Shown here: positions 1-64,000 of the stretch, piece after piece
Position numbering within the stretch: position 1 is the first letter of the stretch
How the letters are laid out: each line of letters opens with the position of its first letter
DNA from: Bdellovibrionales bacterium
GTDB taxonomy: Bacteria > Bdellovibrionota > Bacteriovoracia > Bacteriovoracales > Bacteriovoracaceae
Length of the DNA: 64,000 nucleotides
Reading direction: 5' to 3'
Assembly: GCA_018646675.1 (NCBI GenBank)
Contig: JABGUH010000039.1
Location: 3,833 to 67,832, forward strand
Program-made: the position numbers and the translations under genes
The notes under the pieces: model-generated
Databases searched by the model: none
The model's input: only the letters and a program-made list of their open reading frames with translations
What the model was told of the DNA's origin: nothing

Positions 1-357
1 CTGCTCACTATCCCAACGTCCCCAAAGACAGAAACTACGCCCTTTATCTTGAAGATTTAGTACCAGCGCATGGCCCATCCCACTACAGTGCAAATATGAA
101 CTATAGCTTACAGCTCGGGGGTCCACCTCCAGAGAGGTTAACTCCGCTCGCACCTGATAGATCAACTCTCTTTGCCAATGCTCCATCAGATTAAATGCAC
201 TCCTCTGATTAAAAGAGACCACCCGCAGCTCCCCCTGACGACTAACTCCGGCCCAACAAGCACCGTTGGCCAACTCCTCAACAGTGATCTCTGCTCCAAC
301 CAGAGTTGTAGGTAGTAGCAGCACTAAAAAAACGAACCATTTTACTCCACTTTGCAT
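1..357 (-). CDS. Hypothetical secreted protein, 5' part only (gene continues past the left window edge)
   Basis: Absent from the ORF track because no stop lies in the window. My own minus-strand translation from ATG (355-357) gives MQSGVKWFVFLVLLLPTTLVGAEITVEELANGACWAGVSRQGELRVVSFNQRSAFNLMEHWQRELIYQVRAEL... It stays open for all 119 codons down to base 1. The N-terminus is hydrophobic and signal-peptide-like. No family recognised. Confidence 0.4.
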   Translation of the reverse strand, partial: MQSGVKWFVFLVLLLPTTLVGAEITVEELANGACWAGVSRQGELRVVSFNQRSAFNLMEHWQRELIYQVRAELTSLEVDPRAVSYSSYLHCSGMGHALVLNLQDKGRSFCLWGRWDSEQ

Positions 358-419
358 CCCTAAAGTCCTAGCAAAAAAGTTTTTACAACGATTAAGAACC
401 TATCGGAAATTTTGATTAA

Positions 420-833
420 TTACTTAGAGGTAGAACTCTGTTTGGTGGGTGGGCGTCCCGGTTTGGCATCTAGCCCTTTGGTAATAAAGTTGATCAGCAC
501 CGGTTCGTTCTGAACATCATCAAACATCCAGTTCCTAGCGTAGTACTGATTTAAAACTCGTGCCATCTCTTGGGCATCTTTAGCATAGGCAAACTCCACT
601 GCCACCATATAGACCCCTTGCACCTGGATGGTAAAAGCACCAGTACAACTTGAACCATACACACTACACTTAATCCCAGAAGCGATATCTTTGGGTAGAA
701 TTACTTTGAAGGTTTTATCAGTGGTGCGACCAAGCTTGATCAGCTCCGATTTCATAAAACTTGGATTAGGTTCTTCAGAACAAGAAGAGATCAAGATCAA
801 CAAAGCAATAGAGATTAAACGAAGTGGTGCCAT
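420..833 (-). CDS. Hypothetical lipoprotein
   Basis: 137-aa ORF. The N-terminus MAPLRLISIALLILISSC is a signal peptide ending in a lipobox-like I-S-S-C. No family recognised. Confidence 0.55.
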   Translation of the reverse strand: MAPLRLISIALLILISSCSEEPNPSFMKSELIKLGRTTDKTFKVILPKDIASGIKCSVYGSSCTGAFTIQVQGVYMVAVEFAYAKDAQEMARVLNQYYARNWMFDDVQNEPVLINFITKGLDAKPGRPPTKQSSTSK

Positions 834-895
834 CAGTTGATTATACCGCTAATCCACCTTGCAAAAAAAGAGAAAAATGAGAAGATATATAGAGA

Positions 896-3253
896 ATGAA
901 TAATTTAGACAGTAATTACCAAATAGATGTCAAACTTGCCAGTGGCAAGACCATCGAGCTGGCAATTGAGACTAATCTAGCAATTGGTAGTGATCCTCAA
1001 TTAATTGGCCATATCCCCTCTAGCTCCCTGGCCCCTAAGCATGGGGTCTTTCGCATCAAAAATGGGGTCCTCTCCTTCCGTTTTCTTGGAGGTAATAAGC
1101 AGACCAGAATCGATGGCCAGGTCCTCAACCATGGAAAAATGTATATTATGGAAGAGGGCGATACTATCAATATCGATCAGGTCGCCATCACTGTTATTAA
1201 GGAACAGCAGCAGATAGAGGATGATTATCTTGACCAGGAGACCAAACCCGATTACGACAACAGTGGTGTGTTTAACCTTGATGGCACCATGATGCACAAG
1301 AGTCTGGACGAGATGGGCAGTGATGATACACTGATGAAAATTCAGTTAGATCTCGATCCCGTCTCTAGGAGCGGTACAAAGAAAGATGCCCCCCTGCAGG
1401 TCCAAAAGCTAAATCAGAGCAATACCACCATAAAGTCAGAACTAAAGAGTATTTTCAAGGGTGATGATACCATCAGAGATAAAGCGAAAACAGTCATCTT
1501 CTCACTGCGAGATTTAATGCAGCGAAAGGCACAAGAGAAACAGGTGAGTGAGGTAGACCCTGATTCTGATCATCAGCAAAAATCTGTTGATCTAACCGAA
1601 ATCCCCCCTCCACCAATCAAAGCATATGAACCACCGCCAATTCCCACTCAAAAGCAAAATGTAAGCGGTGATTTGGCCTTTAAACCAAAGTATCTACTAT
1701 TTATCTATGCCCTGCTGCTCAATGGACTTATCTTCTATCTACTCGTAACTTGGGTCTCCATCTACTTTCCAGTATTAGAACTACTAAACGGCCAACTGGC
1801 CACTCTGCTTGGCCCACTAATAACCAGCACCATCGTCATCCCCCACCAAATATTAGGAGTTGAAACAACTTTTTTAGTCGCGCTCTACCTCATCTACTAC
1901 TGCTGGGAGCTACTCTGCGTAATCATCTGGCGGCGCTCCTTGGGATATCTACTATTAGGGATGAATATTATCTCCCCACTCTCCAAGCTACGTAAAAAAG
2001 CTACCATCCGAACCCTGCTGGCACCCTTCACCACCCCCCTGATTATATTTGATCTTCCACTTCTTTGGGGCAGGAGATCCGCTAAAGATCTGCTGGCAAC
2101 AATCAAGGGAGTTGACCTACCCTCTAAAGTGAGGGGATGGGGGGGAGCAGTAATCCTGGCACCGATCGTAACTCTCATCCTGCTGATTGCTCCTCTTCTG
2201 ATCACCTCCTTTACTCAAGAGTCTATCGTGGTGACAAATGAATCGATCGCAGGCAAGAGGTTAAACAGCGATGGTCAGCGCAATCAACTCCCCTCCACTC
2301 TCTATCAATTTACCCTCAAAGGGGCGACGGAAAAGTTTAAAATGTTCCCTAATCTGAGCTTAATCAATACCCCCCACCGGAAGGGGAGTTACCTTAAGAT
2401 AAAGATGGATATCTACCATGGTCTTAATCAAACCCCTATCACCCTTCTTCCACCTAAAAAGATATCTTTAAGAGAGCTGCTGCAGACCTTGCTTACAGGA
2501 AACCCTCTTTTTCCCTACCTCTTTCCTCACACCACCTATCTACTAAAGCGCCCCACCCCCAAGGGAGGACTTCCTCCTGCGGTGATCAAGGAGCTAACAA
2601 CCTTGGCCCCGATGCTGATCTCCTTCGCCCCGGAAAAACTGCAAGAGACCCTGTTAAAGATCGGCCCGATTACCTCGCCACTACTGAAGGCCAACCGACA
2701 ATTTAGACAACAGCTAAAAATTGGCCAGATGGAATCACTTACCATTATGAAAGGTAGGAGTCGCACTACCATCTTAAAAATCACTCTTAAGAGTAGTGGA
2801 AATGGGCAGGAGCTGATTCTTATTCCACTGACCTCTTTGAATGCCCCCTACTATCGCCTGACCTATCCCACTACTGCCGCATCCACTGTTGAGCACCTAC
2901 AGGCCAAGATTATCGGATATAGCCAATTTGTTCTTCCTCGTCCGACCAACACTCTAACTAATAGTAATGGTGGAATTTATAACCCATTTATTATCACTGA
3001 CCTACTCGAACGGCTGAAGAGAGATCTAACCGCCCGCCAAAATTTCTCGTTAGATACTCTTCCCTACTTTGCCCGTTGGGTAAAGAGTGCCCAAGAGGGG
3101 CCAAGCAGGAAGTTTCGACAACGGACCTTGCAAACGTTAAATACAACTGCTAAATATCTCGCCATCTTAAATAAAAAAGGGGCGTATCCCACGATGGAAC
3201 AATATCAAGGTGAACTACAGCGTATGTCCAAATCTTTAGCGACCGGCCAGTAG
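896..3253 (+). CDS. FHA-domain membrane protein with RDD-like transmembrane module and a large C-terminal domain of unknown function
   Basis: 785 aa. The N-terminal ~100 aa look like an FHA fold (GSDPQLIGHIPSSSLAPKHGVFRIKNGVLSFRFLGGNKQTRIDGQVL...GDTINIDQVAITV). A Pro-rich linker follows (PPPPIKAYEPPPIP). Several hydrophobic helices span aa ~265-440, including WRRSLGYLLLGM (RDD-family-like). The last ~330 aa have no motif I recognise. Confidence 0.6.
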   Translation: MNNLDSNYQIDVKLASGKTIELAIETNLAIGSDPQLIGHIPSSSLAPKHGVFRIKNGVLSFRFLGGNKQTRIDGQVLNHGKMYIMEEGDTINIDQVAITVIKEQQQIEDDYLDQETKPDYDNSGVFNLDGTMMHKSLDEMGSDDTLMKIQLDLDPVSRSGTKKDAPLQVQKLNQSNTTIKSELKSIFKGDDTIRDKAKTVIFSLRDLMQRKAQEKQVSEVDPDSDHQQKSVDLTEIPPPPIKAYEPPPIPTQKQNVSGDLAFKPKYLLFIYALLLNGLIFYLLVTWVSIYFPVLELLNGQLATLLGPLITSTIVIPHQILGVETTFLVALYLIYYCWELLCVIIWRRSLGYLLLGMNIISPLSKLRKKATIRTLLAPFTTPLIIFDLPLLWGRRSAKDLLATIKGVDLPSKVRGWGGAVILAPIVTLILLIAPLLITSFTQESIVVTNESIAGKRLNSDGQRNQLPSTLYQFTLKGATEKFKMFPNLSLINTPHRKGSYLKIKMDIYHGLNQTPITLLPPKKISLRELLQTLLTGNPLFPYLFPHTTYLLKRPTPKGGLPPAVIKELTTLAPMLISFAPEKLQETLLKIGPITSPLLKANRQFRQQLKIGQMESLTIMKGRSRTTILKITLKSSGNGQELILIPLTSLNAPYYRLTYPTTAASTVEHLQAKIIGYSQFVLPRPTNTLTNSNGGIYNPFIITDLLERLKRDLTARQNFSLDTLPYFARWVKSAQEGPSRKFRQRTLQTLNTTAKYLAILNKKGAYPTMEQYQGELQRMSKSLATGQ

Positions 3254-4377
3254 TGATCCAACAAGAGAATAGATCTCACTTTAAGTTTGAACTAGTGCAC
3301 ACCGACAGAAACTGCGGTGCCCGCGCCGGTATAATCACCACCCCGCGGGGAGTGATTGAGACTCCTATTTTTATGCCTGTCGGCACTCATGGTGCGATCA
3401 AGGCACTACAACCCCAAGTATTAGAAGAGATGAAAATTCCCATTATCCTTTCCAATACCTACCATCTAAACCTATCTCCCGGACCTGCTATTATCAAAAA
3501 GGCTGGAGGCCTCCATAAGTTTATGGGCTGGAATAAGCCGATCCTCACTGACTCAGGAGGCTTTCAAGTCTTCTCGTTGAAAGATCGCAAAATTACGGAG
3601 GAGGGGGCCCAATTCAAAAGTCCTGATGGGGAGCAGGTGGTGCTTACCCCAGAAAAATCGATTGAGATTCAACAATGTTTGGGATCTGACATCATGATGG
3701 CCTTTGATGAGTGTATTCCCCATCCAGCAACCAAGCAGTACACTAAAAAATCCATTCAGCGTACTCATCGTTGGCTGGACCGCTGTATCAATAGCTGGAG
3801 CAATCCTCAGCAGTCACTGTTTGGTATCATCCAAGGATCATCCTTCGAACAGCTAAGAGAGGAGTGTGTCCAAGAGGTCTGTTCCCGAGACTTACCAGGC
3901 TATGCCATTGGGGGAGTCTCAGTTGGAGAGGGCCCGGAACTAATGGAACAGGTGGTCTCCTACACCGCCCCGATCATGCCAAAAGATCGTCCCCGTTATG
4001 TAATGGGGGTGGGAAATCCTGAAGATCTCCTGATGATCTGGGAGTATGGGATTGATATGAGCGACTGTATCATTCCGACAAAGTTTGCCCGTGGAGGAAC
4101 CCTATTCACCAATCGTGGGAAACTACGTATCCGCCATCGAAAGATGCGGGGAGACCTCTATCCAGTCGAGCCCAACTGTAACTGCTATACCTGTAAGAAT
4201 TTTAGTCGTAGCTATCTAAAACATCTATTTGATGCTAACGAGGTCTTAGGTGCCATCCTCACCTCTACTCATAATATTGCTTTCTACAATCACCTCGCCC
4301 GGCGGGCCCGCCAGGCGATTATTCAAGATCGTTTCTTAGATTTTAAGCGGGAGTTTCTCTCCCGCTATCAACAGTAA
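3253..4377 (+). CDS. tgt: Queuine tRNA-ribosyltransferase (tRNA-guanine transglycosylase)
   Basis: Motifs FMPVGTHGAIKAL, LTDSGGFQVFSL, MAFDEC, GGVSVGE and YVMGVGNPEDL, plus the zinc-site CNCYTC...H. Collinear with E. coli Tgt from FKFEL onward. The GTG start at 3253 overlaps the upstream TAG stop (TAGTG). Confidence 0.93.
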   Translation: MIQQENRSHFKFELVHTDRNCGARAGIITTPRGVIETPIFMPVGTHGAIKALQPQVLEEMKIPIILSNTYHLNLSPGPAIIKKAGGLHKFMGWNKPILTDSGGFQVFSLKDRKITEEGAQFKSPDGEQVVLTPEKSIEIQQCLGSDIMMAFDECIPHPATKQYTKKSIQRTHRWLDRCINSWSNPQQSLFGIIQGSSFEQLREECVQEVCSRDLPGYAIGGVSVGEGPELMEQVVSYTAPIMPKDRPRYVMGVGNPEDLLMIWEYGIDMSDCIIPTKFARGGTLFTNRGKLRIRHRKMRGDLYPVEPNCNCYTCKNFSRSYLKHLFDANEVLGAILTSTHNIAFYNHLARRARQAIIQDRFLDFKREFLSRYQQ

Positions 4378-4381
4378 AACT

Positions 4382-5146
4382 CTACTTCGCCGCAGGAGTC
4401 ATATTATAACCGGCCAAGATACGCGCTATTGACCCATCAGCGATTAGCGACTTATAGGCATCCATAATTTTTTTAGTCGTGGCAGCATCAATCTTCATCT
4501 TACTAAAACCAAAATAGTAGTTGAGTTTCTTAAAGGTTCCTACATATTGCAGATTATCCAACCCCTCATCCTTGATGATTGCTCGACCGACATCTCCATT
4601 GGAAAATGCAAATTTAAGATTACTTCCCCGTCCCAATACTCTAAAGACCGTTACTGAATCCTTATATAGCTCTGTTTTAAAGTCATTCCCTGGCTTCTTT
4701 CTAATTTTGGCCAAATTTTTAGAAGTATTTGACGGGCCATAAACGCCGATCGAAGAGTTGACCAAGGGGACATCATTACTATATTTAATTCGGCTGCTCT
4801 TTTTAGCAAAAAAACCGTAAGTGGTCTCTAGAATAGGAGGGGAAAAATTCAACCACTTCTCCCGTGCAGCATTTTTTCCAATAAAAAATAGCGCCGAAAC
4901 ATCACCATTTTTATCTTTTGCACTCTTTTGAATCCACTTCCATACACCACTTTTAATTTTATAATCCAAACCGGCTCGCTTCATCACCGCAGCAATAACA
5001 TCAACTCCCGGGCCGACAACTTTGCCACTCTTGGTTTGAGAAAAGGGAGGAAACTCCTGAGTACCAAAGACAATAGGCTTTGCAAGCAGTGAACTAGTCA
5101 AAACAAAAAAGAGTGTCAAGACGATGATAGTTCTAATGGTTGTCAT
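4382..5146 (-). CDS. Periplasmic solute-binding protein, family 3 (amino-acid-type SBP fold), orphan
   Basis: 254 aa with a signal peptide (MTTIRTIIVLTLFFVLTSSLLA). It has the typical SBP_bac_3 start KPIVFGTQEFPPFS...GKVVGPGVDVI and matching length. No ABC permease or ATPase gene is adjacent. Confidence 0.55.
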   Translation of the reverse strand: MTTIRTIIVLTLFFVLTSSLLAKPIVFGTQEFPPFSQTKSGKVVGPGVDVIAAVMKRAGLDYKIKSGVWKWIQKSAKDKNGDVSALFFIGKNAAREKWLNFSPPILETTYGFFAKKSSRIKYSNDVPLVNSSIGVYGPSNTSKNLAKIRKKPGNDFKTELYKDSVTVFRVLGRGSNLKFAFSNGDVGRAIIKDEGLDNLQYVGTFKKLNYYFGFSKMKIDAATTKKIMDAYKSLIADGSIARILAGYNMTPAAK

Positions 5147-5215
5147 TTTGCACCTCCCGTGCAGATAAAATTTTATAAACTAATCATTGATTATCGGGAA
5201 CAGCAATAAGTCTAC

Positions 5216-5842
5216 CTAAAAATCTATCATAAATAAACTCTCATCTAGATGAGGATTTTCATTCACTAAATCTTGATTAAACTGATGCTTTAACTCAACA
5301 TAACGACCATAGTTATCAACTCCAATTACCCACTTGAGCTCCTCCATATATTCATCATGCAATACTTCAGTCAGTAACTCCTTATCCTCGGCCGGTAGTT
5401 GACCACTACCATACTCCTCCTGCATATACTCATGGAGCTCATCCAGAGCAACCATCTTATCTTCATTATACTCCCTTTGTAGCTCCTGGTAACTACGATA
5501 AATCCCTGGATCCAAGTGCATCTCATTAACTAACAGACGCTTAACCCGCTTTTTCCAGGCAATTTCAGCACGAACATAGATATTTGCATACCCCTTTGGG
5601 TTATCACCTCTGGCCGCGACCTGGGGGTCTTGCTGTTTCCCCTTCTCCAGTGGCTTAGTAATCGAGCCTAACTCTACTTTTGTGGGTGACGGCTTCCTCT
5701 TAGGTCGTAGCGCTCTCTGCTGCTCTGGTTGAATAACTGCCCGCTGAATATGGGCCCGCTCCCCCTGATCAGAGCTCCAATGACGATATATGGCCACGAG
5801 CACCAACAGAATAAATAAAGTAAAAACGGTAATACGCCCCAA
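5216..5842 (-). CDS. Hypothetical membrane-anchored protein
   Basis: 208 aa with a single N-terminal hydrophobic helix (ITVFTLFILLVLVAIY). A basic/Pro-rich linker and an acidic helical C-terminal region follow. No family recognised. Confidence 0.45.
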   Translation of the reverse strand: MGRITVFTLFILLVLVAIYRHWSSDQGERAHIQRAVIQPEQQRALRPKRKPSPTKVELGSITKPLEKGKQQDPQVAARGDNPKGYANIYVRAEIAWKKRVKRLLVNEMHLDPGIYRSYQELQREYNEDKMVALDELHEYMQEEYGSGQLPAEDKELLTEVLHDEYMEELKWVIGVDNYGRYVELKHQFNQDLVNENPHLDESLFMIDF

Positions 5843-6115
5843 AGTTGTATAGCTCCTCTTACCAAGTAAAAAAGGGGAATTATAACTACTACAAGTATAT
5901 CGAGAGAGACACTATAGTAAAAGAGTTGGGGAATGTTAAATTTTAACCGCAAAATCCAAGATATATGGGCAGTTTTAATGTGGCGACTAATTAGAGCAAG
6001 TTGAATAAAACTAGTATGTTATCAGAGTGGAAATTGTGCCCCATAGAGATATACCACTTACTTAGTATAATGGTGCTAACCAAAGGTAATTTTTTATCCA
6101 CCAAGGTGGTATTTG

Positions 6116-8929
6116 ATGATCAGTTATAAAAAAGTAATCGCCCTAACTGTTACGACTCTGAGCTTGGCCCTGACAGTGATCAGTGCTATAGCTGCAGATA
6201 CCTACCTTGCAGATCCTACAACATACTACAGAAGTTCAGAGTACTATCCCTTTAGCTTTCCTGCTAACCCCTCGATGGATGACCGCTGCGAGGATATGCA
6301 TACAACGAATGGATTGAAGTATATCTCTTGTAGTAATGGATTAGGATGTATTGAGACTAACAATCCAACAGAGTACCAACAGAGCTGCCCATTTTGGCGT
6401 ACCTGCAGTGCTGGTGATAAATCCCCCATGGCCCTATGCCAAGAGGAGTGTCTCGATACTGGAGATAGTGATTACTGTGATGGATTCTGTGCCGGAAAGA
6501 TAGAACTTTGCCGCTACCAAGGTAGCTGTCTCGGGGCCAATGCTTCTTGTAAGGATAAGATTGAGTGTGCTTCAAGTGTCTGTGATGGTCTAAGTATTGA
6601 TCCCGCCGACAATAGTGTCATTACCCCTGGCCGCTGCCTCCCGATTACCCGCTGTCAACCTGACTGTGTGACAGTCGGAAAACAGAAATTCACCTACAGT
6701 TGCTGCATCGGCTTGGTCCCAGATGCTGCCGGTATCTGCCAGGCTGAGCAGTTACCGATTTTTCCCGATGCCACCTTTGAGGATATTGATTATTTTAGTT
6801 ACCGTGTTGATAGTGAAAAAAATATCGTTAAACGCTATCCAACTGAGGGCGGTGTCGAACACAAAGTTGACCCATTCACCTGTAGTGCTACTCTACATGT
6901 GAAAAAAGGGGGCGTTTATCAGGAGGATACCAACTATGTTCGCCGTACGGCGACCTCAATGGAGCGATCCTATCACAGTATAGAGTGGCTGTGGGGTATG
7001 GCCACCATCTATCTAAATGACTACTTCAGTGTCAACAAGCAAGCAAAAAATGCTGGAGTCTTTCTGAAAGATCAGAGGGCGCAAATCCACGAGTGGTATG
7101 GAGAAAAACTCTCTGAATTGACGAAAGAGGGTGAGAAGTTAATGGATAACAAAGGTGATACTGGTACCCCAAGTGGGACTGACGCTACTAGTGGTACACA
7201 AGAGGAAGGTAAAAAATATGCTCGTTACACCGAGGAGTTCGGCCCACTGATTGATAAATTGAGCAGCGGTGAAACAGACTCCACCTCTGCTGTTGAGACC
7301 TACCGCCATCTGGCGAAGAAAAATCGCCTCCTAGCAGAGCGCGATATGCGGCATGAGGGATTGATGCAAGGATTTATTGCCAACCTAGATGGTATAACCT
7401 CTATTCTCAACAGCTCATCAGGACAGCTCAACAATTGGTCTGGCAGTAGTATCTGGTGTATCATTCTTCCCTTTCTCTGTCCCCCGCGCCAAAATATCTG
7501 CGGTGGGTCCGGTACAGGCTCCCCCAATAAGACCTGTACTCGAAGCTGTGTCACCACTAGTTTGGGAAGTGTCGTCGATCCACTGTGGGATGGGCTGGAC
7601 TCCTCTGAAGCAGGGATGATCAAGCGGTTCACAACTTATGCTAACCATATATTGACAAACTATCCTGAGACGATTGGAGATTACCCGCGAGTGACATTGA
7701 CTACCAGCCCGATAGAGTTAGAGATTGATCTTGCCATGCCAAAAGAGCTGGCCAAAGCGACTACCTATGAGGCCAGGCGAACAATGGCACTGGATGTTGC
7801 CGGTAAGATGGCTTACACCTGGTTTACAATGTTCGGGCGAGGTGGCTGCGGCCAGGTCCAACACTCTCAAAAGATGGAGACCGTGCGTAGAATGAAGGAG
7901 CAGGCGATCTTCCTGCAAAAATATTATAAGCGCAGCTTTGAGATGCGAATGGCAACCGCTGATTGCCTCGATAACTTTGCAAATACTATGTCAGGTATTT
8001 ATAAAGTGAGCAATCATAAGCAGGATGCGACCTCTCTACGTCGAATCGTGTTAGGGGGAGAGAAGATTGAGGATGGCAAGGTGGACCAAGCAGAGGCTCC
8101 ACCGAGCGTCGCACCTCAATTTGAGTGTCCACCCAATACTCCAGGTTGTAGTGGCACGGCCCCCGGTGCGACTAAGGCCCTACCAGGTAACACGATTAAG
8201 GATTTAACCGCTAATAGTAGCTCAACAGATCTGCCATCAGGCAAAGAGCTAGATAGTAGTGGCGACTCCCAAAAGCCGAAAGCCCTAGCTAAAAACAGAC
8301 AATTGAAGAAGGGAGGAGAGCTTCGCGCTGCCTACGATTTACAGGGGAGTGGCCAGCGAAAAAACAGAAATTCAGAAAACCAAAGAGGCAATCAAGGCAA
8401 AAATATCAAGATCGGTAGCAGTGCCGCATTTAGTGCTGGAGGTACTCAAGATCAGCAGGCGATCGCCAATAATCGAAATTACCAACAGGATAAATATCAA
8501 GAGCTAACTGAGCAACGCGCTGGTGGTAGTGATGATCAAGATGAGGGAAGAGAGGGTTTTGGCCGTTTTTCACTCACTCCCAGTAGTTTTAGCTCTCAAG
8601 ATGATCCTGATGATCAGAGTAGTGAACATAGCAACAGTAAAAAGTCCTACCGCCAAGAGGAGAAGGATGGTGAGAGTGAGGAGGAGAGTCCAGCAGAGCG
8701 AGAGCGTCGGCGCTATATCGCCCTAATGTTAAGAGATATCGCCAACAATAAGCATCGCTACACCTCTTCTAAAATTGATGGTCTGTTCTGGAAGATATCT
8801 AAAACCTACATTCGCTATGCTATTCCTCGCTTCTACCAACCAGATAACTTACTAGAAGTTGAAGAGAGCGGTACCGGCAGTAGTGGCAAAGCGCCCTCAC
8901 AAAAGGGCAAGAAGAAGAGTAAGAAATAG
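6116..8929 (+). CDS. Large secreted cysteine-rich protein with a long charged low-complexity C-terminal region
   Basis: The track ORF starts at TTG 6113. ATG at 6116 is preferred because it lies 6 nt after AAGGTGG (6103-6109). Signal peptide is KKVIALTVTTLSLALTVISAIAA. The first ~200 mature residues are dense in Cys (CEDMH..CSNGLGC..CPFWRTCSAGD..CQEEC..YCDGFC..CRYQGSC..CKDKIEC..VCDG..C). A second Cys cluster lies around aa 450-480. Residues ~640-880 are rich in S/G/Q/K/E/D/R. No enzymatic motif recognised. Confidence 0.65.
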   Translation: MISYKKVIALTVTTLSLALTVISAIAADTYLADPTTYYRSSEYYPFSFPANPSMDDRCEDMHTTNGLKYISCSNGLGCIETNNPTEYQQSCPFWRTCSAGDKSPMALCQEECLDTGDSDYCDGFCAGKIELCRYQGSCLGANASCKDKIECASSVCDGLSIDPADNSVITPGRCLPITRCQPDCVTVGKQKFTYSCCIGLVPDAAGICQAEQLPIFPDATFEDIDYFSYRVDSEKNIVKRYPTEGGVEHKVDPFTCSATLHVKKGGVYQEDTNYVRRTATSMERSYHSIEWLWGMATIYLNDYFSVNKQAKNAGVFLKDQRAQIHEWYGEKLSELTKEGEKLMDNKGDTGTPSGTDATSGTQEEGKKYARYTEEFGPLIDKLSSGETDSTSAVETYRHLAKKNRLLAERDMRHEGLMQGFIANLDGITSILNSSSGQLNNWSGSSIWCIILPFLCPPRQNICGGSGTGSPNKTCTRSCVTTSLGSVVDPLWDGLDSSEAGMIKRFTTYANHILTNYPETIGDYPRVTLTTSPIELEIDLAMPKELAKATTYEARRTMALDVAGKMAYTWFTMFGRGGCGQVQHSQKMETVRRMKEQAIFLQKYYKRSFEMRMATADCLDNFANTMSGIYKVSNHKQDATSLRRIVLGGEKIEDGKVDQAEAPPSVAPQFECPPNTPGCSGTAPGATKALPGNTIKDLTANSSSTDLPSGKELDSSGDSQKPKALAKNRQLKKGGELRAAYDLQGSGQRKNRNSENQRGNQGKNIKIGSSAAFSAGGTQDQQAIANNRNYQQDKYQELTEQRAGGSDDQDEGREGFGRFSLTPSSFSSQDDPDDQSSEHSNSKKSYRQEEKDGESEEESPAERERRRYIALMLRDIANNKHRYTSSKIDGLFWKISKTYIRYAIPRFYQPDNLLEVEESGTGSSGKAPSQKGKKKSKK

Positions 8930-9297
8930 TGGATAGATTTTTTTTTGCATTCATCATGATGGTGTTGACAGCAGGTTGCCAACCTCAACCCTTTGATCAA
9001 GAGCGGTGTGAGCAGTTGTCGATGAAGAGTTTCAAGGGTATCCCCCATTCGGCTCAACTGTTCAAAAACCATTGCCAGCACCTTACTATCGTCTATCATC
9101 AACAGCACTGCCAAAAAGCTCTGGAGTCCCTAATTCTGCAACACTCACTAAAAGAGATAAAAGAGAAGTTTGGAGAAAAAATTGAGCACTGCTTTACCAG
9201 CAATGACCTGAAAAAGTTTGGTCAAAATCCTAGCCACGAGGCTTCAAACGTTCCCAACAGAGGCGCTCTCTCTGGTCAAATAGAGCTTTTGAAGTAA
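8929..9297 (+). CDS. Hypothetical small lipoprotein
   Basis: 122 aa. MDRFFFAFIMMVLTAGC carries the lipobox L-T-A-G-C. The GTG start overlaps the upstream TAG (TAGTG at 8927-8931). The 3' end overlaps the convergent fetB-like gene by 68 nt, so the true C-terminus is uncertain. Confidence 0.45.
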   Translation: MDRFFFAFIMMVLTAGCQPQPFDQERCEQLSMKSFKGIPHSAQLFKNHCQHLTIVYHQQHCQKALESLILQHSLKEIKEKFGEKIEHCFTSNDLKKFGQNPSHEASNVPNRGALSGQIELLK

Positions 9298-10027
9298 AGT
9301 GAATTACCATCATAGTTCCAAAACCAATTGAGGTTGCAACGAGTAAAATAATCATAATCTGATATTTTACCGCCTCGACCGGGGAGGTGCCACTTAGAAT
9401 TTGGCCAGTCATCATACCGGGAAGTGCCACAATACCGGCGACACTCATCATGTTGATCATAGGAATAATTCCTGCATTAATACTCTCTCTGCGAATATCC
9501 AGTAGAGCTAAAGCTGGCGTCTCACCTAAAGCCAAGCGCTCCATAATTTCACCTCGCTTTTGATCGACCTGACCTAAAAAGCGATGTAGCGCGATTGCGA
9601 TCCCATTCATGGTATTGCCCAAGGCCATCCCCATGATTGGAATTAGATATTGTGGACGATACCAGGGAGTAATCCCAATAATTAATCGCAAAGCGATAAA
9701 GGTTATCACCAAGGTGGAGATGGCCAAGGCGACCGGCCCAACCAAATTGGTGCTACGTTTTAAAAAGTGGTAATCTTGACGCACAATAATTTCGCGGGCG
9801 GCAAAACAGGTCATAACTAAAATAACCCCGGCCAATGCCCAAGTACTCTGCAATAAAAATACTGACTTTAAAATTTGCCCCACCAGCAGAAGCTGTAACA
9901 CCATTCGCAAGGCGGCAATCAAAACTTTTTTCGCTACATCCAGTTGCATCAGGATAGATAAAAGAGTAACTCCGACTAATAGAAACCAGGCAATCGACAG
10001 ATCAAGATAACCCAATTTGACTAGCAC
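9230..10027 (-). CDS. fetB: FetB/YbbM-family (UPF0014) ABC transporter permease
   Basis: Polytopic membrane protein that follows an ABC ATPase, as in E. coli fetAB (ybbL-ybbM). The track ORF begins at 10072. I prefer GTG at 10027, preceded by GGGAGGGGAG and overlapping the fetA stop (GTGCTAG). That start gives ~265 aa, close to FetB length. Confidence 0.7.
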   Translation of the reverse strand: MLVKLGYLDLSIAWFLLVGVTLLSILMQLDVAKKVLIAALRMVLQLLLVGQILKSVFLLQSTWALAGVILVMTCFAAREIIVRQDYHFLKRSTNLVGPVALAISTLVITFIALRLIIGITPWYRPQYLIPIMGMALGNTMNGIAIALHRFLGQVDQKRGEIMERLALGETPALALLDIRRESINAGIIPMINMMSVAGIVALPGMMTGQILSGTSPVEAVKYQIMIILLVATSIGFGTMMVIHFTSKALFDQRERLCWERLKPRG

Positions 10028-10641
10028 GAAACTCCCCTCCCACTCCAGGTGGTGAGTTGATCGGCCAACCAAAGTGCTCGATCACCAACTCGTTCGAGCT
10101 GCTCTAAATCATGCGTCACCCAGATTGCGGCCCGCTGTTGATCTGCCGCCAGATACTCTTGCACTAACTGCTCAACTAAAATTTTACCTGCACTATCTAA
10201 GAAGGAGGTTGGTTCATCCAGTAGTAGAATTGTTGGCCCTTGCTGTAGTAGTCGTAGTAGCGCCAAACGTTGTCGCTCCCCACTAGAGAGAGTCACCGCG
10301 ACCTGCTCTAATATTGCAGGTTTTAGACCTACTTGCAGAAACCATGAATGAAGCTGTGGTGTTAAAGGAGATGGAAAGTGGTCACCGGCACAATAACGCC
10401 ACCAGCAAGAGGTAGGGCCTAAGTAGGAGACCTGCCGTCGCCATACTGAGGGGCCAAAATCCACCGCACTCACACCATTCAATCGAACCTCTCCCCGATG
10501 AGGGATCAAATCCGCACAAGCTTGTAGCAACAGACTCTTGCCAATACCTGAAGCTCCACTAATAGCGACGATCTCACCAGGATTAAGTGTCAGCTGACAT
10601 GGGCCAACCTGCTCGGTTGCCAGTTGATTAAGTTGGAACAC
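10021..10641 (-). CDS. fetA: FetA/YbbL-like ABC transporter ATP-binding protein
   Basis: Walker A GASGIGKS, ABC signature LSSGERQRLALLR, Walker B LLLDEPTSFLD and an H-loop THD. 206 aa, with no fused membrane domain. Confidence 0.8.
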   Translation of the reverse strand: MFQLNQLATEQVGPCQLTLNPGEIVAISGASGIGKSLLLQACADLIPHRGEVRLNGVSAVDFGPSVWRRQVSYLGPTSCWWRYCAGDHFPSPLTPQLHSWFLQVGLKPAILEQVAVTLSSGERQRLALLRLLQQGPTILLLDEPTSFLDSAGKILVEQLVQEYLAADQQRAAIWVTHDLEQLERVGDRALWLADQLTTWSGRGVSC

Positions 10642-10667
10642 TATTTTACCAGCACGATATATTAAGA

Positions 10668-12314
10668 TTAATAGTCAAAAGCACTATCACCGATAAACTC
10701 CTTGAGAATGGAAGTTCTAGTCACTAAGTGGCCATCCAACGGCAAGAAGTAAGAGAGAAATTTTAAAAGTCGTTTCGCTTCGGCATATTTGGAGTGAGTA
10801 CGCTCCACTTTTAGAAGTTCCCGTTCTGCTTGCGGCCGTAGCACTGCCAACTCGTAGAACAGTGCTGAGTTGAAAACTACATCGGCCATCTCCTGCAAAG
10901 GAAAGATGTTGACCTCCTCTCCGGCGCGGACGAGACGCCACTGCTCTAAAGTAGCGCCAGCACTATAGCCACGAAAGTTAGAGTCACGAACAATACGTCT
11001 GATTAAGCGAGTGTCCGAAGTAGATATCCGGTCGTGAGTGTGGAGGTTGAGTTGAGTGAGTGCTGAAACGTAGATCTTAAATTTATAACACTTATCAATT
11101 TTGGCGGTCAGCTCTGGATTAATCCCATGAATTCCCTCAACCACCAATACCTGTTTTTCCTTCAAGCGTAACAGGTGGCCACTCTTGCGGGTGCCAGTGC
11201 GAAAGTCGTAACGGGGAAGTTGAATCTCCTCTCCGGCGATTAGTTGTCCTAGATGAGTGGTAAATAGCTCGACATCGATCGCCTTCAATGACTCAAAATC
11301 GTGGCGACCATCCTCCGTTAGCGGTGTCTTATTTCTCTCTATAAAATAGTCATCCAAGGAGATGGTAACTGGAGTGACTCCATTAACATGCATTTGGACG
11401 CCTAACCGCTTCGAGAAGGTGGTCTTGCCGGAAGAGGAGGGGCCGGCAATCAGAATAACTTTTATCTCACTCCCTTCGCAGGTAATTTGATCTGCAATTT
11501 GTGCAACCTTTTTCTCATGCAGAGCTTCAGCGACCATGATTAAGTCATAGATGGAGTTATCCATAATATGGCCATTCAGCTGCCCTACCGTTCGCACCTT
11601 CAAGATGCGACTCCACTGTAGACTCTCTTGAAAGCTATCAAATATTTTGGACTGCTGATGGTCGTCGATCGGCGCTAACCTTTCACGACTCTTATCGAGG
11701 GATAGAATAACCCCCTGCTGATACTTCCAAAGCCCAAAGTAGGGAATATCTCCGGTTGAGGTTAGTAATGGTTGGTAGAGTGCCTCCTCTACTCCGTCCA
11801 GCTCATATAGCTTAAAGACCGAGGGGCGCATATAGCGAAAAAGAGTGAGGACATCCTTGCGATCAGCAGTTGCTAAGACCTGCATCTGCTCATCCCACTC
11901 ACGCTCCACCCGAGAGATGGGCAGATCTTTATCGACCATCTCCTGCATCGCTGCCAAAAGCGTTGACACCTCTTTAGTACTTAGCTCTCGCTCCTTGATG
12001 TCAATATAGATGCCATTAAAAATGGAGTGCTGAATAAAATAGGTAAGCTCCGGAAAAAGTTTATTAAAAGCCGAAATAAAGAGAAAAAGTACACTACTCT
12101 CATAGACTCTCTGCCCCTGAGAGGTTTCAAACTCTACCAAGTCAAGTGTGCCACTAACCCGCATCTTTTTGTTTAGCCGGGTTAAGTGACCATTAATCAC
12201 CGCAGCCATTGGCCGTTTAACCGAAATATTATGTTCCTTAATAAACTCAGATGGTGTTTGAAAGGGGGTGGTCTTATACTCCCTATTTTGATATGTAATA
12301 CAAATATTTTGCAT
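10668..12314 (-). CDS. Uridine-kinase/phosphoribulokinase-family P-loop kinase with a long N-terminal TGS-like extension
   Basis: 548 aa. The P-loop AGPSSSGKTTFSKRL sits at about aa 290, followed by a PRK/Udk-like core (ISLDDYF, VVEGIHGINPEL). The N-terminal ~280 aa begin like a TGS/ThrRS-N-type beta-grasp (ITYQNREYKTTPFQTPSEFIKEH...AAVINGHL). The ATG at 12314 is preceded by AGAGG. Confidence 0.6.
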   Translation of the reverse strand: MQNICITYQNREYKTTPFQTPSEFIKEHNISVKRPMAAVINGHLTRLNKKMRVSGTLDLVEFETSQGQRVYESSVLFLFISAFNKLFPELTYFIQHSIFNGIYIDIKERELSTKEVSTLLAAMQEMVDKDLPISRVEREWDEQMQVLATADRKDVLTLFRYMRPSVFKLYELDGVEEALYQPLLTSTGDIPYFGLWKYQQGVILSLDKSRERLAPIDDHQQSKIFDSFQESLQWSRILKVRTVGQLNGHIMDNSIYDLIMVAEALHEKKVAQIADQITCEGSEIKVILIAGPSSSGKTTFSKRLGVQMHVNGVTPVTISLDDYFIERNKTPLTEDGRHDFESLKAIDVELFTTHLGQLIAGEEIQLPRYDFRTGTRKSGHLLRLKEKQVLVVEGIHGINPELTAKIDKCYKFKIYVSALTQLNLHTHDRISTSDTRLIRRIVRDSNFRGYSAGATLEQWRLVRAGEEVNIFPLQEMADVVFNSALFYELAVLRPQAERELLKVERTHSKYAEAKRLLKFLSYFLPLDGHLVTRTSILKEFIGDSAFDY

Positions 12315-12341
12315 ATAAAACCTCTAATCAGAGAACTAGTA

Positions 12342-13412
12342 ATGAATGTCAATATGAAGATAACAGATAGCGATAGTGATCGACAACGATTGTTCGCCAC
12401 CTCTCTCTCAATCATCATCGCCATAATACTTTTTATTATTAAAGCTTATGCCTACGCCATCACCGGCTCCCAAGCCATTCTCTCTGACGCAATGGAGAGT
12501 ACGATCAATATCATTACTGCGATCGCCGCCCTCTGGGTGGTGGTGATTGGTAACAAGCCAGCCGACCGCGATCACCCCTTTGGCCACGGAAAAATTGAGC
12601 ACTTCGCCTCTGCCTTTGAGGGAGGGGCGATCGCCTTTGCGGGAGTGATCATTATTCTCCAAAGTAGCAAAATGCTCTTCAACGGCCCATCAGCGCTACA
12701 GGAGCTAAATACCGGACTAATGCTAATTGTCTTTGCAGGGGTAGTTAACGCCCTGCTGGGAATCTACCTCAAATATATTGGAAAAAAACACCAATCCCCC
12801 GCCATCTATGCTGATGGTGCCCATGTCCTCTCGGACTTCTGGACCAGCCTAGGAATTCTGGTGGGATTAATTGCAGTTAAAGTGACCGGACTTACCTGGC
12901 TAGACCCAGTAGTGGCAATTTTGGTTGGTGCCCTTTTAACTTATACTGGGTTTAAGCTACTACTCCAGTCAGGTAGTGAATTAATGGATAGTGAGGACCG
13001 AGGTGTTTTGACCAATCTAAAAAATCTATTTGAGCAGCACTCATTTCCCGGCATTATTCGCATGCACTACACTCGAGTAATGCGCTCTGGTCGTCAGCAC
13101 TTCGTGGATCTTCACTTGGTTGTTCCGGAGTACTGGACAATTGAGCAGGCCCATCTTGAGAGTGAGCGATTTGAAGCGATTATTATCCGCAACTACCCCT
13201 GCGCAGTGGAGATTCACTTTCACCACGACCCCTGCCGTGTAGAGTATTGCCAAGTATGTGACATTGAGGATTGCGAACTACGAGATACCCCATTTAGTGG
13301 CCGCCACCCATACACTATTGAGGAGCTGATCTCACCAGTAGACTCCATCTACGCCCTAAACTATCGTGGCCCCAAAAGTGATGACGTTAACTCCCCAAAA
13401 CCTCAAGAGTAA
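12342..13412 (+). CDS. Cation diffusion facilitator (CDF) family metal efflux transporter
   Basis: Six TM helices with CDF hallmarks (ILSDAMESTINIITAI, DRDHPFGHGKIEHF, HVLSDFWTSLG) and a cytoplasmic C-terminal domain. The track ORF starts at 12186 and overlaps the divergent kinase gene. The in-frame ATG at 12342 (MNVNMKITD...) is the plausible start; ATG at 12354 is also possible. Confidence 0.85.
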   Translation: MNVNMKITDSDSDRQRLFATSLSIIIAIILFIIKAYAYAITGSQAILSDAMESTINIITAIAALWVVVIGNKPADRDHPFGHGKIEHFASAFEGGAIAFAGVIIILQSSKMLFNGPSALQELNTGLMLIVFAGVVNALLGIYLKYIGKKHQSPAIYADGAHVLSDFWTSLGILVGLIAVKVTGLTWLDPVVAILVGALLTYTGFKLLLQSGSELMDSEDRGVLTNLKNLFEQHSFPGIIRMHYTRVMRSGRQHFVDLHLVVPEYWTIEQAHLESERFEAIIIRNYPCAVEIHFHHDPCRVEYCQVCDIEDCELRDTPFSGRHPYTIEELISPVDSIYALNYRGPKSDDVNSPKPQE

Positions 13413-13586
13413 CCAAAGTGACCACTAAAATTGGGGCCAAACCGCACCGGTATCACATTATCCCCCTAATTTCAGGTAACACCCCAATAATTATCAATAT
13501 GTTATGATATACCAACACTGGCACCCTTCTTGTATATTAGCAGATAGATATTGGTAACTGACCAGTTAATAAATGAGGAATATGTC

Positions 13587-13973
13587 ATGAAAACAATTAG
13601 TCTAATCATCGCACTTTTGGCCATCACTATGATCGGTACTGTTAACGCGGCAAGCTCTCTGGGGCAGAAAATTTTGGCCGATGAAGTTGTACGTGATTTC
13701 ATGGTTGCAGCAATTGAGACAGTAGATGGGGAACGTCTACTGACCAAGAATATTACTGTAGATGGTAAGTTAAAACGTTTTGTTCGCGCCAAGAAGCTGC
13801 TTGATTGTCGACGAATCCAGTTGGTTGGAAGCCGTAAATCTATCACTCCAAATGAGATTAAGTACCTATTTGCTCGTAAATCAACAAATATGAGACAGGC
13901 ACAGGGTGATGTGGCAAAAGAGCCCCATACTGACGGGTGGCCGATAAATAACGGCGGCGGTGGACGAAAGTAA
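13587..13973 (+). CDS. Hypothetical small secreted protein
   Basis: In-frame ATG at 13587 gives MKTISLIIALLAITMIGTVNAASS, a classical signal peptide with an AxA site. About 105 mature residues ending GGGGRK. A hairpin plus T-run terminator follows. Confidence 0.5.
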   Translation: MKTISLIIALLAITMIGTVNAASSLGQKILADEVVRDFMVAAIETVDGERLLTKNITVDGKLKRFVRAKKLLDCRRIQLVGSRKSITPNEIKYLFARKSTNMRQAQGDVAKEPHTDGWPINNGGGGRK

Positions 13974-14010
13974 GCCATCGTATCGCTGTAAAGTAATCAA
14001 TCTTTTATAA

Positions 14011-14035
14011 AGGGGCCTGTCAGGCTCCTTTTTTA
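14011..14035 (+). terminator. Rho-independent terminator candidate
   Basis: AGGGGCC-tgtca-GGCTCCT forms a 7-bp stem with one G-U pair. It runs directly into TTTTTT (14029-14035), about 35 nt after the stop at 13973. Confidence 0.55.
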
Positions 14036-14183
14036 TCAACTAAACTCTACGCCGCTCCACGTAAAAAGTTGCCTCATCTTCCCTAAACTCACAGCATAAT
14101 CCTATCTATTTTCACTAGATAGGATAGAATAAACTTAGTAAAGCTTAAGCAACTGTGAATATGGATATCACTTTAATCGACCA

Positions 14184-14708
14184 ATGATGGGCCAAAAACG
14201 CACCTTTATACACTACATCTGGAAAACTGGCGATGGTGCTGGATTGATTGATCTACTGATTGGTTCAATCTTTGTCACCATGGCAGGTATGGCCCTGATG
14301 AGCAAGGTGGCCACCGTCAATATCGACCAGAAGAGATTAGAACAACGTCTTAGATTCTATAATGTGGCACAGTCCATCTCCTCAACCGTAGCATCTATGT
14401 CTTCACAGGAGCTCTATAACTTACTTTCAGATGAAGAGAGAGTACGAGGAGAGAGTTTAGGTGTTGGGTTAAGCGACCAAGAGCAGAGCTGGATAACCTA
14501 TTGGCAGGATAGCAACAGTCAGATTAGTAAAATATACCTCTATATAAAAATATACAAGTCTCTCTCGCCCAAAGTGGAGTTTAGTACCATGGAAGATATT
14601 TCCGGCCAAGATGAGCTTAAAGAGTATCCAAAGGAGATTGTGGCAGAAGTAATCCCCCAAGACGGTAAAACCGTGGAGCACACTATATGGGTCGAGCAAG
14701 AGCTCTAG
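14184..14708 (+). CDS. Hypothetical membrane-anchored protein with a degenerate prepilin-like N-terminus
   Basis: 174 aa. KTGDGAGLIDLLIGSIFVTMAGMALM resembles a G/xxLIE-LL pseudopilin leader plus hydrophobic helix, with Asp replacing the conserved Glu. Overlaps the next pseudopilin gene by 22 nt. Confidence 0.4.
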   Translation: MMGQKRTFIHYIWKTGDGAGLIDLLIGSIFVTMAGMALMSKVATVNIDQKRLEQRLRFYNVAQSISSTVASMSSQELYNLLSDEERVRGESLGVGLSDQEQSWITYWQDSNSQISKIYLYIKIYKSLSPKVEFSTMEDISGQDELKEYPKEIVAEVIPQDGKTVEHTIWVEQEL

Positions 14709-15301
14709 CTAGTAATGGCTTTACCTTGATAGAGCTATTGGTGGTGGTTGCGGCCACCTCCGGCTTAGTGTTGCTCTCGATGCTAATCATTCAAAAAAAG
14801 GACGACTACACCAAAAAGTTGGCAGCTAACATCACTCCGCCAACAGTTACTTTTAATCAAATCAAAAAAAGTTTAAACAGTGCCTACAAGATAGAGAAAG
14901 TGGGTAACATCCTAAAAATTCATGTAAATCGTTACCATAATAGCACCTTCAAAACCCAGGTCTTTACCTTTTACAACCTCACTGTCAACAAAAGCGACCA
15001 GAATTGGAGTGATCTTCCTGTAGAATATAGGAAAGGGCGAGATAGCTATCAATGGATCGTGCGCAGAGAGCATCTGAGCGGAAAGGAACTCATCTATTGG
15101 GATATTAAAAATCTTGCTATCTGTTGGCCGGCGGGGATGGACTGTAGTTACTTAGGCTTTAACCACCCTTCTAATGGGAGTGCGAGCCGCCTGCTACTGA
15201 GAGCAACGCCTCAGATAGGAAGGAAGATAGAGTCGATTATCTACTTGGACAACTATCTGGACGGTGAGACTCCCAGAAAAAATATCAAGTTGATACATTA
15301 G
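14687..15301 (+). CDS. Prepilin-type N-terminal cleavage/methylation domain protein (pseudopilin)
   Basis: The N-terminus MGRARALASNG|FTLIELLVVVAATSGLVLL is a canonical class III signal (G-FTLIE plus hydrophobic helix). 204 aa. Confidence 0.7.
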   Translation: MGRARALASNGFTLIELLVVVAATSGLVLLSMLIIQKKDDYTKKLAANITPPTVTFNQIKKSLNSAYKIEKVGNILKIHVNRYHNSTFKTQVFTFYNLTVNKSDQNWSDLPVEYRKGRDSYQWIVRREHLSGKELIYWDIKNLAICWPAGMDCSYLGFNHPSNGSASRLLLRATPQIGRKIESIIYLDNYLDGETPRKNIKLIH

Positions 15302-15332
15302 ACTAGGACTAAAGATAGGGAGAGGGAACAAT

Positions 15333-17228
15333 ATGAAAAAGCAACTGCTTCCCCCAATTTTAAAAAATGATCAAGGCTTCGCAATTATCATTTTTGCCAT
15401 CACCATTGTCATCTTGATCGCCTTCGGCATTGCCAATATTGATATGGGGGCCAGTAATAAAGGTAAGGAGACGATTAAAAATATCATCCAAACCAAGGGA
15501 GGAGAGGAGCTAGCAAGAGTTCTACGGTTGAAAACGCTAAAGATCAAGGAGCGCCTGCTAGTGGGAACCAGTAGCGCTAGAAGTGCAGTTGAAGCGGACT
15601 ATCGCTGCTCCAGTGGATCTTCCATCGATACTCCCAGCTCTCATACGGTGGAGGTCGTTGATCCACAGCAGAGTATAATATTTATCTGTAAATTGAGCCA
15701 AAACAGCGGTGAAGATGGATACCTACTCTCTGCCTACTTAAAGAGGCGGGAGGAGATTCAAAAAAGGTTTTCTCAACTCTTTATTAATAAGCGTCAAGGT
15801 TCTGTGGGATTTATTAGCAGGGTTATCGGAAGCGTTAGCAGAACCAGAGATAGTGGTGAAAATGGAAGCCTGCTTAAACACTCCCCCCTATTTATTGGAG
15901 ATCTTATTACAACTGGGAGTAGTTCGACCACAACGCTAGAGTTGAAGGATAAGTCGAGTATTGTGCTAGGAGCGAGTACTACCTTTAAAATTGATGATTT
16001 TAAATTTAAAACTAAGCAGCAGCGGGTTGGTGTATTTACTGCCACCGCGGGGTTTATTAAGGCGTGGATTAGAAAAAAGAGTGAAAATCAACGGGTAATT
16101 TTTAAGACCAATAGTGCCGCCATGGGTATCAGAGGGACCGTCTTCTCTCTTAATGTTGCCAAGCTAAACGCAACCACCGGCCAATTTATTGATGATGTTA
16201 TGCTGGAAGAGGGGTGGATTGAGCTCAAAGATATCAATCAGAATGTGGTCATCGCTCAGTTAAAAATGGCTTATCAAAACGCCTCTACAGTGACGGAAGT
16301 TGATGGGTATACTAATGGTTATACTGGGGGTGGGAGCACAACAGGCACGACAGCAGCAATTCCCTCCCAGGAGAACCGTGCGATTCTCTACTTTGACACT
16401 GCCATCAACAGAATGGCGGCGTTAACAACCGCTGAGCCAATTAATAACAGTAGTGCAACTAGACAGCTATTGGCTTCTGCTGATACCAGTGATACTGAAC
16501 AACTGGCCGCCGTCAGCAACATCTCCACTGAAACTGCTGGATATGTTAGCACCATTAAAGATACCATTGCATTAAACCCTGGTGCCAATAACCCACTTTT
16601 AAATATTGCAGTCAATCCGGTACTGGTTGCATCTAATATTCCAGCTCCAGCAGTGAATGTGATGCCGAACCTAGCAGCGGCGGCGACGGCGATGAAAGTG
16701 ACAACGAAGAAGGACCTAAAGCAACAAGCAGCAGCACAGGCGGCCCCCGCCCCCCGAGCTAAATTTTCAGCTCGTAAAGCTCCACTGGTTGCAACCGCCA
16801 GTATGGCCCCACCGGCCGGAACTGCTGCGACTGGATTTACCTATACTGTATCCAATGCTGATCCGCTGCTGGATGAAGTAGAGACCGAAGTTGAGGAGAG
16901 AGAAGAGGATAAGGAGGATAAGAAGGAAGAGGATGAGGATGCTACTCCACTTACACCTGCTGAGAAAGCACAAGAGGCAAGAGATTTTAACCACCAAAAG
17001 CAAGAGCGGCTTGAGCAGTTAGAAGAGAAAATGACTGATGCAGAAATGCAAAAGTTAAAAGATATACTGTTAGATAAAAGTCTAGATGAACAGAGTAGAA
17101 TAATTATGGAAGCTGAGGAGAAGAGTAAAATTGAGCTTCAAGACTATCTTGAAGATTGGGAAGCACCTAATCCTGCTAAGGATAAATCATATTTGAAGAG
17201 GCTTAAGGACTATTTAATATTTTGGTAA
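15333..17228 (+). CDS. TadG-like N-terminal anchor / FecR-like domain protein with an Ala/Thr-rich linker and acidic coiled-coil tail
   Basis: 631 aa. The N-terminus DQGFAIIIFAITIVILIAFGIANIDMG resembles the TadE/TadG-like pilus-assembly membrane anchor. Residues ~185-275 (TTLELKDKSSIVLGASTTFKI...FKTNSAAMGIRGTVFSLNV) match the FecR-domain pattern. The C-terminal ~150 aa are highly acidic or Lys-rich (EVEEREEDKEDKKEEDED...). Confidence 0.55.
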   Translation: MKKQLLPPILKNDQGFAIIIFAITIVILIAFGIANIDMGASNKGKETIKNIIQTKGGEELARVLRLKTLKIKERLLVGTSSARSAVEADYRCSSGSSIDTPSSHTVEVVDPQQSIIFICKLSQNSGEDGYLLSAYLKRREEIQKRFSQLFINKRQGSVGFISRVIGSVSRTRDSGENGSLLKHSPLFIGDLITTGSSSTTTLELKDKSSIVLGASTTFKIDDFKFKTKQQRVGVFTATAGFIKAWIRKKSENQRVIFKTNSAAMGIRGTVFSLNVAKLNATTGQFIDDVMLEEGWIELKDINQNVVIAQLKMAYQNASTVTEVDGYTNGYTGGGSTTGTTAAIPSQENRAILYFDTAINRMAALTTAEPINNSSATRQLLASADTSDTEQLAAVSNISTETAGYVSTIKDTIALNPGANNPLLNIAVNPVLVASNIPAPAVNVMPNLAAAATAMKVTTKKDLKQQAAAQAAPAPRAKFSARKAPLVATASMAPPAGTAATGFTYTVSNADPLLDEVETEVEEREEDKEDKKEEDEDATPLTPAEKAQEARDFNHQKQERLEQLEEKMTDAEMQKLKDILLDKSLDEQSRIIMEAEEKSKIELQDYLEDWEAPNPAKDKSYLKRLKDYLIFW

Positions 17229-17231
17229 CCC

Positions 17232-17302
17232 CCAAAAGGTAACCGGTACCTTTTGGAGGCTATTCGCGTTATTTCTACCAAAAGGTACCGGTTACCTTTT
17301 GG
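17232..17302. terminator. Twin hairpins (two 25-nt elements, exact reverse complements) between convergent genes; candidate bidirectional terminator
   Basis: 17232-17256 is CCAAAAGGTA-ACCGG-TACCTTTTGG. 17278-17302 is CCAAAAGGTA-CCGGT-TACCTTTTGG. Each has a perfect 10-bp stem, and a 21-nt spacer separates them. They lie in the 84-nt gap between the stops at 17228 (+) and 17313 (-). Confidence 0.6.
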
Positions 17303-17312
17303 TTGAGATCTT

Positions 17313-19652
17313 TTAGTTGATCAGCTCAGCGACAATCTTCTCTGCGGTAATCGGCATCGACTTCACCCTAACTCCTAATGCATCATAGAGTGCATTGGCG
17401 ATTAGTGGGGCAGCCGGAATCATCGTATGCTCCCCCATTCCCCTGGCACCAAATGGGCCATCCCCCTGGGGAACTTCCACAATGATCGGTACTATCTGAT
17501 CAGGAGTATCAAGGGAGGTGGGAATTTTATAATCAGTAAAGTTGGGATTTAAGAGCCTCCCCTGATCATCAAAGCGCATATCTTCATACAGGACGGTAGC
17601 CAGACCTTGCAACATCCCTCCAGTGATCTGCCCTTTAACCAGATCGGGATTTAGGGCCTGACCACAATCGATCGCCAACACCACCTTGGGAATGGTGATC
17701 TTGCCGGTATCCCGGTCGATCTCAATCTCAATCGCACTGGCACCCACAGTATAGTGAACGTTGGGTTTGCCACCCTGACCCGTTTCAGGATCACTGAGGG
17801 CCGAGGTAAACTCTGGCATAAACATTCCACGCCCCACAATCGGGCCTCCGCGCCAACTACCATCCGGCAGCATCAAGCCATTGATGATAAATTCGGTGAA
17901 ATCCAAAGCGAAGTCCGGCTCAATTTTAGAGCGCACCTGACAGTTCTCTAAATAGATATCATCCCGAGGCATCTCCAAGACGTTTTCAATTAGATCAACG
18001 ATCTGATCACGAGCATCTTCGGCGGCACGCTTAACCGCATTGCCACAAGACCAGGTGATATGAGAGGCGACCGTCTGCCACTCATAGGGATTACGATCGG
18101 TATCAGGACTCTCCACCCGAATTTTTTCCGGTGGTACACCCAGTACTTCTGCTGCAATCTGGGCCATTACCGTCAGGTAGCCCTGACCTATCTCCATCCC
18201 CGAGACCATAATATTGATCGAAGCATCCTCATTAAATTTTAGAAAAGCGGTAGATGAAGCGTTAGGTGGCATCGCTGGAGCTTTCCAAAAGAGCGAGAAG
18301 CCACGGCCCCTTACTTTGCTGGAGTCGGACGGAATCTCTTTAGGGGTATCCCAAGCGATCTCCTGTTTTACTCGATCGATCGCCTCTAATAGACCATTGG
18401 CATGCATCGGAGCACCGTAGGCCAGTTGATCTCCGGCACGAATGGCATTCTTACGCCTAAACTCTACCTGGTCCATTCCCAACTGTTTAGCAATCTGATT
18501 GAAGTGAGACTCCAACCCAAAGATAAACTCCGAATAACCAAAGCCGCGATAGGGGCCCCCGGGAGGGAGGTTGGTGTAGACACAGACCGAGTCAATTTTT
18601 ACATTTGGGATGCGATATGGCCCTGTGGCCGAGAGACCAGCGGCATTTACCACATTTGCCCCATACTCCACATAGGCTCCAGCATCCCACAAAAGCGTCT
18701 GCTCTAAAGTGGTGATGGTGCCATCATTTTTCACACCGACTTTGATTGATGCCTCCACCCCTTGGCGCTGATAGGTATTGTAAAATTCCTGCTCTCTTGA
18801 CCACAAAAGTTTAACCGGTCGACCTGGCACTGTTGTCGCCAAAGCGGCGGCAACAATCTCCATCGTCACTCCCGCCTTACCGCCAAAACCACCACCAACA
18901 AAGGGGGTGATCACCCGTACATTTTGATGGGTGAAGCCGAGTGGGGCCAACGCCTCAGCAAAGAGGTGGCGCTGAGTATGGGGAGACTGAGAGGCAGTCC
19001 AGAGTGTCAAGCGGCCATCGTGATCAAGTTTCCCGACAGCAGCATGGTTCTCAATTGCACAGTGAGCGTAGCGCGGCACTACATAATTATCTTCGTACAC
19101 CAGATCAGCATCGCCAAATCCCTCCCCTACATCACCGCGACGAATTTTACGAAAGTGGGCGATATTAGAATCTTTTTTTGGGTAAAACCAAGGGACGTGA
19201 AAGTAGTTGGCCAGATCGGGATGAACCCGATCAACTCCCTGCTGTTGTAAGGCATCACCAACATTGAGTAGAGGTTTTAATTTTTTATACTTTACCTCTA
19301 CCAAGCGAGCCGCTTTTAAAGCAGTGGCCGGATCATTAGCAATAACCGCCGCCACCTGCTCACCGACAAAACGTACTCGATCCTGAGCAAAAATATAGCG
19401 ATCATGCATATAGAGACCAAAGCGGTAGGGAAACTCTTTGCCGGTTACTACCTTAACTACCCCTGGCAGCTCTTTGGCTTTTTTGGTATTGATCTTTTGA
19501 ATAATAGCGTAAGCGTGGGGACTCTCAACTACTGCGGCATATAGTAGGTCTGGGCCAAAATCTAGATCATCAACAAATTGAGCGGCTCCGGTGATCTTCG
19601 CCTTACCATCAACTCGAACAGCCGACTTACCGATATACTTATAGTTACTCAT
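17313..19652 (-). CDS. Xanthine dehydrogenase/aldehyde oxidase-family molybdopterin-binding large subunit
   Basis: 779 aa. The N-terminal a/b-hammerhead region is GKAKITGAAQFVDD. Also present are GGGFGGKAG and the C-terminal active-site region GARGMGEHTM. Directly preceded by 2Fe-2S and FAD subunit genes. Confidence 0.9.
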   Translation of the reverse strand: MSNYKYIGKSAVRVDGKAKITGAAQFVDDLDFGPDLLYAAVVESPHAYAIIQKINTKKAKELPGVVKVVTGKEFPYRFGLYMHDRYIFAQDRVRFVGEQVAAVIANDPATALKAARLVEVKYKKLKPLLNVGDALQQQGVDRVHPDLANYFHVPWFYPKKDSNIAHFRKIRRGDVGEGFGDADLVYEDNYVVPRYAHCAIENHAAVGKLDHDGRLTLWTASQSPHTQRHLFAEALAPLGFTHQNVRVITPFVGGGFGGKAGVTMEIVAAALATTVPGRPVKLLWSREQEFYNTYQRQGVEASIKVGVKNDGTITTLEQTLLWDAGAYVEYGANVVNAAGLSATGPYRIPNVKIDSVCVYTNLPPGGPYRGFGYSEFIFGLESHFNQIAKQLGMDQVEFRRKNAIRAGDQLAYGAPMHANGLLEAIDRVKQEIAWDTPKEIPSDSSKVRGRGFSLFWKAPAMPPNASSTAFLKFNEDASINIMVSGMEIGQGYLTVMAQIAAEVLGVPPEKIRVESPDTDRNPYEWQTVASHITWSCGNAVKRAAEDARDQIVDLIENVLEMPRDDIYLENCQVRSKIEPDFALDFTEFIINGLMLPDGSWRGGPIVGRGMFMPEFTSALSDPETGQGGKPNVHYTVGASAIEIEIDRDTGKITIPKVVLAIDCGQALNPDLVKGQITGGMLQGLATVLYEDMRFDDQGRLLNPNFTDYKIPTSLDTPDQIVPIIVEVPQGDGPFGARGMGEHTMIPAAPLIANALYDALGVRVKSMPITAEKIVAELIN

Positions 19653-19654
19653 AA

Positions 19655-20116
19655 CTACTTACCTCCATTATCAACAAGATCTAATACCGCATCGATAATC
19701 GGTGCATAGCCAGTACAGCGACAGAGATTTCCGGCCAATGCCTCCTCGATCTCACCTCTATTTGGTGAGCTGTTATGCTCTAGTAACTCGGTGGCAGCGA
19801 TCACCATCCCCGGCGCACAGAAGCCACACTGAAAGGCGTTCTGATCTAAAAAGGCTTTTTGTAGTGGGGTCAAACCACTCTGCATCAACCCTTCAAGAGT
19901 TGTGATCTCACACCCCTCCACTTCACATGCTAACACCAGACAACTTTTAATACTTTTGCCATCAAGTAAGATAGTACAAGTACCACAATCTCCCCGCTCA
20001 CAGCCACATTTGGGACTTTTAACTCCCAACTGCTCCCGTAGCGCGTGGAGCAGAGTTTGATTAGGTTGACACTCCAACCATCGGGTCTCGCTATTTAAAG
20101 TAAAACTAACTTTCAT
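19655..20116 (-). CDS. (2Fe-2S)-binding small subunit of the molybdenum hydroxylase
   Basis: 153 aa. The plant-type cluster is CGCERGDCGTCT. The second cluster is QCGFCAPGM...CRCTGY. The ATG overlaps the upstream stop (ATGA). Confidence 0.9.
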   Translation of the reverse strand: MKVSFTLNSETRWLECQPNQTLLHALREQLGVKSPKCGCERGDCGTCTILLDGKSIKSCLVLACEVEGCEITTLEGLMQSGLTPLQKAFLDQNAFQCGFCAPGMVIAATELLEHNSSPNRGEIEEALAGNLCRCTGYAPIIDAVLDLVDNGGK

Positions 20117-20967
20117 CTTAACCTCGCAACAGCAGTTTCAACTGCTCGCTCAAACATCACTTGACACATGTGAGTGCGATACTCCTTAGTGGCGCGAATA
20201 TCGGTAATAGGAGAGACTAGTGAGGGAATCAGAGTTACGGCCTGGCCAACTAAATTATCTGTAAGCTGTTTGCCATTAAGTAGTTTTTCCAACTGATCGG
20301 CCCTAAAGGGAGTTGGGGCCACCGCTCCAAAAGCGATACGATAGCGATCTCTGGGAAGTGCTACCACCGCCACTGAGGCTTGGGCCAGATCCTCTCCTCG
20401 ATAGCGTCCCAACTTAACAAAAGTCGCACCATGCTTTTGGGCCGGCATCTTGATCTCGATAGCACACACTAGCTCGCCCTTTCTGATTGCACTTTGACGA
20501 GAAGAGATAAACCACTGGTTAATCGGAACCTTTCTTACTCCTTTACTACTAACTACACAGACAACTGCATCATAAGTTAAAAGCAGTGGAGCACTATCAA
20601 GGGATGGCACCGCCGAACAGATATTACCTACCACCGTGGCGCGATTGCGAACAGCAACAGAGGCCACCGTCTGCGCCATCTCTTGCACGGCAGGAAAATA
20701 TTTCGCCATCTCCTTTGAATTTAGCAGATCAGAGAATGTACAAAGTGCCCCTATTTTGATGGTCGAGGGAGTAACACTTAAATGTTTTAAAGCATCAATC
20801 CCCTTAAGATCGATCAGGGAGTCAGGAGTGGCCAGATTCTCTTTAATATGACCGATCAGATCAGTCCCTCCCGACAACAGACGATGGTCACCCTTTTTAC
20901 TTAGTAGCTTACAGGCATGAGCGACACTCTTTGCCTTGATGTAATCAAACTGATGGGTAATAGTCAT
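20113..20967 (-). CDS. FAD-binding (CoxM/XdhB-like) medium subunit of the molybdenum hydroxylase
   Basis: FAD_binding_5-type N-terminus with LLSGGTDLIGHIKE, about 284 aa. The track ORF starts at 21024 inside the upstream gene. I prefer ATG at 20967 (MTITHQFDY...), preceded by AAGGA and 10 nt after the upstream stop. Confidence 0.85.
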   Translation of the reverse strand: MTITHQFDYIKAKSVAHACKLLSKKGDHRLLSGGTDLIGHIKENLATPDSLIDLKGIDALKHLSVTPSTIKIGALCTFSDLLNSKEMAKYFPAVQEMAQTVASVAVRNRATVVGNICSAVPSLDSAPLLLTYDAVVCVVSSKGVRKVPINQWFISSRQSAIRKGELVCAIEIKMPAQKHGATFVKLGRYRGEDLAQASVAVVALPRDRYRIAFGAVAPTPFRADQLEKLLNGKQLTDNLVGQAVTLIPSLVSPITDIRATKEYRTHMCQVMFERAVETAVARLR

Positions 20968-20977
20968 AGAATAATCC

Positions 20978-21793
20978 TTACTCAGTAAAGGCAACAATCC
21001 GACACATGGAAGACTCAAGCTCAATCCCCTTCAGAGGGAAGCAGCCTACCCAGGCACGACGATTGGAGAGCTGATCAATATCCCCTCCTAAATTCTCCGC
21101 ATGGACAATGCGCTTGGGAAATAACTTAATGTGCATCACTTGGTAGTACTCATCTTGTGGGAAGTAGCTATCCCACGACTCAGCGTCATGCTTCTCTTGC
21201 AATAACTTCTCTGCAGCGACAAAACTTGACTCATGGAGATGGCGCAAAATAGTGTTCATCGGATGGTCTGCACTACCGCAATCCACTCCAATCCACTTTA
21301 ACTCCATATCCATCACCCACTTGTGAAAATCACGACCGGGGCCAGGATGGCGAACAAAGTAGCGCATCTCATCGGACTCTGGCTGATCCCAACCATATTT
21401 ATGGTAGCCAGTATTAATGATCAAGATATCCCCTTTTTTAACCTCAACTCGATCAGTGATCATCTTCGGGGTATAAAGATCATAATCACCTACCGCATCA
21501 GAGATATCAACAACCGCTGCCGGCCCGACCCACTCACTCATCGGGACTTTACCAATTGGCCTTCCTGAGGGAAAGAAGTGAATCTCACCATCCATATGGG
21601 TTCCCACATGATTACTGGTTGTGATGATCTGTCCAGAAGCGCCACGCCCCATGTGAGCGCCAGCTATCCGCTTGAAGTATTGAATTCCCAATGGCATGTA
21701 AGTTGGCCAGGGTGGCGTATGAATACTTAAATCTTGAGTTAAGTCATACATCTGAATATCACTCATAAAGGAAAAAAAATCACGCTCTTTCAC
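20978..21793 (-). CDS. Cyclase-family metal-dependent amidohydrolase (arylformamidase/KynB-like)
   Basis: 271 aa carrying the family motif HxGTHxDxxxH (HVGTHMDGEIH). The GTG start at 21793 is preceded by AAGGAG. Confidence 0.75.
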   Translation of the reverse strand: MKERDFFSFMSDIQMYDLTQDLSIHTPPWPTYMPLGIQYFKRIAGAHMGRGASGQIITTSNHVGTHMDGEIHFFPSGRPIGKVPMSEWVGPAAVVDISDAVGDYDLYTPKMITDRVEVKKGDILIINTGYHKYGWDQPESDEMRYFVRHPGPGRDFHKWVMDMELKWIGVDCGSADHPMNTILRHLHESSFVAAEKLLQEKHDAESWDSYFPQDEYYQVMHIKLFPKRIVHAENLGGDIDQLSNRRAWVGCFPLKGIELESSMCRIVAFTE

Positions 21794-21844
21794 TACCGAC
21801 TCCTTTGCTATTATCCTTAACTGATCTAAAAAATCTGTCTAATC

Positions 21845-23251
21845 CTATTCCGTTTTAATATGTTCTGCCAAGCCTTGATAAGCCTTTAAAAATGGCTCCA
21901 TCGGCGCACTTAAGACTCCTGCTCCCACCTGGCCGACCCCAGCCTCTTTATGGGCCACTCCGGTATCAATAAAGGGAAGAATGCTCTTCTCCACCACTTT
22001 GGCCACATCAATTCCCGTCGGGGTGCCGCGAAAATCCAGTGCCGGGATCTGATAGATACTATTTTCAGCTATCGTAATCTCATACATCTGAAGCGTATAA
22101 TCAATAGCATCACGGCTCTTTCCACCAACAAACTGCACAATTGCTGGCGAGGCGGCAATGGCAAATCCTCCCAGACCACAGGTTTCAGTTATGGAGCTAT
22201 CACCAATATCAGGGTTAGCATCCTCCTTGGAGAAACCGGGGAAAAACAGAGCATCAGGCAGCGGGGCCTTGCCGACAAACCACTGATCCCCACAACCGGC
22301 CAGTTGTACCCCAAACTCTACCCCATTACGGGCCATCACCGTCACCAGCGAACTACCAGCAGTATTACCAGCACTATCTAATGAAGCTTTGCAGGCCGCC
22401 ATGGAGAGGTTTAAAAAGAAGTGATCATTACCATTGATAAAGTTTAAGGCTTGGGCCGCCAAACCTCGATCACTGCAACTCTCAATTACTGCCGGTGCTA
22501 AATGGCGATAGAGTAGTGAGGTGGCGGCGCGGTTGCGATTATGAACCTCATCCCCCATATGCAACGCTTGAGCGATAATACTCTTTAAATCAATTTTTCC
22601 CAGATGTTCAATCGCTGCTTGCAGTGCGGGATAGAGTTCACGCTCCATCCACTTTAGCCGTTCGATTACCTCGCTATCATAGGCCCCATAACGTAACACC
22701 TTTCCTAAACCCTCATTCATGGTGGCATAGGAGCAGTTCGCTCCACTCTCATTTTTTACTACAAAAACCGGCATAGAAGCAGAGACGATACCGGCCATCG
22801 GGCCGACCGTACCATGATGGTGGCATGGGGCAAACTCAATCTCTCCAGATGATGCTAATGCATGAGCCTGATCTGCTGTCTGGGCCATCCCCTCGTAGAT
22901 CAAAGCGGCAATCACTCCCCCCTGCATCGGGCCGCACATTCTCTGCCAAGAGATGGGTGGGCCAGAGTGTAAAATCAAATTACTCTTCATGCCTGGAATT
23001 TTATCTAAGGCTCGGCCCATTCCTACCCAATGAGGAGTTGCGGCCAATAGCTTTTGTACTGCCTGCTGATTTGCCTGTTCGATAGTCTTACTTTGAGATG
23101 AAATATACTCTCTGGTCTCAAGTGGGATAGCTGCGGGTGGCCGCCAATCCAGTTGGGTAGTGGCAATCCCCTGCTGCTTTAAAGCGTCAGAAAAGGCGGG
23201 AATCCCCATATTTATCACCTGCAACTTCTCTTTTAACAGATTGCTCATCAC
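21845..23251 (-). CDS. DUF1116-like protein (YlbE/AllG-like partner of FdrA)
   Basis: 468 aa, immediately downstream of and overlapping an FdrA-like gene, as in the E. coli fdrA-ylbE-ylbF arrangement. The call rests on gene context, length and general resemblance as I remember the family. It is not motif-proven. The start is either GTG 23251 or ATG 23248. Confidence 0.5.
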   Translation of the reverse strand: MMSNLLKEKLQVINMGIPAFSDALKQQGIATTQLDWRPPAAIPLETREYISSQSKTIEQANQQAVQKLLAATPHWVGMGRALDKIPGMKSNLILHSGPPISWQRMCGPMQGGVIAALIYEGMAQTADQAHALASSGEIEFAPCHHHGTVGPMAGIVSASMPVFVVKNESGANCSYATMNEGLGKVLRYGAYDSEVIERLKWMERELYPALQAAIEHLGKIDLKSIIAQALHMGDEVHNRNRAATSLLYRHLAPAVIESCSDRGLAAQALNFINGNDHFFLNLSMAACKASLDSAGNTAGSSLVTVMARNGVEFGVQLAGCGDQWFVGKAPLPDALFFPGFSKEDANPDIGDSSITETCGLGGFAIAASPAIVQFVGGKSRDAIDYTLQMYEITIAENSIYQIPALDFRGTPTGIDVAKVVEKSILPFIDTGVAHKEAGVGQVGAGVLSAPMEPFLKAYQGLAEHIKTE

Positions 23252-24825
23252 TCCCCCCCCTCTCTTTTATTTAACATGGTAATAATCGCTGCTGCCTGCA
23301 AAGTCGCACGAGCATTCGAGGGAGCAACAACAACTCCTGCTGCGATTAGTGCCGCCACAACCTGTTGCCGTTTTTGAGGATCTTGATCTGTTCCAGTCAC
23401 AGAACAAATAATAGCAAGATAGCTTCCGACCTTTTTTGCTGCTTGCTGCGCCTGATTAATTACCGGCAGTAGCTCTGACAGAGGGTCGGGATTGGCACCA
23501 TAACCTAAAACCAGATCCAGCAGAACCACTGCGGTCTGAGGGTCACATGCCTCATCAATTATCCGCTGATTACGAATGGAAAAATCGATCATCGGATGAG
23601 GACGACCATCGGTAAACTGATCATCTCCCAAATCAAGTAGTATGTGCTGAGTGCTCTGCCAAGGATCACTGATCGTACTAGATGCTCCAACTGGCGTGTT
23701 AGAAAATAGCGGAGCTAAATCTTTGCCAATTAGAAGCTGGGACTCACTACAAAAAGTACCACCACTAAAGAGGGCCCGTAAATATTTCTGATCACAACTC
23801 ATCTTCTCTACCATTGGAGCAGGATCAAACTTATCTTCTGAAAAAAGCTCTCCATCAGTTAAATCTAAAGCGGCCAGAGCGAGTTTGGCGCAATCCTCTA
23901 AATCACTCGCGATCTGAACACAACCGTCGGAATTAAAAGGTAGAGCGTTTAGATCTGCACCTTGAAAGAGCGCCACCACTGGTTTTAAACTTGGTTCTAA
24001 CAATTTTACTACTTTGGCCAAAACCTCGCTGGCGGCTGGCTTAGAGATTAAAACAATAACTTTGGTTTGGGGATCATCGATCAACTCTTGGAGGCCTTGT
24101 AAAAAAGTTATCCCTCCGACCTCAACTTTAAGATCACGCCCACCAGTTCCAATCGCATGAGAGATCCCACCACCACCATTGGAGATTAGAGAGGAGACCT
24201 CTTGTAAGCCGGTACCAGAGGCAGCAACGATCCCCACACTACCCGAGCTAACTTGATTGGCAAAGGCCAAGGGGACTCCCCCAATAATAGCAGTGCCACA
24301 GTCGGGCCCCATCAGGTAGAGATTACGCTTTTTGGCCTCCTGCTTAAGCTTGATCTCATCAGCAATAGAGATGTTATCAGAAAAAAGCATAACATTTAAT
24401 CCATGCGCAAGAGCGTCGTAAGCTTCCATCACGGCATAGCGGCCAGCAACTGAGATCAGGAGCAGATTGGCCGCAGGCATAACGCTAAGCCCACTCTCTA
24501 AACTCTTAGGTTGATACTCTAAGCCTCCCCCGACCGCCCCTGAAGTTTTACGTTTCTGATCCAATGCTAAAGAGATCTTTTCCAGCGTCGTTGCCACCAT
24601 CTTATCTGTTTTACCCATAACAACAATTAGCAGGTCACTATCTCCTCGCCCCGAAAATTTATCTATCAACATGGAAGCTCGCTCTAAGATCGCAAGATTC
24701 TCTTTAGTCGCCATCACTAGTGCAACTTCTAACCCTTTGTCCGGCAGGTTAAACTGCCGGGCCAACATCATCAGGGTGACTGAATCAAAATACTCGCTCT
24801 CTCTTACTAAGCCATCGACAACCAC
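23248..24825 (-). CDS. fdrA: FdrA-like protein (succinyl-CoA-synthetase-alpha-like fold)
   Basis: 525 aa. The N-terminus (EYFDSVTLMMLARQ) parallels E. coli FdrA (FQDSVSLMIISRK). SCS-alpha-like segments are MGPDCGTAIIGGVPLAFAN and VGIVAASGTGLQEV. The GTG start is preceded by AAGGAG. Confidence 0.7.
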   Translation of the reverse strand: MVVDGLVRESEYFDSVTLMMLARQFNLPDKGLEVALVMATKENLAILERASMLIDKFSGRGDSDLLIVVMGKTDKMVATTLEKISLALDQKRKTSGAVGGGLEYQPKSLESGLSVMPAANLLLISVAGRYAVMEAYDALAHGLNVMLFSDNISIADEIKLKQEAKKRNLYLMGPDCGTAIIGGVPLAFANQVSSGSVGIVAASGTGLQEVSSLISNGGGGISHAIGTGGRDLKVEVGGITFLQGLQELIDDPQTKVIVLISKPAASEVLAKVVKLLEPSLKPVVALFQGADLNALPFNSDGCVQIASDLEDCAKLALAALDLTDGELFSEDKFDPAPMVEKMSCDQKYLRALFSGGTFCSESQLLIGKDLAPLFSNTPVGASSTISDPWQSTQHILLDLGDDQFTDGRPHPMIDFSIRNQRIIDEACDPQTAVVLLDLVLGYGANPDPLSELLPVINQAQQAAKKVGSYLAIICSVTGTDQDPQKRQQVVAALIAAGVVVAPSNARATLQAAAIITMLNKREGGE

Positions 24826-25694
24826 TGTTCACTCCTTTCAATTCCCAAAACCAGACCAGATAAAAAATCAGATCCAGAGCTCTGGCCAAAATTATTGACC
24901 AAGTTATACGCAGACTTAAGTTGCTCTGGGGTGGATTTATGGTTAAGTAACTCTGTCAGTAGAGACTTTACCGGATAGGTAAATCTACCTTGTGCCACCA
25001 TCCCGGCCATACTATCCACCACTAAGTTATTACTACGGACCAAACACGCAATTTCGGCTCCCCGTTGGGATAAAAACTCACGGCCCATCGCCCACCCCAT
25101 CAGATAAGATGCGCTTGCTACTCCTAATAAAAAATCATCACCGGCGGGAGTCAAACCTGGGCCAATCCCCTTTAGCATCTTTGCACCTTTAGACCACTCT
25201 TCAGAGAAGAGGTAGTCAATCCCCTCTTGTAGCTGTTGATAAAAAGCACGGTTAAATGAATCCATTGCTGGCCGCCACCTGGAGTGAAGTAGAGATGCAA
25301 TCCCTCCTGGCTGACTTCCTAAGGCCAGCCACGTAGTTAACAATTTTATCCGCTGCTCAAGCATAGTAGTAGAGTTGAGTTCAACTTCAGGCCAATCTAG
25401 TTGGGAGTGGTAACAATCCCCTTGACCTTTATTTAAAACTATCACCTCTAAATCACTCACAACGACAAATGAGTTTTTATCAACTCGTAGCCAATCCCAT
25501 TGAGAGCTATCAGGAAGATGATCCACCATCACATGCAAAGGGCCATCCCCGACGGTGGCAGTTACGATTGAGGCGAGATAATCTCCACCACCATCTGTTG
25601 GTGCAAAATTGATAACCTGCTCGAAAGTAGATTGTTTATAATACTGTCCACAAGGCAGACTATCGCCGTAGGATAGAAGCTCCATCGCCACCAC
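24807..25694 (-). CDS. DUF2877-like protein (YlbF/AllH-like)
   Basis: 295 aa, directly upstream of and overlapping fdrA by 19 nt. It contains GIGPGLTPAGDDFLLG, which I remember as typical of this family. The call is mainly by context. The start is ambiguous: GTG 25694, GTG 25691 or ATG 25685. Confidence 0.45.
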   Translation of the reverse strand: MVAMELLSYGDSLPCGQYYKQSTFEQVINFAPTDGGGDYLASIVTATVGDGPLHVMVDHLPDSSQWDWLRVDKNSFVVVSDLEVIVLNKGQGDCYHSQLDWPEVELNSTTMLEQRIKLLTTWLALGSQPGGIASLLHSRWRPAMDSFNRAFYQQLQEGIDYLFSEEWSKGAKMLKGIGPGLTPAGDDFLLGVASASYLMGWAMGREFLSQRGAEIACLVRSNNLVVDSMAGMVAQGRFTYPVKSLLTELLNHKSTPEQLKSAYNLVNNFGQSSGSDFLSGLVLGIERSEQWLSMA

Positions 25695-25706
25695 ACTCTC
25701 CTTCGT

Positions 25707-26279
25707 CTAGGAGGTCTCTTTTAATAGTTTGATCAGTTTGCGAGCATCTGGACTGTCAGATCGTTTGACCAAGTAAAATAACAGCGTATCGGTATTGAGA
25801 ATGTGCGCACCCGCCTCTCTTAGCAGCTCGATACCATTTTGCCACTTAAGCTTTGATGAGGAGAGGACGGTATCTGTTAGCACTATTACCTGCTTACCCA
25901 TATCGAGTAGATCCAAAGTAGTTTGCAAAACACAGATCTGAGTCTCCAAACCGCTGACCACGACGATTGGGCGGTTGATCTCCTCCAGTCGATGAACAAA
26001 ATGCTCATTCCCCCCACAACTAAAGGTCGTCTTATCAATGAACTCCCCTTGAGTCTTTGGCCAACATGAGAGTACCTCCGGATCAGTTGCACCCAACCCT
26101 TTACGATACTGATCAGTACCAATCAATGGAACTCCCAACTGCTCAAACATTTTGACTAACAGTAAAATATTTTTACGACTGAGATCGACAAGATGGGAAT
26201 CCATCAGTTTAAAGTAACTACTTTGATAATCAATCAGGAGATACTGAATATTTTCAACCGTTAGATCCTTCCAGTTCAT
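25707..26279 (-). CDS. Isochorismatase-family cysteine hydrolase (amidase-type)
   Basis: 190 aa. It begins YLLIDYQ (catalytic Asp region) and contains VVVSGLETQICVLQT (catalytic Cys). The ATG is preceded by GGAGGGAAGAG. First gene of the 8-gene operon. Confidence 0.72.
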   Translation of the reverse strand: MNWKDLTVENIQYLLIDYQSSYFKLMDSHLVDLSRKNILLLVKMFEQLGVPLIGTDQYRKGLGATDPEVLSCWPKTQGEFIDKTTFSCGGNEHFVHRLEEINRPIVVVSGLETQICVLQTTLDLLDMGKQVIVLTDTVLSSSKLKWQNGIELLREAGAHILNTDTLLFYLVKRSDSPDARKLIKLLKETS

Positions 26280-26303
26280 CTCTTCCCTCCAAAGTAGAGC
26301 TTT

Positions 26304-26323
26304 ACCCTTACAAATATTAGGGT
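26304..26323 (-). promoter_or_regulatory. Candidate operator: inverted repeat ACCCT-N10-AGGGT upstream of the 8-gene operon
   Basis: ACCCTtacaaatattAGGGT lies 25-44 nt upstream of the isochorismatase-like ATG (26279), in the 84-nt gap after the YceI-like gene. The arms are only 5 bp and no regulator gene is nearby. Weak. Confidence 0.2.
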
Positions 26324-26363
26324 ATAGGTATACTAAGAAAGGGGGTGTTTGGCCATTTAGAGC

Positions 26364-26948
26364 TTAAAGCAAAAGCTTAAATTTAATCTCAACCATGTCC
26401 CGAACAGTGGCAATCCAAATTGAAGGATCGGGAATCTTTAATGCGCTAAGCGTAACATTGGAATTTCCACTAACCAAGATCCCTTCAGCAACTTCTTTTA
26501 TCGTAACTCTAATGGTAATTGGCAGCTCTGCTCCTCGAAGATTGATCGTAGCTGGATAACTCTGCTCCGCGACTCCAATAGTGATCGGAGCGCCTAGCTG
26601 GACTTTAATAGTCGGGTACTCTTTCGCACTAAAACATTGAGTGTACATCTTCTCATTACGCCCATCAACGTCGGTATCCATATCTTTAACTGCAAACGAG
26701 ATTGTGGCCCCCGATTGAATCGCTTTTCCCTGACGTACAAAAGTCGTATCAAATTTTTTCACCACTCCGGTAAATCCGGTGGTGATTATGCCCGCCTTAG
26801 TACTCTCCATCTCAAAGTGGAGATGAGTTGCTGCTTTTACTGCTGCTTCATAGCTACTATAAGAGAAGCTACGAGTGGTATCAGCAGCAAATATCGTTAG
26901 GGAGAAAATCAACAGGGAGAAAACAGTAACAAATCTCATCTTGAACAC
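26364..26948 (-). CDS. Secreted YceI-like (polyisoprenoid/lipid-binding beta-barrel) protein
   Basis: 194 aa with signal peptide MFKMRFVTVFSLLIFSLTIFA. The pattern is YceI-like: HLHFEMES..GIITTGFTGVVKKF, KDMDTDVDGRNEKM...FSAKEYPTIKV and INLRGAELPITIRV. Confidence 0.55.
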   Translation of the reverse strand: MFKMRFVTVFSLLIFSLTIFAADTTRSFSYSSYEAAVKAATHLHFEMESTKAGIITTGFTGVVKKFDTTFVRQGKAIQSGATISFAVKDMDTDVDGRNEKMYTQCFSAKEYPTIKVQLGAPITIGVAEQSYPATINLRGAELPITIRVTIKEVAEGILVSGNSNVTLSALKIPDPSIWIATVRDMVEIKFKLLL

Positions 26949-26970
26949 CTCATAAGTTTCAAATTATAGT

Positions 26971-28149
26971 TTATACTTTCAATAATCTCTTCAGCCCTTC
27001 CAATGGAGAGTAGATATTACCAATAATTCCCAAGAAGATATCCCCTCGCTCTCGCCTCTTAATCAGAGCGGCAATCAACCAGATCAACCATGGAATCTTA
27101 ATAATAAATTGAAATGCAGTATTTAAAATAACTTTATGGCGAAAAAATACCCTCTTACGTTCAGCATATCGAGTTAAGGCTTGCTGGTAAAGGTGGCTTG
27201 ACTTGCCAACACCAACATTAGTTAACTCACTGGCCAGAGTGTTGGCACTCCAAAGTGCAACAAACATTCCCTCGCCGGTTAAGGGGTCTAAAAAGCCAGC
27301 AGCATCACCAATCAGTGTTGCATTTTTGGCGACAATTTTATCCATATGGTTAGTCAAAGGGGTAACACTACTAATACCGACGCTCTCTGGAATCGAGCCA
27401 TATCTTGCCTCTAGCTGATCTGAGAGCATAATAAAACTGTTTAAAAGAGCTCTTGGATTTTTCTCCTGCTTAAAAAGGCTGCTATCACAAACTAATGAGA
27501 GATTGACCTCATACTCCCCGGTTGGGTCTATTCCAATATAGTTACCATCGGAAAAGATATGCATCTCCCCTTGTCGACGGTTAAGCTGTTTTGCTTGTAA
27601 GTGGCACTGCAGGGCCACCTTGGAAGTATCGATCCCCTCCTTGAGGCCCAGCTCACGAGCAGTGAAAGAGTGGCGGCCATCTGCACCGACCAGTAGATTT
27701 GCCTCAATCTGCTCTGAATCCTTCAACTGCAACAAAAAGCCATCACTTCCTTGCGAAGTAATCTGGTTTACAGTTGTACCAAGACGAACCGTCACCCCGG
27801 CCGCTTGCGCCAAATCAAGGAACTTGCGATCCAAACTCTCCCGATTAACTGCAATCCCTAACTGTTTTCCTCCATGTGATGGAAAAGTGGCATCAACATG
27901 GTAACGATTAAGAGCAAAAATTTGCATTCCAGTAATGGGAAGAAATTGATCTACAATCTCCTCCTTTAGCCCGATACTCTTTAATAACGAGACACCCGAA
28001 GGGCAGAGATATTCACCACACACTTTACGCCTGATGGTGGCCGCCCGTTCCAGCACTATGACTGAAAATCCTCCCAGTGCTAGTTGACGTGCACAAAGAG
28101 ATCCTGCGGGTCCTCCCCCAACAATGGCAACATCAAATTTAGCTTTCAC
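26971..28149 (-). CDS. FAD-dependent oxidoreductase (geranylgeranyl-reductase / flavin monooxygenase-like) with a C-terminal membrane helix
   Basis: 392 aa. The dinucleotide-binding motif is DVAIVGGGPAGS and the second FAD motif is GDAAGFLDPLTGEGM. A hydrophobic C-terminal segment is FQFIIKIPWLIWLIAALI. Overlaps the upstream exporter gene by 11 nt. Confidence 0.72.
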   Translation of the reverse strand: MKAKFDVAIVGGGPAGSLCARQLALGGFSVIVLERAATIRRKVCGEYLCPSGVSLLKSIGLKEEIVDQFLPITGMQIFALNRYHVDATFPSHGGKQLGIAVNRESLDRKFLDLAQAAGVTVRLGTTVNQITSQGSDGFLLQLKDSEQIEANLLVGADGRHSFTARELGLKEGIDTSKVALQCHLQAKQLNRRQGEMHIFSDGNYIGIDPTGEYEVNLSLVCDSSLFKQEKNPRALLNSFIMLSDQLEARYGSIPESVGISSVTPLTNHMDKIVAKNATLIGDAAGFLDPLTGEGMFVALWSANTLASELTNVGVGKSSHLYQQALTRYAERKRVFFRHKVILNTAFQFIIKIPWLIWLIAALIKRRERGDIFLGIIGNIYSPLEGLKRLLKV

Positions 28150-30241
28150 TCACCGACTCCTTGATCCGATTATGGCCCAACAAGAGGGAGGGCAGAATAT
28201 AGAGGTCAAACAGCAAGCCGAAAAAGAGTATAATACCAAGATTAATTCCAAATTGTCTGATCGGCAAAAATTGGTTGGCCCCCAGCAATATAACACTGCC
28301 AATTAGCAGCAGAGAGCTGCTGACAATGGGAAGAATAGTGGTGGTCAGATAGTACTCAAAGCCTCTATGGCCCCCACTTCTTAAGGCATGTAACATATGA
28401 AAAGATGAGTCAACAATCATCCCCATGGCGATGGAGTAGGTCATCACAGTTGCAATATTTAAAGATAAATTTAACAGGTAACTAACAAATAGAGCTAAAA
28501 ATGCAGGTCCGATATTAACAATTAAAAAGATAAAAAAGAGCGAAGCCTTACGCAGATAGAGAGAGGCAATCAAACCAACCACGAGTAGTGCAATCAAAAA
28601 GCTTTGAGTTAAAATAGTTATCATCGCCTTTTGCGAGATCATCAGGTTGTAGTAAATACCATTAATCTGATAGCTGATCCCCTGTCGATCTAGATAGTTT
28701 CGCACAATCTCTAGGCCCTGGTGATAATCAGCAAAGTTAACTGGCACCCCTAGAAGTGACATTTTATAGTGATCATTAATCGGATAAGATCCTCTTATCC
28801 CCTCTTTAAGGCGTCCCCAAAGTAGCTGGTAGGCAGGAAGACTAGATGGCAAAATATCTAAACCGGAGTAGACTTTGTTTGCCGACTTTACCATCGAGTT
28901 GGCCGATAGTAGCTGGTCCGCTTTTAACTGAGGGGGGAGAAGGGTGACCAACTTTCGCTCCAGGCGATCAAACTTGATAATATCACCGGGGGTCAACCTC
29001 TCAGACGGAAGTTCGATCAGAATGTCATAAAGGGGAATACCGACTACTCGTTGATGGACAGAGTCGATCGAAGCTTTGATCCCATTGTCCTCTGGGAAGT
29101 AACGGGTCGCATCGGTTATCACCTCAATGCGACCAGCGGCCCATATTCCCAAAATTGATGATCCAATCATCAAGATCACAATCCACTTGCGAGGTAGAGA
29201 GTAGGTAACGAGTGGAGCAATCAAGCGATCTAAAGGGAAAAATCTTTTTAGGGTTAGAGCATTATTTAACAAAAAATCGCTACAAAGATAAAACCAAGCA
29301 AGCGAGTATAGCGATAATATTGGAATTAATACTGCTAACAGCATCCCAAACTGGGAGATCACCGTAATGGGGGCCACAACTAACGATCCAAAGCCGACAC
29401 TGGTGGTTAGAATCATTAGAGTAATCGGCCTCCCCTTCTCCCTCCAGGCCAAGGTAAAACTTTTTGTCCTGATAATCGAAAAATAGAGATGAAAATTTAG
29501 CGCCAAGGTGATGGAAAAAGCCATTAGCGGTACAATCGAGCTGACCATATTGACCGAGCCAAAAAACAGCTTAATTGGCACCAGTGAGATTGGAGCAGCA
29601 AATAGCGCCGGAAGAAATATTCCCAGTGCAGTCCATAGGTTGCGGCTCACCAGCAGTATTATAATCAGTGAACAGAGCATCAACAGGGGGAAGGCGCGCT
29701 CTTTAATCGCTCGTGAGTAGTGATCCAGTAGATAGTTAGTATAGGGAGTACCGGCAAACTCCAACAACTTAATCAGTGGGCCACCACTGAACTGCTCCTT
29801 AATCTGCTCAATTAACAAGGCAAAGGTAGTTTCACGCTCTCTGGAGGTAACTAAAAAAGAGAGATGATTATCTCCCATCAAACGAACAGGTCCAGCTAGA
29901 AACTCCTCTCTCTTCAGGGCCTGCTCAACCTTGTGAGGGCCACCATAGAGGTCGGCAGGAGTAATAAATTCAAATTTATCATCATGAGCGGCGATTAGGC
30001 GGTCAATCTTTTGCTGTAACTGTTGGTAGCGCTCAACTGACCGATCTCTGAGGCCAGGGGCGAGCAGCAAAGAGACGACTAACACCGGATGTTCCTGGGC
30101 ACCAGAGAGAAATTGTTGATACTCAGTTAATCCATCAGTGGTTAGAAAGATAGTCTCATGGTTGCGCTGAGCTAAATCACTAGTATAGATTGCACTAGCA
30201 ACTCCCAAAAGGAAAAGGAGCAATGGCAGTGCCGTTTTCAA
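28139..30241 (-). CDS. MMPL/RND-superfamily-like exporter
   Basis: 700 aa. The topology, read by eye, has an N-terminal anchor, a ~170-aa soluble loop and a block of ~5 TM helices. A second ~170-aa loop and another block of 5-6 TM helices follow. This is the MMPL/RND-type duplication. The TTG start lies 8 nt after GGAG. The family call is by architecture, not by motif. Confidence 0.6.
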   Translation of the reverse strand: MKTALPLLLFLLGVASAIYTSDLAQRNHETIFLTTDGLTEYQQFLSGAQEHPVLVVSLLLAPGLRDRSVERYQQLQQKIDRLIAAHDDKFEFITPADLYGGPHKVEQALKREEFLAGPVRLMGDNHLSFLVTSRERETTFALLIEQIKEQFSGGPLIKLLEFAGTPYTNYLLDHYSRAIKERAFPLLMLCSLIIILLVSRNLWTALGIFLPALFAAPISLVPIKLFFGSVNMVSSIVPLMAFSITLALNFHLYFSIIRTKSFTLAWREKGRPITLMILTTSVGFGSLVVAPITVISQFGMLLAVLIPILSLYSLAWFYLCSDFLLNNALTLKRFFPLDRLIAPLVTYSLPRKWIVILMIGSSILGIWAAGRIEVITDATRYFPEDNGIKASIDSVHQRVVGIPLYDILIELPSERLTPGDIIKFDRLERKLVTLLPPQLKADQLLSANSMVKSANKVYSGLDILPSSLPAYQLLWGRLKEGIRGSYPINDHYKMSLLGVPVNFADYHQGLEIVRNYLDRQGISYQINGIYYNLMISQKAMITILTQSFLIALLVVGLIASLYLRKASLFFIFLIVNIGPAFLALFVSYLLNLSLNIATVMTYSIAMGMIVDSSFHMLHALRSGGHRGFEYYLTTTILPIVSSSLLLIGSVILLGANQFLPIRQFGINLGIILFFGLLFDLYILPSLLLGHNRIKESVSES

Positions 30242-30244
30242 AGT

Positions 30245-31300
30245 TTATCTCCACTCCAACAGAATACTCTGGGCGGTAAAACCGGGGCCAAATGCCAACA
30301 TATATCCCTTCGCCCCTGCTTGAAACTCCTGTTGCTGCAACATGCGGTTTAATACAAAAATAACTGTCGCACTACTCATATTGCCATACTCCCGCAAGAT
30401 CGCCTTTGAGTCCAAAATATTGCGATCATAGGTGGTCAGATACTCTTCAACCATATGGGATATCTTCTTACCCCCGGGATGAAAAATATAGTGAGCAACA
30501 TCCTGAAAGGAGAGCCCATTGCGTTTGAAAAATGGCTCAATAATTCCCGGAAAATGAGACTGTATCTCAAACGGCACATCCTTATCCAGTACAATTTTAA
30601 GGCCAGAGTTGGTCAGATGATACCCCATCAGGTGAGTATTATCCGGAAAATGGTACATCGAGGTGTCAATAATAGTTGGCGCAACCTGGGGAGTATCCCC
30701 CAAAATGACACAAGAGGCTCCATCAGCAAAAGTTGCTGCACTGACGAAGTTCTCCATCGAGTGATCACCCTTTTGAAAAGTGATGGTGGGGGTCTCCACT
30801 GAGACTAGTGCCACCCTCTTTCCGGGGTTGCCCTTTAAGTATTGATGGGCATAGATCAGGCCAGAAGTTCCACCAGCACATCCCATCTCCGTTACTGGCA
30901 GTCGTTCAATATCTCCACGCATTTTTAACTGGTTAACTAGATAGGCATCCACCGATGGGATCATAAAGCCAGTACAACTGGTAGTTATAATGTAATCAAT
31001 ATCTGTTGGCTTTAGATCTGCCTTGGCCAGGGCCAAGAGGAGAACCTTCTCCCCCATTTTCTTCATCGCTTCTATATAGAGGTCATTTTTCTCCTCAAAT
31101 GACAGGTCGGAGAAGATCTGCTCAATTGGTAGTACTGAGCAACGAGAGTCAATATTGGATCCCTTCAATATAGTAACTGCTTTCCGCGCCGTCCGAGGGT
31201 CAACCGCTACAAACCAGCTGCGCTTTAAATAATCAACAATTTCAGGAGTCTCATAACGATACTCTCCCGGCAGTGCTGCTGTAGCGATCACCTTGCTCAT
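30245..31300 (-). CDS. Type III polyketide synthase (chalcone-synthase-like)
   Basis: The Cys-His-Asn triad sits in CHS-type contexts: ITTSCTGFMIPS, YIFHPGGKKI and YGNMSSATV. A C-terminal AFGPGFT is also present. This is not the FabH pattern. The ATG at 31300 (MSKVIATAALPG...) is preceded by GGGGGAGAG; the track start is 31321. Confidence 0.85.
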   Translation of the reverse strand: MSKVIATAALPGEYRYETPEIVDYLKRSWFVAVDPRTARKAVTILKGSNIDSRCSVLPIEQIFSDLSFEEKNDLYIEAMKKMGEKVLLLALAKADLKPTDIDYIITTSCTGFMIPSVDAYLVNQLKMRGDIERLPVTEMGCAGGTSGLIYAHQYLKGNPGKRVALVSVETPTITFQKGDHSMENFVSAATFADGASCVILGDTPQVAPTIIDTSMYHFPDNTHLMGYHLTNSGLKIVLDKDVPFEIQSHFPGIIEPFFKRNGLSFQDVAHYIFHPGGKKISHMVEEYLTTYDRNILDSKAILREYGNMSSATVIFVLNRMLQQQEFQAGAKGYMLAFGPGFTAQSILLEWR

Positions 31301-31482
31301 ACACTCTCCCCCCACCAGCATCTGTTAGATAAGCCACCATTATACTCACAATTCAAGAATTGTCGGTTTCTTAATGTTATTATTTTGTATTTATTGGCCT
31401 TAAATGCTACTCTTTCGACCTTTTTATATCGATATAAATTTTAATAATGATAATTAATATCAAAAAAATGGAGTTAAGCAAG

Positions 31483-32613
31483 ATGAAGAGAATCGCCCTA
31501 CTACTATGCTGCCTACTGTTTCTAATCGCCTGTCAAGAGCAGACCACTCACCAGACCACCTCATTGGCAGGGGCCGCTAGTGCTAGCTGCTCTAGTGACA
31601 ATGCTACTCCTACTACCAGTGGAAACAGAGCACTATTCTCCATCGGCAAGCAGAGTTTTTTTACGACAGATCTTTCAGCCGAGGCGCAAGATGCTATCTA
31701 TACAGCTCAACAACAAGCCTATCAAAAGGTAAGCGCTATCGCCCAAGAGCATGCGCTAAAAGTAGTCCTATCCAAAAAGGCGGGTAAATTTAAGGCCAAT
31801 GCTCCTCTTCCTCCATTGGCCGATCTTCTCACTCTTCCAACTCCCAACGAAAAGGAGCTGAAGAAATTCTTTGATGCCAACAAGCACCGTCTACCTCCAG
31901 AGGCAACCTATGAGCAGATGAAGGGACAGATTCAAAACTACCTCAAGGGCCAACAGATGGGGGCAATATTCAAGCAGCAGGTAGAGGAGATGAAGAAGAG
32001 TCAAGGCTTTCAACTTCATCTGGCCGCTCCGCTCTCCCCTTCGATCAATATTAAGACGGCAGCGTATCCTACCCGTGGTGACAGCAGTTCTAAAGTTAAG
32101 GTAATTGAGGTCTCCGACTATCTCTGTCCCCACTGTCAACACGCGCACCATGAAGTTCAAGAGATTGTAAAAAAATATGGCGATAAAATCCAACTAACCC
32201 AAATTAACTTCTCTCTACGTCCTAATGGTCTAAGCGGCACCTTTGTGCGTGGGGCCCTATGCACTCAAAAGCTGGCGCCCAAAAAATTCTGGGAGTACCA
32301 CAAACTTGCCTTCGCCATGGCTGAAGCAAAGCCCAAGACAGATCAAGAGCAAAAAACTTACATGGCCATTTTACAAGATGGAAAATCAGCAGCAGCGGTA
32401 ACAAAAATCGCCACGCTGGCAACTCACTTAAAGATCTCCCCCGCAAAATTCGAAAGCTGTATAAAAGATCCGAAGATTGCCGCCAGAGTTGTGGCCATCG
32501 GAGATCAACTATCCAAGCTGGGGATACGTGGGACTCCCCTCTTTATCGTTAACAACAAGAAGCTAGCGGGTGGAGCACATCAACTAGAAGAGGCAATCAA
32601 AAAAGCACTCTAG
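31483..32613 (+). CDS. DsbA-family thiol:disulfide oxidoreductase lipoprotein with a long N-terminal extension
   Basis: CPHC active site (VIEVSDYLCPHCQHAH) and cis-Pro loop GTPLFIV. The preferred start is ATG 31483, 9 nt after GGAG. It gives MKRIALLLCCLLFLIAC, with lipobox L-I-A-C. About 190 aa of helical Q/K-rich extension precede the thioredoxin fold. Confidence 0.7.
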   Translation: MKRIALLLCCLLFLIACQEQTTHQTTSLAGAASASCSSDNATPTTSGNRALFSIGKQSFFTTDLSAEAQDAIYTAQQQAYQKVSAIAQEHALKVVLSKKAGKFKANAPLPPLADLLTLPTPNEKELKKFFDANKHRLPPEATYEQMKGQIQNYLKGQQMGAIFKQQVEEMKKSQGFQLHLAAPLSPSINIKTAAYPTRGDSSSKVKVIEVSDYLCPHCQHAHHEVQEIVKKYGDKIQLTQINFSLRPNGLSGTFVRGALCTQKLAPKKFWEYHKLAFAMAEAKPKTDQEQKTYMAILQDGKSAAAVTKIATLATHLKISPAKFESCIKDPKIAARVVAIGDQLSKLGIRGTPLFIVNNKKLAGGAHQLEEAIKKAL

Positions 32614-32624
32614 GAGAGCAAAAA

Positions 32625-34064
32625 TTATTTTTTCCAAAATGAGGGAAGAAATAGCACAAAGATAGTAAAAATCTCCAATCTTCCGGCCAACATACAGAAG
32701 GCAAGAACAATTTTAGCGGTATCGGTCAACGGAGCGAAGGTCTCTGTTGGCCCGACCACTCCTAATCCGGGCCCAATGTTACTTAAGCAGGCGATAGTAG
32801 CACTAAAAGCGGAGATCATATCCATCCCCTGAGCAATTAGGATCAAACTAGCAATAAAAAAAATTCCGGAATAGATAGAAAAGTAACCTAACACCCGTTG
32901 CACAACTCCAACCGGAACAATTCTTCTCCCCATCGAGAGTGGACGTACTCCTTTGGGGTGAACCAGCAAAAAAAGCTGATTTACCGAGTGCTTGAGGGTG
33001 ATCAATAGACGTACAACTTTGGCCCCTCCACCGGTAGAGCCAGCACATCCACCAATCACCATTAAAATAATCAATCCAAACTGCACCAGCGGGGCCCAAA
33101 GTAGATAGTTAACCGTTGCAAAACCGGTACTAGTGCCTAATGAGACCACTTGGAAGGAGGCGTCTCTAATTGTAATCCAGAGATCAGCTGAAGGAGTGTA
33201 GTTAATTCCGACAATCGCTAAAATAGTTAAGAGAAAAATCAACAGGTAGTAGCGAAACTCCTCGTTACCAAAGTAGCGAATCCTCCCTTTGATCAGAAGG
33301 TGGTAGTGCAAGGTGAAGTTGATCCCGGCCAAAAACATAAAGAGAATAAATATCCAGTGAACATAGCTACTTTGAAAGAAGGCAACGCTTTGATCATAAT
33401 TGGAGAATCCCCCAGTTGCTAGCGTGGTAAAGGAGTGGGTAATAGCATCAAAAAAACCAACCCCTCCCAACATTAGCAGCACTATTTGTAAAATTGTTAA
33501 CAGAAAGTAGACCCCCCACAGTGACTTGGCAGTCTCCTGAATTTTAGGAGTTAGACGCTCCTTGGTCGGGCCAGGAACCTCGGCTTGAAATAGCTGCACC
33601 CCACCAACTCCTAAAAAAGGTAGAATAGCAACCGAGAGAACAATAATTCCCATCCCACCTAGCCACTGAATCAATGCACGCCAAAAGAGTAGCGAGGGAG
33701 GGACAGATTGTAGTGAGGAGATAATGGTTGAGCCAGTGGTAGTAAAGCCTGACATGCTCTCAAAGTAGGAGTCAAGAAATGAGGGTACCACTCCGGAAAG
33801 ATAAAAAGGCAGTGCTCCCATCACAGCAATAATCAACCAGCCAAATGCGACGATACCAAACCCCTCCCGATGGGTTAGCTCTTCACGGCCGCGAAAACCA
33901 AAATAGAGCACCGCTCCCAATACGATAGTGATGACAATCGACTGGAGAAAAATATCAATCAGACCATCCTGATAATAGCCCGAGACCATCACCGGAAAGA
34001 ACATGGTCATCGCCAGGGACATTAGTAGCCCCCCCAGAATATGTAACATTAGCTTAAGATTCAT
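32625..34064 (-). CDS. trkH: TrkH-family potassium uptake membrane protein
   Basis: 479 aa and polytopic, with repeated selectivity-filter-like segments (SGFTTTGST, TLATGGFS, LGTSTGFAT, GCAGSTGGGAK). Sits directly downstream of trkA with an 11-nt overlap. Confidence 0.88.
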   Translation of the reverse strand: MNLKLMLHILGGLLMSLAMTMFFPVMVSGYYQDGLIDIFLQSIVITIVLGAVLYFGFRGREELTHREGFGIVAFGWLIIAVMGALPFYLSGVVPSFLDSYFESMSGFTTTGSTIISSLQSVPPSLLFWRALIQWLGGMGIIVLSVAILPFLGVGGVQLFQAEVPGPTKERLTPKIQETAKSLWGVYFLLTILQIVLLMLGGVGFFDAITHSFTTLATGGFSNYDQSVAFFQSSYVHWIFILFMFLAGINFTLHYHLLIKGRIRYFGNEEFRYYLLIFLLTILAIVGINYTPSADLWITIRDASFQVVSLGTSTGFATVNYLLWAPLVQFGLIILMVIGGCAGSTGGGAKVVRLLITLKHSVNQLFLLVHPKGVRPLSMGRRIVPVGVVQRVLGYFSIYSGIFFIASLILIAQGMDMISAFSATIACLSNIGPGLGVVGPTETFAPLTDTAKIVLAFCMLAGRLEIFTIFVLFLPSFWKK

Positions 34065-35424
34065 CTGCCACTATTTTTTTAGCAAAGAGAGGCTCTACCT
34101 TACTCATGCTGTCGGAACGACAAAGCAAAATAACATGATCACGCTCACTGAAGATATCTTTACCACCAGGGAATATAACCTGCCCACTATGACGAACAAT
34201 CGCACAGATGCGCACCCCTTCAGGAAATTTTAAATTAATAATGGTCGTACCTAAAAGTGATGAGTCACCACCTAACACAAACTCAATCACCTCCGCTTCA
34301 ACATGCTCCAGCATCGCCAATGAGCGAACATTATCCCCCCGCAAATATTTTAAAATAGCACTAGAAATTGCTAGACGTGGATTAACTGAGGAGTTAATTC
34401 CTAAAGATGTGGCCAGATGAATATAGTCCATGTTGTCTACAATGCAAATTGCACTATTAACCCCTAGCTGCTTGGCCAAAAGTCCAGTTAAGATATTGGT
34501 CTGATCATCCGGAGTCATCGCTAAAAAAAAGTCCGCTTTGGCAATCCCCTCCGACTTCATCGTCTCAATATCACGATCATCGGTACAAAGGACGAGGCTA
34601 TTACGCAATGCCTCGGTTAACTCTTCACAGCGCTCTTTTGAGCGGTCGATAATTTTAATTACATAGTTTTTATGTGAGAGCCTTTTAACCACCTCTAAAG
34701 CAATTCTCCCTCCACCCAGAACAAAGAGACTCTTCTTCTTGCCACTACTATGGCCGAGGTATCGCTCTAAAGAGATTAGTGAGCTGTGTTTACAGATAAA
34801 GGCCAAGGTGTCACCGGCAGCAATCTCCATATCCTCTCGAGGAAAAACCATCTTTTTATTTCGAGTACTGGAAACCAGTTTACCTCCAATTTTACTATAG
34901 TTCTCAAAGATCGCCTTCATCTTCTCTCCGACTAAAGGAGACTCAGGTTTGATAGTATAACAAGCAAAGGTCACCTCTTTGCGGGCAAATTCAAAAGCCT
35001 CGGTCGCATTCGAGTGCTGGATCATATTAACAATGTCATGAGCAGTTACACTAATCGGACGAACAAGAAAATCAACTCCAAAGTGCTGGGGGGTCAATTT
35101 ATGGCCCGTCTTAAAGTAATCGGTATCCACGACTCGGGCCACCACCTGTGGTACTCCGTACGCTTTGGCGATCTTGGCGGCCGTAAGATTCACTTCATCA
35201 TTATCAGTTACCGCAATTAAGAGGTCACTCTTGACAACTCCAGCCTGTAGCAGGATCTCTTCGCTTTGCCCATTGCCAGGTATTAATAGGCAGTCAATTT
35301 TGTCATAAATTGCTAGATCAGAGTCAGGGCATTTTTCAACGATAGTAACCTCATGTCCTTCTCCAGAGAGAGTCTTTGCCAAGTGCAACCCAACATCTCC
35401 ACCCGACAGAATTATTATCTTGAT
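34054..35424 (-). CDS. trkA: Trk system NAD-binding protein TrkA (two RCK modules)
   Basis: Collinear with E. coli TrkA, with a second Rossmann motif at LFVLGGGRIALEV. The track ORF starts at TTG 35388, which would delete the first GxGxxG. The frame is open upstream and reads (ATC)-KIIILSGGDVGLHLAK after AAGGAGG. I therefore place the start at the ATC codon 35422-35424 (see findings). Confidence 0.82.
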   Translation of the reverse strand: MKIIILSGGDVGLHLAKTLSGEGHEVTIVEKCPDSDLAIYDKIDCLLIPGNGQSEEILLQAGVVKSDLLIAVTDNDEVNLTAAKIAKAYGVPQVVARVVDTDYFKTGHKLTPQHFGVDFLVRPISVTAHDIVNMIQHSNATEAFEFARKEVTFACYTIKPESPLVGEKMKAIFENYSKIGGKLVSSTRNKKMVFPREDMEIAAGDTLAFICKHSSLISLERYLGHSSGKKKSLFVLGGGRIALEVVKRLSHKNYVIKIIDRSKERCEELTEALRNSLVLCTDDRDIETMKSEGIAKADFFLAMTPDDQTNILTGLLAKQLGVNSAICIVDNMDYIHLATSLGINSSVNPRLAISSAILKYLRGDNVRSLAMLEHVEAEVIEFVLGGDSSLLGTTIINLKFPEGVRICAIVRHSGQVIFPGGKDIFSERDHVILLCRSDSMSKVEPLFAKKIVADES

Positions 35425-35463
35425 GGTCCCCTCCTTGGGATTAAACGGTTAATCTCTTATAAA

Positions 35464-36519
35464 TTAGGAGCGATCTTCTACCTTATCACTATCGACTTCT
35501 GCTTCTGATGTATAGGTAACGACAAGATTGCGTCCTCTCTCCTTGGCCTGATAAAGAGCAATATCCGCTTTTTTTACCAGCTGCTGTACATTTACCTCCA
35601 TTGAGGAGTCAAACATGGCATAGCCAATACTACTGGTGAGATAGATCTCATCTTGCCCTTTGACGAAGTGGGTGGTCTCTATTTTGCGCCGCAATCGCTC
35701 ACATAGGGTTCTCATCCCCTCTTCAGTCACTTCCGTTATTAACAGTAGAAATTCATCGCCACCGTAGCGGGCCCCAATATCCACCTCTCGAATTAAACTT
35801 TTTATAATCTTTCCAATCTCTTGCAAAACAAAGCTGCCAAATAGGTGGTTATGGTCATCATTGACCGACTTAAACCTGTCCATATCCATCATCACCAGTC
35901 CCGTTTGATGGACAAAACGCTTACTGCGAGTCAGCTCTTTTTCAATTCTGCCAAAAACAGAGCGCATATTATAGAGACCGGTTAAATCATCAATCTCAAC
36001 CAGATGTTCACTTTTGGCCAATTTAGCCTCAGTCTTCTTTAACTCCGTAGTCTCAACCCCAATTACTACTGCCTCTTTATCTTCGGCATACTTACTACCG
36101 ATCACCCAGAAGTAGCGCTTCTCCAACTCATCAATCCCAGATATTAGCTCTCGATAGAGCGTAGGACGTTGACTAGAAAATAGATCTTTACAAAAATTGA
36201 AAAAGTAGTCCTCATTGGTCTTAAAGCCGATCTGCTTTCCCACATAGTCGTCGTTGGAGAGGTTTGCCAAATTGCTTAATGCCTTATTCACTCCTAAGTA
36301 GTTGTAACGATTATCAATCCAAGAGATAGTACAGGGAATATTATCTACTACCACCTTGAGTTTCTCCAACTCGGCCACTGCTTGATCTCGTTCAGCAGTC
36401 AATTGATTTACTCGCTCAGTAAATGCCTTGATAACCTGCCCAGGTGATTGATCGAGATCGATCTCATCCTGCTCACTCACCTCTGCAGAGATCTCACGAC
36501 CTTCATGTGCCTTTGTCAC
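35464..36519 (-). CDS. Diguanylate cyclase (GGDEF) with N-terminal coiled-coil and PAS-like sensor region
   Basis: 351 aa. The active site is RYGGDEF, with an RxxD I-site five residues upstream (REVDIGARYGGDEF). Also DDLTGLYNMR and DMDRFKSVND. The PAS-like region spans aa ~55-170. Confidence 0.85.
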   Translation of the reverse strand: MTKAHEGREISAEVSEQDEIDLDQSPGQVIKAFTERVNQLTAERDQAVAELEKLKVVVDNIPCTISWIDNRYNYLGVNKALSNLANLSNDDYVGKQIGFKTNEDYFFNFCKDLFSSQRPTLYRELISGIDELEKRYFWVIGSKYAEDKEAVVIGVETTELKKTEAKLAKSEHLVEIDDLTGLYNMRSVFGRIEKELTRSKRFVHQTGLVMMDMDRFKSVNDDHNHLFGSFVLQEIGKIIKSLIREVDIGARYGGDEFLLLITEVTEEGMRTLCERLRRKIETTHFVKGQDEIYLTSSIGYAMFDSSMEVNVQQLVKKADIALYQAKERGRNLVVTYTSEAEVDSDKVEDRS

Positions 36520-36664
36520 ATCTCTCCCCTTTAATCTAAGATATATTAGATATTATGATGCTTAAGGAAACCGGTGTCTAGCCGAAATTATTGACCTATG
36601 TAATAAGTTGAACGCGGACTAAATCAGTGGCCTTTGGCCACAAAATTTAGTACAACCCGACGTT

Positions 36665-38734
36665 ATGATGGAAACAACCAGACCTTTTAGTAGCTTTGAC
36701 TTAAACCCTCGATTGGTGCATACAGTCAATCAAGGAGGTCTGCTAAACGCCTCCCTAATTCAAGATATTGCAATTGAGCCAATCTTGGCCGGTGAGGATA
36801 TCTCCATCCAAGCAAAGACCGGCAGTGGTAAGACTGCTGCCTTTGCCATTCCGATTATTGAACAACTACTACGTCGAGAGGATGGCGATGGTGATAACTG
36901 TCCCACTGCCAATGCCCCTTTGTACGTGGTACTAAGCCCTACTCGTGAGTTGGCCGGCCAAACAAATCAAGTATTTAAAAACTTTGGTGATCAACTCAAG
37001 CTCTCCACCGTCTGTATGGTGGGAGGAGAGAGTATTGAGAAACAAAAGGAGCTAGTGGCAAAGGGAGTACACATTATCGTCGCCACCCCTGGCCGTCTGA
37101 AGGATCTAATCAACCAAAAAGTGGTTAAACTTGATAGCTGTTGTGGAGTGGTGTTTGATGAGGCTGACAGACTGTTTGATATGGGTTTTAAGCCAGATAT
37201 AGAGTATATCCTAAATCATGTTCCGGTTGAGCGCCAATTGGTCATGCTGTCGGCCACCACTAATATGGATGTGCTAAGAACTGCATACCGCTATAAGTCT
37301 CATCCCATGGAGCTTAAAGTGGGAGAAGATGGACTGATGGTGGAACATATTGACCACCAGATAGCGATGATCTCTCAAAAGGAGAAGATGTCCTTCCTAG
37401 TACATCTTTTGCGCCAACAGGAGAACGTCTACGGCCTAGTATTTTGTAACACCCAATATATGACTCACACTGTTGCTGAGTGGCTTAAAAAAATGAATTT
37501 TAAGGCACAGGCAATATCTGGCCGCCTCCCTCAAGGAAAACGCAACAGCCTAATGCGAGATTTTCGTAGTCGCGAGATCACTATTTTAGTCTCGACAGAT
37601 GTGGCGGCCCGCGGGTTGGATATTGAGGATATAGGCTTGGTAATCAACTACGATCTTCCTAATGAAGCCGCCAACTATGTCCACCGTATTGGACGAACTG
37701 GCCGCGCCGGCAAGAGTGGACTGGCCGTCAGCTTCTGTGCCCATGAGGATTGTGAATACCTAGATGCTATCTATGACTTTATCGGCGCTAAAATTCCTAA
37801 AATGGATATTTCAGATGATGACTTTGCCACTGATCTCTGCCGCCGCCCACATATCGACCAAAGGACTTTAAAAGTGAGTGAATCAACCTCCCAAGAGCAT
37901 CGGCCCACCCGCACTAGAACCAAGCAACGTCCACCGAACCATAATAAAAGTGACGAGGACAAACCCCAACGTCAGAGGAGGGCCCAAGGCCCAAAGATTG
38001 AACAGCATCGTCAAGATGTTGCCACCAAAAAGCTGCCTGGTGAGCAGATGACTGCCAAAGAGAGTGATAAGCCAGATCGACGTTTTTTTGAAATTACCAG
38101 CTCGAACCAACAAGAGGCTGATCAACTAGCAATGTCAGCACTGCGAATCACCGATCCTGGGCTCCTTGGCCACACGGTTCTTGAAGAGGGACGGAAGAAA
38201 TATCTCCTTTTTGGCCCAAAAGAGGTTAGCTACCAGTACTTTATCCGACCGATCTATAAGCGACTACTAACACCATTCATTACCCAGATGCTTGAGTTGG
38301 CCCAACTGGAGCTAACTGTACGTGTCTCTTTCAGTAATCCGACACTTAAGGTCAACTTCGTCGGTAAAGATGCAGAGCTGTTGCGCCAAAATGGTGGTGA
38401 GATGCTTCGTGCATTTGAGTACCTAATCAAAACCTATGTTGGAAGACGTGTTCGCCCCCATCGTGGCATTAGATATGTAGTCCGCAGCTACACCGAAGAG
38501 TTGGAACGAGACTCAAGACCACGAGGCGAAAAAAGTGATAGCTACCTACTGAAACTAATTGAGAAGAGCAGCCAACAAGTTCTCGAACAGGGTGCCCCGG
38601 TACAACTTAAACCTCTTAACCCTAAAGACCGCCGCTTTGTCCACCAACAGCTCTCTGATGGGAACTCAAGGTTTAAGACCACCTCCATTGGTGATGGGCG
38701 CTTTAAACGTATTGAAATAAGCATGAAAGAGTAA
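36665..38734 (+). CDS. DEAD-box RNA helicase fused to a C-terminal Jag/KhpB-like module (Jag_N-like, KH-like, R3H)
   Basis: Helicase motifs: AKTGSGKT (I), PTRELA (Ia), TPGRL (Ib), DEAD (II), SAT (III) and HRIGRTGRAG (VI). A basic low-complexity linker spans aa ~395-470. Next comes FEITSSNQQEADQLAMSALRITDPGLLGHTVLEEGRKKYLLFG (Jag_N-like) and VNFVGKDAELLRQNGGEMLRAFEYLIK (KH-like). The R3H region is LNPKDRRFVHQQL. Confidence 0.8.
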   Translation: MMETTRPFSSFDLNPRLVHTVNQGGLLNASLIQDIAIEPILAGEDISIQAKTGSGKTAAFAIPIIEQLLRREDGDGDNCPTANAPLYVVLSPTRELAGQTNQVFKNFGDQLKLSTVCMVGGESIEKQKELVAKGVHIIVATPGRLKDLINQKVVKLDSCCGVVFDEADRLFDMGFKPDIEYILNHVPVERQLVMLSATTNMDVLRTAYRYKSHPMELKVGEDGLMVEHIDHQIAMISQKEKMSFLVHLLRQQENVYGLVFCNTQYMTHTVAEWLKKMNFKAQAISGRLPQGKRNSLMRDFRSREITILVSTDVAARGLDIEDIGLVINYDLPNEAANYVHRIGRTGRAGKSGLAVSFCAHEDCEYLDAIYDFIGAKIPKMDISDDDFATDLCRRPHIDQRTLKVSESTSQEHRPTRTRTKQRPPNHNKSDEDKPQRQRRAQGPKIEQHRQDVATKKLPGEQMTAKESDKPDRRFFEITSSNQQEADQLAMSALRITDPGLLGHTVLEEGRKKYLLFGPKEVSYQYFIRPIYKRLLTPFITQMLELAQLELTVRVSFSNPTLKVNFVGKDAELLRQNGGEMLRAFEYLIKTYVGRRVRPHRGIRYVVRSYTEELERDSRPRGEKSDSYLLKLIEKSSQQVLEQGAPVQLKPLNPKDRRFVHQQLSDGNSRFKTTSIGDGRFKRIEISMKE

Positions 38735-38775
38735 CAAAAAATCCGAAACCAATCACTACAAACTAGGAGATAAAC

Positions 38776-39189
38776 ATGAAAATTCACCTAAGCGCAATAA
38801 TAGGGATTATCTGTCTTGTGCCATTTTTTGCTTGGGGTGCAGAAGATCGCTGTGCTAGTAGCACTCCTGCCATAATGCCTTGTTTTAAAGCGGCATGCCA
38901 AGAGCTACCAAGCTACAAATGTGACCAATTAGATGAGATGAAGCAAATTCTCTCTTCCTGCCAAGGAAACTACGGTGATCTCTGTCTAAAGCATTCGTTC
39001 AAATATTTATCTAGTTATAAGTATGACGACCTGACTGAGATGAGTGCGTTAGCTGCTAGCTGCCAAGGTGTGAAAGAGGTAGAGTGTATCGATCTACTCT
39101 GCAGTGAAGTAGGAGCGTTCGGCTGTAACGATCTTGAGGAGATGGTTAATATCAACAGATCATGCGCCGCATTAATGACGACTAGATAA
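38776..39189 (+). CDS. Small secreted Cys-rich protein built from three ~33-aa repeats
   Basis: 137 aa with signal peptide MKIHLSAIIGIICLVPFFAWGA. The repeats are SYKCDQLDEMKQILSSCQG, SYKYDDLTEMSALAASCQG and AFGCNDLEEMVNINRSCAA. No family recognised. Confidence 0.55.
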   Translation: MKIHLSAIIGIICLVPFFAWGAEDRCASSTPAIMPCFKAACQELPSYKCDQLDEMKQILSSCQGNYGDLCLKHSFKYLSSYKYDDLTEMSALAASCQGVKEVECIDLLCSEVGAFGCNDLEEMVNINRSCAALMTTR

Positions 39190-39291
39190 TCTAGCTGTCC
39201 CCTACTTTTACATATTTCTTCGGCTAGCAATAGACTTGCTACTCTGCTAAAATTTTTAATTAACTATTGGATTAGCGATTGAAGGTGGTAG

Positions 39292-39987
39292 ATGGCAACT
39301 CCCAAGAAGAAGAAAAAACAATTCCGCTCTAAGAAAGTCTCACATACAGAAGTAAAAAATCGTATCGTCAGTATGTTTCGAGATAAGATCCCAGTCACTA
39401 TCTGGCAAGGGAATAATATCGTTGGAGCACTAATCACTAACATCTCAGCTGGCTCCTACCAAATTGTCTTAAAAGTCGATTCAAATGAGCCACTTAACTT
39501 TAGCCACCGTGAGAATATTCACCTCTTTGGCCGGGGAATGCTGGCCCAAACCTCTATTGTTAGCACCTGTAATGAACAGATGCTGATACGGCTTGTGATC
39601 CCCGACCCACAAACCGTACGACTAACTGAGAACCGGCAAAATGGCCGTCTGGACACTGTGGATACTACTGTTCACCTAACATTGAAGACCGTTGATGAAG
39701 CTAAAGTAAAATTTGGAATGGTATTGGTCAACCTCTCCCGACAAGGTATCGCCGCTCGGATGCCCCATGGACGCGATGCTACCTTTATTCGCTGTGAGCA
39801 GCTTCAGATGCTGGGCTTTGGCCGCAGCTCCTTTGAAGCTCCAATTACACTAACGATTGGCCACATCACCAATAACGTGAATATTAAAAATTATGGCCCC
39901 AACAATACTGTTTTAGGGTTACAATTTTCTCAAATTTTGAAGAAGGTAGAGTTTATCCATCTACTGGAGGAGATTAACAAAGCATAA
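39292..39987 (+). CDS. PilZ-domain protein, paralogue 1 of 3 (YcgR-like two-domain layout)
   Basis: 231 aa. The c-di-GMP motifs are RxxxR (ENRQNGRLDT) and (D/N)xSxxG (VNLSRQGIA). The N-terminal domain carries the shared motif TIWQGNNI, and the C-terminal motif is GPNNTVLGLQF. Confidence 0.7.
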   Translation: MATPKKKKKQFRSKKVSHTEVKNRIVSMFRDKIPVTIWQGNNIVGALITNISAGSYQIVLKVDSNEPLNFSHRENIHLFGRGMLAQTSIVSTCNEQMLIRLVIPDPQTVRLTENRQNGRLDTVDTTVHLTLKTVDEAKVKFGMVLVNLSRQGIAARMPHGRDATFIRCEQLQMLGFGRSSFEAPITLTIGHITNNVNIKNYGPNNTVLGLQFSQILKKVEFIHLLEEINKA

Positions 39988-40014
39988 TCTAAGTGGATTA
40001 GAGGTTGGAGAAAG

Positions 40015-40746
40015 ATGAGTAAAAGCGATAGTGACAAACATGCTGTGAATATTGACGTTAGCAACTACCGTGACACCTCTGTCGTCTATGATGAGATACG
40101 CCAAGTATTTCATGAGTTCTGCCGTAACCGTAGCCCGGTTGTCATCTGGCAAAAAAACAATATAAAATCGGGTCGGATCAAGACCATCGACAAAAAAGAC
40201 AATATCATTACCATTCTAGGAATCAATAACGACAAGTTACATTTTTCAGATAGTGATTCCATCTTTTTTTACAATGAGGAGCACAGCGTTTTTGGTAAGT
40301 CTAAAATTATCTCTGCTGATCAAGAAGCGAACACTGTCTCGATGGCTTTTCCCTCCATGGGCAAAGTGAAGCTGGCTGAAAATAGAAAGTCTGGCCGGAT
40401 TGCTACTTTAGATCGACATATCTCAATCTCGCTGAAAAAAGAGCTCTTTCCTACTCCCGTTTCTGCTCTCTATCTGGTCAATATCTCTTCTGGTGGAATG
40501 GCAGTTAGGGTAACAAATGAGAGTAGCAATATTTTTCACTCGAATGAAGTGGTGGAGTGGAGTAAATTTAGTGGGGGCTCTTTCAAATCTCCGCTAAAAG
40601 TTACTATCTGCCATGTATCTAAACATGTACATTTACCCAACTTGGGAGATAACAATACTGTTATTGGTATTGAGTTTAACCAACCAATTCCGCAACGAGA
40701 GTATGTGAAATTACTTGAAAAGCTTTTTTACGATCGGAGCAAGTAA
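40015..40746 (+). CDS. PilZ-domain protein, paralogue 2 of 3
   Basis: 243 aa. Motifs are ENRKSGRIAT (RxxxR), VNISSGGMAV (NxSxxG), VIWQKNNI and GDNNTVIGIEF. Collinear with paralogue 3 along its whole length. Confidence 0.72.
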   Translation: MSKSDSDKHAVNIDVSNYRDTSVVYDEIRQVFHEFCRNRSPVVIWQKNNIKSGRIKTIDKKDNIITILGINNDKLHFSDSDSIFFYNEEHSVFGKSKIISADQEANTVSMAFPSMGKVKLAENRKSGRIATLDRHISISLKKELFPTPVSALYLVNISSGGMAVRVTNESSNIFHSNEVVEWSKFSGGSFKSPLKVTICHVSKHVHLPNLGDNNTVIGIEFNQPIPQREYVKLLEKLFYDRSK

Positions 40747-41492
40747 TGAATCCGAAGAACAAGACTAACGTCAAGCCCCCCCCTACGGAGAAGCTCTCTA
40801 CCTATCGAGAGTCAACACCTCTACATAATGAGATCCAACTTGCTCTTGATACTTTCTTGGTCGAAAATCGAATCCTAACTCTCTGGCAAGGAAAAAACAT
40901 TCAGACCGCTAAGGTGATCTCAATTGATGAGATGAGTGATACTTTTACCCTGACCGGAGAGCAGGAATCTTCCCTGCAATTTACTAACACTACTTCGCTC
41001 TATTTTTTTAGTGAAGAAGATAATATCTTTGGGAAATCGGATATTATTTGTGATAACCATGATCAAAATACCGTTACGATTAAATTCCCCAGCCTGGATG
41101 CAATAAAATTTCCTGAAGGACGCTCGGCCAGTCGAGTTGGCACCCTTGCGTTCTATGTTGCAATTGATCTGCAAAAAAATAATTTTCCTGGCCCAGTCTC
41201 TGGTCTCTACATGGTAAACATCTCTCCCAAGGGGATGGCAGTTCGAGTTGCTGATGAAAGTAATAACCTGTTTAGTCAAGGAGAGTGTGTTGAGTGGTGC
41301 TCATTACGAGGAACCGCTCTAAAAAAGAAAATCCCAGTTACAATATCTCATATCACCGAGTTTGTGCCACTACCAAAACTGGGAGACAATAATACTATTA
41401 TCGGTATAAATTTTGATCAGCCATTTGAAAAAAAAGAGTATGTAAAGCTTCTTGAGAAGCTATTCAAGGATAGCAAGAGCGTCAAGAAATAG
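40746..41492 (+). CDS. PilZ-domain protein, paralogue 3 of 3
   Basis: 248 aa. Motifs are [10 protein letters not shown] (RxxxR), [10 protein letters not shown] (NxSxxG), TLWQGKNI and [11 protein letters not shown]. It shares the C-terminal YVKLLEKLF with paralogue 2. The start overlaps the upstream stop (TAATG). The 3' end overlaps the convergent recQ by 33 nt. Confidence 0.72.
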
Positions 41493-43331
41493 CTGTCCAT
41501 ATTTTCGCAATTTTTTAGGGCCCACCCCATATACCCCTTCTAGGTCAGCCAACGTCTTGGGGCGCAGCTTTAACATCTCATGTAATGTTTTGTCCGGAAA
41601 AACCCGGTAGGCTTTTGTCCGATGTCTCTTGGCCACTCCCTGACGATACTCACGTAACCGCTCAAACGGAGGGAGATCGCTCCCCTTGAAAATAGTTAGC
41701 GACTTGGTCGCACGCTGATGACTGCTCCTAACTGAAATATTATTCGAGCTGGATATCTTGGCCTTCGATCTTTTTTTCCAAGGAGGAACTAAAACCTTAC
41801 GCTCCCCTTCTAGTACTTCTAAAGCAAAAGAGGTCATCATTACCCCTTCACGACCATCGGCGTAGACCTTCAAAATACCAGCAGCAACTAAGCTGCGGGC
41901 CAGAGAGAACCAACTAGCAGAGGAGTGCCTCTCTCCCTGGCCAAAGATATTCAAACAGTGATGCTCCTCTCTCTCTACTTGTAAAGTCTGTACTCCGCAT
42001 AGAAGATCGACCAGATGAGGAATAGAGTACCCACCACCAGTCTGATGAACCGCCATCAAAAAGAGAATCGCCTCCGGGGTAGCATCAATCATCTCCTGCC
42101 TATCATCAAGGCAGTTATCACAATTATTACAAGGTCCATGATAGTCATCACAAAAGTGGGCCAATAAGACCTCCCGTCGGCATAGGTGAGTTTCACAAAA
42201 CCCCAGCATCGCTTCTAACTTACGCTCTCCTAACCGTCTCCTGGCAGCACTGCCAGCACTCTTTTGCATCATCTTTTTTAACATTACCAGGTCTTGTGGA
42301 CCATAAAGCATCCAGGCATCAGCGGGCAAGCCATCCCGGCCAGCACGTCCAGTCTCTTGGTAATAGGACTCAAGGCATTTGGGAAGATTCATATGGCAGA
42401 CAAAACGAACATCCGGACGATCAATCCCCATCCCAAAAGCAATGGTCGCGACAATTACCGCATCCGGTTCAGTTAAAAAGAGAGTCTGTATCCTAGAGCG
42501 AGCAGTGGCAGACATACCTGCATGATAGTAGCGAGCATTAACTCCACACTCTTGTAGAAATTCTGCGACCTCTTCACACCCTCGTCGAGAGAGACAGTAG
42601 ACAATACCTCCCTTCCCCATATGCTCTGTTTGAATAAAATTCACCAGACGTTGCATATTCTCTATTTTTCTTCCCTTTTTATCAATGCGATATCTAATAT
42701 TAGGGCGATCAAAGCCGGTAACAAAGACCCTTGCCTGGGGTAACTGTAGCGAGTTCACCATCTCCTTGCGAGTTAACTCTCCAGCAGTTGCGGTTAATGC
42801 AACTCGAGGCACATCAGAAAAGTGATCTCCAATTACTGCTAACTGTAAATATTCTGGCCGAAAGTCATGTCCCCATTGGGAGACACAGTGGGCCTCATCA
42901 ATCGCAAAGAGAGATATTTCAACTCTTTGTAACAAGCCAAGAGTTCGTTCCAACATTAGACGCTCTGGTGAGATATAAAGCAGCTCTAAATTGCCGGCCA
43001 ACAGCTCATGTTCAATCAACCGCTGATCTGAATAGTTAAGTGATGAATTCAAGTAGGCAGCTCTCACTCCCTTTCTTGTCAGGGCATCCACCTGATCTTT
43101 CATCAATGCGATCAGTGGGGATATAACAATCCCGGTTCCAGACCTTAGGATTGCGGGAATTTGATAACAGAGCGACTTCCCACCCCCGGTAGGCATTAAG
43201 ACAAGTGCATCGTTACCGGCAATTAGGGTTTCCACCACCTCTTGTTGACAGAGACGAAAAGTGTCATAACCAAATACTTGTTGCAAAAGTTTCAGGGAAT
43301 TTAACTTTGGAGTCGTCGGCAAGCTCTCCAC
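41460..43331 (-). CDS. recQ: ATP-dependent DNA helicase RecQ
   Basis: 623 aa. Motifs are [49 protein letters not shown] and [11 protein letters not shown] Zn-binding Cys cluster ([10 protein letters not shown]...CNNCDNC) and a C-terminal HRDC-like region are present. The GTG start overlaps the upstream stop (TAGTG). Confidence 0.92.
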
Positions 43332-44689
43332 TAAAGTATCTCGTGCGGCAGTACTCTTTTGACCGGTCGAAAATAGGTATATGGAGTATAACTGTCGAAG
43401 TCAGAGATAGAGGACATGTAGATGCAAGCGTACTTCTCAACATGGCGGGCAAAACGACTCTCCTCTTGTCCAGCGCGCATCACCTCTCCCCAATAAGGAT
43501 TAAACTCCCCTTGATAGCTACCGATCTGGCCCGAAATATCCTGATTGATCTTTTCGATCTGGGCCAGTACTGTATCGATAGTCTTACGGTCCTTCTCATC
43601 TTCATTGGTAAAAAGTTGATTTAACTTTAGCTCCAATCGCCCCTTTTGCTCCATCAATTTATCAATCTGTTCTTGTACCGGCCGCACACGTTTTAGCGAT
43701 ACCATCTCCTGTTCTAAAGGCTCTAGTACCAGTGCGGTTCGCCAGTTACAGGTTTTTTTGATACTAACCACATCTCCGTAGATATGGTCTCCGATATAAA
43801 GGATCTGCTCACCGGTCAACTTTAGATCATGCTCTAACTGCTGGGCACTCCCCCCTTGATAGATTCCGGAAGTGATCGGTCCATCCACATTGGACATTAA
43901 TCCACTTTTTTCATCCACCTGCAAGAAACGGCGTTTTTGGGTGAAAAAATTGGGCTTTTCAGAAGCAGTGATCGTCAGCTCAAAGAGTTCACTCCAGCAT
44001 TTGTGCTCCTTTAAATAAGGATTAATTGAGAAATCCAATAATAACTTAGAGTAGTTGTAGTCAGAGTTAGTAATAATAAGTAATTTTTTTCCGTGTCGCT
44101 TGAGACGCTCCAACACCCCGACCATAGTAGGAGATGGCATAATATAGTCCGCAATGTTCTTTCTAACTTGATCCTTTAAAGATCCGTCACAGTGAGCACT
44201 ATCCAAGACAGTGATCAGGTCACTGGCCATCTGAGTATATGATGGTAGTTTCAAGTCAGGTTTGGTCTCCATTAACTCAACCAACTGGGCATAGAGAATC
44301 CCGTGTGTCAGCGAGAATGAACTATCAAGCGGCCAGATATTATTATCCGCAAGATCAATTACTAAGTTACGATAGATCTTCTGCTGTTTACGAAAGGTTA
44401 ACTGCTGCAAACCGTGGTAGGCGGTCTTCACTTTTCCAAAACAGTTCAACTTGATAATATTTCCACGTAGGCTATCTATTACCAACCCTTGAATCGTTCG
44501 TTGAAAATCAAATTTAAGACTCTTGACCTCAGGTGGGTAACCCAATTGTTTAATCAATTTATCAATTAATACATGGTAGGTTAATCTTTCAAAGTTCTCA
44601 GTTTTGTAGCGAACTAAGGTGTGGTCCATATCGAAACCGATCGCCCAAATCCGTTTCATATCAAGTGTCCGATTGACTAATATCGTCAT
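43331..44689 (-). CDS. HAD-IG family 5'-nucleotidase (cytosolic purine 5'-nucleotidase cN-II-like)
   Basis: HAD motif I in the cN-II context [15 protein letters not shown]. Also [12 protein letters not shown] and [10 protein letters not shown] (motif IV). The length fits the family. The ATG at 44689 (MTILVNRTL...) is preceded by AGGAGAG; the track start is TTG 44713. Confidence 0.7.
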
Positions 44690-44789
44690 TTTGTCTCTCC
44701 TAAATAGATCCAATATGTTAACAAGTAGACCTTTACCTCGTCAATTTGAAGAATTCATCTATCACCCGATCGGTCACCTCAATATACCT

Positions 44790-44817
44790 TTTACCTTTAT
44801 ATTTCATACGTTACAAT
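44790..44817 (+). promoter_or_regulatory. Candidate sigma70-type promoter for the 44845 / rml gene string
   Basis: TTTACC (44790-44795), a 16-nt spacer, then TACAAT (44812-44817), ending 27 nt upstream of the ATG at 44845. The -35 element matches 4 of 6 positions. Eye-matched only. Confidence 0.3.
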
Positions 44818-44844
44818 GTCGTTTAATAATTATATGAGGATTTA

Positions 44845-45894
44845 ATGACAAATCTATATGGCTTTACATTTATGCGAGGAGTTGATCGACTGGATTACCC
44901 ATATATGGAGATGCTAAAATCAATGTCTGGAATCACTTCCAAAATATATGTGGCACTAGGAGAGTCATCAGATCAAACAGCAGAGAAAATATCCACTCTG
45001 GCCAATGTTGAGATCATTAAGACCACCTGGGAAGATAGATATATGGGTGATGGTGGTAAAATTTTCGCTCAGCAAGCCAACATCGCTCTTGACAAGCTAA
45101 GAGCAGCGCATGGAGATGAAGAGGATGCGTGGGCACTTTTTCTCCACTGTGATGAAATAATCCACCCGGATGAATACTCTAAGCTTTTACAAGATCTGCA
45201 GCTAGCGATCTCAACTGGTGCTGATGCTATCCGTTTACGATTTCTTCACTTCTGGAAAGATCACTACCACATTGCATCCAATAAGCGATGGCAACCTGCA
45301 GAGATACGCCTTTTTAAGCTAAAATCAGATATATTATGTTACGGTGATGCTCAGGGTTTCCACCAGTATCAAAAACAGATTGATAGTGAAGTTAACCTCT
45401 TTCACTACGGACATGTACGGCCAGCAGAGCAACATCGCTTAAAGCAAGAAGAGATAATGCGCAGGATTCGGCCGGCCAATAAATTTAACAAGTACTGGAA
45501 GCGTGAACGCAGAGCATTTGCTAAAACTAAAATGTTAGCGATTAATTGTCACCATCCTAATTTTATGCGTCCGCGAATAGAGCGACTTAACGACCAATTT
45601 GACCTACCAACAAAAAAGGTCATCCACTTAGTTGGCAATCCAGACGAATATAGCAATTATTTTAAAGATCATATCAATGTTGAAAACATCTATTGGCACC
45701 AAGTAGTACAAGATGTCCCTGCTGCCGAACGAAAAGAGAGAATGGTTATTACCCAACCTCGTTTTTGGCAACACTTACTTTATCAGCAACCCCTGAGTGT
45801 AAAGATGGAGTCTCCAAGCGCCGAAGAGTGGAGCAAGGATATGGAGCTACTTCTTCGTTTATCAGATAAGGGATACTCCCAAAAAGGATCATAA
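44845..45894 (+). CDS. Hypothetical protein, possibly a GT-A-fold glycosyltransferase-like enzyme
   Basis: 349 aa, ending 1 nt before rmlA and co-directional with it. It has no Rossmann GxxGxxG, so it is not RmlB. An acidic HCDE segment ([14 protein letters not shown]) could be a DxD-like site. The functional call is weak. Confidence 0.3.
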
Positions 45895-45895
45895 G

Positions 45896-46765
45896 ATGAA
45901 AGGAATAATTCTTGCCGGTGGTTCTGGCACACGTCTTCACCCGGCCACCCTATCTATTTCAAAGCAGATCGCCCCAGTTTATGATAAGCCGATGATTTAC
46001 TATCCTCTATCAGTGCTAATGCTTTCAAATATTCAGGATATTCTGATTATCTCAACCCCAAGAGATATCACTAGTTTCCAAAACCTCTTTGGAGATGGCA
46101 ACCAACTGGGCCTAAATATTTCGTATGAGGTTCAGCCATCCCCCGATGGCTTGGCCCAGTCATTTATCATTGGTGAAAAATTCATTAGAAATGACAATGT
46201 CTCGCTTATCCTTGGAGACAATATTTACTATGGACATGGGATGAGTAACATACTTGAAGAGGCGGCAATGTTAACCCACGGGGCAAAAATATTTGGCTAC
46301 TATGTTAACGACCCAGAACGATATGGTGTTGCGGAGTTTGATAGTGACCAAAATGTAATTTCAATTGAAGAGAAGCCTAAAAATGCAAAATCGAACTATG
46401 CAGTAACCGGATTATATTTTTACGATAATGATGTGGTCGAAATTGCAAAAGCAGTGAAACCCTCCTCCCGTGGCGAATTAGAGATCACTTCAGTCAACCA
46501 GGCATACCTCGAAATGGGGAAACTGCGAATGGAGCTCCTCGGCCGTGGATTTGCCTGGTTAGACACCGGAACACATACATCATTGCTAGATGCCTCCAAC
46601 TTCATTCAAACCATCGAGAAGCGGCAGGGGCTTAAGGTGGCTTGCCTAGAGGAGATAGCATTTTCAAAGAGCTGGATCGATGCCAAGCAAGTGGAACAGA
46701 CTGCAAATGCTATGATTAAAAGTGACTACGGACAACATTTGCTTAGAGTTTTAAAGGATAATTAG
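45896..46765 (+). CDS. rfbA: Glucose-1-phosphate thymidylyltransferase
   Basis: The N-terminus is [18 protein letters not shown]. Also [23 protein letters not shown] and FAWLDTGT. 289 aa. Confidence 0.93.
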
Positions 46766-47314
46766 ATGGAATTTATTAAAACAGAGATCGAGGGTTTAAC
46801 TCTAGTAAAACCTCGTGTTTTTGAAGATGACCGTGGCCATTTTTTTGAAAGCTATAATCAAGAGTCAATGAAGGAAGGTGATATTAACTGTAACTTTATC
46901 CAAGATAACCAATCTTACTCTTGTTATGGAACCATTCGAGGTATGCACCTTCAAACCGGAGAGTATGCACAATCAAAGCTAGTCAGAGTTATCAAAGGTG
47001 CAGTTTTAGATGTGGTGGCCGATGTCAGACCCCAATCCACTACTTTTGGCAAGTGGTTCTCAGTAAAATTAACAGATAGTAACTACCAACAACTTTTTAT
47101 TCCGAAGGGAATGGCCCATGGTTTTGCAGTTCTCTCTCAAGATGCCATTTTTCAATATAAGGTAGATAATTACTATCACCAACTGAGTGAGAGCGGATTT
47201 AAATTTGACGATCCAGAGCTAAATATTGACTGGTTACTTCCCATAAATGAAAGGATTACTTCCAGCAAAGATCAAAAATTGCCAAGTTTCAGCGATTTTA
47301 GGAATAGTCTATGA
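46766..47314 (+). CDS. rfbC: dTDP-4-dehydrorhamnose 3,5-epimerase
   Basis: 182 aa. Motifs are FEDDRGHFFESY, RGMHLQ, KLVRVIKGAVLDVVAD and FIPKGMAHGF. Starts at the base after the rfbA stop. Confidence 0.9.
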   Translation: MEFIKTEIEGLTLVKPRVFEDDRGHFFESYNQESMKEGDINCNFIQDNQSYSCYGTIRGMHLQTGEYAQSKLVRVIKGAVLDVVADVRPQSTTFGKWFSVKLTDSNYQQLFIPKGMAHGFAVLSQDAIFQYKVDNYYHQLSESGFKFDDPELNIDWLLPINERITSSKDQKLPSFSDFRNSL

Positions 47315-48171
47315 TTTACCTGTTGGGTGCAGATGGTCAACTTGGCCAGTCAATTCAGAAAGTACAAGCTACAAAACAGCAGATTCGTTACTTAACACTA
47401 AACGATTTGGATATTACCAACCAACAATCACTTGAAGTTTTTTTTGATAACCTTAGCAGCAGTGACTTTATAGTTAACTGTGCAGCCTATACCTCAGTTG
47501 ACAGTGCAGAAGATCACCCCGAAATTGCGTTTGCGGTCAATGCCCATGCCACCTCTCACTTAGCACGCCTTTGTAACGCAAGTGGATCAAAACTGATCCA
47601 TATCTCTACTGATTATGTTTTTGATGGAAAAACAGATGTTGCGTATAAGGAGTGTGACCCGACAAACCCTTTAGGAGTTTATGGTCGTTCAAAGCGATTA
47701 GGGGAACAAGAGATTATCAATGCCGGTGGAGACTTTTGTATTATTCGAACAGCATGGCTATTTTCCGAATTTGGCAATAACTTTGTTAAAACCATGTTAA
47801 CTCTTATTCAGAGAGAGGAGATATCTGTCGTCAGTGATCAAATCGGATCACCCACCTATGCCCCTGACCTTGGGTTGGTGATTTTTGATATTATTAATAA
47901 TTTCTCCAAATGCAACCAACAAATTTTTCATTTCTCAAACTCCGACCGCTGTAGCTGGTACCAATTTGCGAGAAAGATACTTGGAAACGAAATAACTATC
48001 AATCCGGTTACCACGGCAGAGTATCCAACCAAGGCAAGAAGGCCACCATACTCACTTCTAAATACTGATAAAATCTCTACCACTCTTAATATAGACATTC
48101 GCAACTGGCAAGACGCCCTGATAGATTGTCTCAAAGAGCTAGGTCATGACAACCAAGAAAGCAAACGTTAG
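47311..48171 (+). CDS. rfbD: dTDP-4-dehydrorhamnose reductase
   Basis: 286 aa. Motifs are LLGADGQLGQ, NCAAYTSVD, STDYVFDG, YGRSKRLGE and RTAWLFS. ATGA overlap with rfbC. Confidence 0.9.
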   Translation: MIYLLGADGQLGQSIQKVQATKQQIRYLTLNDLDITNQQSLEVFFDNLSSSDFIVNCAAYTSVDSAEDHPEIAFAVNAHATSHLARLCNASGSKLIHISTDYVFDGKTDVAYKECDPTNPLGVYGRSKRLGEQEIINAGGDFCIIRTAWLFSEFGNNFVKTMLTLIQREEISVVSDQIGSPTYAPDLGLVIFDIINNFSKCNQQIFHFSNSDRCSWYQFARKILGNEITINPVTTAEYPTKARRPPYSLLNTDKISTTLNIDIRNWQDALIDCLKELGHDNQESKR

Positions 48172-48238
48172 TTACAATAGTAGTTGGTATCAACAGATGG
48201 ATAGGACGAACGTAGATAGGTCGCCCCCATAACAACAA

Positions 48239-48265
48239 CGGGGAGCGGCCAATGACCGCTCCCCG
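48239..48265. terminator. GC-rich hairpin between convergent genes (possible bidirectional terminator)
   Basis: cGGGGAGCGG-ccaatga-CCGCTCCCCg forms a 10-bp stem. On the + strand it is followed by GTTAAAAAAAA. On the - strand it is preceded by a T8 run and followed by GTTGTTGTTAT. Neither side has a textbook U-tail. Confidence 0.45.
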
Positions 48266-48281
48266 TTAAAAAAAACAGTTC

Positions 48282-49076
48282 TTAATTTTGGCTACAACTA
48301 ACTCTACAGTTACCATGTGATTGTTTACAATCACGAAGAGCAAGCCTGCGAGCAACATTTACATTGCGATTAGTGGCGACATGTCCACCTCTCCACCAGT
48401 GCTCTTCCCAACCTGTATCTGTGGCAGTACATGTCCATTGACGATAGTTATTACCACCACCGTTTCCACCGCCATTTCCGCTCACCTGACAAGAAGCGAA
48501 TGGGTTTTGACCATTGTTTTGACGACGAGTTAGATCATTTTGACATTTGGCCATGGCACGTCGACAATTTCTAGCAGTAAAAGTATCAATTGTTCTTCCA
48601 CGTCTAGTCTGCATCTCTGCACTACAGCGCCGCCCTCCAACAAAGTTATCTTCTAGGATCAATACCACTTTTTTGATTTTGATATTTCCTTTTAGCTTCA
48701 ACTGCCAAACCCCTTGTGAGTTGTAGCTTTGAGGATTCTGTATGCGTACTCGGTAGAAATTACCTCCACGATTAAATTCAGAGGGATATCCATCAAGTGT
48801 TTGAGCGTAAGATAGAGCACCTCCAACTTTCAACTTAACTGTCCCCATACCATGCTTGGACTTACCAACTACTACTGCTGCAACTAGCTGGCGCCCTTGA
48901 GATACAATACCATGCTGTTGCCGCAACTTTTGTCGTAGTTTAATAGTTTGCTGTCCACGAAATTGCTGTCCGCCAAAACTAAGCTGAACCCGCTCTCGCC
49001 CTAATGCATCAGCACTACTGGTTAAGCCCCAAACTGCAGCCGCTACAAGTGTCATCGATGTAAATAACTTTCTCAC
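48282..49076 (-). CDS. Hypothetical secreted protein with a beta-rich N-domain, Gly/Asn linker and two Cys-containing C-terminal modules
   Basis: The track ORF starts at 49193. I prefer GTG at 49076, after GGGGAG, giving VRKLFTSMTLVAAAVWGLTSSADA (signal peptide). The linker is SGNGGGNGGGNNY. Two modules each carry 4 Cys (..ARNCRRAMAKC.. and ..ARRLALRDCKQSHGNC..). Confidence 0.45.
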   Translation of the reverse strand: MRKLFTSMTLVAAAVWGLTSSADALGRERVQLSFGGQQFRGQQTIKLRQKLRQQHGIVSQGRQLVAAVVVGKSKHGMGTVKLKVGGALSYAQTLDGYPSEFNRGGNFYRVRIQNPQSYNSQGVWQLKLKGNIKIKKVVLILEDNFVGGRRCSAEMQTRRGRTIDTFTARNCRRAMAKCQNDLTRRQNNGQNPFASCQVSGNGGGNGGGNNYRQWTCTATDTGWEEHWWRGGHVATNRNVNVARRLALRDCKQSHGNCRVSCSQN

Positions 49077-49339
49077 TTTCTTCTCCCCTGGTTGTAATTG
49101 TCTTCTTAAGGCCCCCATGGCCAAACTAAAGATCGTATAATCTGGTAGCTTGCAACTTGGATGCCAAAAAAAACAGAGAGTAGCTGGTGTCAAAGGTGGT
49201 TCAAATGATAATGATAGGACTCAAAGTGACACCAAACAGAGAATATTATGACACTTACCGTGATTATTTAACTATTGTAAGAGCTGGGATAAAGGAGATC
49301 AGACTCCTTGACTGCAAAGGGACGCGAGTAGAGGGTTGA

Positions 49340-50785
49340 TCAAAACTGCCCCTCTCCAACTTTTATAATTTTTAATGAGTTGGTAGTACCCCGCTCTCCC
49401 AAGAGATCCCCTTTGGTAACAATCACTAGCTCCCCCTTTTTGACTACTCCACGCGCCATCAACTCATCAACAATCTCCCGGTTGGCCTGATGATGGTCGG
49501 TGGTACCATTACTCAAGTCAAAATCCACCGGATAGACACCTCTCAACAGAGTAACCCGACGTTGGGTGGAAGCGTGGCGCGAGAGAGCGTAGATAGGTAG
49601 GCCAGAGCTAATCCGCGACATCCATAGAGTGGTGGAGCCAGACTCGGTTAGGGCGGCAATCGCCTTTACTCCTAGGTGATTGGCGGTATACATAGTGGCC
49701 ATGGCAATTGCCTCATCAGCTTGAGTAAAACGGGTATTGATACGGTGGTTTGAAGTTGTGGCCACTCGCTGCTTCTCTGCCTCGATGCAGATACGATCCA
49801 TCGCCTCCACCACTTCAATTGGATGCTTGCCTGTTGCAGTCTCCGCTGAGAGCATGATGGCATCGGTTCCATCCAGCACTGCATTGGCAACATCAAACAC
49901 CTCGGCCCGAGTAGGAATGGAGTTGACGATCATCGACTCCATCATCTGAGTAGCAGTAATTACTGCCTTGTTCATCTGACGGGCCCTTTTGATTGCCCTC
50001 TTCTGTACCGGTGGTAGCGCTGCATCTCCGATCTCAACACCTAGATCTCCGCGAGCAACCATTATGGCGTCAGCGGCATCAATAATCTCATCAAGCACCT
50101 CTATCGCCTCTTGGCGCTCAATTTTTGCGATAATTCCACACTTGACACCACCGGCACGATTGAGCATTTTTCTAGCATAGTAGACATCTTGAGCGTGACG
50201 TACAAAGGAGACGGCCAGATAGTCGACCCCCATCTCTACCGCCAGCTTGATATCTTCTAAATCTTTATCCGTTAAGGATTTAGCACTCAGGCCACCACCT
50301 AGGCGATTAAGCCCTTTGTTACCCGAGAGTTTACCTCCAGTAACAACTCGACAGTGAATGCGACTTTGATCAATCTTTTCAACTTCAAGCACTATTTGGC
50401 CATCATCTAGCAGTACCTGGTCAGCAGGCAACAGATCTTGAGGAAGATTTTGGTAGAGACAGCCCACCACCTGATCATCCCCTTGATCCGCAGCGAGTTT
50501 CGGATCAATAGCGAAAGACGCCCCCGCCTCCAGATATATCTCACCATCTTTAAAGGAGGTAATTCGAATTTTAGGCCCTTGTAAATCAGCGATAATCCCC
50601 ACTTGACGTTCGCATGCTGCCGCTCTTTGACGTAGCAGTGCTGCCTTGCCGAGATGATCTTCAGAAGTACCGTGCGAAAGATTGATACGTACTACATCCA
50701 CCCCCGCCTTAATCAGTCGATCTAACACTTCTGGTTGATCAGTTGCCGGGCCCAAGGTTGCAACAATCTTAGTTCTTCTACTCAT
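49340..50785 (-). CDS. pyk: Pyruvate kinase
   Basis: 481 aa. Motifs are MSRRTKIVATLGPAT, RINLSHG, DLQGPKIR, MVARGDLGVEI, ATQMMESM and MLSAETA. Confidence 0.93.
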   Translation of the reverse strand: MSRRTKIVATLGPATDQPEVLDRLIKAGVDVVRINLSHGTSEDHLGKAALLRQRAAACERQVGIIADLQGPKIRITSFKDGEIYLEAGASFAIDPKLAADQGDDQVVGCLYQNLPQDLLPADQVLLDDGQIVLEVEKIDQSRIHCRVVTGGKLSGNKGLNRLGGGLSAKSLTDKDLEDIKLAVEMGVDYLAVSFVRHAQDVYYARKMLNRAGGVKCGIIAKIERQEAIEVLDEIIDAADAIMVARGDLGVEIGDAALPPVQKRAIKRARQMNKAVITATQMMESMIVNSIPTRAEVFDVANAVLDGTDAIMLSAETATGKHPIEVVEAMDRICIEAEKQRVATTSNHRINTRFTQADEAIAMATMYTANHLGVKAIAALTESGSTTLWMSRISSGLPIYALSRHASTQRRVTLLRGVYPVDFDLSNGTTDHHQANREIVDELMARGVVKKGELVIVTKGDLLGERGTTNSLKIIKVGEGQF

Positions 50786-50819
50786 AGATTGATCCTATGT
50801 ATTATAATTATTAAAACAT

Positions 50820-51773
50820 TTAATTAGGGGAACGATCGAGATAACGTAACCTCTTTATACTTCGCTGTAATGTCTGACGAGGAATCCAGATATTTCCTTT
50901 TTCACACTGATAATCTTGGTGATAGCTCCTATAGCTACAACCCTTACCCCAGCTATTGCGTAGCAGGTATTCACAACTCTTCTTTATACTATTCCATCTG
51001 CGACCAACAATTGATCCTGCATGCCCACCTTGGCGGATTCTATTCTTCGGATTCTTAAACATAATTAATGGGAAAGAGATCGCCGAGAGCTTCCGCTTGT
51101 TTAGCTGCTGATCAATCTTCTTGATTAAGGTGGCACTCGTTCTTTTTGAACCAACAAGTTGCTTTACCCGAAGACTCTTATCTTTGTATTTAGTAATTTT
51201 ATAGCAACTCTTCCCCACCACATCAGACAGTTTATCCACCTGACTATTTCCCTTTTTCAATAGATTAATAATAGTAAAAATCGTGTAGATATCGATATTG
51301 TGATTGTCAACCAATCTAAGTGCTCGCTTTCTAGCGGCAGAATTACACCAACGAAGATCCCCTCCTCCCTCAATCGCAATGAACTCTCCCAGATTTTTTG
51401 CCTCTATCGGTACCCATGCAGCTTCATGATCCTGCTCTAAACAGAAGCCCTGTTCAAGTGCAAACCTAAGTGCTTTGGCAGTTGAACCACCATGGCCCGT
51501 TTTGCTAGTATATCTGCGATGTAGATTGTAGTTTAAGGAGATATATTTAGGAGCAACAACCTTTCCAATCTCATGAGTCAAAAGGTCTGCTGCAACGTAG
51601 GAGTAACAATCTTTAATCGTCCACTGGTTCCAGACTGGAGGAAGTTCATCTCGAAGATCTACCGGGGAACACTGCTCCTCAACATCCGTTTGGGCAGCTA
51701 CCGTAACCGATAACCCCAGTAATAGAATTATCAAAATTATGACAATATCTCTTGGCATTAACATAGCTAACAT
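50820..51773 (-). CDS. Secreted papain-like (C1-type) cysteine peptidase, divergent
   Basis: 317 aa with a signal peptide. The papain catalytic set is in the right order and spacing. Gln lies 6 residues before Cys (VWNQWTIKDCYSYVAADLL). His is in GGHAGSIVG. The Asn-Ser-Trp-Gly box is LLRNSWGKG. Confidence 0.6.
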   Translation of the reverse strand: MLAMLMPRDIVIILIILLLGLSVTVAAQTDVEEQCSPVDLRDELPPVWNQWTIKDCYSYVAADLLTHEIGKVVAPKYISLNYNLHRRYTSKTGHGGSTAKALRFALEQGFCLEQDHEAAWVPIEAKNLGEFIAIEGGGDLRWCNSAARKRALRLVDNHNIDIYTIFTIINLLKKGNSQVDKLSDVVGKSCYKITKYKDKSLRVKQLVGSKRTSATLIKKIDQQLNKRKLSAISFPLIMFKNPKNRIRQGGHAGSIVGRRWNSIKKSCEYLLRNSWGKGCSYRSYHQDYQCEKGNIWIPRQTLQRSIKRLRYLDRSPN

Positions 51774-51933
51774 ATCGGATCAGTTGGAATTTTCTTGATT
51801 AGGCTGAGACAAACCGACCGATTTCGTCAGTTACAATAGAGGGAATAAATGCGTGATATATCGCTACAAATTTTATAAAATATAGAGTCTAGCTGACAAT
51901 TTATACCTCGATCATCCGGCGAAGGAAGTGATA

Positions 51934-52527
51934 ATGAGAAGTTGCCTCTATGTTACTCTGCTCTGTTTAATATTTGTTATCAGGGCAGAGGCGGCCCCCC
52001 CTAACACCACCCAAGAGAGTTTTTTTAATATTCTCTTTAATATCCAATTCCAGGATACCTTTAAAATTGCAGATGAGGTCTTTAACGGCAAGGGCCGTAG
52101 CTACCACGGAGAGTGGAGCATGATTGGTCACTTCGTAAGTGATGATGGAATAAACAACGCCTTCCATGATAGAGATAACTTTAGCTCTGGTGAAGATAAC
52201 GACCTATCCCTGCAACTGATACTAGATAGCGATAGTAAGATGGTGCAGATAAATGATCCCAGCAGAAATATATCAGATACAGTTCCAATAGATGTCGAAA
52301 TAGATAATATCGGTAGAGTCAGTAAGTTTCAAATTAGCATGCAATACATTAAGCCTTTTTTAGACCTACAGTTTTTAAGCGAGTTTGGAGATTTTGTGGC
52401 CCAGCAATATGGGTTTGACCACACGTTAAATCGCTCAGTCAATATACCTTCAAACTACCGCTGTTATCTTCGTCGAAAGGTTTATCGCTGTTTTACTGAC
52501 CTAAAATTTATCCATGGAACAATGTAA
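51934..52527 (+). CDS. Hypothetical secreted protein
   Basis: The ATG at 51934, after GGAAG, gives MRSCLYVTLLCLIFVIRAEAAPP (signal peptide). About 175 mature residues. No family recognised. Confidence 0.45.
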   Translation: MRSCLYVTLLCLIFVIRAEAAPPNTTQESFFNILFNIQFQDTFKIADEVFNGKGRSYHGEWSMIGHFVSDDGINNAFHDRDNFSSGEDNDLSLQLILDSDSKMVQINDPSRNISDTVPIDVEIDNIGRVSKFQISMQYIKPFLDLQFLSEFGDFVAQQYGFDHTLNRSVNIPSNYRCYLRRKVYRCFTDLKFIHGTM

Positions 52528-52547
52528 AAATTCTTAATAACAAGCCA

Positions 52548-52928
52548 TTACGGAATAAGGGTAAATGCGTTAAAATTATTATTAATACATGATTGGTAGG
52601 AAAAAGGGATAGCTCCATTTAAACCATTATAACAGGTCAACCTATAGATGGGGACTCCACGCCTAATCAAAGTCCTTTGGGCATTTGTAAAGTTTCGATC
52701 AATACAGTTAGTGAAAGTGCGACTTAAACTCTCTTGATTATCATTAAAACATTGCTCAAAATAGAGAGTATTTCCGAAAGCTCTATCAATGGCATTAAAG
52801 TTATTTTGAATACAGCGAATAAAATAGTCAGATGGCCGATCACCATAGTTGATACAGTACGGAAGCTGGTAGAGAGCAGCAAAACCATTTATATGGATCG
52901 CGGCCAGTAGTAATAACCATATTTTCAC
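52548..52928 (-). CDS. Small secreted protein with three Cys-containing repeats
   Basis: 126 aa with signal peptide MKIWLLLLAAIHINGFA. The triplicated unit is C-(9-11 aa)-F-x-x-C-I-x-x-N-F-x-A (FIRCIQNNFNAI, FTNCIDRNFTNA, YQSCINNNFNAF). Confidence 0.5.
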   Translation of the reverse strand: MKIWLLLLAAIHINGFAALYQLPYCINYGDRPSDYFIRCIQNNFNAIDRAFGNTLYFEQCFNDNQESLSRTFTNCIDRNFTNAQRTLIRRGVPIYRLTCYNGLNGAIPFSYQSCINNNFNAFTLIP

Positions 52929-53073
52929 AACTAAACTCCCTTAAGCGGTATAAATATCAGCTAGGATACAACCTCTGAATGAATAGATTAATGATATTTT
53001 GGAGGGGTTGATATCGACGATATTAGTATCTGTCAAACATCCTATCAATTTTACACTCGATATGTAGAGATGG

Positions 53074-53754
53074 TTACTCCCTCTTTAGATAGTAGCCAAC
53101 ACCTCTTTTAGTAATAATTAAATCTGCAATTAACTTTTTCCTAAGTGATGAAATATGCATTTCCAATGCTTTAAAGCTCATTGGCTGGTTTTGATCTCTA
53201 CCCAAGAAGCAGAGATCCTCCTTGGTGATTACGATATTGGAAGACTTTGCCATTTTATACAGCAGATTAAACTCAATCAATGTCAAATCCACTTCCAAGC
53301 TTGAATCACCCGTCCTAATGTAACAAGAGCGTGTATCAGGTGCTATGGTGAGATCACCAAAATCCAATTTTCCGACCTCACGGCTTTCAAGACTACGGAT
53401 ATTTTTTCTCAACATTGCTCGAATAATATCAAAGTTAATCGGTTTCAAAATAAAGTTGGAAGCACCTAAATTATAAGCCTTAACCTGACTTGCTATCTCA
53501 TCATCAATTGACATCACAATCACACGATTATCAATATTTTCCTCTTTTTGCAGAAGACGCAAAATATCTAAGCCAGAATACCCCATTAGATTTATATCGA
53601 TAATATACAGGTCAAAACTACGCTGTGCTATCTGTGACATTCCATCTGAATAAGATGGTGAATAGGTAAATCTCGAATTCAATTCATCCTTGAACTGGTG
53701 CTGCATCAACATCAGCAAATTCTTATCATCCTCTATCACTAAAATATTTTTCAT
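53074..53754 (-). CDS. OmpR/PhoB-family response regulator (REC plus winged-helix)
   Basis: The ATG at 53754, after GGGAG, gives MKNILVIEDDKNLL. The acceptor Asp is in LYIIDINL, with FILKPINF following. The C-terminal wHTH is LTLIEFNLLY...LEMHISSLRKKL...RGVGYYL. Confidence 0.85.
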   Translation of the reverse strand: MKNILVIEDDKNLLMLMQHQFKDELNSRFTYSPSYSDGMSQIAQRSFDLYIIDINLMGYSGLDILRLLQKEENIDNRVIVMSIDDEIASQVKAYNLGASNFILKPINFDIIRAMLRKNIRSLESREVGKLDFGDLTIAPDTRSCYIRTGDSSLEVDLTLIEFNLLYKMAKSSNIVITKEDLCFLGRDQNQPMSFKALEMHISSLRKKLIADLIITKRGVGYYLKRE

Positions 53755-53944
53755 ACTAATCTCCCATAATTTCAATATAATACCAGAACTAACAGAGTAT
53801 TCCTCAGTTTTTTATGGGTATTTCCTGGGTTTTTACTTACCTGGATCGGTTATCTTTGAACCTTGATAAAAAAGAGCATTGGCAGCGAACACTACAGAGT
53901 TCAAAGGTTATATTTCCCATAACCTTTTTTAAGGTGGAGAGTAC

Positions 53945-54283
53945 ATGACCCAAAATAGATCGCTCGATAAATTAGTTAAGCAAGAAGTCTGCTTTGTCGA
54001 AAGTCTGATTGAGCTAATGCCAGGTTATCTGATCAATGTAACCGAGGACTATCAAAAACTAAGTGAATCCATTGTAAAAAAGGATGTTATTGGGGTGCAA
54101 CAGGTTGTACACCGAGTACGAGGGAGTGCCATATCATACGGTTTTAGTGTGATTGATACGATAATGGATAATATTCAAATACTATCTCAAGATGACAATT
54201 TCAAATTAATGGATGAACAGGCTGCTGGACTCAAACAATACCTTAAGAACATTAAAAAGGCACTAGAGGATAGGGGTGAGTAA
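53945..54283 (+). CDS. Stand-alone histidine phosphotransfer (Hpt) protein
   Basis: 112 aa and helical, with the Hpt-type motif VVHRVRGSAISYGF (H-x-x-K/R-G-S). It overlaps the next gene. Confidence 0.6.
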   Translation: MTQNRSLDKLVKQEVCFVESLIELMPGYLINVTEDYQKLSESIVKKDVIGVQQVVHRVRGSAISYGFSVIDTIMDNIQILSQDDNFKLMDEQAAGLKQYLKNIKKALEDRGE

Positions 54284-55694
54284 AATGATGGTCAAAAATA
54301 AATACCGTATATTAATTATTGATGATGATCCCAATATTCGTATTCTGATAAAAAAAAGATTAGAGGCGCTGGACTGTGAGTCATTTGAAGCTGACAACGT
54401 CGCAAGTGGAAAGATGAAAACTCAATCTATTATCCCACATCTTATTTTTCTAGATATAAATTTAAGCGACTCAGATGGATTCAACTATTTGGCCTGGAAG
54501 CGAGAAATTCCTTCGCTCCAAAACTGTGCAGTTATCATGATCAGTGCCGACTCTTTTAGCAAGAACATCAAACACTCATTGGCCCTAGGTGCCAATGACT
54601 TTATCGCCAAACCTTTTGTTGCCCAAGCTATGGTCAACAAAGTAAAAAAAATCCTATCACAAAGGAAGAAGTATGAGGTTTGCATCACGCCTCCAATAGC
54701 TACCAGCTGTTTGGTGGAAGCCACTCCACTTAACAACACACCCCATACAATTGTCTTAGATTCATCTATAAGACTGGCAAAAAGCGAGAGAGTCACAATC
54801 AGGCCAGACCGTTTTGGTAAACATTACCGTCGAATGGGTCACTCCATTCCCTTGGAGAGAAGCGTTGAAAGGTGCACCCTAACACGCCACGGCGATGACC
54901 CAGGCTTTATCGACCATCCAGATTCAAGACAAATCCAGGGCATGGAAAGTATCTTAATGAGACTCCACCCCAAGATCTATTTATTAGATGACGATCAAAA
55001 CTTTACTGCACTAATAAAAAAATTATTTATAGAGATCGGCATTAAAATCATTGTTTTTAACAATGCTAATAACTTCTTGGAGAATACATTACAAAACAAT
55101 CCCAACTTATGCATCGTCGATCTATCAATTAAAGAGCTAAATGATTCCTTTACAATGATTGAAGAATTAAAAAGGTTAAGGCCAGAGCTCCCACTAATTA
55201 TTGCAACAGGAAATACTGATGGTGCGGCCACCGCTCATGCGCTAGACTTGGGAGCCTCTGACTTTATCTATAAACCGATAAAGCACAATACGATGATCCA
55301 AAAAATTTCAGATACACTTGCAGAAAGCAAAGTTACCTCAATGCTTAACATGTCTGGCTCAAAACTAGACATTAATATTGAACAGCTTGAACTATCTGTT
55401 CAGCTGACCAAGCTAGATAATCGAGGAATCTACTTTACCTCACGCTCCCTCTTTAAAAAATGGAGTGAGATTACGCTAGAATCAAATGAATTCAATGCTT
55501 CTACTCAAAAAACGAGTATCAATTTGGTCGTCACCAGTGTGATATATGATCGAGCAACAGATCAATATCAAAATTATGGTGTCTTCAAAGAGATGAATAC
55601 TCGAATAATTTCCAAACTACTCGATCACTTCCTATCCCGCCAAGGCCAAGTATTACAGAAGGTAAATTCAACTCAAACGCATTGCATATATTAA
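54276..55694 (+). CDS. Dual-receiver protein (REC, unknown ~110 aa, REC, unknown ~130-aa C-terminal domain)
   Basis: REC1 has RILIIDDDPN, the acceptor Asp in LIFLDINLSDSDG, and FIAKPF. REC2 has IYLLDDDQN, CIVDLSI, IIATGNT and FIYKPI. The inter-REC and C-terminal segments have no motif I recognise and lack a clear PilZ RxxxR. The start is GTG 54276 or ATG 54285. Confidence 0.68.
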   Translation: MSKMMVKNKYRILIIDDDPNIRILIKKRLEALDCESFEADNVASGKMKTQSIIPHLIFLDINLSDSDGFNYLAWKREIPSLQNCAVIMISADSFSKNIKHSLALGANDFIAKPFVAQAMVNKVKKILSQRKKYEVCITPPIATSCLVEATPLNNTPHTIVLDSSIRLAKSERVTIRPDRFGKHYRRMGHSIPLERSVERCTLTRHGDDPGFIDHPDSRQIQGMESILMRLHPKIYLLDDDQNFTALIKKLFIEIGIKIIVFNNANNFLENTLQNNPNLCIVDLSIKELNDSFTMIEELKRLRPELPLIIATGNTDGAATAHALDLGASDFIYKPIKHNTMIQKISDTLAESKVTSMLNMSGSKLDINIEQLELSVQLTKLDNRGIYFTSRSLFKKWSEITLESNEFNASTQKTSINLVVTSVIYDRATDQYQNYGVFKEMNTRIISKLLDHFLSRQGQVLQKVNSTQTHCIY

Positions 55695-56187
55695 AGATGA
55701 TCCCAACGCGCAGATGATTACCAAGTTGGGCCAGAGGTAGGTGGAGGTTTTGAAAGGGGGATCTTGATCAAAAATCCTTAGGATATTATGTTTTAAAACA
55801 CTTCCTCAACAGCAAGTACACTAATACACATGGACTTTTGTTACCACCCACGATCAAAGCTGATGACAGTTAATGGGAAAATTAACCGTAACAAGTCAGC
55901 TCTACCTATCGCCGACTGTTCTCTGAAAATTTAACAGACATGTCACAGAATAAAACATTACACATATCACGTTAATTCTTCTTACCATTCTCTTTATGGT
56001 ATCTTAGTGTGCTTTTTGAGTGACTTTCGTTTCTGTTATGAAGAGTTAAAAGATAACGCTCTTAAGAAATTATTTCAGAGGTTGTGGCGCACAACGCCGT
56101 CACGGCCCTATAATTGCGGCACAGAATTCTATCGTCTACTATCCACTATCAATATTTTTGGTGGTCAGAGTTTTCTTGGAGATTGTA

Positions 56188-56934
56188 ATGGTAAGCAGGA
56201 TATTAACTATCGCTTTAAGCATAATTATTTTTTTACTCTTTCTTGGTTGTGGAGAAAAATTTACCTCGACAACCCCTTGGGATGACCTCTCACTACGAGA
56301 TCATATTTCACAGGATCAAGTAATAGCTGAGTTAGAGCGTCTCGAAGGGCTAACCAACCACTACCCTCGTGGTGAGGCGTTGAAAAACTATATATATGAG
56401 GAAAATGTTCTCAAATCCGAAGATGATAGCTTCTCGATCTCACTATATCTGGCGGCCGGCGTACAGTACTTTACACTCAAAGATCAAAGCGGCGCAACAG
56501 AGGTTGCCCCTTCAAAAGAAGAGCTATACAGCGGCCATTGGGTTGTTCGGCAGGATAGTCGAAAAACACCTTTTATCCTACTAGAGTTTTTTAATGGCGA
56601 AGAGGGTCGTCTAACCACGCTTGATCAAAATATGGAGCACTTTAACTATAATGACCATTTAGTAAAAATTGTTAAGGTTGAAGCTCCAGAGCTGTTAGAA
56701 ATTAAAGTTAGACAGTGTCGAATGATCGTAAAAAATGCTGGCAAGAAGTTAAATGAACTAATGCAGATGACAATCGAGGATACTATCGAGCAGGGGATTG
56801 ATCTTGAAGCTTGTACCTCGCTATGTAAAGAGATCATTGATCAAGCAAGTTCAGCCGATATTGTCTCCTCTTCCCAGTGTCGTCCTATTTCAAAGGCATA
56901 TCGTAAAAAAATCAAGGCATGTAAGACAAATTAG
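56188..56934 (+). CDS. Hypothetical lipoprotein
   Basis: The ATG at 56188, 6 nt after GGAG, gives MVSRILTIALSIIIFLLFLGC (lipobox L-F-L-G-C). About 225 mature residues. No family recognised. Confidence 0.5.
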   Translation: MVSRILTIALSIIIFLLFLGCGEKFTSTTPWDDLSLRDHISQDQVIAELERLEGLTNHYPRGEALKNYIYEENVLKSEDDSFSISLYLAAGVQYFTLKDQSGATEVAPSKEELYSGHWVVRQDSRKTPFILLEFFNGEEGRLTTLDQNMEHFNYNDHLVKIVKVEAPELLEIKVRQCRMIVKNAGKKLNELMQMTIEDTIEQGIDLEACTSLCKEIIDQASSADIVSSSQCRPISKAYRKKIKACKTN

Positions 56935-57008
56935 AGAATCAAATCATCATTAACTGCTTTATGGAGTCTAGTGATTTTTTGATCACAAATAATTACAGGA
57001 GTAGAGTT

Positions 57009-58301
57009 ATGAAAAAAATAGTTGGATTGCTGGCACTCTGTATCTTTTCACAAAGTGGACAGTTATTAGCAACTAATGGCATGTCTCCCATTGGGATTGG
57101 TGCACAAGCGAAAGCGATGGCCGGAGCCGGTATCGCTTTAAGTGAGAGCTCTTTGATTGGTGGGTATAACCCCGCTGGGATTGCAAGGGTTGGACGACGT
57201 TTTGACTCAAGCCTCTCTCTTTTCAACCCCACTCGCTCCTATCATAGTGAATCACAAAATATTAAACCTTTTGCAGAAGAGAAGAAAAGTAAGAACCCAC
57301 TCTTTCTTATCCCATCGATCGGCCATGTTCAACCAATCGGCACCCACTCCGCATGGGGAATCACCATGTATGCCAAAGGAGGAGGAGGAGTTGCCTATGA
57401 TAATACGGCAACTTTTTCGGGAATCGGCCAGGCACTAGTTAATAATGGACACGGGGAGGGAGTTTGGACAACTTCTGAAGTACAGCAAGTTGGACTAGCA
57501 CTAAACTATGCAATCAATCTAAACGATCAGCACTCAATTGGCTTCGGTCCCGTTTTAGGTTTTCAGCGCTTCAATATAACTGGTATTGGATATTTCAAGG
57601 AGATTAGCACTGATCCAGATAATTTAACTGACAATGGTTGGGATAACTCTGGCGGCATTGGCGGTGCGATTGGCTGGCAAGGGCGTCTTACCAGCAATAT
57701 AACCCTGGGTGCAGCTTACCACAGCAAGTTGATCATGACCAAATTCAGCAAATACCGCGGACTGTTCGCAGGTGGTAAGATGGATATTCCCGCACAGTAT
57801 ATTGTCGGCGCAACAGTACGTCCGACAGAGCGCTGGCAGTTATCTGTTGACTATCAAGTAATCGAGTACTCTAAAGTTCCGGCGCTGGCAAATCCCCATG
57901 AGGAATCCATGGCCCAGGCAGTTAATTCATCTACTTTTAAACGTATTTTAGGAGCGGACGATGGGCCAGGTTTTGGCTGGGATGATGTAAAGATTCTAAA
58001 AATAGGAAGTAGTTATCGAATAACCCCGACGACGACAGTTCGCACCGGATATAGTGTTGGCAATAGTCCCATTAAAGGTGAGGATGTGCTGTTTAATATC
58101 CTAGCACCGGCAGTTACCGAAGAACACCTCTCAATCGGTCTTTCATACCGTTGGAGCGATGATTATCAGTTTAACCTTGCCTATATTCGCACTTTAGAAA
58201 ACAGGGTAACAGGTACTAATACCAATAATTTTGTTGATCAGGACCTGACACTGGCGATGGATCAACACGACCTAGAGTTAGGATTTTCGATGCTATTTTA
58301 A
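57009..58301 (+). CDS. FadL/TodX/OmpP1-family outer-membrane transporter for hydrophobic compounds
   Basis: The ATG at 57009, after AGGAG, gives MKKIVGLLALCIFSQSGQLLA (signal peptide). The family-typical start is TNGMSPIGIGAQAKAMAGAGIA. The body has alternating beta-strand character and ends in a C-terminal Phe (ELGFSMLF). Confidence 0.72.
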   Translation: MKKIVGLLALCIFSQSGQLLATNGMSPIGIGAQAKAMAGAGIALSESSLIGGYNPAGIARVGRRFDSSLSLFNPTRSYHSESQNIKPFAEEKKSKNPLFLIPSIGHVQPIGTHSAWGITMYAKGGGGVAYDNTATFSGIGQALVNNGHGEGVWTTSEVQQVGLALNYAINLNDQHSIGFGPVLGFQRFNITGIGYFKEISTDPDNLTDNGWDNSGGIGGAIGWQGRLTSNITLGAAYHSKLIMTKFSKYRGLFAGGKMDIPAQYIVGATVRPTERWQLSVDYQVIEYSKVPALANPHEESMAQAVNSSTFKRILGADDGPGFGWDDVKILKIGSSYRITPTTTVRTGYSVGNSPIKGEDVLFNILAPAVTEEHLSIGLSYRWSDDYQFNLAYIRTLENRVTGTNTNNFVDQDLTLAMDQHDLELGFSMLF

Positions 58302-58358
58302 TTTGAATGTTTAATATATTTATCAATTGCAAATAGTATTTTTGCAAAAGGAGATGTG

Positions 58359-58856
58359 ATGAAAAAATTAGGTGTTGTGTTAGTTACATTGTTATTAACA
58401 TTTTCGGCCAGTGCATCAGTATTGATGACCTCCGAATGGGCAGAGGAGTTATGCGAAGAGTGGAACTATAGTGAGGTATTAACCGAAAATCTAGACAGCT
58501 GGATGGATAACAACCTGGAGCGTGGTTACAAAGTGATGATGATGAGCCGATCTGATTGTCCAACAAGCGAATTAGTTCAATTAACATTAAAAAGAGTTGA
58601 TGGCTTAACTTGGTGTACAGCCGGTGGCGCCGGTACTGCCAATGCAAATCCCAAAGCGGACTATATAATGACCGCTACAACTAAAAACTGGCTTAAAATG
58701 GGCAGTGGTGAAGTAGGTCCTGCTATGGCGATGATTACAGGCCGTCTAAAGTTTAAAGGGCCAAAAGGTGAAGCGATGAGAAACATGGGGCCATTTAAGA
58801 GCTTTATGCTACTAATCGGAGCTTTTGAGTCAGATGCTTCTGTTTGTCCTCAATAG
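58359..58856 (+). CDS. Secreted SCP2 (sterol-carrier-protein-2-like) lipid-binding domain protein
   Basis: Signal peptide is MKKLGVVLVTLLLTFSASA. The C-terminal SCP2-type segment is MAMITGRLKFKGPKGEAMRNMGPFKSF. About 145 mature residues. Confidence 0.58.
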   Translation: MKKLGVVLVTLLLTFSASASVLMTSEWAEELCEEWNYSEVLTENLDSWMDNNLERGYKVMMMSRSDCPTSELVQLTLKRVDGLTWCTAGGAGTANANPKADYIMTATTKNWLKMGSGEVGPAMAMITGRLKFKGPKGEAMRNMGPFKSFMLLIGAFESDASVCPQ

Positions 58857-58901
58857 TTAGAATTGTTTTTAGCGCATATATTAGTTATGTAAAGTCTTTA
58901 C

Positions 58902-58934
58902 CACCAGGGGATTTGCCATTACCATCCCCTGGTG
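58902..58934. other. Perfect 11-bp inverted repeat / hairpin downstream of the SCP2-like gene
   Basis: CACCAGGGGAT-ttgccattacc-ATCCCCTGGTG, 46 nt after the stop at 58856. No T-run follows on the + strand (CTGTTCAAAAAAGG). It could be a weak terminator or a protein-binding palindrome. Confidence 0.35.
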
Positions 58935-59190
58935 CTGTTCAAAAAAGGTCCTACCCACCTATTAAAGTTGTGGGCCGATTCAGTCAACAATTAAAGTTTA
59001 TCCATAAGTTACCGATTAATATAGAGACTACATAAAGGATGGTAATAATCATAATTATCTAGGAGGAGCACGTTACTGCCCAGCCTAGAGAGCACCTACT
59101 ACCAATTACCATCTCTTATTATGAATAGTAGAAAGTGACTTAGTGCTTTAAGCTCGTAACATACAGGTTATTACTTGAGGTAAATAGCTA

Positions 59191-61857
59191 ATGCAGGAAA
59201 AGACCTATAGTGCATTACAAAAGAAGATATTTGAATCTGCCACTGTTGCTCTAATTATATTTATCTTATGCTTTACAGCATGGCAATCATATCAAACTGC
59301 TTATAAACATCATCAAACAGCATTAAAAAATAGTATTCAAACCGTTCTGGATACATCTATCGAATCACTGACTAGTTGGATTAACAGTAAGAAGAATAGT
59401 GTTCACATTTGGGCACAAACAGAACGAATTAAAGAAGACGCCGAAATGCTTTTGCCACTGATTAATCAAAGTCGAAATGCACTTGAAGATTCAAAGCATC
59501 AAAACCATATACGTGAGTGGTTAACCCCTATCATCAGCGGTGGGATATTTGAAAATTATTTTATCGTTTCCCATACAAGCAATATAATTTTAAGCTCAAA
59601 CATAACCACTGGTTTGATCGGCACTCAATCAAAAAGCTATGACATAGATAACTTCCTTCCCAAAATATGGAAGGGGGCACTGGTAATGACTCACCCCTTT
59701 GAGGCTCATATTTCCCTACAACATGGAGATCGCACCAGACGCATGAAGCGGGCAGTTATGTTTGTAGGTGCCCCTATTTATAATCAGTCTAAGGAGGTAA
59801 TTGCCGCCCTAATTTTTCAAATCAACCCATTCTATGAGTTTGTAAATATTTTCAAGAGTGGGCGCATAGGAGTAAGTGGTGAAACCTACGCTTTTAACCA
59901 TCAGGGCCTATTACTCACTGATAGTCATTTTAACCAAAAAACTCAAAGATCAAGTATCGTAAAAACCTATATTAAAATACCTCAAAGCGGCCAGTTTACC
60001 CAGATGGCCAAACAAGCCATCCAAAAAAAGGACGGTTATAATTTAGATGGATATCCTGACTATCGAGGGATCAACGTTGTCGGCGCCTGGCGCTGGGAGC
60101 CAGAACTTAATATGGCCATCACAACAGAGATTGATCAGCAAGAGGCATTTACGCCTTTAAAACCAACTCGAAATATAATAATAGTACTGGTATCCATAAG
60201 CACTCTGCTACTAATTATACTTTTTATAATATTCATAAAGATTAAATCGCAGTTAGAGGAGAAGGTCCGCGAAAAAATATTAAAATTATCTGAAGCAGAT
60301 CGATCCAAGAGTGAATTCCTGGCAAACATGAGCCATGAGATTCGCACTCCAATGAACGCTATTATTGGCCTGTCAGAACTTGTACTAAGGACAAAATTAG
60401 ATGATCTACAGAGAAACTATATCAGTAAAACTTATCTTTCTGCAAAAAATCTTCTCAGTATCATCAATGACATACTTGACCTCTCAAAGATAGAAGCGGG
60501 GAAAATTGAATTAGAGGAGGTAGATTTTAACCTTGAGAATATACTGAATCATTTAGCGACTCTTATTGGGTTTAAGGCTGATGAAAAAAATATTGAACTA
60601 ATCTTTGATATCAGTCCCAATCTCCATACGGCACTGATTGGTGATCCCTTACGACTTGGCCAAATACTTACCAATTTATGTAGTAACGCAACTAAATTTA
60701 CCCCACAAAATAGTGAGATCATAGTTGCAGTTAAAGTCAAAAGTGAGGACAAGCAAAACATTACCCTGCAATTCTCGGTCACCGATAATGGTGCCGGAAT
60801 CTCCGAAGAAGATATCTCAACGCTCTTCAAAAAATTTACTCAAGTTGACACTTCAATATCACAAAATCATGAGGGTACAGGATTAGGACTTGTCATCTGC
60901 AAAAACTTAGTCGAATTGATGAACGGTGAAATTTGGGTTGAGAGTCAACTCGGTAAAGGCAGCTCATTTCACTTCACAGTGACACTTGCTAAACACTCTG
61001 ATCTATCTGCGCAGCAAGATGCCAGCAATTCCAAGTTTAAAATTGGCCATGTTTTAGTCGTTGATGATAACGCGACCTCTCGTAAAATTTTAGAACAGAT
61101 AATAGTTAGCTTTGGTTTGCGAGTTGAACACGCTATTTCAGGAAAAAATGCCATCTCAATTTTAGAAAAAGTAGATCACTCCGACCCCTTTGATCTAATT
61201 CTAATGGATTGGAAAATGCCTGAAATGGATGGGATTAAAACGACTCACTATATTCAACACAGTATGAATATAAAAAATAAACCGATGGTTATCATGGTAA
61301 CAGCTCACTCTATCGAAATGGCACGAAAAGCTGCACTTGATGTTGAATTGAGTGATTTCCTTGTTAAACCAGTCACTCCTTCCATATTACTTAATACGAT
61401 CGTTAAAACAACTGACTCAGGTGGGATCGCCAAAGTTGACCGATCATTAAAACACCCCGAAGTTACTATTGATGAACAGAAACTCTCCGGTGCTAGAATC
61501 TTAGTAGTGGAAGATGATGAGATCAACCGTGAATTAATGGTTGATCTGCTCAAGAGCAGCGGGCTGATTGTCACTACTGCTAAAAATGGCAAAGATGCCT
61601 TAGAGAAACTTACGCAGGAGAGGATTGATGGAGTCCTGATGGATTGCCAGATGCCTATAATGGATGGCTACAAAGCGACTAGAGCGATTCGCCAACAGGA
61701 AAAGTATAAGGCATTACCTATCATCGCATTAACCGCCAATGCAATGACTGGTGATAAAGCGAAGGTATTAGCAGTAGGCATGAACGACTACATTAGCAAA
61801 CCAGTAGATGTGGCCAACATGTTTAAAATTATGGCCAAGTGGATAAGTCCCCAATAG
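59191..61857 (+). CDS. Hybrid sensor histidine kinase (dCache-like periplasmic domain, HisKA, HATPase, two receiver domains)
   Basis: 888 aa. Two TM helices flank a ~300-aa periplasmic region with Cache-like features ([40 protein letters not shown]). The kinase core has H-box [12 protein letters not shown]-box [13 protein letters not shown]1 DNGAGIS and G2 GTGLGL. REC1 is VLVVDDN...[16 protein letters not shown]2 is [11 protein letters not shown]...[12 protein letters not shown]...ALTANA. No internal Hpt domain. Confidence 0.88.
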
Positions 61858-61858
61858 A

Positions 61859-62323
61859 TTAGATAGACTGGCCCAAAGTGTGAATCATCTTTAAATTGCT
61901 ATTTTTAGGAATGCAGGCTGCGGGGTCTAGCGATCTAAAGATATTGAGATCGACCCCTCTTAATTTCTCTCCACGCAGGTGGAGGATCAGGGCCCCTTTG
62001 TCATTGGTCTCTAGCCCCTTCCAACTTTTTTTAAATACTATAGAGCAACTTCTTCTCTCAAGATTAAGCAGCAACCTTGGAACTTTGGAAAAACTAGCAT
62101 CACGATAGGAGTGGGTCCTATAGCTACAGCTTCCAATCGAAGTTTTACCCTTGTAGAGGCGATACTCAAGATCTAGATTAGGGCCTAAAATGACCTTGGC
62201 CTTTAATTGCTTATCCTTCAAGCTAATCTGACACTCTAGCAGAGTGGAGATCTGCCCTGAGAATGCAACAGGGTGTAGAATGCTCAACACTAACACTATC
62301 AAAATACTATTTTTAGTTACCAC
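61859..62323 (-). CDS. Hypothetical small secreted protein, co-transcribed with the PAD homologue
   Basis: 154 aa with signal peptide MVTKNSILIVLVLSILHPVAFS and four Cys. It starts 3 nt after the stop of the upstream PAD-like gene. No family recognised. Confidence 0.5.
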   Translation of the reverse strand: MVTKNSILIVLVLSILHPVAFSGQISTLLECQISLKDKQLKAKVILGPNLDLEYRLYKGKTSIGSCSYRTHSYRDASFSKVPRLLLNLERRSCSIVFKKSWKGLETNDKGALILHLRGEKLRGVDLNIFRSLDPAACIPKNSNLKMIHTLGQSI

Positions 62324-62326
62324 CCT

Positions 62327-64000
62327 CTACTCCCTTGGCTTGCAAAAACGTAGTGCATGGGTTGAACAGTGCACATTGCCATTACCGACATGAGCATAGT
62401 TCCAAGAGTCAACTAGGCCCGTTTTTAAACCTGTCCTACTCTTCATCTCTTTTTCCAAATATTTTTCAAAGGTGGCATTTTGTGGATTTGAGAAGATCAT
62501 CTTATCCCCGGCCAAGACACCATTAGTGGGATTGGGCAGGAAGGAGCTACCAAGACCTTTTTTAAGATCATACAGCTCATTTCCATCATCACCAGTTGAA
62601 ATATTGAGCCCCGACTCTGCCTCAGGATAGAAAATATTGGGTACCTCAATAAAATCGACCTTACCTCGACACTCTGGCATCCGTCCAAAGATCCTCGTCT
62701 CCAGCTCTTTGCGTGCAGCATCCATCTTCTTTTGTACCAACTCGTTGTACTTTTTCAATTCACTGTCTTGTTGATAGCCGTTGAGAAAATCACCATTGGT
62801 CATCTTTGATACCTCATTACGATAATCACTATCGCTAGAACAATCTTTAGGCTCAGCGATATCTTCCTTCTGATCTTTAGTTGACATTTTAATTACTAAA
62901 CCTGCATAGGCATCAAAGGATAGTAAATTCAGTAGTGCTGATTTAACAGTGGTGCTACTTTTCCCCTTCTCCTTATCCATCTTCTTCTGCTTACTGATAC
63001 CGTGGTATAGTTGACAAAGTCGCATTCCAGCAGAGACATCATAGTCCCTTCCATTATCCAAGGAGATCAAAAATCGATCTCGACGAGCCTTTTCAATCAC
63101 CATCTGATCACTACCGTAGTGATCAAAATTAAGAAATGGTTGATGTTGATCATCTTTCATCAACTCCAGTGCCTTGCGTGGGCTGGCCAGCATGATATTA
63201 AAACCACACTTGCCACCACTCTTATCGGGAATTACTTTATAGACCTCATCACTATGGCCGACTACTAACCAGTCAACATCGATTGCGATGACATTTTCCT
63301 CTTTACCACAGAAGTGCTCTGCGTAGTCCTTATAATCCATATTGTCGCCTACGACACAGAATCCCCCTGGTGTAGCTTCAATATTGCCTCCATAGAGAGG
63401 AGCATCGTTACTATATTTTTCTTTAATCCTCTTTAATGCCTCATCGTTAGGCGGTAATCCATCACCTACTTTAATTTGACACTGATTATTGGCACCAATC
63501 CCTTTAATGGTATCGGTACCAATTGCCCCCAGTCGACTACGATAGGTTAGCACCTCACGCATCTGAGCATTGCCTGTTTTAGGGTCGAACATCGATTCAA
63601 AGTAATCCTGCTGCCAAGTATATCCTGTCGCTGGAACAAACTGGATATTTGCTAAGATCTGCTCAACCCGGCCAGTTACACGCAATAATGCATTTGCATC
63701 GAGTCTCTTTCCCACTACCAATTTTTCTAGCAACTGCTTTTTAACATTGCTTCTAATCTTCTCTACACTCTCTGACTTCTCTGTCGGCACAAAAAATAAC
63801 GGCATCTCTCGATTCAGATGTCCATCAACAATGTTGGAGATAAAAGATGATGCGTAGTTTGTATCATTGTCTGATGCCATCCCTCTAGTGGAGACAACAT
63901 ATGCTTGTGCAGGATAACTCTCATCCAAGACTGTGGCACCACTGTTAGGGCAGAGGGGGGCATTGGCACTACTAGGACAGTTACTACTACTAGAACTAGT
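62327..64000 (-). CDS. Eukaryote-type protein-arginine deiminase (PAD) catalytic-domain homologue; 5' end outside the window
   Basis: Segments align with human PAD4 as I remember it. YTWQQDYFE matches WMQDEME. DWLVVGHSDEVYKVIP...FNIMLASPRKALELM matches DWLSVGHVDEFLSFVP...FRLLLASPRSCYKLF. SFLPNPTNGVLAGDKM matches FFPNMVNMLVLGKHL. HVGNGNVHCSTH matches HIRHGEVHCGTN. The track starts at TTG 63928. My translation shows the frame stays open to base 64000 (...TSSSSSNCPSSANAPLCPNSGATVLDESY...), so the gene is truncated by the window edge. Confidence 0.75.
   Translation of the reverse strand, partial: TSSSSSNCPSSANAPLCPNSGATVLDESYPAQAYVVSTRGMASDNDTNYASSFISNIVDGHLNREMPLFFVPTEKSESVEKIRSNVKKQLLEKLVVGKRLDANALLRVTGRVEQILANIQFVPATGYTWQQDYFESMFDPKTGNAQMREVLTYRSRLGAIGTDTIKGIGANNQCQIKVGDGLPPNDEALKRIKEKYSNDAPLYGGNIEATPGGFCVVGDNMDYKDYAEHFCGKEENVIAIDVDWLVVGHSDEVYKVIPDKSGGKCGFNIMLASPRKALELMKDDQHQPFLNFDHYGSDQMVIEKARRDRFLISLDNGRDYDVSAGMRLCQLYHGISKQKKMDKEKGKSSTTVKSALLNLLSFDAYAGLVIKMSTKDQKEDIAEPKDCSSDSDYRNEVSKMTNGDFLNGYQQDSELKKYNELVQKKMDAARKELETRIFGRMPECRGKVDFIEVPNIFYPEAESGLNISTGDDGNELYDLKKGLGSSFLPNPTNGVLAGDKMIFSNPQNATFEKYLEKEMKSRTGLKTGLVDSWNYAHVGNGNVHCSTHALRFCKPRE

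Follow-up and report, generated by a model that had tools for sequence, protein, structure and literature searches.

In Escherichia coli, oxamic transcarbamylase is encoded by allFGH, and the purified complex interconverts oxalurate plus phosphate and carbamoyl phosphate plus oxamate (PMC11326118), a precedent that a first-pass annotation of the present DNA had given correctly. A second E. coli set, YahEFG, is uncharacterised, and isatin hydrolase is a described cyclic amidohydrolase (PMC6117287). The locus analysed here, within a 64,000-nt stretch of DNA (the window), combines a DUF2877-FdrA-DUF1116 trio related to AllFGH with a cyclase-family amidohydrolase, a three-subunit molybdenum hydroxylase and an isochorismatase-family hydrolase. 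The window's genome is that of a marine, oxidase-encoding member of the Bdellovibrionota. We computed how the genes are arranged, which families they belong to, whether they are conserved and inherited together, and which genes are linked to them in other phyla; every substrate and reaction is inferred.

Structure and boundaries of the operon

Eight minus-strand open reading frames occupy positions 17313-26279, at the coordinates that the first-pass annotation had taken from the ORF listing (Table 1), and its spacing claims were borne out: the DUF2877 gene overlaps the FdrA gene by 19 nt (24807-24825), the FdrA gene overlaps the DUF1116 gene by 4 nt (23248-23251), a further 4-nt overlap lies at 20113-20116, and the 51-nt gap at 21794-21844 yielded no terminator-like site. 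A strong ribosome-binding site precedes the cyclase gene (AAAGGAG, before a GTG start at 21793), and the ribosome-binding site GGAGGG precedes the ATG of the isochorismatase gene at 26279. For the FAD gene, the ATG at 20966 is the likelier start because it has AAGGA just upstream and leaves an 11-nt gap to the cyclase gene, whereas the longest frame, from the TTG at 21024, would share 47 nt with it.

Table 1. Features of the operon and its flanks (positions in the window)
Feature	Coordinates	Strand	Remarks
Isochorismatase-family Cys hydrolase, 190 aa	25707..26279	-	PF00857; first gene, lineage-specific
AllH/DUF2877-like subunit, 295 aa	24807..25694	-	PF11392
AllF/FdrA-like subunit, 525 aa	23248..24825	-	CoA_binding + Ligase_CoA fold, PRK06091
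AllG/DUF1116-like subunit, 468 aa	21845..23251	-	PF06545
Cyclase-family metal-dependent amidohydrolase, 271 aa	20978..21793	-	PF04199
FAD subunit of Mo hydroxylase	20113..20966 (longest ORF 20113-21024)	-	PF00941 + PF03450
2Fe-2S subunit, 153 aa	19655..20116	-	PF01799 + PF00111
Molybdopterin subunit, 779 aa	17313..19652	-	PF01315 + PF02738 + PF20256
Two perfect hairpins, probable bidirectional terminator	17232..17302		Read from sequence
84-nt spacer upstream of isochorismatase gene	26280..26363	-	Likely 5' boundary, candidate promoter region

The minus-strand run extends upstream to 31321 through four more genes (YceI, a flavoprotein, a 700-aa protein and a type III PKS), which are separated from the block by an 84-nt spacer and never adjoin it in relatives; this spacer is likely the 5' boundary of the operon and a candidate promoter region. 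At the other end, CCAAAAGGTAACCGGTACCTTTTGG and its reverse complement make up the two hairpins, which lie where the Mo gene and a FecR-domain gene converge and are probably a bidirectional terminator at the 3' end of the operon. At 17225-17304 the metagenome contigs have loose ends, either stopping or diverging, so the hairpin element may be repeated elsewhere. A weak Rfam mir-624 match at the hairpins (31.6 bits, cut-off 100) was dismissed as chance.

An assembly artefact was rejected, as independent marine metagenome contigs tile all eight genes without mismatch. Contigs from three marine metagenome runs (two studies) span the block with no differences, including a single piece covering 19860-24209 and another covering 19211-21874, which bridges the 51-nt gap; the locus was found in no RNA run. 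The block is a real eight-gene operon built around a seven-gene core.

Conservation of the seven-gene core

The core order DUF2877-FdrA-DUF1116-cyclase-FAD-2Fe-2S-Mo was found in 59 further loci from about 11 phyla, including Cloacimonadota, Bacteroidota, Verrucomicrobiota and Bdellovibrionota. Chance adjacency is excluded because this order is conserved across phyla, and the genes of the block form a single functional unit that has been conserved. Orthologues of the DUF1116, cyclase and Mo subunits occur in exactly the same three genomes among 41 relatives. Where the Mo genes are unlinked to the FdrA-DUF1116-cyclase locus, 10 of 11 such genomes encode a 63-75% identical Mo subunit elsewhere, with FAD and FeS genes beside it in all eight of these loci that were examined.

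The eight-gene block of the first-pass annotation stands as far as these seven genes go, but the isochorismatase gene is specific to Bdellovibrionota, and its place in other lineages is taken by an amidase-signature enzyme or by a CN-hydrolase. The isochorismatase gene immediately precedes the DUF2877 gene both in the window and in five other Bdellovibrionota loci, and the genes beyond it on the upstream side differ from locus to locus. These three unrelated amidase families at the core's edge (isochorismatase in six loci including the window, amidase-signature in 17, CN-hydrolase in one) never co-occur. The isochorismatase protein scored 81.3 bits on its Pfam model (cut-off 27), and its best solved relatives are of the ISOC/MAR1 type (8RKZ, E 1e-18), for which we know of no substrate. 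The residues that we take to be its D-K-C triad (Asp of LIDYQ, Lys of DKTTFS and Cys116 of ETQICVLQT) are invariant in five orthologues, and it is proposed to be the amidase for the product amide, converting malonamate to malonate and ammonia. In 17 loci the core is followed by an amidase whose best solved relative over the full length is malonamidase E2 (E 3e-41), a modest similarity (145 bits) equalled in score over half the length by a GatA structure. This amidase is invariably accompanied by a family III CoA-transferase of the dicarboxylate type (YfdE, SUGCT), for which no enzyme is a closer match than YfdE, which acts on oxalate.

The transcarbamylase-like trio and its cyclase partner

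All domain calls held, with profiles supporting the DUF1116, DUF2877 and FdrA assignments. The DUF2877 subunit scored 58.5 bits on its Pfam model (cut-off 25) and shares 34% identity with E. coli AllH and 27% with YahE, over the C-terminal ~120 residues only. The FdrA subunit carries Ligase_CoA and CoA_binding domains, scored 450.8 bits on the NCBIfam FdrA subfamily model PRK06091 (cut-off 433) and is 38% identical to AllF and 39% to YahF. The DUF1116 subunit (E 2e-97) is 45% identical to AllG and 46% to YahG; the match to YahG is full-length and takes in the N-terminal ~55 residues, which are missing from AllG. It falls in a clade of 64 rows (SH-aLRT 100) whose source loci nearly all carry the cyclase gene too. 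Orthology of the trio to AllFGH was rejected, given its separate clade, about equidistant from AllFGH and YahEFG, and its yahEFG gene order.

The cyclase (Pfam E 5e-33) contains the motif HVGTHMDGEIH, as first read, and the pattern HxG[TS]HxDGxxH is present in 45/45 orthologues; these are 57-74% identical across phyla, and the gene is almost always the next after DUF1116. Its AF2 model (pLDDT 84, pTM 0.84) matches isatin hydrolase best (5NNA, 5NMP and 4M8D; E 9e-14, TM 0.70), followed by kynurenine formamidases by a slight margin (9e-14 against 1e-12), and its closest relative by sequence is a kynurenine formamidase. The deformylation step suggested in the first-pass annotation is unlikely, because the model is no closer to kynurenine formamidase than to the cyclic amidohydrolase isatin hydrolase. 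The cyclase is proposed to be a ring-opening enzyme that converts barbiturate to ureidomalonate.

The molybdenum hydroxylase

The FAD subunit has FAD_binding_5 and CO_deh_flav_C domains, and its scattered cysteines and ordinary length indicate that it lacks a 4Fe-4S insertion like that in the beta subunit of 4-hydroxybenzoyl-CoA reductase. The 2Fe-2S subunit (Fer2 and Fer2_2) has two cluster motifs (Cys 39/44/47/59 and Cys 97/100/132/134). The Mo subunit (Ald_Xan_dh_C, MoCoBD_1 and MoCoBD_2) fell under the cut-off of every NCBIfam equivalog, the best being XdhA (519 bits) and HcrA (513 bits); its best solved relative is the 4-hydroxybenzoyl-CoA reductase alpha subunit (352 bits), followed by CoxL (256 bits). 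It has no CSFR loop and does not fall among the CO dehydrogenases. Its Glu741, in GMGEH, aligns with the Glu of HcrA, and Ala follows GGGFGGK. The trio and cyclase are accompanied by Mo orthologues of 62-75% identity, and the enzyme is proposed to be a uracil/thymine C6-hydroxylase; we know of no uracil dehydrogenase sequence for comparison, so this substrate is assigned from context only.

Linked genes and the proposed pathway

In other phyla, a permease, CoA-transferase, carbamate kinase and PucR-type regulator are linked to the core. NCS2 permeases are linked in 10 loci from 6 phyla and have their highest score with uracil permease (359 bits; xanthine permease, 223). In the cultured bacterium Neomoorella carbonis, the permease adjoining the Mo gene clears the cut-off of the NCBIfam uracil-permease equivalog (657.7 bits against 477). 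Near that cluster there are also a regulator of the PucR type, pyrB and a gene for dihydroorotase, of which the last two may simply be biosynthetic. No NCS2 permease was found in the window's genome, for a search in which control genomes gave matches, and no transporter is linked. Both Bacillota loci have linked carbamate kinase genes, and the kinase is present in 11/12 other carrier genomes. Within the window's family, the kinase occurs in the three carriers only, among 25 genomes, and adjoins an ornithine carbamoyltransferase in all three, so its co-occurrence with the cluster may reflect a citrulline/arginine pathway or shared ancestry. The earlier statement that carbamate kinase, transporter and regulator are absent is true of the operon, but the genome has a carbamate kinase on another contig (C13:27923-28960). 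Likewise, the pathway is not entirely self-contained, as this unlinked kinase would be needed for the product.

The operon most likely specifies an oxidative-hydrolytic-phosphorolytic route for a cyclic ureide, uracil and/or thymine. The Mo hydroxylase (FAD, 2Fe-2S and MoCo subunits) would hydroxylate uracil at C6 to give barbiturate, and the cyclase-family metallo-amidohydrolase would open the ring, giving ureidomalonate, an acyl-urea that is one carbon longer than its homologue oxalurate. The DUF2877-FdrA-DUF1116 complex would then convert ureidomalonate and phosphate to carbamoyl phosphate and malonamate, which the isochorismatase-family hydrolase would deamidate to malonate. Carbamoyl phosphate could yield ATP through the unlinked carbamate kinase or pass to the neighbouring ornithine carbamoyltransferase. 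This full sequence, from uracil or thymine to malonate, is given a probability only slightly better than even (about 0.52). The pyrimidine is suggested by the linked uracil-type NCS2 permeases, the C3 product by the malonamidase-E2-like amidase and dicarboxylate CoA-transferase, and carbamoyl phosphate by the carbamate kinases. The earlier outline, in which a ring is hydroxylated and then opened, and an acyl-ureido product is processed before a deamidation, is consistent with all findings; among its broader range of substrates, a pyrimidine (uracil/thymine via barbiturate) fits best, ahead of purine, allantoin and nicotinate.

Alternative readings

A C2 product is an unlikely alternative, in which the cyclase would convert a five-membered cyclic ureide (parabanate, 5-hydroxyhydantoin, or Mo-oxidised hydantoin or imidazolone) to oxalurate, the trio would be a true oxamic transcarbamylase and the amidase would convert oxamate to oxalate. 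In its favour, a 1965 paper reportedly found the activity to be inducible by parabanate in a Streptococcus. Isatin, on which the enzyme with the closest fold to the cyclase acts, is a vicinal dicarbonyl lactam like parabanate, and the linked CoA-transferase is similar to YfdE and Frc, which act on oxalate. Oxalurate is also the only demonstrated substrate of the AllFGH enzyme family (PMC11326118). However, the trio forms a clade apart from AllFGH, the linked permeases are uracil-type, the best full-length solved relative of the amidase is a malonamidase, and an oxalyl-CoA decarboxylase-like TPP enzyme is absent from cyclase-bearing loci and present in cyclase-less Burkholderiales loci. Moreover, we know of no abundant natural source of such five-membered rings and of no Mo hydroxylase that makes them.

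A purine route is distinctly improbable. It would make the Mo enzyme a dehydrogenase of xanthine or hypoxanthine and have the cyclase and trio process a ureide from urate or xanthine ring cleavage. The best NCBIfam matches of all three subunits include XdhA, XdhB, XdhC and PucCDE, the Neomoorella regulator is of the PucR family, and AllFGH is part of purine (allantoin) catabolism. Yet all xanthine dehydrogenase equivalogs are missed widely (519 vs 780 bits, 437 vs 784), the linked permeases score much lower on the xanthine permease model, and neither the neighbour clustering nor the scanned neighbours turned up a uricase, allantoinase, allantoicase or ureidoglycolate gene. The Ala after GGGFGGK replaces what we take to be the substrate-binding Glu of xanthine enzymes.

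Similarly improbable is that the cyclase follows the trio in the pathway and hydrolyses the product amide, or is an accessory of the complex, with the ring opened by another, unlinked enzyme. Its sequence is closest to a linear amide hydrolase, kynurenine formamidase, and its gene is tied to DUF1116 rather than to the Mo genes, staying with the trio where the latter are unlinked. The three peripheral amidase families would, however, be redundant if the cyclase handled the product amide, the core has no other conserved ring-opening candidate, and a genome search found no barbiturase homologue (the control for that search was silent).

CoA-thioester chemistry, with the FdrA-like protein an ADP-forming acyl-CoA synthetase, as long annotated, and the Mo enzyme acting like 4-hydroxybenzoyl-CoA reductase on a (hetero)aromatic acyl-CoA, would suit the succinyl-CoA ligase alpha fold of FdrA, the closest solved Mo subunit (352 bits) and the CoA-transferase and thiolase/DUF35 genes linked in other phyla, but is very improbable given the transcarbamylase activity of AllFGH, a Gln at the ligase phospho-His position in 42 of the 48 FdrA-like orthologues in which the motif was found, the missed HcrA model (513 vs 995 bits), a FAD subunit that scores poorly on HcrB and lacks its Cys-rich insertion, and the invariant cyclase partner, uracil permease and carbamate kinases that it leaves unexplained.

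Comparison with known systems

No description of this cluster or route was found in the literature searched. What is new here is a version of the cluster with an isochorismatase gene, in a marine member of the Bdellovibrionota whose genome encodes an oxidase and has no nucleobase permease. If the pyrimidine reading is correct, a pyrimidine base would be oxidised, its ring opened and energy-rich carbamoyl phosphate released by the trio, a paralogue of the E. coli oxamic transcarbamylase AllFGH. The cyclase would then take the role that barbiturase, to which it is unrelated, has in the classical oxidative pathway.

Organization of the gene block and integrity of the assembly

An ORF listing of the window returned eight consecutive minus-strand reading frames from 26279 down to 17313, at coordinates identical to those of the first-pass annotation and with the spacing described there, i.e. 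overlaps of 19 nt (24807-24825) and 4 nt (23248-23251 and 20113-20116) and a gap of 51 nt (21794-21844); the remaining intergenic gaps in the block are 12 and 2 nt. The domain calls of all eight genes held when Pfam and NCBIfam profiles were applied (see table). The longest ORF for the FAD subunit overlaps the cyclase gene by 47 nt, and a start at the ATG at 20966, behind an AAGGA, is likelier than the start of that longest frame.

Profile evidence and positions for the eight-gene block and its flanks
Feature	Position (nt)	Strand	Profile match or content
Isochorismatase gene		minus	PF00857, 81.3 bits (cut-off 27)
AllH/DUF2877 gene	24807-25694	minus	PF11392, 58.5 bits (cut-off 25)
FdrA gene	23248-24825	minus	PRK06091, 450.8 bits (cut-off 433)
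AllG/DUF1116 gene		minus	PF06545, E 2e-97
Cyclase gene		minus	PF04199, 114.7 bits (cut-off 23.1)
Mo hydroxylase genes		minus	FAD, 2Fe-2S and molybdopterin subunits, xanthine-dehydrogenase family
Four genes directly upstream	26364-31321	minus	YceI-like; geranylgeranyl-reductase-like flavoprotein; 700-aa protein without Pfam match; type III polyketide synthase
Hairpin pair	17232-17302		two perfect 10-bp hairpins, mutual reverse complements

On the 5' side of the operon an 84-nt spacer precedes the first gene, and the four co-directional genes upstream were unlinked to the block in every relative checked and are a separate module. Membership of the isochorismatase in this polyketide synthase/YceI module was ruled out, as its gene abuts the DUF2877 gene in five relatives in which the upstream genes differ. 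The 3' end of the operon is marked by the hairpin pair, which lies between convergent genes. Metagenome contigs stop or diverge exactly there with differing flanks (loose ends at 17225-17304), which suggests that the hairpins are a repeated element. The only Rfam match in the window, of the hairpins to mir-624 (31.6 bits), was attributed to chance. A search for riboswitches in seven diverse loci gave no Rfam match at gathering scores.

The block was tiled with zero differences by contigs from three marine metagenome runs belonging to two studies, and long metagenome pieces crossed its gene junctions, from which it follows that the block is not a chimeric assembly. Words from the locus were sought in three metatranscriptomes of the same study and none were found, solely DNA runs containing the locus. 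The genome to which the window belongs (3.16 Mb, 94% complete) encodes three haem-copper oxidase homologues; the relatives used for comparison were Bacteriovoracaceae and other Bdellovibrionota.

Conservation of the cluster across phyla

The DUF1116 protein was scanned against one genome per prokaryotic species, by which 115 relatives were confirmed, and the 80 loci kept were compared by tblastn with the window proteins and by all-against-all clustering of their neighbours. High-GC Verrucomicrobiota loci, in which the antisense ORFs labelled c10, c11, c14, c21, c25 and c26 are spurious, were scored by tblastn only. A core in the order DUF2877-FdrA-DUF1116-cyclase-FAD-2Fe-2S-Mo was found in Cloacimonadota, Bacteroidota, Verrucomicrobiota, Bdellovibrionota, Elusimicrobiota and Nitrospirota, and the same core genes in a rearranged order in Spirochaetota and Bacillota. 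The DUF1116 proteins of these loci were 59-67% identical to that of the window, the cyclases 65-75% and the Mo subunits 62-75%.

Many Verrucomicrobiota and Kiritimatiellota loci comprised a cluster of FdrA, DUF1116 and cyclase genes alone. A Mo subunit with 63-75% identity was encoded elsewhere in 10 of the 11 genomes whose FdrA-DUF1116-cyclase locus has no Mo genes, and such unlinked Mo genes were adjoined by FAD and 2Fe-2S genes in all eight loci fetched. When 41 genomes related to that of the window were compared, the same three alone carried orthologues of the DUF1116-type protein, of the cyclase and of the Mo subunit; in one of the three the Mo genes lie on a different contig. Given this shared order and the occurrence in the same genomes even when unlinked, the seven genes of the core form a functional unit that is inherited together. 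The eight-gene unit of the first-pass annotation is thereby reduced by one gene: the isochorismatase lies outside the core and is present just in the window and five Bdellovibrionota loci.

A thiolase and DUF35 pair and a protein of about 215 aa without Pfam match (c24, GNAT-like by eye) were observed near the core in loci L006, L016, L067, L071-L074 and L080. These genes occur in Verrucomicrobiota, Spirochaetota and Bacillota, and are absent from Bdellovibrionota, Bacteroidota and Cloacimonadota.

The transcarbamylase-like trio and carbamate kinase

All three subunit families of an AllFGH-type carbamoyltransferase are present in the window, in adjacent genes that overlap by 19 and 4 nt, as judged from profiles and ORFs. 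Against the E. coli All and Yah sequences, taken from the annotated K-12 record, the window DUF1116 protein is 45% identical to AllG and 46% to YahG, the FdrA-like protein 38% to AllF and 39% to YahF, and the DUF2877 protein 34% to AllH and 27% to YahE, in both of the latter cases over the C-terminal part only. In a maximum-likelihood tree of DUF1116, 64 proteins, nearly all from cyclase-bearing loci, formed one clade (SH-aLRT 100), with the Spirochaetota and Bacillota versions as its sister and YahG next, while a Burkholderiales clade that has neither cyclase nor Mo genes stood apart and AllG was outermost. From this position the window trio is, on sequence grounds, a third branch of the FdrA/DUF1116/DUF2877 family, and a family member rather than an orthologue of the oxalurate enzyme. 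Orthology to AllF, AllG and AllH is further opposed by the near-equal distance to AllFG and YahFG and by the different gene order, and the operon holds neither an allK-type partner nor allantoin genes.

The FdrA-like protein contains the motif GISHAIGTGGRD, in which a His occupies the position of the succinyl-CoA-ligase phospho-His, and the same His is found in E. coli AllF (GITHAIGLGGRD). The corresponding residue is Gln in YahF and in 42 of the 48 orthologues in which the motif was found, which makes an essential catalytic role of the His in this family unlikely, and its candidacy as a conserved phospho-His was rejected.

Profiles confirmed the earlier observation that the operon contains no carbamate kinase. 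The kinase of this genome is encoded on another contig (C13) beside ornithine carbamoyltransferase, in a module (C13:24851-28960) consisting of a 443-aa protein without Pfam family, ornithine carbamoyltransferase, a 281-aa protein without Pfam family and carbamate kinase, parts of which are conserved in the two other cluster-carrying family members. With the arcC model, carbamate kinase was detected in only the three cluster carriers among 25 family genomes, a pattern with a naive chance of 1 in 2,300 if shared ancestry is ignored. Of 12 other carrier genomes, 11 have a carbamate kinase too, the lone exception being likewise without a Mo orthologue, and the kinase is linked to the cluster in both Bacillota loci. 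Because the kinase lies beside ornithine carbamoyltransferase in the three Bdellovibrionota genomes, its link to the operon may be indirect. The linkage in Bacillota and the co-occurrence in carrier genomes lend indirect support to the predicted formation of carbamoyl phosphate from an acyl-urea by the trio.

Linked genes in other phyla

The genes linked to the cluster in other phyla are the main clue to its substrate. NCS2 permeases, linked in 10 loci of six phyla, scored best with uracil permease (359 bits vs 223 for xanthine permease), and in the cultured Neomoorella carbonis the permease adjoining the Mo gene passes the NCBIfam uracil-permease equivalog (657.7 bits vs 477). The run on the chromosome of N. 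carbonis ACPs (L080, 1425-21367) starts with a dihydroorotase-like gene, aspartate carbamoyltransferase, carbamate kinase, fumarase alpha and beta and a second carbamate kinase, followed by the seven-gene core and then by the uracil permease, a PucR-type regulator, a GNAT-like protein without Pfam family and a thiolase; it may represent an island for pyrimidine catabolism with an orotate/carbamoyl-aspartate branch.

It is rather unlikely that the cluster instead opens a five-membered ureide to oxalurate. The requirements of an oxalurate-oxamate-oxalate route correspond to the gene set of the Burkholderiales loci, which are without cyclase and Mo genes and encode carbamate kinase, amidase, CoA-transferase, acyl-CoA ligase and a TPP enzyme of the oxalyl-CoA-decarboxylase/2-hydroxyacyl-CoA-lyase type, and no such TPP enzyme was found at the cyclase-type loci.

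In the 94% complete genome of the window, no NCS2 permease (Xan_ur_permease) was found by a search that responded in 12 of 14 control genomes, so uracil, if it is the substrate, must arise inside the cell. The lineage is known for digesting prey nucleic acids, and internally released uracil would fit a prey-digesting lineage.

The cyclase-family hydrolase

The motif HxG[TS]HxDGxxH was present in 45 of 45 cyclase orthologues. An AlphaFold model of the cyclase (39 sequences; pLDDT 84, pTM 0.84) matched 34 chains in Foldseek with probability 1.00, every one of them cyclase-family, and the arylformamidase equivalog TIGR03035 was not passed (47.5 bits vs a cut-off of 223); no tryptophan-pathway genes were found near the cyclase gene. 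Isatin hydrolase, a cyclic amidohydrolase (PMC6117287), ranked first by fold (E 9e-14, TM 0.70), with kynurenine formamidases closely behind. An order of reactions in which the cyclase acts after, not before, the trio appears improbable. Barbiturase (PF09663) was found neither in the window's genome, by a search also silent in all 14 control genomes, nor in any of the 80 loci.

The Mo hydroxylase

The FAD, 2x[2Fe-2S] and MoCo domains (Pfam) and two Cys motifs assign the hydroxylase to the xanthine-dehydrogenase family. Its Glu741 (GMGEH, near the C-terminus of the Mo subunit) aligns with a Glu of HcrA that we take to be catalytic. The Mo subunit, which was placed relative to characterised enzymes by profile and phmmer scores, fell below every curated NCBIfam equivalog cut-off. 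A purine-derived route is distinctly unlikely: the xanthine dehydrogenase models were missed (XdhA 519 vs 780 bits, PucD 437 vs 784 bits and a further model 498 vs 916 bits), and Ala260 directly follows GGGFGGK, at the position presumably held by a substrate-binding Glu in xanthine enzymes. The first-pass annotation had named CO dehydrogenase as a family of unrelated role, and the enzyme does not belong to it, given that both CoxL models were missed (304 vs 991 and 353 vs 950 bits) and that the CSFR loop, which we take to mark the active site of aerobic CO dehydrogenase, was absent from the Mo subunit sequence. CoA-ester chemistry with an enzyme resembling 4-hydroxybenzoyl-CoA reductase is very improbable, since although the alpha subunit of that reductase is the best solved relative of the Mo subunit (352 bits, vs 256 for CoxL and about 190 for mammalian xanthine oxidoreductases), its models were missed (HcrA 513 vs 995, HcrB 113 vs 405, HcrC 144 vs 258 bits) and the FAD subunit, unremarkable in length, has its Cys residues dispersed, with no Cys-rich insertion of the 4Fe-4S kind that is presumably a trait of the reductase.

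A nicotinamide/nicotinate route, with the isochorismatase as nicotinamidase and the Mo enzyme as nicotinate dehydrogenase, was rejected: the isochorismatase is outside the core, the nicotinate dehydrogenase structure scored low (220 bits) and no nic genes are linked. Three more Mo subunits of the xanthine-dehydrogenase family, 26-32% identical to that of the window, are encoded on other contigs of the genome (C37, C47 and C26), each adjoined by a 2Fe-2S gene and two also by a FAD gene, a large complement for a 3.2-Mb genome.

Interchangeable amidases

The isochorismatase family includes amidases such as NicF maleamate amidohydrolase, RutB and biuret hydrolase. The presumed Asp-Lys-Cys triad of the isochorismatase (Asp, Lys, Cys116) is invariant in five orthologues, and alignment with the solved homologue 8RKZ places Cys116 opposite the conserved Cys of that protein. 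The protein resembles those of the ISOC/MAR1 type, a subtype for which we know of no substrate. Downstream of the Mo gene, 17 loci from Bacteroidota and Cloacimonadota encode a family III CoA-transferase, nearest to dicarboxylate enzymes such as YfdE and SUGCT, and an amidase-signature enzyme for which malonamidase E2 is the best full-length solved relative (E 3e-41). A CN-hydrolase takes the place of the amidase in one Bdellovibrionales locus and the isochorismatase does so in six loci including the window, and no locus has two of the three types together. The occurrence of three unrelated amidases in the same position argues that the pathway needs a small-amide hydrolase, and, by positional replacement, the window isochorismatase is a putative malonamidase.

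Two Bdellovibrionota loci have an AtoE-like gene for a short-chain fatty acid transporter (PF02667; L014, 6040-7470; L046, 5633-7102), oriented divergently to DUF2877. The transporter could carry malonate or a related small acid.

A proposed pathway and its implications

The observations of the first-pass annotation are borne out, and its interpretation as a self-contained catabolic pathway for N-heterocycles or ureides is supported in part and can be sharpened. In the proposed scheme, for which we infer all substrates, the Mo enzyme would hydroxylate uracil or thymine at C6 to barbiturate, and ring opening by the cyclase-fold hydrolase would give ureidomalonate, an N-acylurea with one carbon more than oxalurate. 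The DUF2877-FdrA-DUF1116 complex would then split ureidomalonate with phosphate into carbamoyl phosphate and malonamate, the latter being turned into malonate and ammonia by the peripheral amidase, which in the window would be the isochorismatase. Finally, carbamate kinase would make ATP from the carbamoyl phosphate, and in other phyla the CoA-transferase would activate malonate. The extended cluster has a gene for each of the five activities and for a transporter.

That the core represents a conserved catabolic module for cyclic ureides with a transcarbamylase step is very probable, and the chances are about even that its substrate is specifically uracil or thymine. The full reading is assigned a probability of roughly 0.4: an undescribed, ATP-yielding oxidative pyrimidine pathway from uracil or thymine via barbiturate and ureidomalonate to carbamoyl phosphate and malonamate, and on to malonate, which would not be confined to anaerobes and by which the window's genome would burn intracellular pyrimidines, for example from digested prey nucleic acids, with the ISOC-type isochorismatase as malonamidase.

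If true, this would be a fourth bacterial route of pyrimidine catabolism besides the reductive, Rut and classical oxidative routes, and the conservation of energy via carbamoyl phosphate would explain how widely it occurs in fermenting and syntrophic bacteria from digesters, sediments and guts (Cloacimonadota, Bacteroidales, Verrucomicrobiota, Kiritimatiellia, Spirochaetota and Neomoorella). Sequences would be assigned to the orphan uracil/thymine dehydrogenase, an activity that to our knowledge has been known since the 1950s without a gene. A cyclase-fold barbiturase would be revealed, adding a cyclic-ureide hydrolase to the cyclase family, and the AllFGH enzyme type would gain a second substrate class. 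One branch of the FdrA/DUF1116/DUF2877 family would have a function, narrowing the guesses for the uncharacterised E. coli yahEFG, and the labels ‘acyl-CoA synthetase FdrA’, ‘xanthine dehydrogenase’ and ‘cyclase’ would be replaced in genomes numbering well above a hundred (115 confirmed relatives). The window itself shows the modularity of the system, with a fixed core and an interchangeable amidase, and its presence in an oxidase-encoding member of a predatory lineage.

Comparison with known systems

The classical oxidative pyrimidine pathway of Rhodococcus and others comprises uracil/thymine dehydrogenase (EC 1.17.99.4), which is reported as a Mo/FAD/Fe-S dehydrogenase, barbiturase and ureidomalonase. 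This pathway (mentioned in PMC4051656 and PMC3758960) and the proposed route would have their first two intermediates, barbiturate and ureidomalonate, in common, made by enzymes non-homologous to the classical ones. Ring opening would be performed by a cyclase-fold enzyme rather than a barbiturase of the AtzD/TrzD fold, and ureidomalonate would undergo phosphorolysis to carbamoyl phosphate and malonamate, with potential ATP, rather than hydrolysis to urea and malonate, which entails an extra amidase step unlike the classical pathway.

E. coli AllF-AllG-AllH was described in 2024 as an oxamic transcarbamylase (oxalurate + Pi <-> carbamoyl phosphate + oxamate), its genes co-transcribed with that of the carbamate kinase AllK (PMC11326118), and this work has been used in annotating nitrifier genomes (PMC12625717). 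The window trio shares with it the same three protein families, with profile cut-offs passed and the F and G subunits 38-46% identical, the presence of carbamate kinase in carrier genomes and, presumably, the chemistry, in which phosphate cleaves an N-acylurea to yield carbamoyl phosphate and an amide. It differs in gene order (H-F-G, vs F-G-H in the E. coli all cluster), in an N-terminal stretch of about 55 residues in DUF1116 that is missing from AllG and shared with the yahEFG type, and in a predicted substrate one carbon longer. Unlike allFGHK, the operon has no allantoin genes and no linked carbamate kinase, and combines the trio with a cyclase-family hydrolase and with a Mo hydroxylase. 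In the literature outside subscription journals, nothing was found on a trio linked to cyclase and Mo hydroxylase beyond the AllFGH work and its uses.

The yahEFG cluster has the identical order DUF2877-FdrA-DUF1116, and YahG, the nearer E. coli paralogue in the tree, aligns over its full length with the window DUF1116 (46%). It combines the trio with a ring-type amidohydrolase (yahJ) and a carbamate-kinase-like gene (yahI), with generic RefSeq annotation, and no paper was found on the function of yahEFG. In contrast to the window operon, YahJ belongs to the Amidohydro superfamily rather than the cyclase family, and there is no Mo hydroxylase.

The window cyclase shares its fold (TM about 0.70) and the HxGTHxDxxxH metal motif with isatin hydrolase and kynurenine formamidase (PF04199; PMC6117287, PMC4243253), at 17-18% identity in structural alignment; it exceeds kynurenine formamidase in length by about 60 residues and forms a distinct, highly conserved subfamily that is always linked to DUF1116. 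The Mo hydroxylase resembles HcrABC, E. coli XdhABC and B. subtilis PucCDE in its three separate subunits, identical domains, top profile and structure-sequence scores and retained C-terminal Glu, and differs in constituting its own orthologous group, which co-occurs with the trio and cyclase. The peripheral amidase of other phyla resembles malonamidase E2 of Bradyrhizobium (PDB 1OCK), the equivalent slot in the window being occupied by an isochorismatase-family Cys hydrolase with an intact triad.

Taken with these systems, the cluster would be a variant of the oxidative pyrimidine pathway combined with an AllFGH-type transcarbamylase system. New here are the Bdellovibrionota form, in which an isochorismatase fills the amidase slot, and the CN-hydrolase variant in one relative, the mutual exclusion of the amidase types, the exact agreement of three orthologues in their distribution over 41 relatives, the presence of Mo genes in the same genomes even where they are unlinked, the restriction of carbamate kinase within the family to the carriers, and the carriage of the module by an oxidase-encoding marine genome without a nucleobase permease.

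Follow-up and report, generated by a model that had tools for sequence, protein, structure and literature searches.

A four-gene cassette of Bdellovibrionota proposed to couple type III polyketide synthesis of a phenolic lipid to its export

Organization of the locus

The window examined here is the whole 64,000-nucleotide stretch of DNA from a Bdellovibrionales bacterium (contig JABGUH010000039.1), and the cassette under study consists of four minus-strand genes oriented in the same direction (Table 1). The open reading frames were found exactly where the preliminary description had placed them, with the tight packing that it had reported (in order, a 3-nt gap, an 11-nt overlap and a 22-nt gap). 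The promoter-like site lies upstream of the PKS gene within an AT-rich intergenic region of 125 bp. An unrelated catabolic operon adjoins the cassette, and the DsbA-like neighbour gene falls outside the conserved unit. Neither an ICMT nor a UbiE-like gene was detected in or near the cassette by inspection of open reading frames and Pfam searches; no ICMT homologue was found anywhere in the genome, whose best UbiE-like match is on another contig. The earlier statement that the locus has no methyltransferase applies to the sub-type represented in the window (type A) but not to most relatives, which carry one.

Table 1. Features of the cassette, with positions in the window
Feature	Position	Strand	Length and basis
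Type III PKS	30245..31321	-	Longest ORF 358 aa; Pfam PF00195 and PF02797
RND-superfamily transporter, predicted lipid transporter	28139..30241	-	700 aa; hydropathy, AF2, Foldseek
FAD-dependent oxidoreductase, GGR/UbiH-type superfamily	26971..28149	-	392 aa; Pfam FAD_binding_3, NCBIfam
YceI-family lipocalin, secreted (predicted)	26364..26948	-	194 aa; Pfam YceI, AF2 and Foldseek
Promoter-like site CCGACA-16-TATAAT	31339..31366	-	Consensus scan 10/12; pattern match only

The type III polyketide synthase

The identification of the first gene product as a type III PKS was confirmed by matches to both Pfam domains, Chal_sti_synt_N and Chal_sti_synt_C, well above the cut-off (65.9 and 78.7 bits against 27). 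In the PDB search, 60 of 60 matches among those listed (of 112) were type III PKSs, with M. tuberculosis Pks11 at the top (3.5e-52, 180.7 bits), and the NCBIfam model DpgA scored 157 bits as against 68–77 bits for the FabH models. By these scores the protein is CHS-like and does not group with FabH/KAS III. The Cys-His-Asn triad proposed earlier was upheld for H281 (FHPGG) and N314 (GNMSSA) but not for the Cys of TSCTGF; the catalytic Cys is C148 (EMGCAGG), which aligns with the residue changed in the Pks11 Cys-to-Ser entry 4jat. C148, H281 and N314 are invariant in all 37 cluster PKSs, whereas C116, the Cys of TSCTGF, is replaced by Val in 21 of the 37. Translation probably starts at the ATG at 31300, which is preceded in the sequence by a Shine-Dalgarno-like GGAGAG and gives 351 aa, the length recorded for this protein in the sequence collection.

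The genome encodes no other type III PKS, and this one shares only 27–38% identity with most planctomycetal type III PKSs. Its homologues carry the name 'alkylresorcinol/alkylpyrone synthase' by source annotation only, and its closest solved relative, Pks11, carries the name of a pyrone synthase. At an MG[W/Y/F] site that putatively corresponds to ArsB 281, Tyr or Phe is present in the clade of the window's PKS, as against Trp in that of type B. The Trp equivalent to ArsB W281 is said to favour aldol (resorcinol) closure (PMC9927152).

The RND-type transporter

The duplicated MMPL/RND-type topology claimed for the second gene product was supported by hydropathy, by the helices of the AF2 model and by a TM4/TM10 pseudo-symmetry that pairs N231 with N595 and H251 with H615. 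The protein has twelve predicted TM helices and two predicted periplasmic domains of ~165 aa, after TM1 and TM7, the order by hydropathy being TM1, a ~165-aa loop, TM2–6, TM7, a second ~165-aa loop and TM8–12. The AF2 model (pLDDT 90.6, pTM 0.88) matched MmpL5/MmpL4 (TM 0.71–0.74), MmpL3 (0.68–0.71) and HpnN (0.64–0.69) in Foldseek, all with a probability of 1.00. No Pfam family, including MMPL (PF03176) and ACR_tran (PF00873), matched the window transporter at E ≤ 0.01, and NCBIfam gave weak matches to HAE3 (1.4e-4) and HpnN (7.6e-4), both far below cut-off. The preliminary description had named failure in MMPL/RND profile searches as grounds for refutation; the protein's own sequence does fail Pfam, but its predicted fold is RND/MmpL-like. 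Orthologues of the transporter score above 340 bits and are set apart by a wide gap from the paralogues (at most 180 bits); among 38 orthologues, ACR_tran was matched in 21 and MMPL, weakly, in 7.

In the same 38 sequences, D611 and H615 of TM10 are invariant, and H251 of TM4 and D679 of TM12 are each conserved in 37. No conserved Asp or Glu was found in TM4, where the site symmetric to D611 is Ser or Ala, so that the TM4 Asp present in MmpL3 and AcrB is lacking. The proton relay is probably composed of Asp611 and His615 of TM10 together with His251 of TM4.

The YceI-family lipocalin

The fourth gene product had been described as a signal-peptide-bearing YceI-like protein, in agreement with its Pfam YceI match (PF04264; 43.4 bits against a cut-off of 23.7), with profile matches to YceI structures and with an AF2 model (pLDDT 90.2) whose top 21 Foldseek matches were all YceI lipocalins. 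Its N-terminus resembles a Sec signal by hydropathy, with a hydrophobic segment at residues 4–22 followed by A and then AD; the predicted signal peptide is MFKMRFVTVFSLLIFSLTIFA, with AD following. The YceI proteins of the cassette form a divergent subfamily in which the STK-G and IPDPSI motifs are invariant. Crystal structures of YceI proteins contain bound octaprenylphenol, octaprenyl phosphate or ubiquinone-8 (PMC9113575). The protein encoded here is probably a periplasmic carrier of the cassette product.

The flavoprotein

Assignment of the third gene product to the FAD-dependent oxidoreductases stands, on the basis of a Pfam FAD_binding_3 match and of the motifs GGGPAGS and GDAAGFLDPLTGEG, both of which were found. 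The C-terminal membrane helix attributed to it was not sustained: in most orthologues this segment has an amphipathic character and only weak hydrophobicity, and there is therefore no conserved TM helix. The highest NCBIfam score, 147.0 bits, was obtained with the geranylgeranyl reductase family (GG-red-SF, TIGR02032), just under its cut-off of 158.8, followed by Ubi-OHases (101), QhpG (101), the maturase of a quinone cofactor, and MenJ (94.6). With the UbiH/UbiF/VisC/COQ6 model (TIGR01988) the score of 101.4 bits fell below the cut-off of 224.65, indicating a likeness at the superfamily level only, and membership of that ring hydroxylase family was rejected. Cys43 of the KVCGEYL motif is invariant in 28 of 28 cluster flavoproteins; in the alignment it stands opposite Cys47, the catalytic residue of the archaeal geranylgeranyl reductase 3OZ2.

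A flavin-dependent halogenase was also considered and rejected. In the PDB alignment the protein has Ile72 and Thr73 at the positions of two CmlS lysines, one of which we take to be the catalytic Lys, and NYIGIDP in place of WVWMIP, the WxWxIP motif being the one that defines flavin-dependent halogenases.

Conservation of the cassette among relatives

The components of the cassette recur around the transporter in ~40 genomes of Bdellovibrionota and in some Planctomycetota, despite rearrangement. Linkage was counted at the 24 transporter orthologue loci with at least 5 kb on both flanks. A type III PKS lies within 6 kb of the transporter at all 24, a YceI protein occurs at 20, and a flavoprotein or U32 protein at 21, an arrangement far beyond chance. 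The order PKS-RND-FAD-YceI recurs, between unrelated flanks, in Halobacteriovorax as well as in other Bacteriovoracaceae; across cassette loci, the order of the genes and their flanks are variable, and so is even the clade of the PKS. Two transporter orthologues (L050 and L051) have no PKS alongside. The similarities of the PKS and the transporter co-vary (Mantel r 0.68, 0/2000 permutations). Components of the cassette are also fused in two ways: RND to flavoprotein at one locus (L139), and ICMT-type methyltransferase to YceI at five loci of the set examined, with two more (L038 and L056) indicated by ORF lists. These fusions suggest direct protein contacts.

That four unrelated genes are packed together by chance would agree with the lack of a Pfam match for the window transporter and with the unrelated catabolic operon next door. 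The comparative data refute it: the genes stay together in those ~40 genomes even though their order is shuffled and the flanks differ, and the co-variation and the fusions add to this, so that we give chance practically no credence. The conserved linkage, the co-variation and the fusions strongly support the view of the preliminary description that synthesis and export are joined here in a single unit.

The layouts of relatives differ in their accessory enzymes. Layouts B1 and B2 include an ICMT-type methyltransferase, as is typical of bps/srs operons, and types B and D have PKS-ICMT pairs beside a transporter of this family. At type C loci, the place of the flavoprotein is taken by a U32 Fe-S protein and a methyltransferase of the UbiE/MenG family (186 bits, above cut-off). 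This swap suggests that the ring is hydroxylated on the way to a quinol or quinone. UbiU and UbiV, hydroxylases that work without O2, belong to the U32 family. The distribution of the cassette is patchy, even inside genera, and is concentrated in the predatory Bacteriovoracaceae and Halobacteriovoraceae; in most relatives it comes with a LuxR-type regulator of its own that is anchored in the membrane. The neighbourhoods examined contained no linked gene for an outer-membrane channel or a secretion system.

Proposed pathway and alternatives

We consider it rather probable that the four genes constitute one operon for making and exporting a long-chain phenolic lipid. Against this count the naming of Pks11 as a pyrone synthase, the Tyr or Phe in the clade of the window's PKS, the transporter's missing TM4 Asp and Pfam match, and the two transporter orthologues that lack a PKS. 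The PKS would extend a fatty-acyl starter from primary metabolism with malonyl units and close the chain into a ring, giving a head group of the alkylresorcinol (or alkylpyrone) type. The flavoprotein, held by its amphipathic tail, would work at the cytoplasmic face beside the pump, to which it is fused in one relative.

The flavoprotein might be a GGR-type reductase that saturates a double bond of the alkyl or alkenyl side chain or reduces the ring, giving a plain reduced alkylresorcinol or alkylpyrone; this could be so because the equivalent of the catalytic Cys is kept and the GGR superfamily model scores best. The score is under the family cut-off, however, the UbiH/UbiM/QhpG hydroxylase models score nearly as high, type C puts a U32 protein and a quinol C-methyltransferase in the same place, and the flavoproteins of the characterised srs/hid/pkq operons carry out ring hydroxylation (PMC9927152, PMC10896814). 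We regard a reductase as unlikely, if a serious contender. The UbiH/UbiM and QhpG scores and the methyltransferases of the sister layouts were counted as evidence for ring or quinol chemistry, and the flavoprotein is probably a ring hydroxylase, most likely yielding a hydroxyquinol that could be oxidised to an alkylbenzoquinone. Type A has no methyltransferase, and the product would therefore be unmethylated.

The RND protein, judging from its fold and context, would use the proton gradient to lift this lipid out of the inner membrane and pass it to the secreted YceI lipocalin, which would shield the alkyl chain in the periplasm, probably en route to the outer membrane. Alternatively, the product could be a non-isoprenoid 'polyketide quinone' redox carrier as in Mycobacterium and Streptomyces, with the RND and YceI proteins placing or buffering it on the periplasmic side of the inner membrane, or shuttling electrons in the periplasm, and no delivery to the outer membrane. 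PkQ operons share the core of PKS and flavoprotein (PMC9927152), some cassette variants carry UbiE-type quinol methyltransferases, and YceI proteins do bind ubiquinone-8. A respiratory quinone would have no need of an RND pump, though, the window's type is devoid of any methyltransferase, and the patchy distribution suits an accessory trait better than core respiration, all of which leads us to doubt such a carrier role.

Alkylresorcinols and alkylquinones are membrane-active antimicrobials, and a cassette concentrated in predators and mostly accompanied by its own regulator would fit a compound secreted against prey or competitors, with RND and YceI serving secretion and self-protection. We hold this to be quite improbable, given that the neighbourhoods examined link neither a channel of the outer membrane nor a secretion system to the cassette and that Planctomycetota, not known as such predators, carry the same module.

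In its most specific form, and only tentatively, the export reading describes a polyketide-lipid route across the envelope that has not been described before: an MmpL/HpnN-like RND pump, whose relay would unusually combine the Asp/His of TM10 with the His of TM4 and do without a TM4 Asp, coupled on the cytoplasmic side to the flavoprotein, might hand an alkyl-hydroxyquinol or quinone directly to YceI for the outer membrane. If so, the YceI family, which occurs in very many Gram-negative bacteria and whose natural role is still debated, would gain its first genetically defined cargo and partner, and the envelope of predatory Bacteriovoracaceae would be shown to bear a quinone-type lipid that is not an isoprenoid.

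Phenolic lipids made by type III PKSs have been described in a few bacteria, as the cyst alkylresorcinols of Azotobacter, the srs lipids of Streptomyces, the polyketide quinones of mycobacteria and the hierridins of cyanobacteria, and we know of no work on the way in which they arrive at their site in an envelope of two membranes. The cassette and its relatives offer a compact, testable four-gene system in which synthesis is linked with a pump of the MmpL/HpnN type and a carrier of the YceI family. They also give a first lead on specialised lipids in the predatory families Bacteriovoracaceae and Halobacteriovoraceae, which include culturable members.

Comparison with known systems

The synthesis half of the cassette, PKS plus flavoprotein, is a known kind of pathway. 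MT-FAD-T3PKS operons yield alkylresorcinols, hierridins and polyketide quinones (PMC10896814, PMC9927152), and we compared the cassette with srsABC of Streptomyces griseus, pkqABC of Mycobacterium smegmatis and Streptomyces sp. MNU77, hidABC of picocyanobacteria and the planctomycetal MT-FAD-T3PKS operon. Like srs, pkq and hid, which make a long-chain alkylresorcinol and modify its ring to a hydroxyquinol or quinone (PMC9927152, PMC10896814), it pairs a type III PKS with an FAD-dependent oxidoreductase, the FAD_binding_3 protein encoded two genes downstream of the PKS and overlapping the RND gene; this protein is a putative counterpart of SrsC, HidB and PkqC. Layouts B1 and B2 of the relatives share the ICMT-type methyltransferase as well, but the window's cassette does not, and its RND transporter and secreted YceI protein are reported in none of those operons. 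No description of this pump-and-carrier half was found in the literature; for one 'Saltatorellus' operon, a 'lipid/isoprenoid-binding protein' is mentioned in passing only (PMC10896814). We read the cassette as a variant of srs/pkq/hid phenolic-lipid operons that lacks the methyltransferase and has a dedicated RND/YceI export arm in addition.

BpsA/BpsB of Bacillus subtilis, a long-chain alkylpyrone/alkylresorcinol synthase with an ICMT-like membrane methyltransferase, resembles the cassette as a small operon with a type III PKS, and differs in that the window's genome has no ICMT gene; to our knowledge, the Bps system has no flavoprotein, pump or carrier. With MmpL3 and MmpL4/5 of mycobacteria and the hopanoid transporter HpnN, the predicted model of the transporter shares fold and topology, and it shares linkage to lipid-biosynthesis genes and a putative role in the outward movement of a lipid made at the inner membrane. 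Unlike them, it has only 11–14% identity to these proteins and no Pfam MMPL match, has the TM10 Asp/His and TM4 His in place of a TM4 Asp, and lacks a C-terminal cytoplasmic domain and an MmpS partner, being paired with a YceI lipocalin.

The known YceI lipocalins (E. coli YceI, T. thermophilus TT1927b, B. cenocepacia BcnA and N. meningitidis GNA1030), which the cassette protein matches in fold and predicted secretion, are eight-stranded beta-barrels whose tunnel accommodates a long hydrophobic chain. As a rule they are linked to a gene for cytochrome b561, and no biosynthetic partner is known for them (PMC9113575). The protein described here, in contrast, sits in a polyketide lipid operon and is fused to a methyltransferase in some relatives. 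The design principle of the cassette is shared with the aryl-polyene clusters of Gram-negative bacteria, in which a polyketide-type lipid pathway has its own RND/MMPL-like exporter and small periplasmic lipid carriers that lead to the outer membrane; there the synthase is type II FAS-like and the carrier fold LolA-like, so that synthase, carrier fold and product differ between the two.

Organization of the cassette and its flanks

The four minus-strand ORFs of the cassette, encoding a type III polyketide synthase (PKS), an RND transporter, a flavoprotein (FAD) and a YceI protein, lay exactly where the preliminary description had placed them, with the first two genes 3 nt apart, the middle two overlapping by 11 nt and the last two 22 nt apart. 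A pattern scan and the sequence itself revealed a promoter-like site (CCGACA-16-TATAAT) in the AT-rich 125-bp region 5' of the PKS gene. Translation of the PKS probably begins with the ATG at position 31300, giving a product of 351 aa. A Shine-Dalgarno-like sequence (GGAGAG) precedes this codon, and 351 aa is the length in the protein's collection record. The host belongs to the Bdellovibrionota, with Bacteriovorax and Halobacteriovorax as its closest named relatives, and this PKS is the sole type III PKS of its genome.

Coordinates of the cassette genes and of related features in the window and elsewhere
Feature	Location	Strand	Length
Type III PKS ORF	window 30245-31321	minus	358 aa
RND transporter ORF	window 28139-30241	minus	700 aa
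Flavoprotein ORF	window 26971-28149	minus	392 aa
YceI ORF	window 26364-26948	minus	194 aa
DsbA/thioredoxin-fold protein	window 31447-32613	plus	388 aa
Gap between YceI stop and catabolic operon	window 26280-26363		84 bp
LuxR/GerE-type regulator, same genome	C21:97954-98493		179 aa
RND::flavoprotein fusion	L139:7001-10408		1135 aa
PigE-like class-III aminotransferase	L069:5386-6756

The DsbA-like lipoprotein proposed to be divergent to the PKS was also present, with a lipoprotein signal, a LIAC lipobox and a CPHC active site. It was rejected as a cassette member, being syntenic in the nearest relative only; the gene probably lies outside the conserved unit, since a membrane-anchored LuxR/GerE regulator holds that position in most other cassettes. 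A membrane-anchored regulator of the LuxR/GerE type, with 42% identity to the relatives' cassette-adjacent regulator, was found in the window's own genome on a different contig (C21), unlinked to the PKS operon, and may control the cassette despite this non-linkage. On the other flank, an isochorismatase-led catabolic operon begins 84 bp past the YceI stop. No terminator-like site was among those the scan listed for this gap. Read-through from the lipid operon into the catabolic operon is possible. The linkage of the two operons was absent in other genomes except the syntenic nearest relative.

The type III PKS

Both chalcone/stilbene-synthase Pfam domains exceeded the cut-off in the PKS, and all 60 listed of its 112 PDB matches were type III PKSs. 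The closest of those listed was M. tuberculosis Pks11 (3.5e-52), the nearest solved relative, which bears the name pyrone synthase, followed by 1U0M, a polyketide synthase of S. coelicolor known as the tetrahydroxynaphthalene synthase. FabH models scored far lower; the enzyme therefore does not group with FabH/KAS III, in agreement with its proposed chalcone-synthase-like character. The predicted Cys-His-Asn triad was present as C148/H281/N314 and unchanged in 37/37 cluster-associated PKSs, but its Cys had been wrongly assigned to TSCTGF. C148, within EMGCAGG, is the nucleophile and aligned with the Pks11 Cys replaced by Ser in entry 4jat; the TSCTGF Cys is Val in 21 of the 37 enzymes.

The PKSs formed two deep clades with 28-30% identity between them, one comprising the type A (window), type C and Planctomycete layouts and the other types B and D. 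An MG[W/Y/F] site carried Tyr or Phe in the window's clade and Trp in the type B clade. As Trp at ArsB 281 is tied to resorcinol closure (PMC9927152), this site, as a putative counterpart of that residue, may bear on ring closure. Membership of the window's PKS in the characterised planctomycetal/HidC clade was unsupported, the identity to most planctomycetal type III PKSs being only 27-38%.

The RND transporter and the YceI protein

The transporter's hydropathy profile followed the classical RND plan (TM1, a loop of ~165 aa, TM2-6, TM7, a second ~165-aa loop, TM8-12), bearing out the duplicated topology proposed for it. Its own sequence matched no Pfam family, gave weak NCBIfam matches to the HAE3 and HpnN models, and returned no match in a single-sequence PDB search (phmmer). 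An AlphaFold2 model built from a 38-orthologue alignment reached a pLDDT of 90.6 and a pTM of 0.88, and Foldseek matched it to MmpL5/MmpL4 (TM 0.71-0.74), HpnN and MmpL3, and next to NPC1, Patched and Dispatched. Pfam matches were obtained for the orthologues, to ACR_tran in 21/38 and to MMPL in 7/38. The suggested MMPL/RND identity thus failed the Pfam check for the protein itself but stood on fold and on orthologue matches, and the modelled structure places the transporter in the branch of the RND superfamily that moves lipids. Across the 38 orthologues, no conserved acidic residue was found in TM4; the invariant polar set consists of D611/H615 in TM10, H251 in TM4 and D679 in TM12, and differs from the relay residues of MmpL3 and AcrB.

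The YceI protein had been described as signal-bearing and YceI-like; a Pfam match of 43.4 bits and an N-terminal signal-like segment agreed with this. A single-sequence PDB search gave no match, and a profile from 24 orthologues matched solved YceI proteins. The top 21 structure matches of the model (pLDDT 90.2) were YceI lipocalins only, and the protein represents a divergent subfamily with invariant motifs of its own. YceI crystal structures hold octaprenylphenol, octaprenyl phosphate or ubiquinone-8 (PMC9113575), ligands that share their general shape with an alkylphenol or alkylquinone.

Distribution and linkage of the cassette genes

A profile search of 401 Bdellovibrionota genomes detected ~40 transporter orthologues (>340 bits), nearly all within the window's own family and patchy inside genera, with a wide score gap to paralogues of 760-800 aa (<=180 bits); a single-sequence search of the genome contigs gave no match. 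A scan of named genomes with the transporter alignment yielded 43 loci, confined to Bdellovibrionota apart from two in Planctomycetota, and a global protein library contained ~100 representatives of the orthologue family at 50% identity. The transporters form one family, grouped by layout.

Linkage was counted in the 24 transporter loci flanked on each side by 5 kb or more, a type III PKS being sought within 6 kb. It was found in 24/24, together with YceI in 20, the flavoprotein in 19, the flavoprotein or a U32 protein in 21, a methyltransferase in 16 and a small membrane-anchored LuxR/GerE regulator in 15; all nine PKS-less loci of the linkage set have one side short of sequence. The order PKS-RND-FAD-YceI recurred on a JGI contig that shares synteny with the window and, between unrelated flanks, in Halobacteriovorax sp. 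HLS and on a Logan contig. Pairwise identities of the PKSs and transporters co-varied (Mantel r 0.68, 0/2000 permutations). This conserved order, linkage and co-variation, together with the gene fusions, supported the proposal that the genes form one operon unit.

The genome search gave two sole exceptions to the linkage, L050 and L051 (Bacteriovoracaceae), where a transporter orthologue of 30-33% identity has no PKS, flavoprotein or YceI within 7 kb. In several planctomycetal loci (L130-L134), a type III PKS with 36-38% identity to the window's adjoins a more distant RND gene (23-29%), so the PKS-RND pairing extends past the orthologue family studied here.

Layout types around the transporter family
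Type	Gene arrangement	Remarks
A (window)	regulator <- PKS, RND, FAD, YceI	without methyltransferase
B1	FAD, PKS, ICMT methyltransferase, YceI	RND convergent
B2	FAD, ICMT, PKS, YceI, second ICMT-like gene	regulator and RND divergent
C	U32 Fe-S protein, PKS, UbiE/MenG-family methyltransferase, YceI, RND	without flavoprotein
D	ICMT and PKS opposite RND
Planctomycete	PKS, FAD, PigE-like aminotransferase, RND

The absence of a methyltransferase noted in the preliminary description holds for type A; types B1, B2, C and D have one. Two natural fusion kinds tie the parts of the cassette together. An ICMT::YceI fusion of 370-384 aa occurs in five type B1 loci (L064, L065, L072, L080 and L093), and ORF lists indicated two more (L038 and L056); in L070 and L071, ICMT and YceI are distinct neighbouring genes. 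An RND::flavoprotein fusion was found on two Logan contigs; its cluster (L139) reads YceI, a 147-aa ORF, type III PKS, RND::FAD and a UbiE-like methyltransferase. The flavoprotein part of the fusion shares 38% identity over the full length with that of the window, and the window's RND and flavoprotein genes, overlapping by 11 nt, stand in the same order. In a planctomycetal MAG (L069), within a cluster whose PKS shares 55% identity with that of the window, the aminotransferase gene lies between the flavoprotein and RND genes and hints at a nitrogen-bearing lipid variant.

The flavoprotein

Pfam assigned the flavoprotein to FAD_binding_3, consistent with the FAD-dependent oxidoreductase proposed. 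Its top NCBIfam match was the geranylgeranyl-reductase superfamily at 147 bits, slightly below the 158.8 cut-off, followed by UbiH-type hydroxylases (101), QhpG (101), UbiM (100.6) and MenJ (94.6). The top PDB matches, all at ~1e-14, were halogenases (CmlS, PltA) and the archaeal lipid reductase 3OZ2. A halogenase role, prompted by the former, was rejected, since neither the Lys nor the WxWxIP motif is present: the alignment with CmlS showed no Lys at its two-Lys site and NYIGIDP against WVWMIP. The C-terminal stretch is strongly hydrophobic in the window copy alone and amphipathic in orthologues; the membrane helix suggested earlier was accordingly dropped as not conserved, and the C-terminus is read as a peripheral membrane-binding tail.

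The flavoprotein may act as a reductase, as the Cys of its KVCGEYL motif aligns with Cys47 of 3OZ2 and this geranylgeranyl-reductase-type Cys is unchanged in 28/28 cluster flavoproteins; a literature search linking alkylresorcinol with geranylgeranyl reductase found no paper. The best indirect evidence points instead to ring hydroxylation, which would convert the head group to a quinol or quinone, because type C swaps the flavoprotein for a U32 protein and a quinol-type C-methyltransferase. The hydroxylases UbiU/UbiV, which act independently of O2, belong to the U32 family. The type C U32-family protein is divergent, with many invariant Cys, and the UbiE/MenG-family methyltransferase (186 bits) exceeds its cut-off. 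L083, L085 and L086 (Bdellovibrionales/Oligoflexia MAGs) carry the flavoprotein-free set of U32-family protein, PKS, UbiE/MenG-family methyltransferase, YceI and RND, which may make the same kind of lipid by a route that needs no oxygen.

Proposed function and comparison with known systems

Given the protein classes and linkage observed, the most likely product, transport direction and destination would be as follows. The lipid would be synthesized at the inner membrane, hydroxylated by the flavoprotein docked at the pump, extracted by the proton-driven RND protein and received in the periplasm by YceI, probably for the outer membrane. The lipid could also be a polyketide quinone in respiration or a secreted antibacterial.

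Literature searches found no paper in which a type III PKS is combined with both an RND pump and YceI, none connecting such an enzyme to YceI or to Halobacteriovorax, and none describing the cassette in Bdellovibrionota; a 'lipid/isoprenoid-binding protein' gene is mentioned in passing for one planctomycete-like operon (PMC10896814). Among the named PKS relatives at ~55% identity is one from Flavobacterium, encoded in a FAD-MT-PKS-FabA-KS-ACP cluster that has neither pump nor carrier. The synthesis half of the cassette is of an already known kind: in types B1 and B2, PKS, ICMT and FAD together have the same make-up as the srs/pkq/hid and planctomycetal operons, in which alkylresorcinols are made, methylated and ring hydroxylated towards alkylquinones or hierridins (PMC9927152, PMC10896814). 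The cassette of the window differs from these operons in being methyltransferase-less and in having a proposed dedicated export arm.

Follow-up and report, generated by a model that had tools for sequence, protein, structure and literature searches.

To our knowledge, citrullination has been studied almost only in animals, the exceptions being PPAD of Porphyromonas gingivalis and a few enzymes from Streptomyces and cyanobacteria. We know of no partner that is co-encoded with PPAD. The vertebrate peptidyl-arginine deiminases (PADs) comprise PADI1–4 and PADI6, and PAD4 (PDB ID: 1WD8, 1WDA) is the reference used here. In PAD4, C645 is the nucleophile and D350, H471, and D473 are the other catalytic residues. 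Q349, E353, and E411 are ligands of Ca1, and W347 and R374 contact the peptide substrate and hold its backbone.

Among bacterial enzymes, PPAD is secreted, citrullinates proteins, and sets a precedent for extracellular bacterial citrullination (10.1101/2020.07.16.207027; PMC8826395). It belongs to the extended agmatine-deiminase type (PF04371) and is Ca-independent. The bacterial two-domain PADs, such as the citrulassin PAD of Streptomyces albulus and the actinobacterial and proteobacterial PADIs of PMC8826395, are around 630–690 aa long, score 248–383 bits on the PF03068 model, and keep many of the Ca ligands. Their gene neighborhoods are reported to be highly diverse and to lack a conserved partner (10.1101/2020.07.16.207027; PMC8826395). 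For predatory bacteria, protection of the producer against its own exported predatory enzyme has been documented for Bd3459/Bd3460 of Bdellovibrio (PMC4686830).

The locus described here encodes a PAD-family enzyme together with a small protein. It shares the PF03068 domain and the catalytic residues with both the vertebrate and the bacterial two-domain PADs. The enzyme family is known; what is new is a two-gene version, predicted to be exported, which is previously undescribed. Literature searches on deiminases of Bdellovibrio and Bacteriovorax yielded no relevant report.

The Locus and the Complete Enzyme

The window, a stretch of 64,000 nucleotides to which all coordinates refer, is part of a Bdellovibrionales MAG. 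The first-pass annotation of this DNA had described a minus-strand ORF of more than 550 aa, and this is borne out. The ORF and its translation define a PAD-family (PF03068) deiminase gene at 62327..64000 (minus strand, cut by the window end); 557 of its codons fall inside the window, and a TAG stop occupies 62327–62329. The N-terminus was taken from a metagenome contig (L001) that is 99.9 % identical to the window over 4695 nt. From this contig, the start codon lies 81 nt past position 64000 and the complete enzyme has 584 aa. Just 27 residues, MVAMKSLSISLLILTLIFGLCDSGYAT, are lost to the window edge, and by eye they form a Sec-type signal peptide. The upstream part of the ORF is translated up to this signal peptide, with no in-frame stop. 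The residues of the ORF at the window edge are TSSSSSNCPSSANAPLCPNSG; these and the motifs WQQD, VGHSDE, and VHCST, all quoted in the annotation, were located in the ORF. Residues are numbered according to P0001, a near-identical full-length protein. No second copies were found within the 64-kb window.

An Outlying Branch of the PAD Family

Within the pentein superfamily, the enzyme falls into the PAD (PF03068) branch. The PAD identity proposed at first reading was upheld by a Pfam scan, in which PF03068 matched with 59.2 bits (E = 4.7e-16; cut-off 25) and the only other match at E <= 1 was a chance one to DUF6154. Neither the PAD_porph/agmatine-deiminase model (PF04371) nor the arginine deiminase/amidinotransferase models of Pfam matched at E <= 1, in keeping with the earlier statement that this is not an enzyme of the PPAD or agmatine-deiminase type; it differs from PPAD in this respect. 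A scan of NCBIfam gave no match. The profile of the enzyme family retrieved the PAD4 chains in the PDB with E = 2.5e-9, and hhalign aligned the family with the PAD4 catalytic domain at a probability of 97.8 %. The identity of the PAD4 reference sequence (100 % against the PDB) was confirmed.

The structure predicted by AF2 (pLDDT 83.8, pTM 0.84) points to the same family. The top 50 Foldseek matches of this model are vertebrate PADs only (PADI1/2/3/4/6), which agrees with the PAD assignment of the first-pass annotation. The best match has E = 7.9e-13 and a TM score of 0.42 over the full length, and identities in the Foldseek alignments are 12–16 %.

The subfamily lies far from the better-known PADs. 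Its members score 45–59 bits on PF03068, compared with 248–383 bits for the PADs of Streptomyces, Myxococcaceae, and Lachnotalea. PAD_N (PF08526) and PAD_M (PF08527), the Ig-like domains of the vertebrate enzymes, have no match in the enzyme at E <= 1 in Pfam, as had been claimed, and the alignment with the PAD4 catalytic domain begins after only some 35 residues of the mature protein. A PAD_M match was obtained for two of the three bacterial PADs tested (Lachnotalea and Myxococcaceae, marginal in the latter). Judged from its sequence, the enzyme has the catalytic domain alone and belongs to an outlying branch of PF03068 that diverges strongly from the animal PADs. It had been placed with the animal/cyanobacterial type; this placement was dropped, given the missing three-domain architecture and the gap in score to other bacterial PADs. 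The subfamily further differs from the bacterial two-domain PADs in its predicted export and in a partner gene that is always present.

Catalytic Residues and Calcium Ligands

The four catalytic positions named in the first-pass annotation align with those of PAD4. D159, H276, D278, and C572 correspond to D350, H471, D473, and C645, and all four are present in each of the 34 enzyme homologues compared (28–40 % identity). D159 is part of the WQQD motif (63605..63616, minus strand), in which W156, Q158, and D159 correspond to PAD4 W347, Q349, and D350 by hhalign and by MAFFT with bona fide PADs. Q158 and D159 are found in 34/34 homologues and W156 in 33/34. H276 and D278 lie in the GHSDE motif (63245..63259, minus strand), which was aligned with PAD4 by HMMER to PAD4 chains and by hhalign. 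The HC motif (62366..62371, minus strand) contains H571 and C572, equivalent to PAD4 H644 and C645 in the profile, hhalign, and MAFFT alignments. Both residues are invariant in the set (34/34).

Residues around the substrate and the first calcium ion of PAD4 also have conserved equivalents. That of W347 is kept in 33 of the 34 homologues. That of R374, like the Ca1 ligands an alignment-based assignment in the N-terminal half from low-stringency hhalign and MAFFT, is kept in 26, with Lys in six more. The GGNIE motif (G231–E235; 63377..63391, minus strand) aligns with FGNLE of PAD4 by hhalign and MAFFT, which places E235 opposite E411. N233 of this motif is invariant, and position 235 is Glu in 32/34 and Asp in 2/34. 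By alignment, the Ca1 ligands Q349, E353, and E411 are thus retained as Q158, E162, and E235. The Ca2 ligands are lost, Tyr or Trp occupying the position of E351 and an invariant Gly that of D369, and the Ca3–5 region is missing. With standard settings, hhalign aligned the C-terminal half alone; the WQQD/Ca1 region required low-stringency settings, and its alignment was cross-checked with MAFFT through intermediate PADs.

Predicted Export, Conserved Cysteines, and an Insertion

The N-termini of nearly all 34 enzyme homologues resemble signal peptides; one protein (P0035) seems to be truncated at its N-terminus. Signal peptides of both the enzyme and its partner were judged by eye. Directly after the signal peptide follows the motif C35-x8-C44-P-x-S-G (CPSSANAPLCPNSG; 63938..63979, minus strand), which was recognized in the alignment of homologues, with C35 in 32/34 and C44 in 33/34. 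In total, the enzyme has ten conserved cysteines that are not catalytic and that are extra to the vertebrate PADs, from which the signal peptide also sets it apart. The best explanation is that the enzyme is exported by the Sec pathway and stabilized by disulfides, as these sequence features suggest.

The upstream region had first been described as a Ser/Cys/Pro-rich linker of an exported or lipid-anchored protein. Export is supported by the predicted signal peptide. The linker turned out to be mostly the conserved CP...CPxSG motif behind a cleavable signal peptide, and the lipid anchor was abandoned once the 27 additional residues showed a signal peptide with no lipobox. Cys21 was considered for lipoprotein anchoring and rejected; it is preceded by F-G-L, and homologues have no Cys there.

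An insertion of about 110 aa ahead of the FIEVPNIF block had also been reported. It is real, measures around 105 residues relative to PAD4, and occurs in all members of the subfamily. The alignments and the AF2 model place this subfamily-specific, mostly helical region at 62654..63151 on the minus strand (approximately residues 311–476 of P0001), between the ASPR helix and the IEVP strand. It contains two invariant cysteines, C356 and C414. Per-sequence comparison revealed in it an element that resembles a signal peptide (K380-SALLNLLSFDAYA-393; 62903..62944, minus strand), in which a basic residue is followed by a hydrophobic run and A-x-A. This layout is conserved. The AF2 pLDDT is below 50 for residues 380–409.

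The Partner Protein

Downstream of the PAD gene, the ORF and its translation define a gene for a protein of 154 aa (61859..62323, minus strand). The annotation had noted a secreted, Cys-containing protein starting 3 nt downstream; the gene indeed starts with GTG 3 nt after the PAD stop, and the protein has four invariant cysteines. A Shine–Dalgarno-like sequence, AAGGGAG, was read at 62330..62336 on the minus strand, in the last stretch of the PAD ORF, 6 nt ahead of the partner GTG. This placement suggests that translation of the partner may be coupled to that of the enzyme.

Like the enzyme family, the partner family has N-terminal sequences that resemble signal peptides, and on inspection both contain conserved cysteine pairs. 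In the present protein, the signal peptide (VVTKNSILIVLVLSILHPVAFS; 62258..62323, minus strand) was assigned by eye from the translations. In an alignment of 23 partners, conservation is limited to the four cysteines (C31, C66, C93, and C137), and none of the arginine columns is conserved. Identity among the partners is 11–28 %, compared with about 30–40 % among the enzymes; the partner therefore diverges faster. The partner has a median pI of 9.3 and the enzyme one of 5.9, and these complementary values hint at binding between the two. Arginine makes up 4.6 % of the partner, which equals background, and 2.6 % of the enzyme, which is Arg-poor.

The AF2 model of the partner (pLDDT 83, built from seven sequences; the other four models reached 60–73) predicts an all-β protein with a C-terminal helix. 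Residues 1–24 have a pLDDT below 50. Foldseek searches with this model gave nothing below E = 0.1, the best match having E = 0.12, and periplasmic inhibitor folds such as PliC appeared only at E ~1. The partner has no match in Pfam, NCBIfam, or PADLOC. A profile search for further partner homologues in a collection of 5.8 billion proteins, with a sensitivity limited by its word filter, returned six proteins. A single weak match to SifA in a PDB profile search (E = 0.0026) was taken as chance.

A Conserved Gene Pair

The partner gene lies immediately downstream of the PAD gene in 25/25 related loci, which extends the earlier proposal of a two-gene operon. The two genes overlap by 4 nt in twelve of these pairs and by 1 nt in two. 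The partner is the only neighbor that is conserved across the loci; no further conserved neighbors were found beyond closely related genomes. On one contig (L082), the pair is duplicated in tandem as a unit, and the copies are 34 % identical for the enzyme and 39 % for the partner. The partner was not found next to other exported PAD subfamilies, namely those of Bdellovibrionia (TM-anchored), Riflebacteria, and Oligoflexales. The best explanation of these observations is that the PAD gene and its partner form a conserved two-gene module of Bdellovibrionota. Such a downstream partner gene is a further difference from the vertebrate PADs, as is the insertion. Promoter and terminator matches in the operon region were less frequent than in shuffled DNA and are thus uninformative.

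Proposed Function and Alternatives

We propose that the locus encodes an exported peptidyl-arginine deiminase and a cognate binding partner, most likely an inhibitor that shields the producer. We assign this reading a probability of about 0.4. The enzyme would be exported via Sec and its signal peptide cleaved. The mature protein would hydrolyze peptide- or protein-bound arginine at its guanidino group, giving citrulline and ammonia by standard PAD chemistry, in which the thiolate of Cys572 attacks the guanidinium carbon held by Asp159 and Asp278, and His276 serves as acid/base. The enzyme would retain a single Ca site like those of PAD4 (Ca1: Gln158, Glu162, and Glu235), and the Ca2 site and the regulatory apparatus of Ca3–5/PAD_M would be gone. 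The second gene, presumably coupled in translation to the first, would yield a β protein that is small and strongly basic, has two disulfides, and reaches the compartment of the enzyme by export. There the basic partner would bind the acidic enzyme, most likely as a tight-binding inhibitor, and would keep it harmless in the periplasm of the producer until release onto prey or extracellular proteins. We thus infer a peptidyl-arginine substrate, a physical interaction, an inhibitory role, and a target in the prey.

The pair resembles Bd3459/Bd3460 and effector–immunity pairs in that the gene of an exported enzyme lies next to that of a small protein, protection being predicted in the present case. 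It differs in its components, which are a DD-endopeptidase and ankyrin repeats in Bd3459/Bd3460 but a deiminase and a small, disulfide-bonded β protein here. Adjacency, co-directionality, predicted export of both proteins, a fast-evolving small partner, and duplication of the pair are traits that recall effector–immunity systems. Arginine depletion of the partner, which would be expected of an inhibitor that is not a substrate, was considered and rejected on the basis of its background arginine content; protection from being a substrate is not visible in the composition.

The partner could instead be an accessory subunit, acting as a folding or export chaperone, as an activator that replaces regulation by Ca2 and PAD_M, or as a subunit that targets the substrate or the prey surface. 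Universal adjacency, the stop/start overlaps, the opposite charges, and duplication as a pair would fit this role equally, and an external regulator is plausible for an enzyme from which the regulatory domains and Ca2 ligands of classical PADs are gone. We consider an accessory subunit rather unlikely, since divergence down to 11–28 % identity is less typical of an essential structural subunit than of an inhibitor or immunity protein, and since the partner has no similarity to known chaperones or lectin-like targeting domains. The tight coupling of the genes and a basic protein of ordinary arginine content would also suit a dedicated substrate that is citrullinated by the enzyme for its maturation. 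This has a parallel in the Streptomyces PADs that act on the lasso peptide citrulassin, a documented case in which a bacterial PF03068 PAD modifies a ribosomal peptide (10.1101/2020.07.16.207027). Yet the citrulassin PADs are not encoded beside their substrate (10.1101/2020.07.16.207027), and a 1:1 coupled enzyme–substrate pair would be unusual. The absence of conserved arginine columns and the predicted folded, two-disulfide β structure, which is not that of a leader–core peptide, likewise make a dedicated substrate improbable.

The last alternative concerns the enzyme itself. The Cys/His/Asp chemistry is common to the pentein hydrolases of arginine, agmatine, and dimethylarginine (PMC8826395), and the subfamily scores at the edge of PF03068, so that family membership alone cannot give substrate specificity. 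The enzyme might therefore be an exported hydrolase of small guanidino compounds (free arginine, agmatine, or arginine-containing peptides) that serves nitrogen scavenging or ammonia production, next to an unrelated or generic periplasmic protein. We judge this to be very improbable. The PAD model is the sole match, with no hit to the Amidinotransf/ADI or PAD_porph models at E <= 1; the top structural neighbors are all PADs; and W347 and R374, the residues of PAD4 that hold the peptide backbone, have conserved equivalents. An unrelated neighbor is difficult to reconcile with the strict conservation of the partner and its duplication together with the enzyme.

Beyond the reading of a deiminase with an inhibitory partner, a wider picture can be drawn, which is speculative and which we regard as doubtful. 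Extracellular or periplasmic citrullination, in which arginine charges on envelope or periplasmic proteins of the prey are neutralized, might serve the predator as a weapon or as a remodeling tool, the partner might be an immunity protein of new fold that silences the enzyme in the predator, and the disulfide-bracketed internal loop that resembles a signal peptide might act as a switch for processing or activation.

Significance and Occurrence

The analysis defines a sizeable PAD-family clade of predicted exported enzymes that lack the known regulatory domains and are accompanied by a small partner of no known fold. It occurs mainly in killers of other bacteria. Should prey proteins be citrullinated by the enzyme, this would be new chemistry in bacterial antagonism. 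On the speculative wider picture given above, the pair would be the first effector–immunity system based on arginine deimination, and its partner the first protein to inhibit a member of the PAD family. An inhibitory partner would represent a naturally occurring protein that blocks the PAD active site. Such a protein would attract interest, since autoimmune disease and cancer are fields in which PAD inhibitors are wanted. A minimal enzyme that is free of PAD_M and Ca2 would be informative on the evolution of PAD regulation.

PADs had been called sparse in bacteria, which is overstated. A 2020 study collected 837 bacterial PF03068 members (10.1101/2020.07.16.207027), and the present subfamily alone comprises at least 247 clusters at 50 % identity. 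PAD relatives from Streptomyces surfaced in the same locus search that found the subfamily. The representative genomes listed for B. bacteriovorus and Halobacteriovorax lack the module, so that it does not belong to the core functions of predation. The named members of the subfamily almost all come from Bacteriovorax, other Bacteriovoracaceae, or Bdellovibrio. Carriers in culture exist, among them Bacteriovorax sp. HI3 and Bdellovibrio sp. HCB274, which makes direct testing possible.

Catalytic domain and active site

The minus-strand gene at 62327..64000 is a single open frame of 557 codons that extends past the window edge. The motifs WQQD, VGHSDE and VHCST, singled out in the first-pass annotation, are all found in it. 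In Pfam, the protein matches the protein-arginine deiminase (PAD) model PF03068 at 59.2 bits (cut-off 25, E = 4.7e-16). There is no match to the PAD_porph or arginine-deiminase models, nor to PAD_N or PAD_M, even at E ≤ 1; the absence of the latter two domains had been proposed from the sequence. NCBIfam and PADLOC scans returned nothing.

The active site was located by comparison with PAD4, a vertebrate PAD (tetrad D350/H471/D473/C645). A profile of 34 homologues with 28–40 % identity retrieved PAD4 chains from the PDB at E = 2.5e-9, with GHVDE on H471/D473 and GNxHC on C645. Aligning this profile by hhalign with the PAD4 catalytic domain, in a sequence 100 % identical to the PDB PAD4 chains, gave a probability of 97.8 %. 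At low stringency, the alignment reaches the N-terminal half and equates W156/Q158/D159/E162 with W347/Q349/D350/E353 of PAD4, R175 with R374, and E235 with E411 (numbering of the full-length protein, P0001). Independently of hhalign, a MAFFT alignment linked the subfamily to PAD4 through bacterial PADs that lie in between (Riflebacteria, Bdellovibrionaceae, Streptomyces, Myxococcaceae and Lachnotalea). Here W156, Q158, D159, G232, N233, H276, D278, E279, H564, H571 and C572 occupy columns invariant with PAD4.

The catalytic tetrad is invariant in all 34 subfamily sequences, and the assignment of Asp in WQQD, His and Asp in VGHSDE, and Cys in VHCST holds. The three Ca1 ligands are kept in 34/34, 32/34 and 32/34 sequences. 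At the Ca2 positions, Tyr or Trp occupies the E351 equivalent and an invariant Gly the D369 equivalent. An AlphaFold2 model built on the same alignment (mean pLDDT 83.8, pTM 0.84) has only vertebrate PADs among its best 50 PDB neighbours (best E = 7.9e-13). The alignments show a PAD-family catalytic domain whose predicted active site is intact and strongly conserved, and the first-pass observation of a PAD homologue is confirmed, with its interpretation essentially supported. The orthologue from Bacteriovorax sp. HI3 (P0013) is labeled 'resolvase' in NCBI nr, which appears to be a misannotation.

Full-length enzyme and departures from known PADs

A metagenomic contig (L001, ENA ERZ4200949) matches window 59306-64000 at 99.9 % identity and extends 1735 nt beyond it, which gave the true N-terminus. 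Relative to the complete, 584-residue protein, P0001, the window protein has one substitution and is short of 27 N-terminal residues only, MVAMKSLSISLLILTLIFGLCDSGYAT. With its basic start, hydrophobic core and small-residue cleavage region, this segment is a predicted Sec-type signal peptide. Of the earlier suggestion that the enzyme is exported or lipid-anchored, export is supported; the lipid anchor is not, as F-G-L precedes the Cys and there is no lipobox. Upstream of the PAD gene in L001 lie two divergent ORFs on the opposite strand (163 and 189 aa, L001:276-1378, past the window end), neither with a Pfam match. No sigma-70-like promoter consensus was found in the 276-nt intergenic region.

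The mature protein has about 35 residues ahead of the catalytic domain, bearing a conserved C-x8-C-P-x-S-G motif. With PAD_N and PAD_M absent, it is not of the three-domain type, contrary to its earlier description as an animal/cyanobacterial-type PAD. The present subfamily scores 45–59 bits against PF03068, whereas the Streptomyces, Myxococcaceae and Lachnotalea proteins from the same locus search score 248–383 bits. PAD_M matches the Lachnotalea protein and, marginally, that of Myxococcaceae, but neither the Streptomyces protein (at E ≤ 0.01) nor the present subfamily. Ten non-catalytic cysteines are each conserved in at least 32 of the 34 sequences, a pattern that fits a putatively disulfide-bonded exported protein.

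The insertion reported earlier as ~110 residues is present. Its ~105 residues separate the ASPR helix from the IEVP strand; it is subfamily-specific in both hhalign and MAFFT and mostly helical in the model. A conserved, signal-peptide-like internal element (window 62903-62944, minus strand; P0001 380-393) lies in a loop with the invariant cysteines C356 and C414 on either side. It consists of a basic residue, 8–10 hydrophobic residues and A-x-A, for example KSALLNLLSFDAYA, KSVFLKLFFTDASAG and RSVFLNFIMNKASAE, and is modeled with low AF2 confidence (< 50). Processing at this site, dipping of the loop into the membrane and autoinhibition are possible roles.

The partner protein

The 154-aa partner ORF (61859..62323, minus strand) starts with GTG, 3 nt past the TAG stop of the PAD ORF. 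A Shine-Dalgarno-like AAGGGAG lies 6 nt before this start, within the 3' end of the PAD ORF. A same-strand partner ORF (125–183 aa) follows the PAD gene in 25/25 related loci (L002-L026), counting contigs that end early where the partner N-terminus is still visible. The two genes overlap by 4 nt in 12 of these loci and by 1 nt in 2. The partner is the sole neighbor conserved across them, and the gene organization shows an apparently obligatory, translationally coupled pairing. In a Logan contig (SRR22388042, L082:1-3642), the order is PAD-partner-PAD-partner, and stop and start codons overlap. The enzymes of the two copies are 34 % identical and the partners 39 %; given this tandem duplication, the two genes are inherited and duplicated together.

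The 23 aligned partners share 11–28 % identity with the window partner. An N-terminal signal peptide is predicted for them, as for the enzyme, and C31, C66, C93 and C137 are invariant or near-invariant. The partners are uniformly basic (median pI 9.3 versus 5.9 for the acidic enzymes). No Pfam family was matched, and the only PDB sequence match (E = 0.0026) was weak and taken as chance. The best of the AF2 models, built from 7 sequences only (pLDDT 83, others 60–73), shows eight beta strands and a C-terminal helix, with no significant neighbor among PDB structures (best E = 0.12).

Convergent with the pair is a plus-strand gene for an 888-aa hybrid sensor kinase/response regulator (59191..61857; dCache_1 as a sub-threshold match, then HisKA, HATPase_c and two receiver domains). 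One base separates its end from that of the partner gene, leaving no space for a terminator. It is not conserved in the related loci. At window 56961-58856 (+), the gene for a FadL/TodX-type outer-membrane transporter (446 aa) precedes that for an SCP2 sterol-carrier-like secreted protein (166 aa); the two may form a hydrophobic-compound uptake pair.

Proposed reaction and role of the partner

By family chemistry and the PAD4 literature, Asp159 and Asp278 would hold the guanidinium group of the arginine for attack by Cys572. His276 would act as acid/base as ammonia departs, and the thiouronium intermediate would be hydrolyzed to give citrulline. The enzyme might instead be a small-molecule guanidino hydrolase; the kept equivalents of W347 and R374 favor peptide-bound arginine as the probable substrate. 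Arginine makes up a median 2.6 % of the clade deiminases versus 4.6 % in 168 other ORFs of L001-L026, which could reflect avoidance of self-citrullination.

Four features lead us to infer binding of the partner to the enzyme: the gene organization, the complementary charges, the fast divergence of the partner and the duplication as pairs. The partner's most likely role is that of an inhibitor protecting the producer, by analogy with Bd3460, which protects the Bdellovibrio producer from the DD-endopeptidase Bd3459 (PMC4686830). Less probably, the bound partner would serve as an accessory or activating subunit, or as a dedicated substrate of the deiminase; no arginine is conserved among the 23 aligned partners, which have Arg at background level and high Lys (12.4 %). 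Should the partner prove to be the inhibitor of an effector, the finding would be highly interesting; as it stands, it is moderately so.

Distribution and other exported PADs

The pair is concentrated in predatory lineages. Proteins neighboring it in the window have 'Bdellovibrionales bacterium' MAGs as their NCBI source, and close relatives in one-genome-per-species contigs are nearly all Bacteriovorax, Bacteriovoracaceae, Bdellovibrio or Oligoflexia; Bdellovibrio sp. HCB274 and Bacteriovorax sp. HI3 are cultured examples. The best 80 loci include none from a B. bacteriovorus or Halobacteriovorax representative. Members had been thought sparse in bacteria, but in metagenomes this is not a rare family: when all 1.84 billion cluster representatives were searched with HMMER, 247 proteins scored E ≤ 1e-30 and 1332 scored E ≤ 1e-3, most of them full length (480–600 aa).

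This exported, partner-linked clade is undescribed in the literature searched. One study covers cyanobacterial/animal PADIs with three domains, actinobacterial/fungal/proteobacterial PADIs with two, and bacterial outgroups left unnamed, without mention of Bdellovibrio, secretion or partners (PMC8826395). The 837 bacterial PF03068 proteins gathered in the citrulassin study lie in highly diverse neighborhoods that share no conserved partner, and Bdellovibrio is not mentioned there (10.1101/2020.07.16.207027). Comparative genomics papers on Bdellovibrionota mention no deiminase.

Other exported PAD forms occur in predatory or related lineages (L027-L030, L033, L041, L044, L055, L057), and the four-cysteine partner is absent beside them. 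Those of Bdellovibrionia (~488 aa) have an N-terminal membrane anchor and those of Riflebacteria (~486 aa) signal peptides. The 628-aa Myxococcaceae forms, one with a marginal PAD_M match, have an N-terminal Cys within LLMGCG, which by eye is a possible lipoprotein signal. In two of these loci (L027 and L029), a different secreted ORF of 235 aa with five cysteines lies ~125 nt downstream of the PAD gene.
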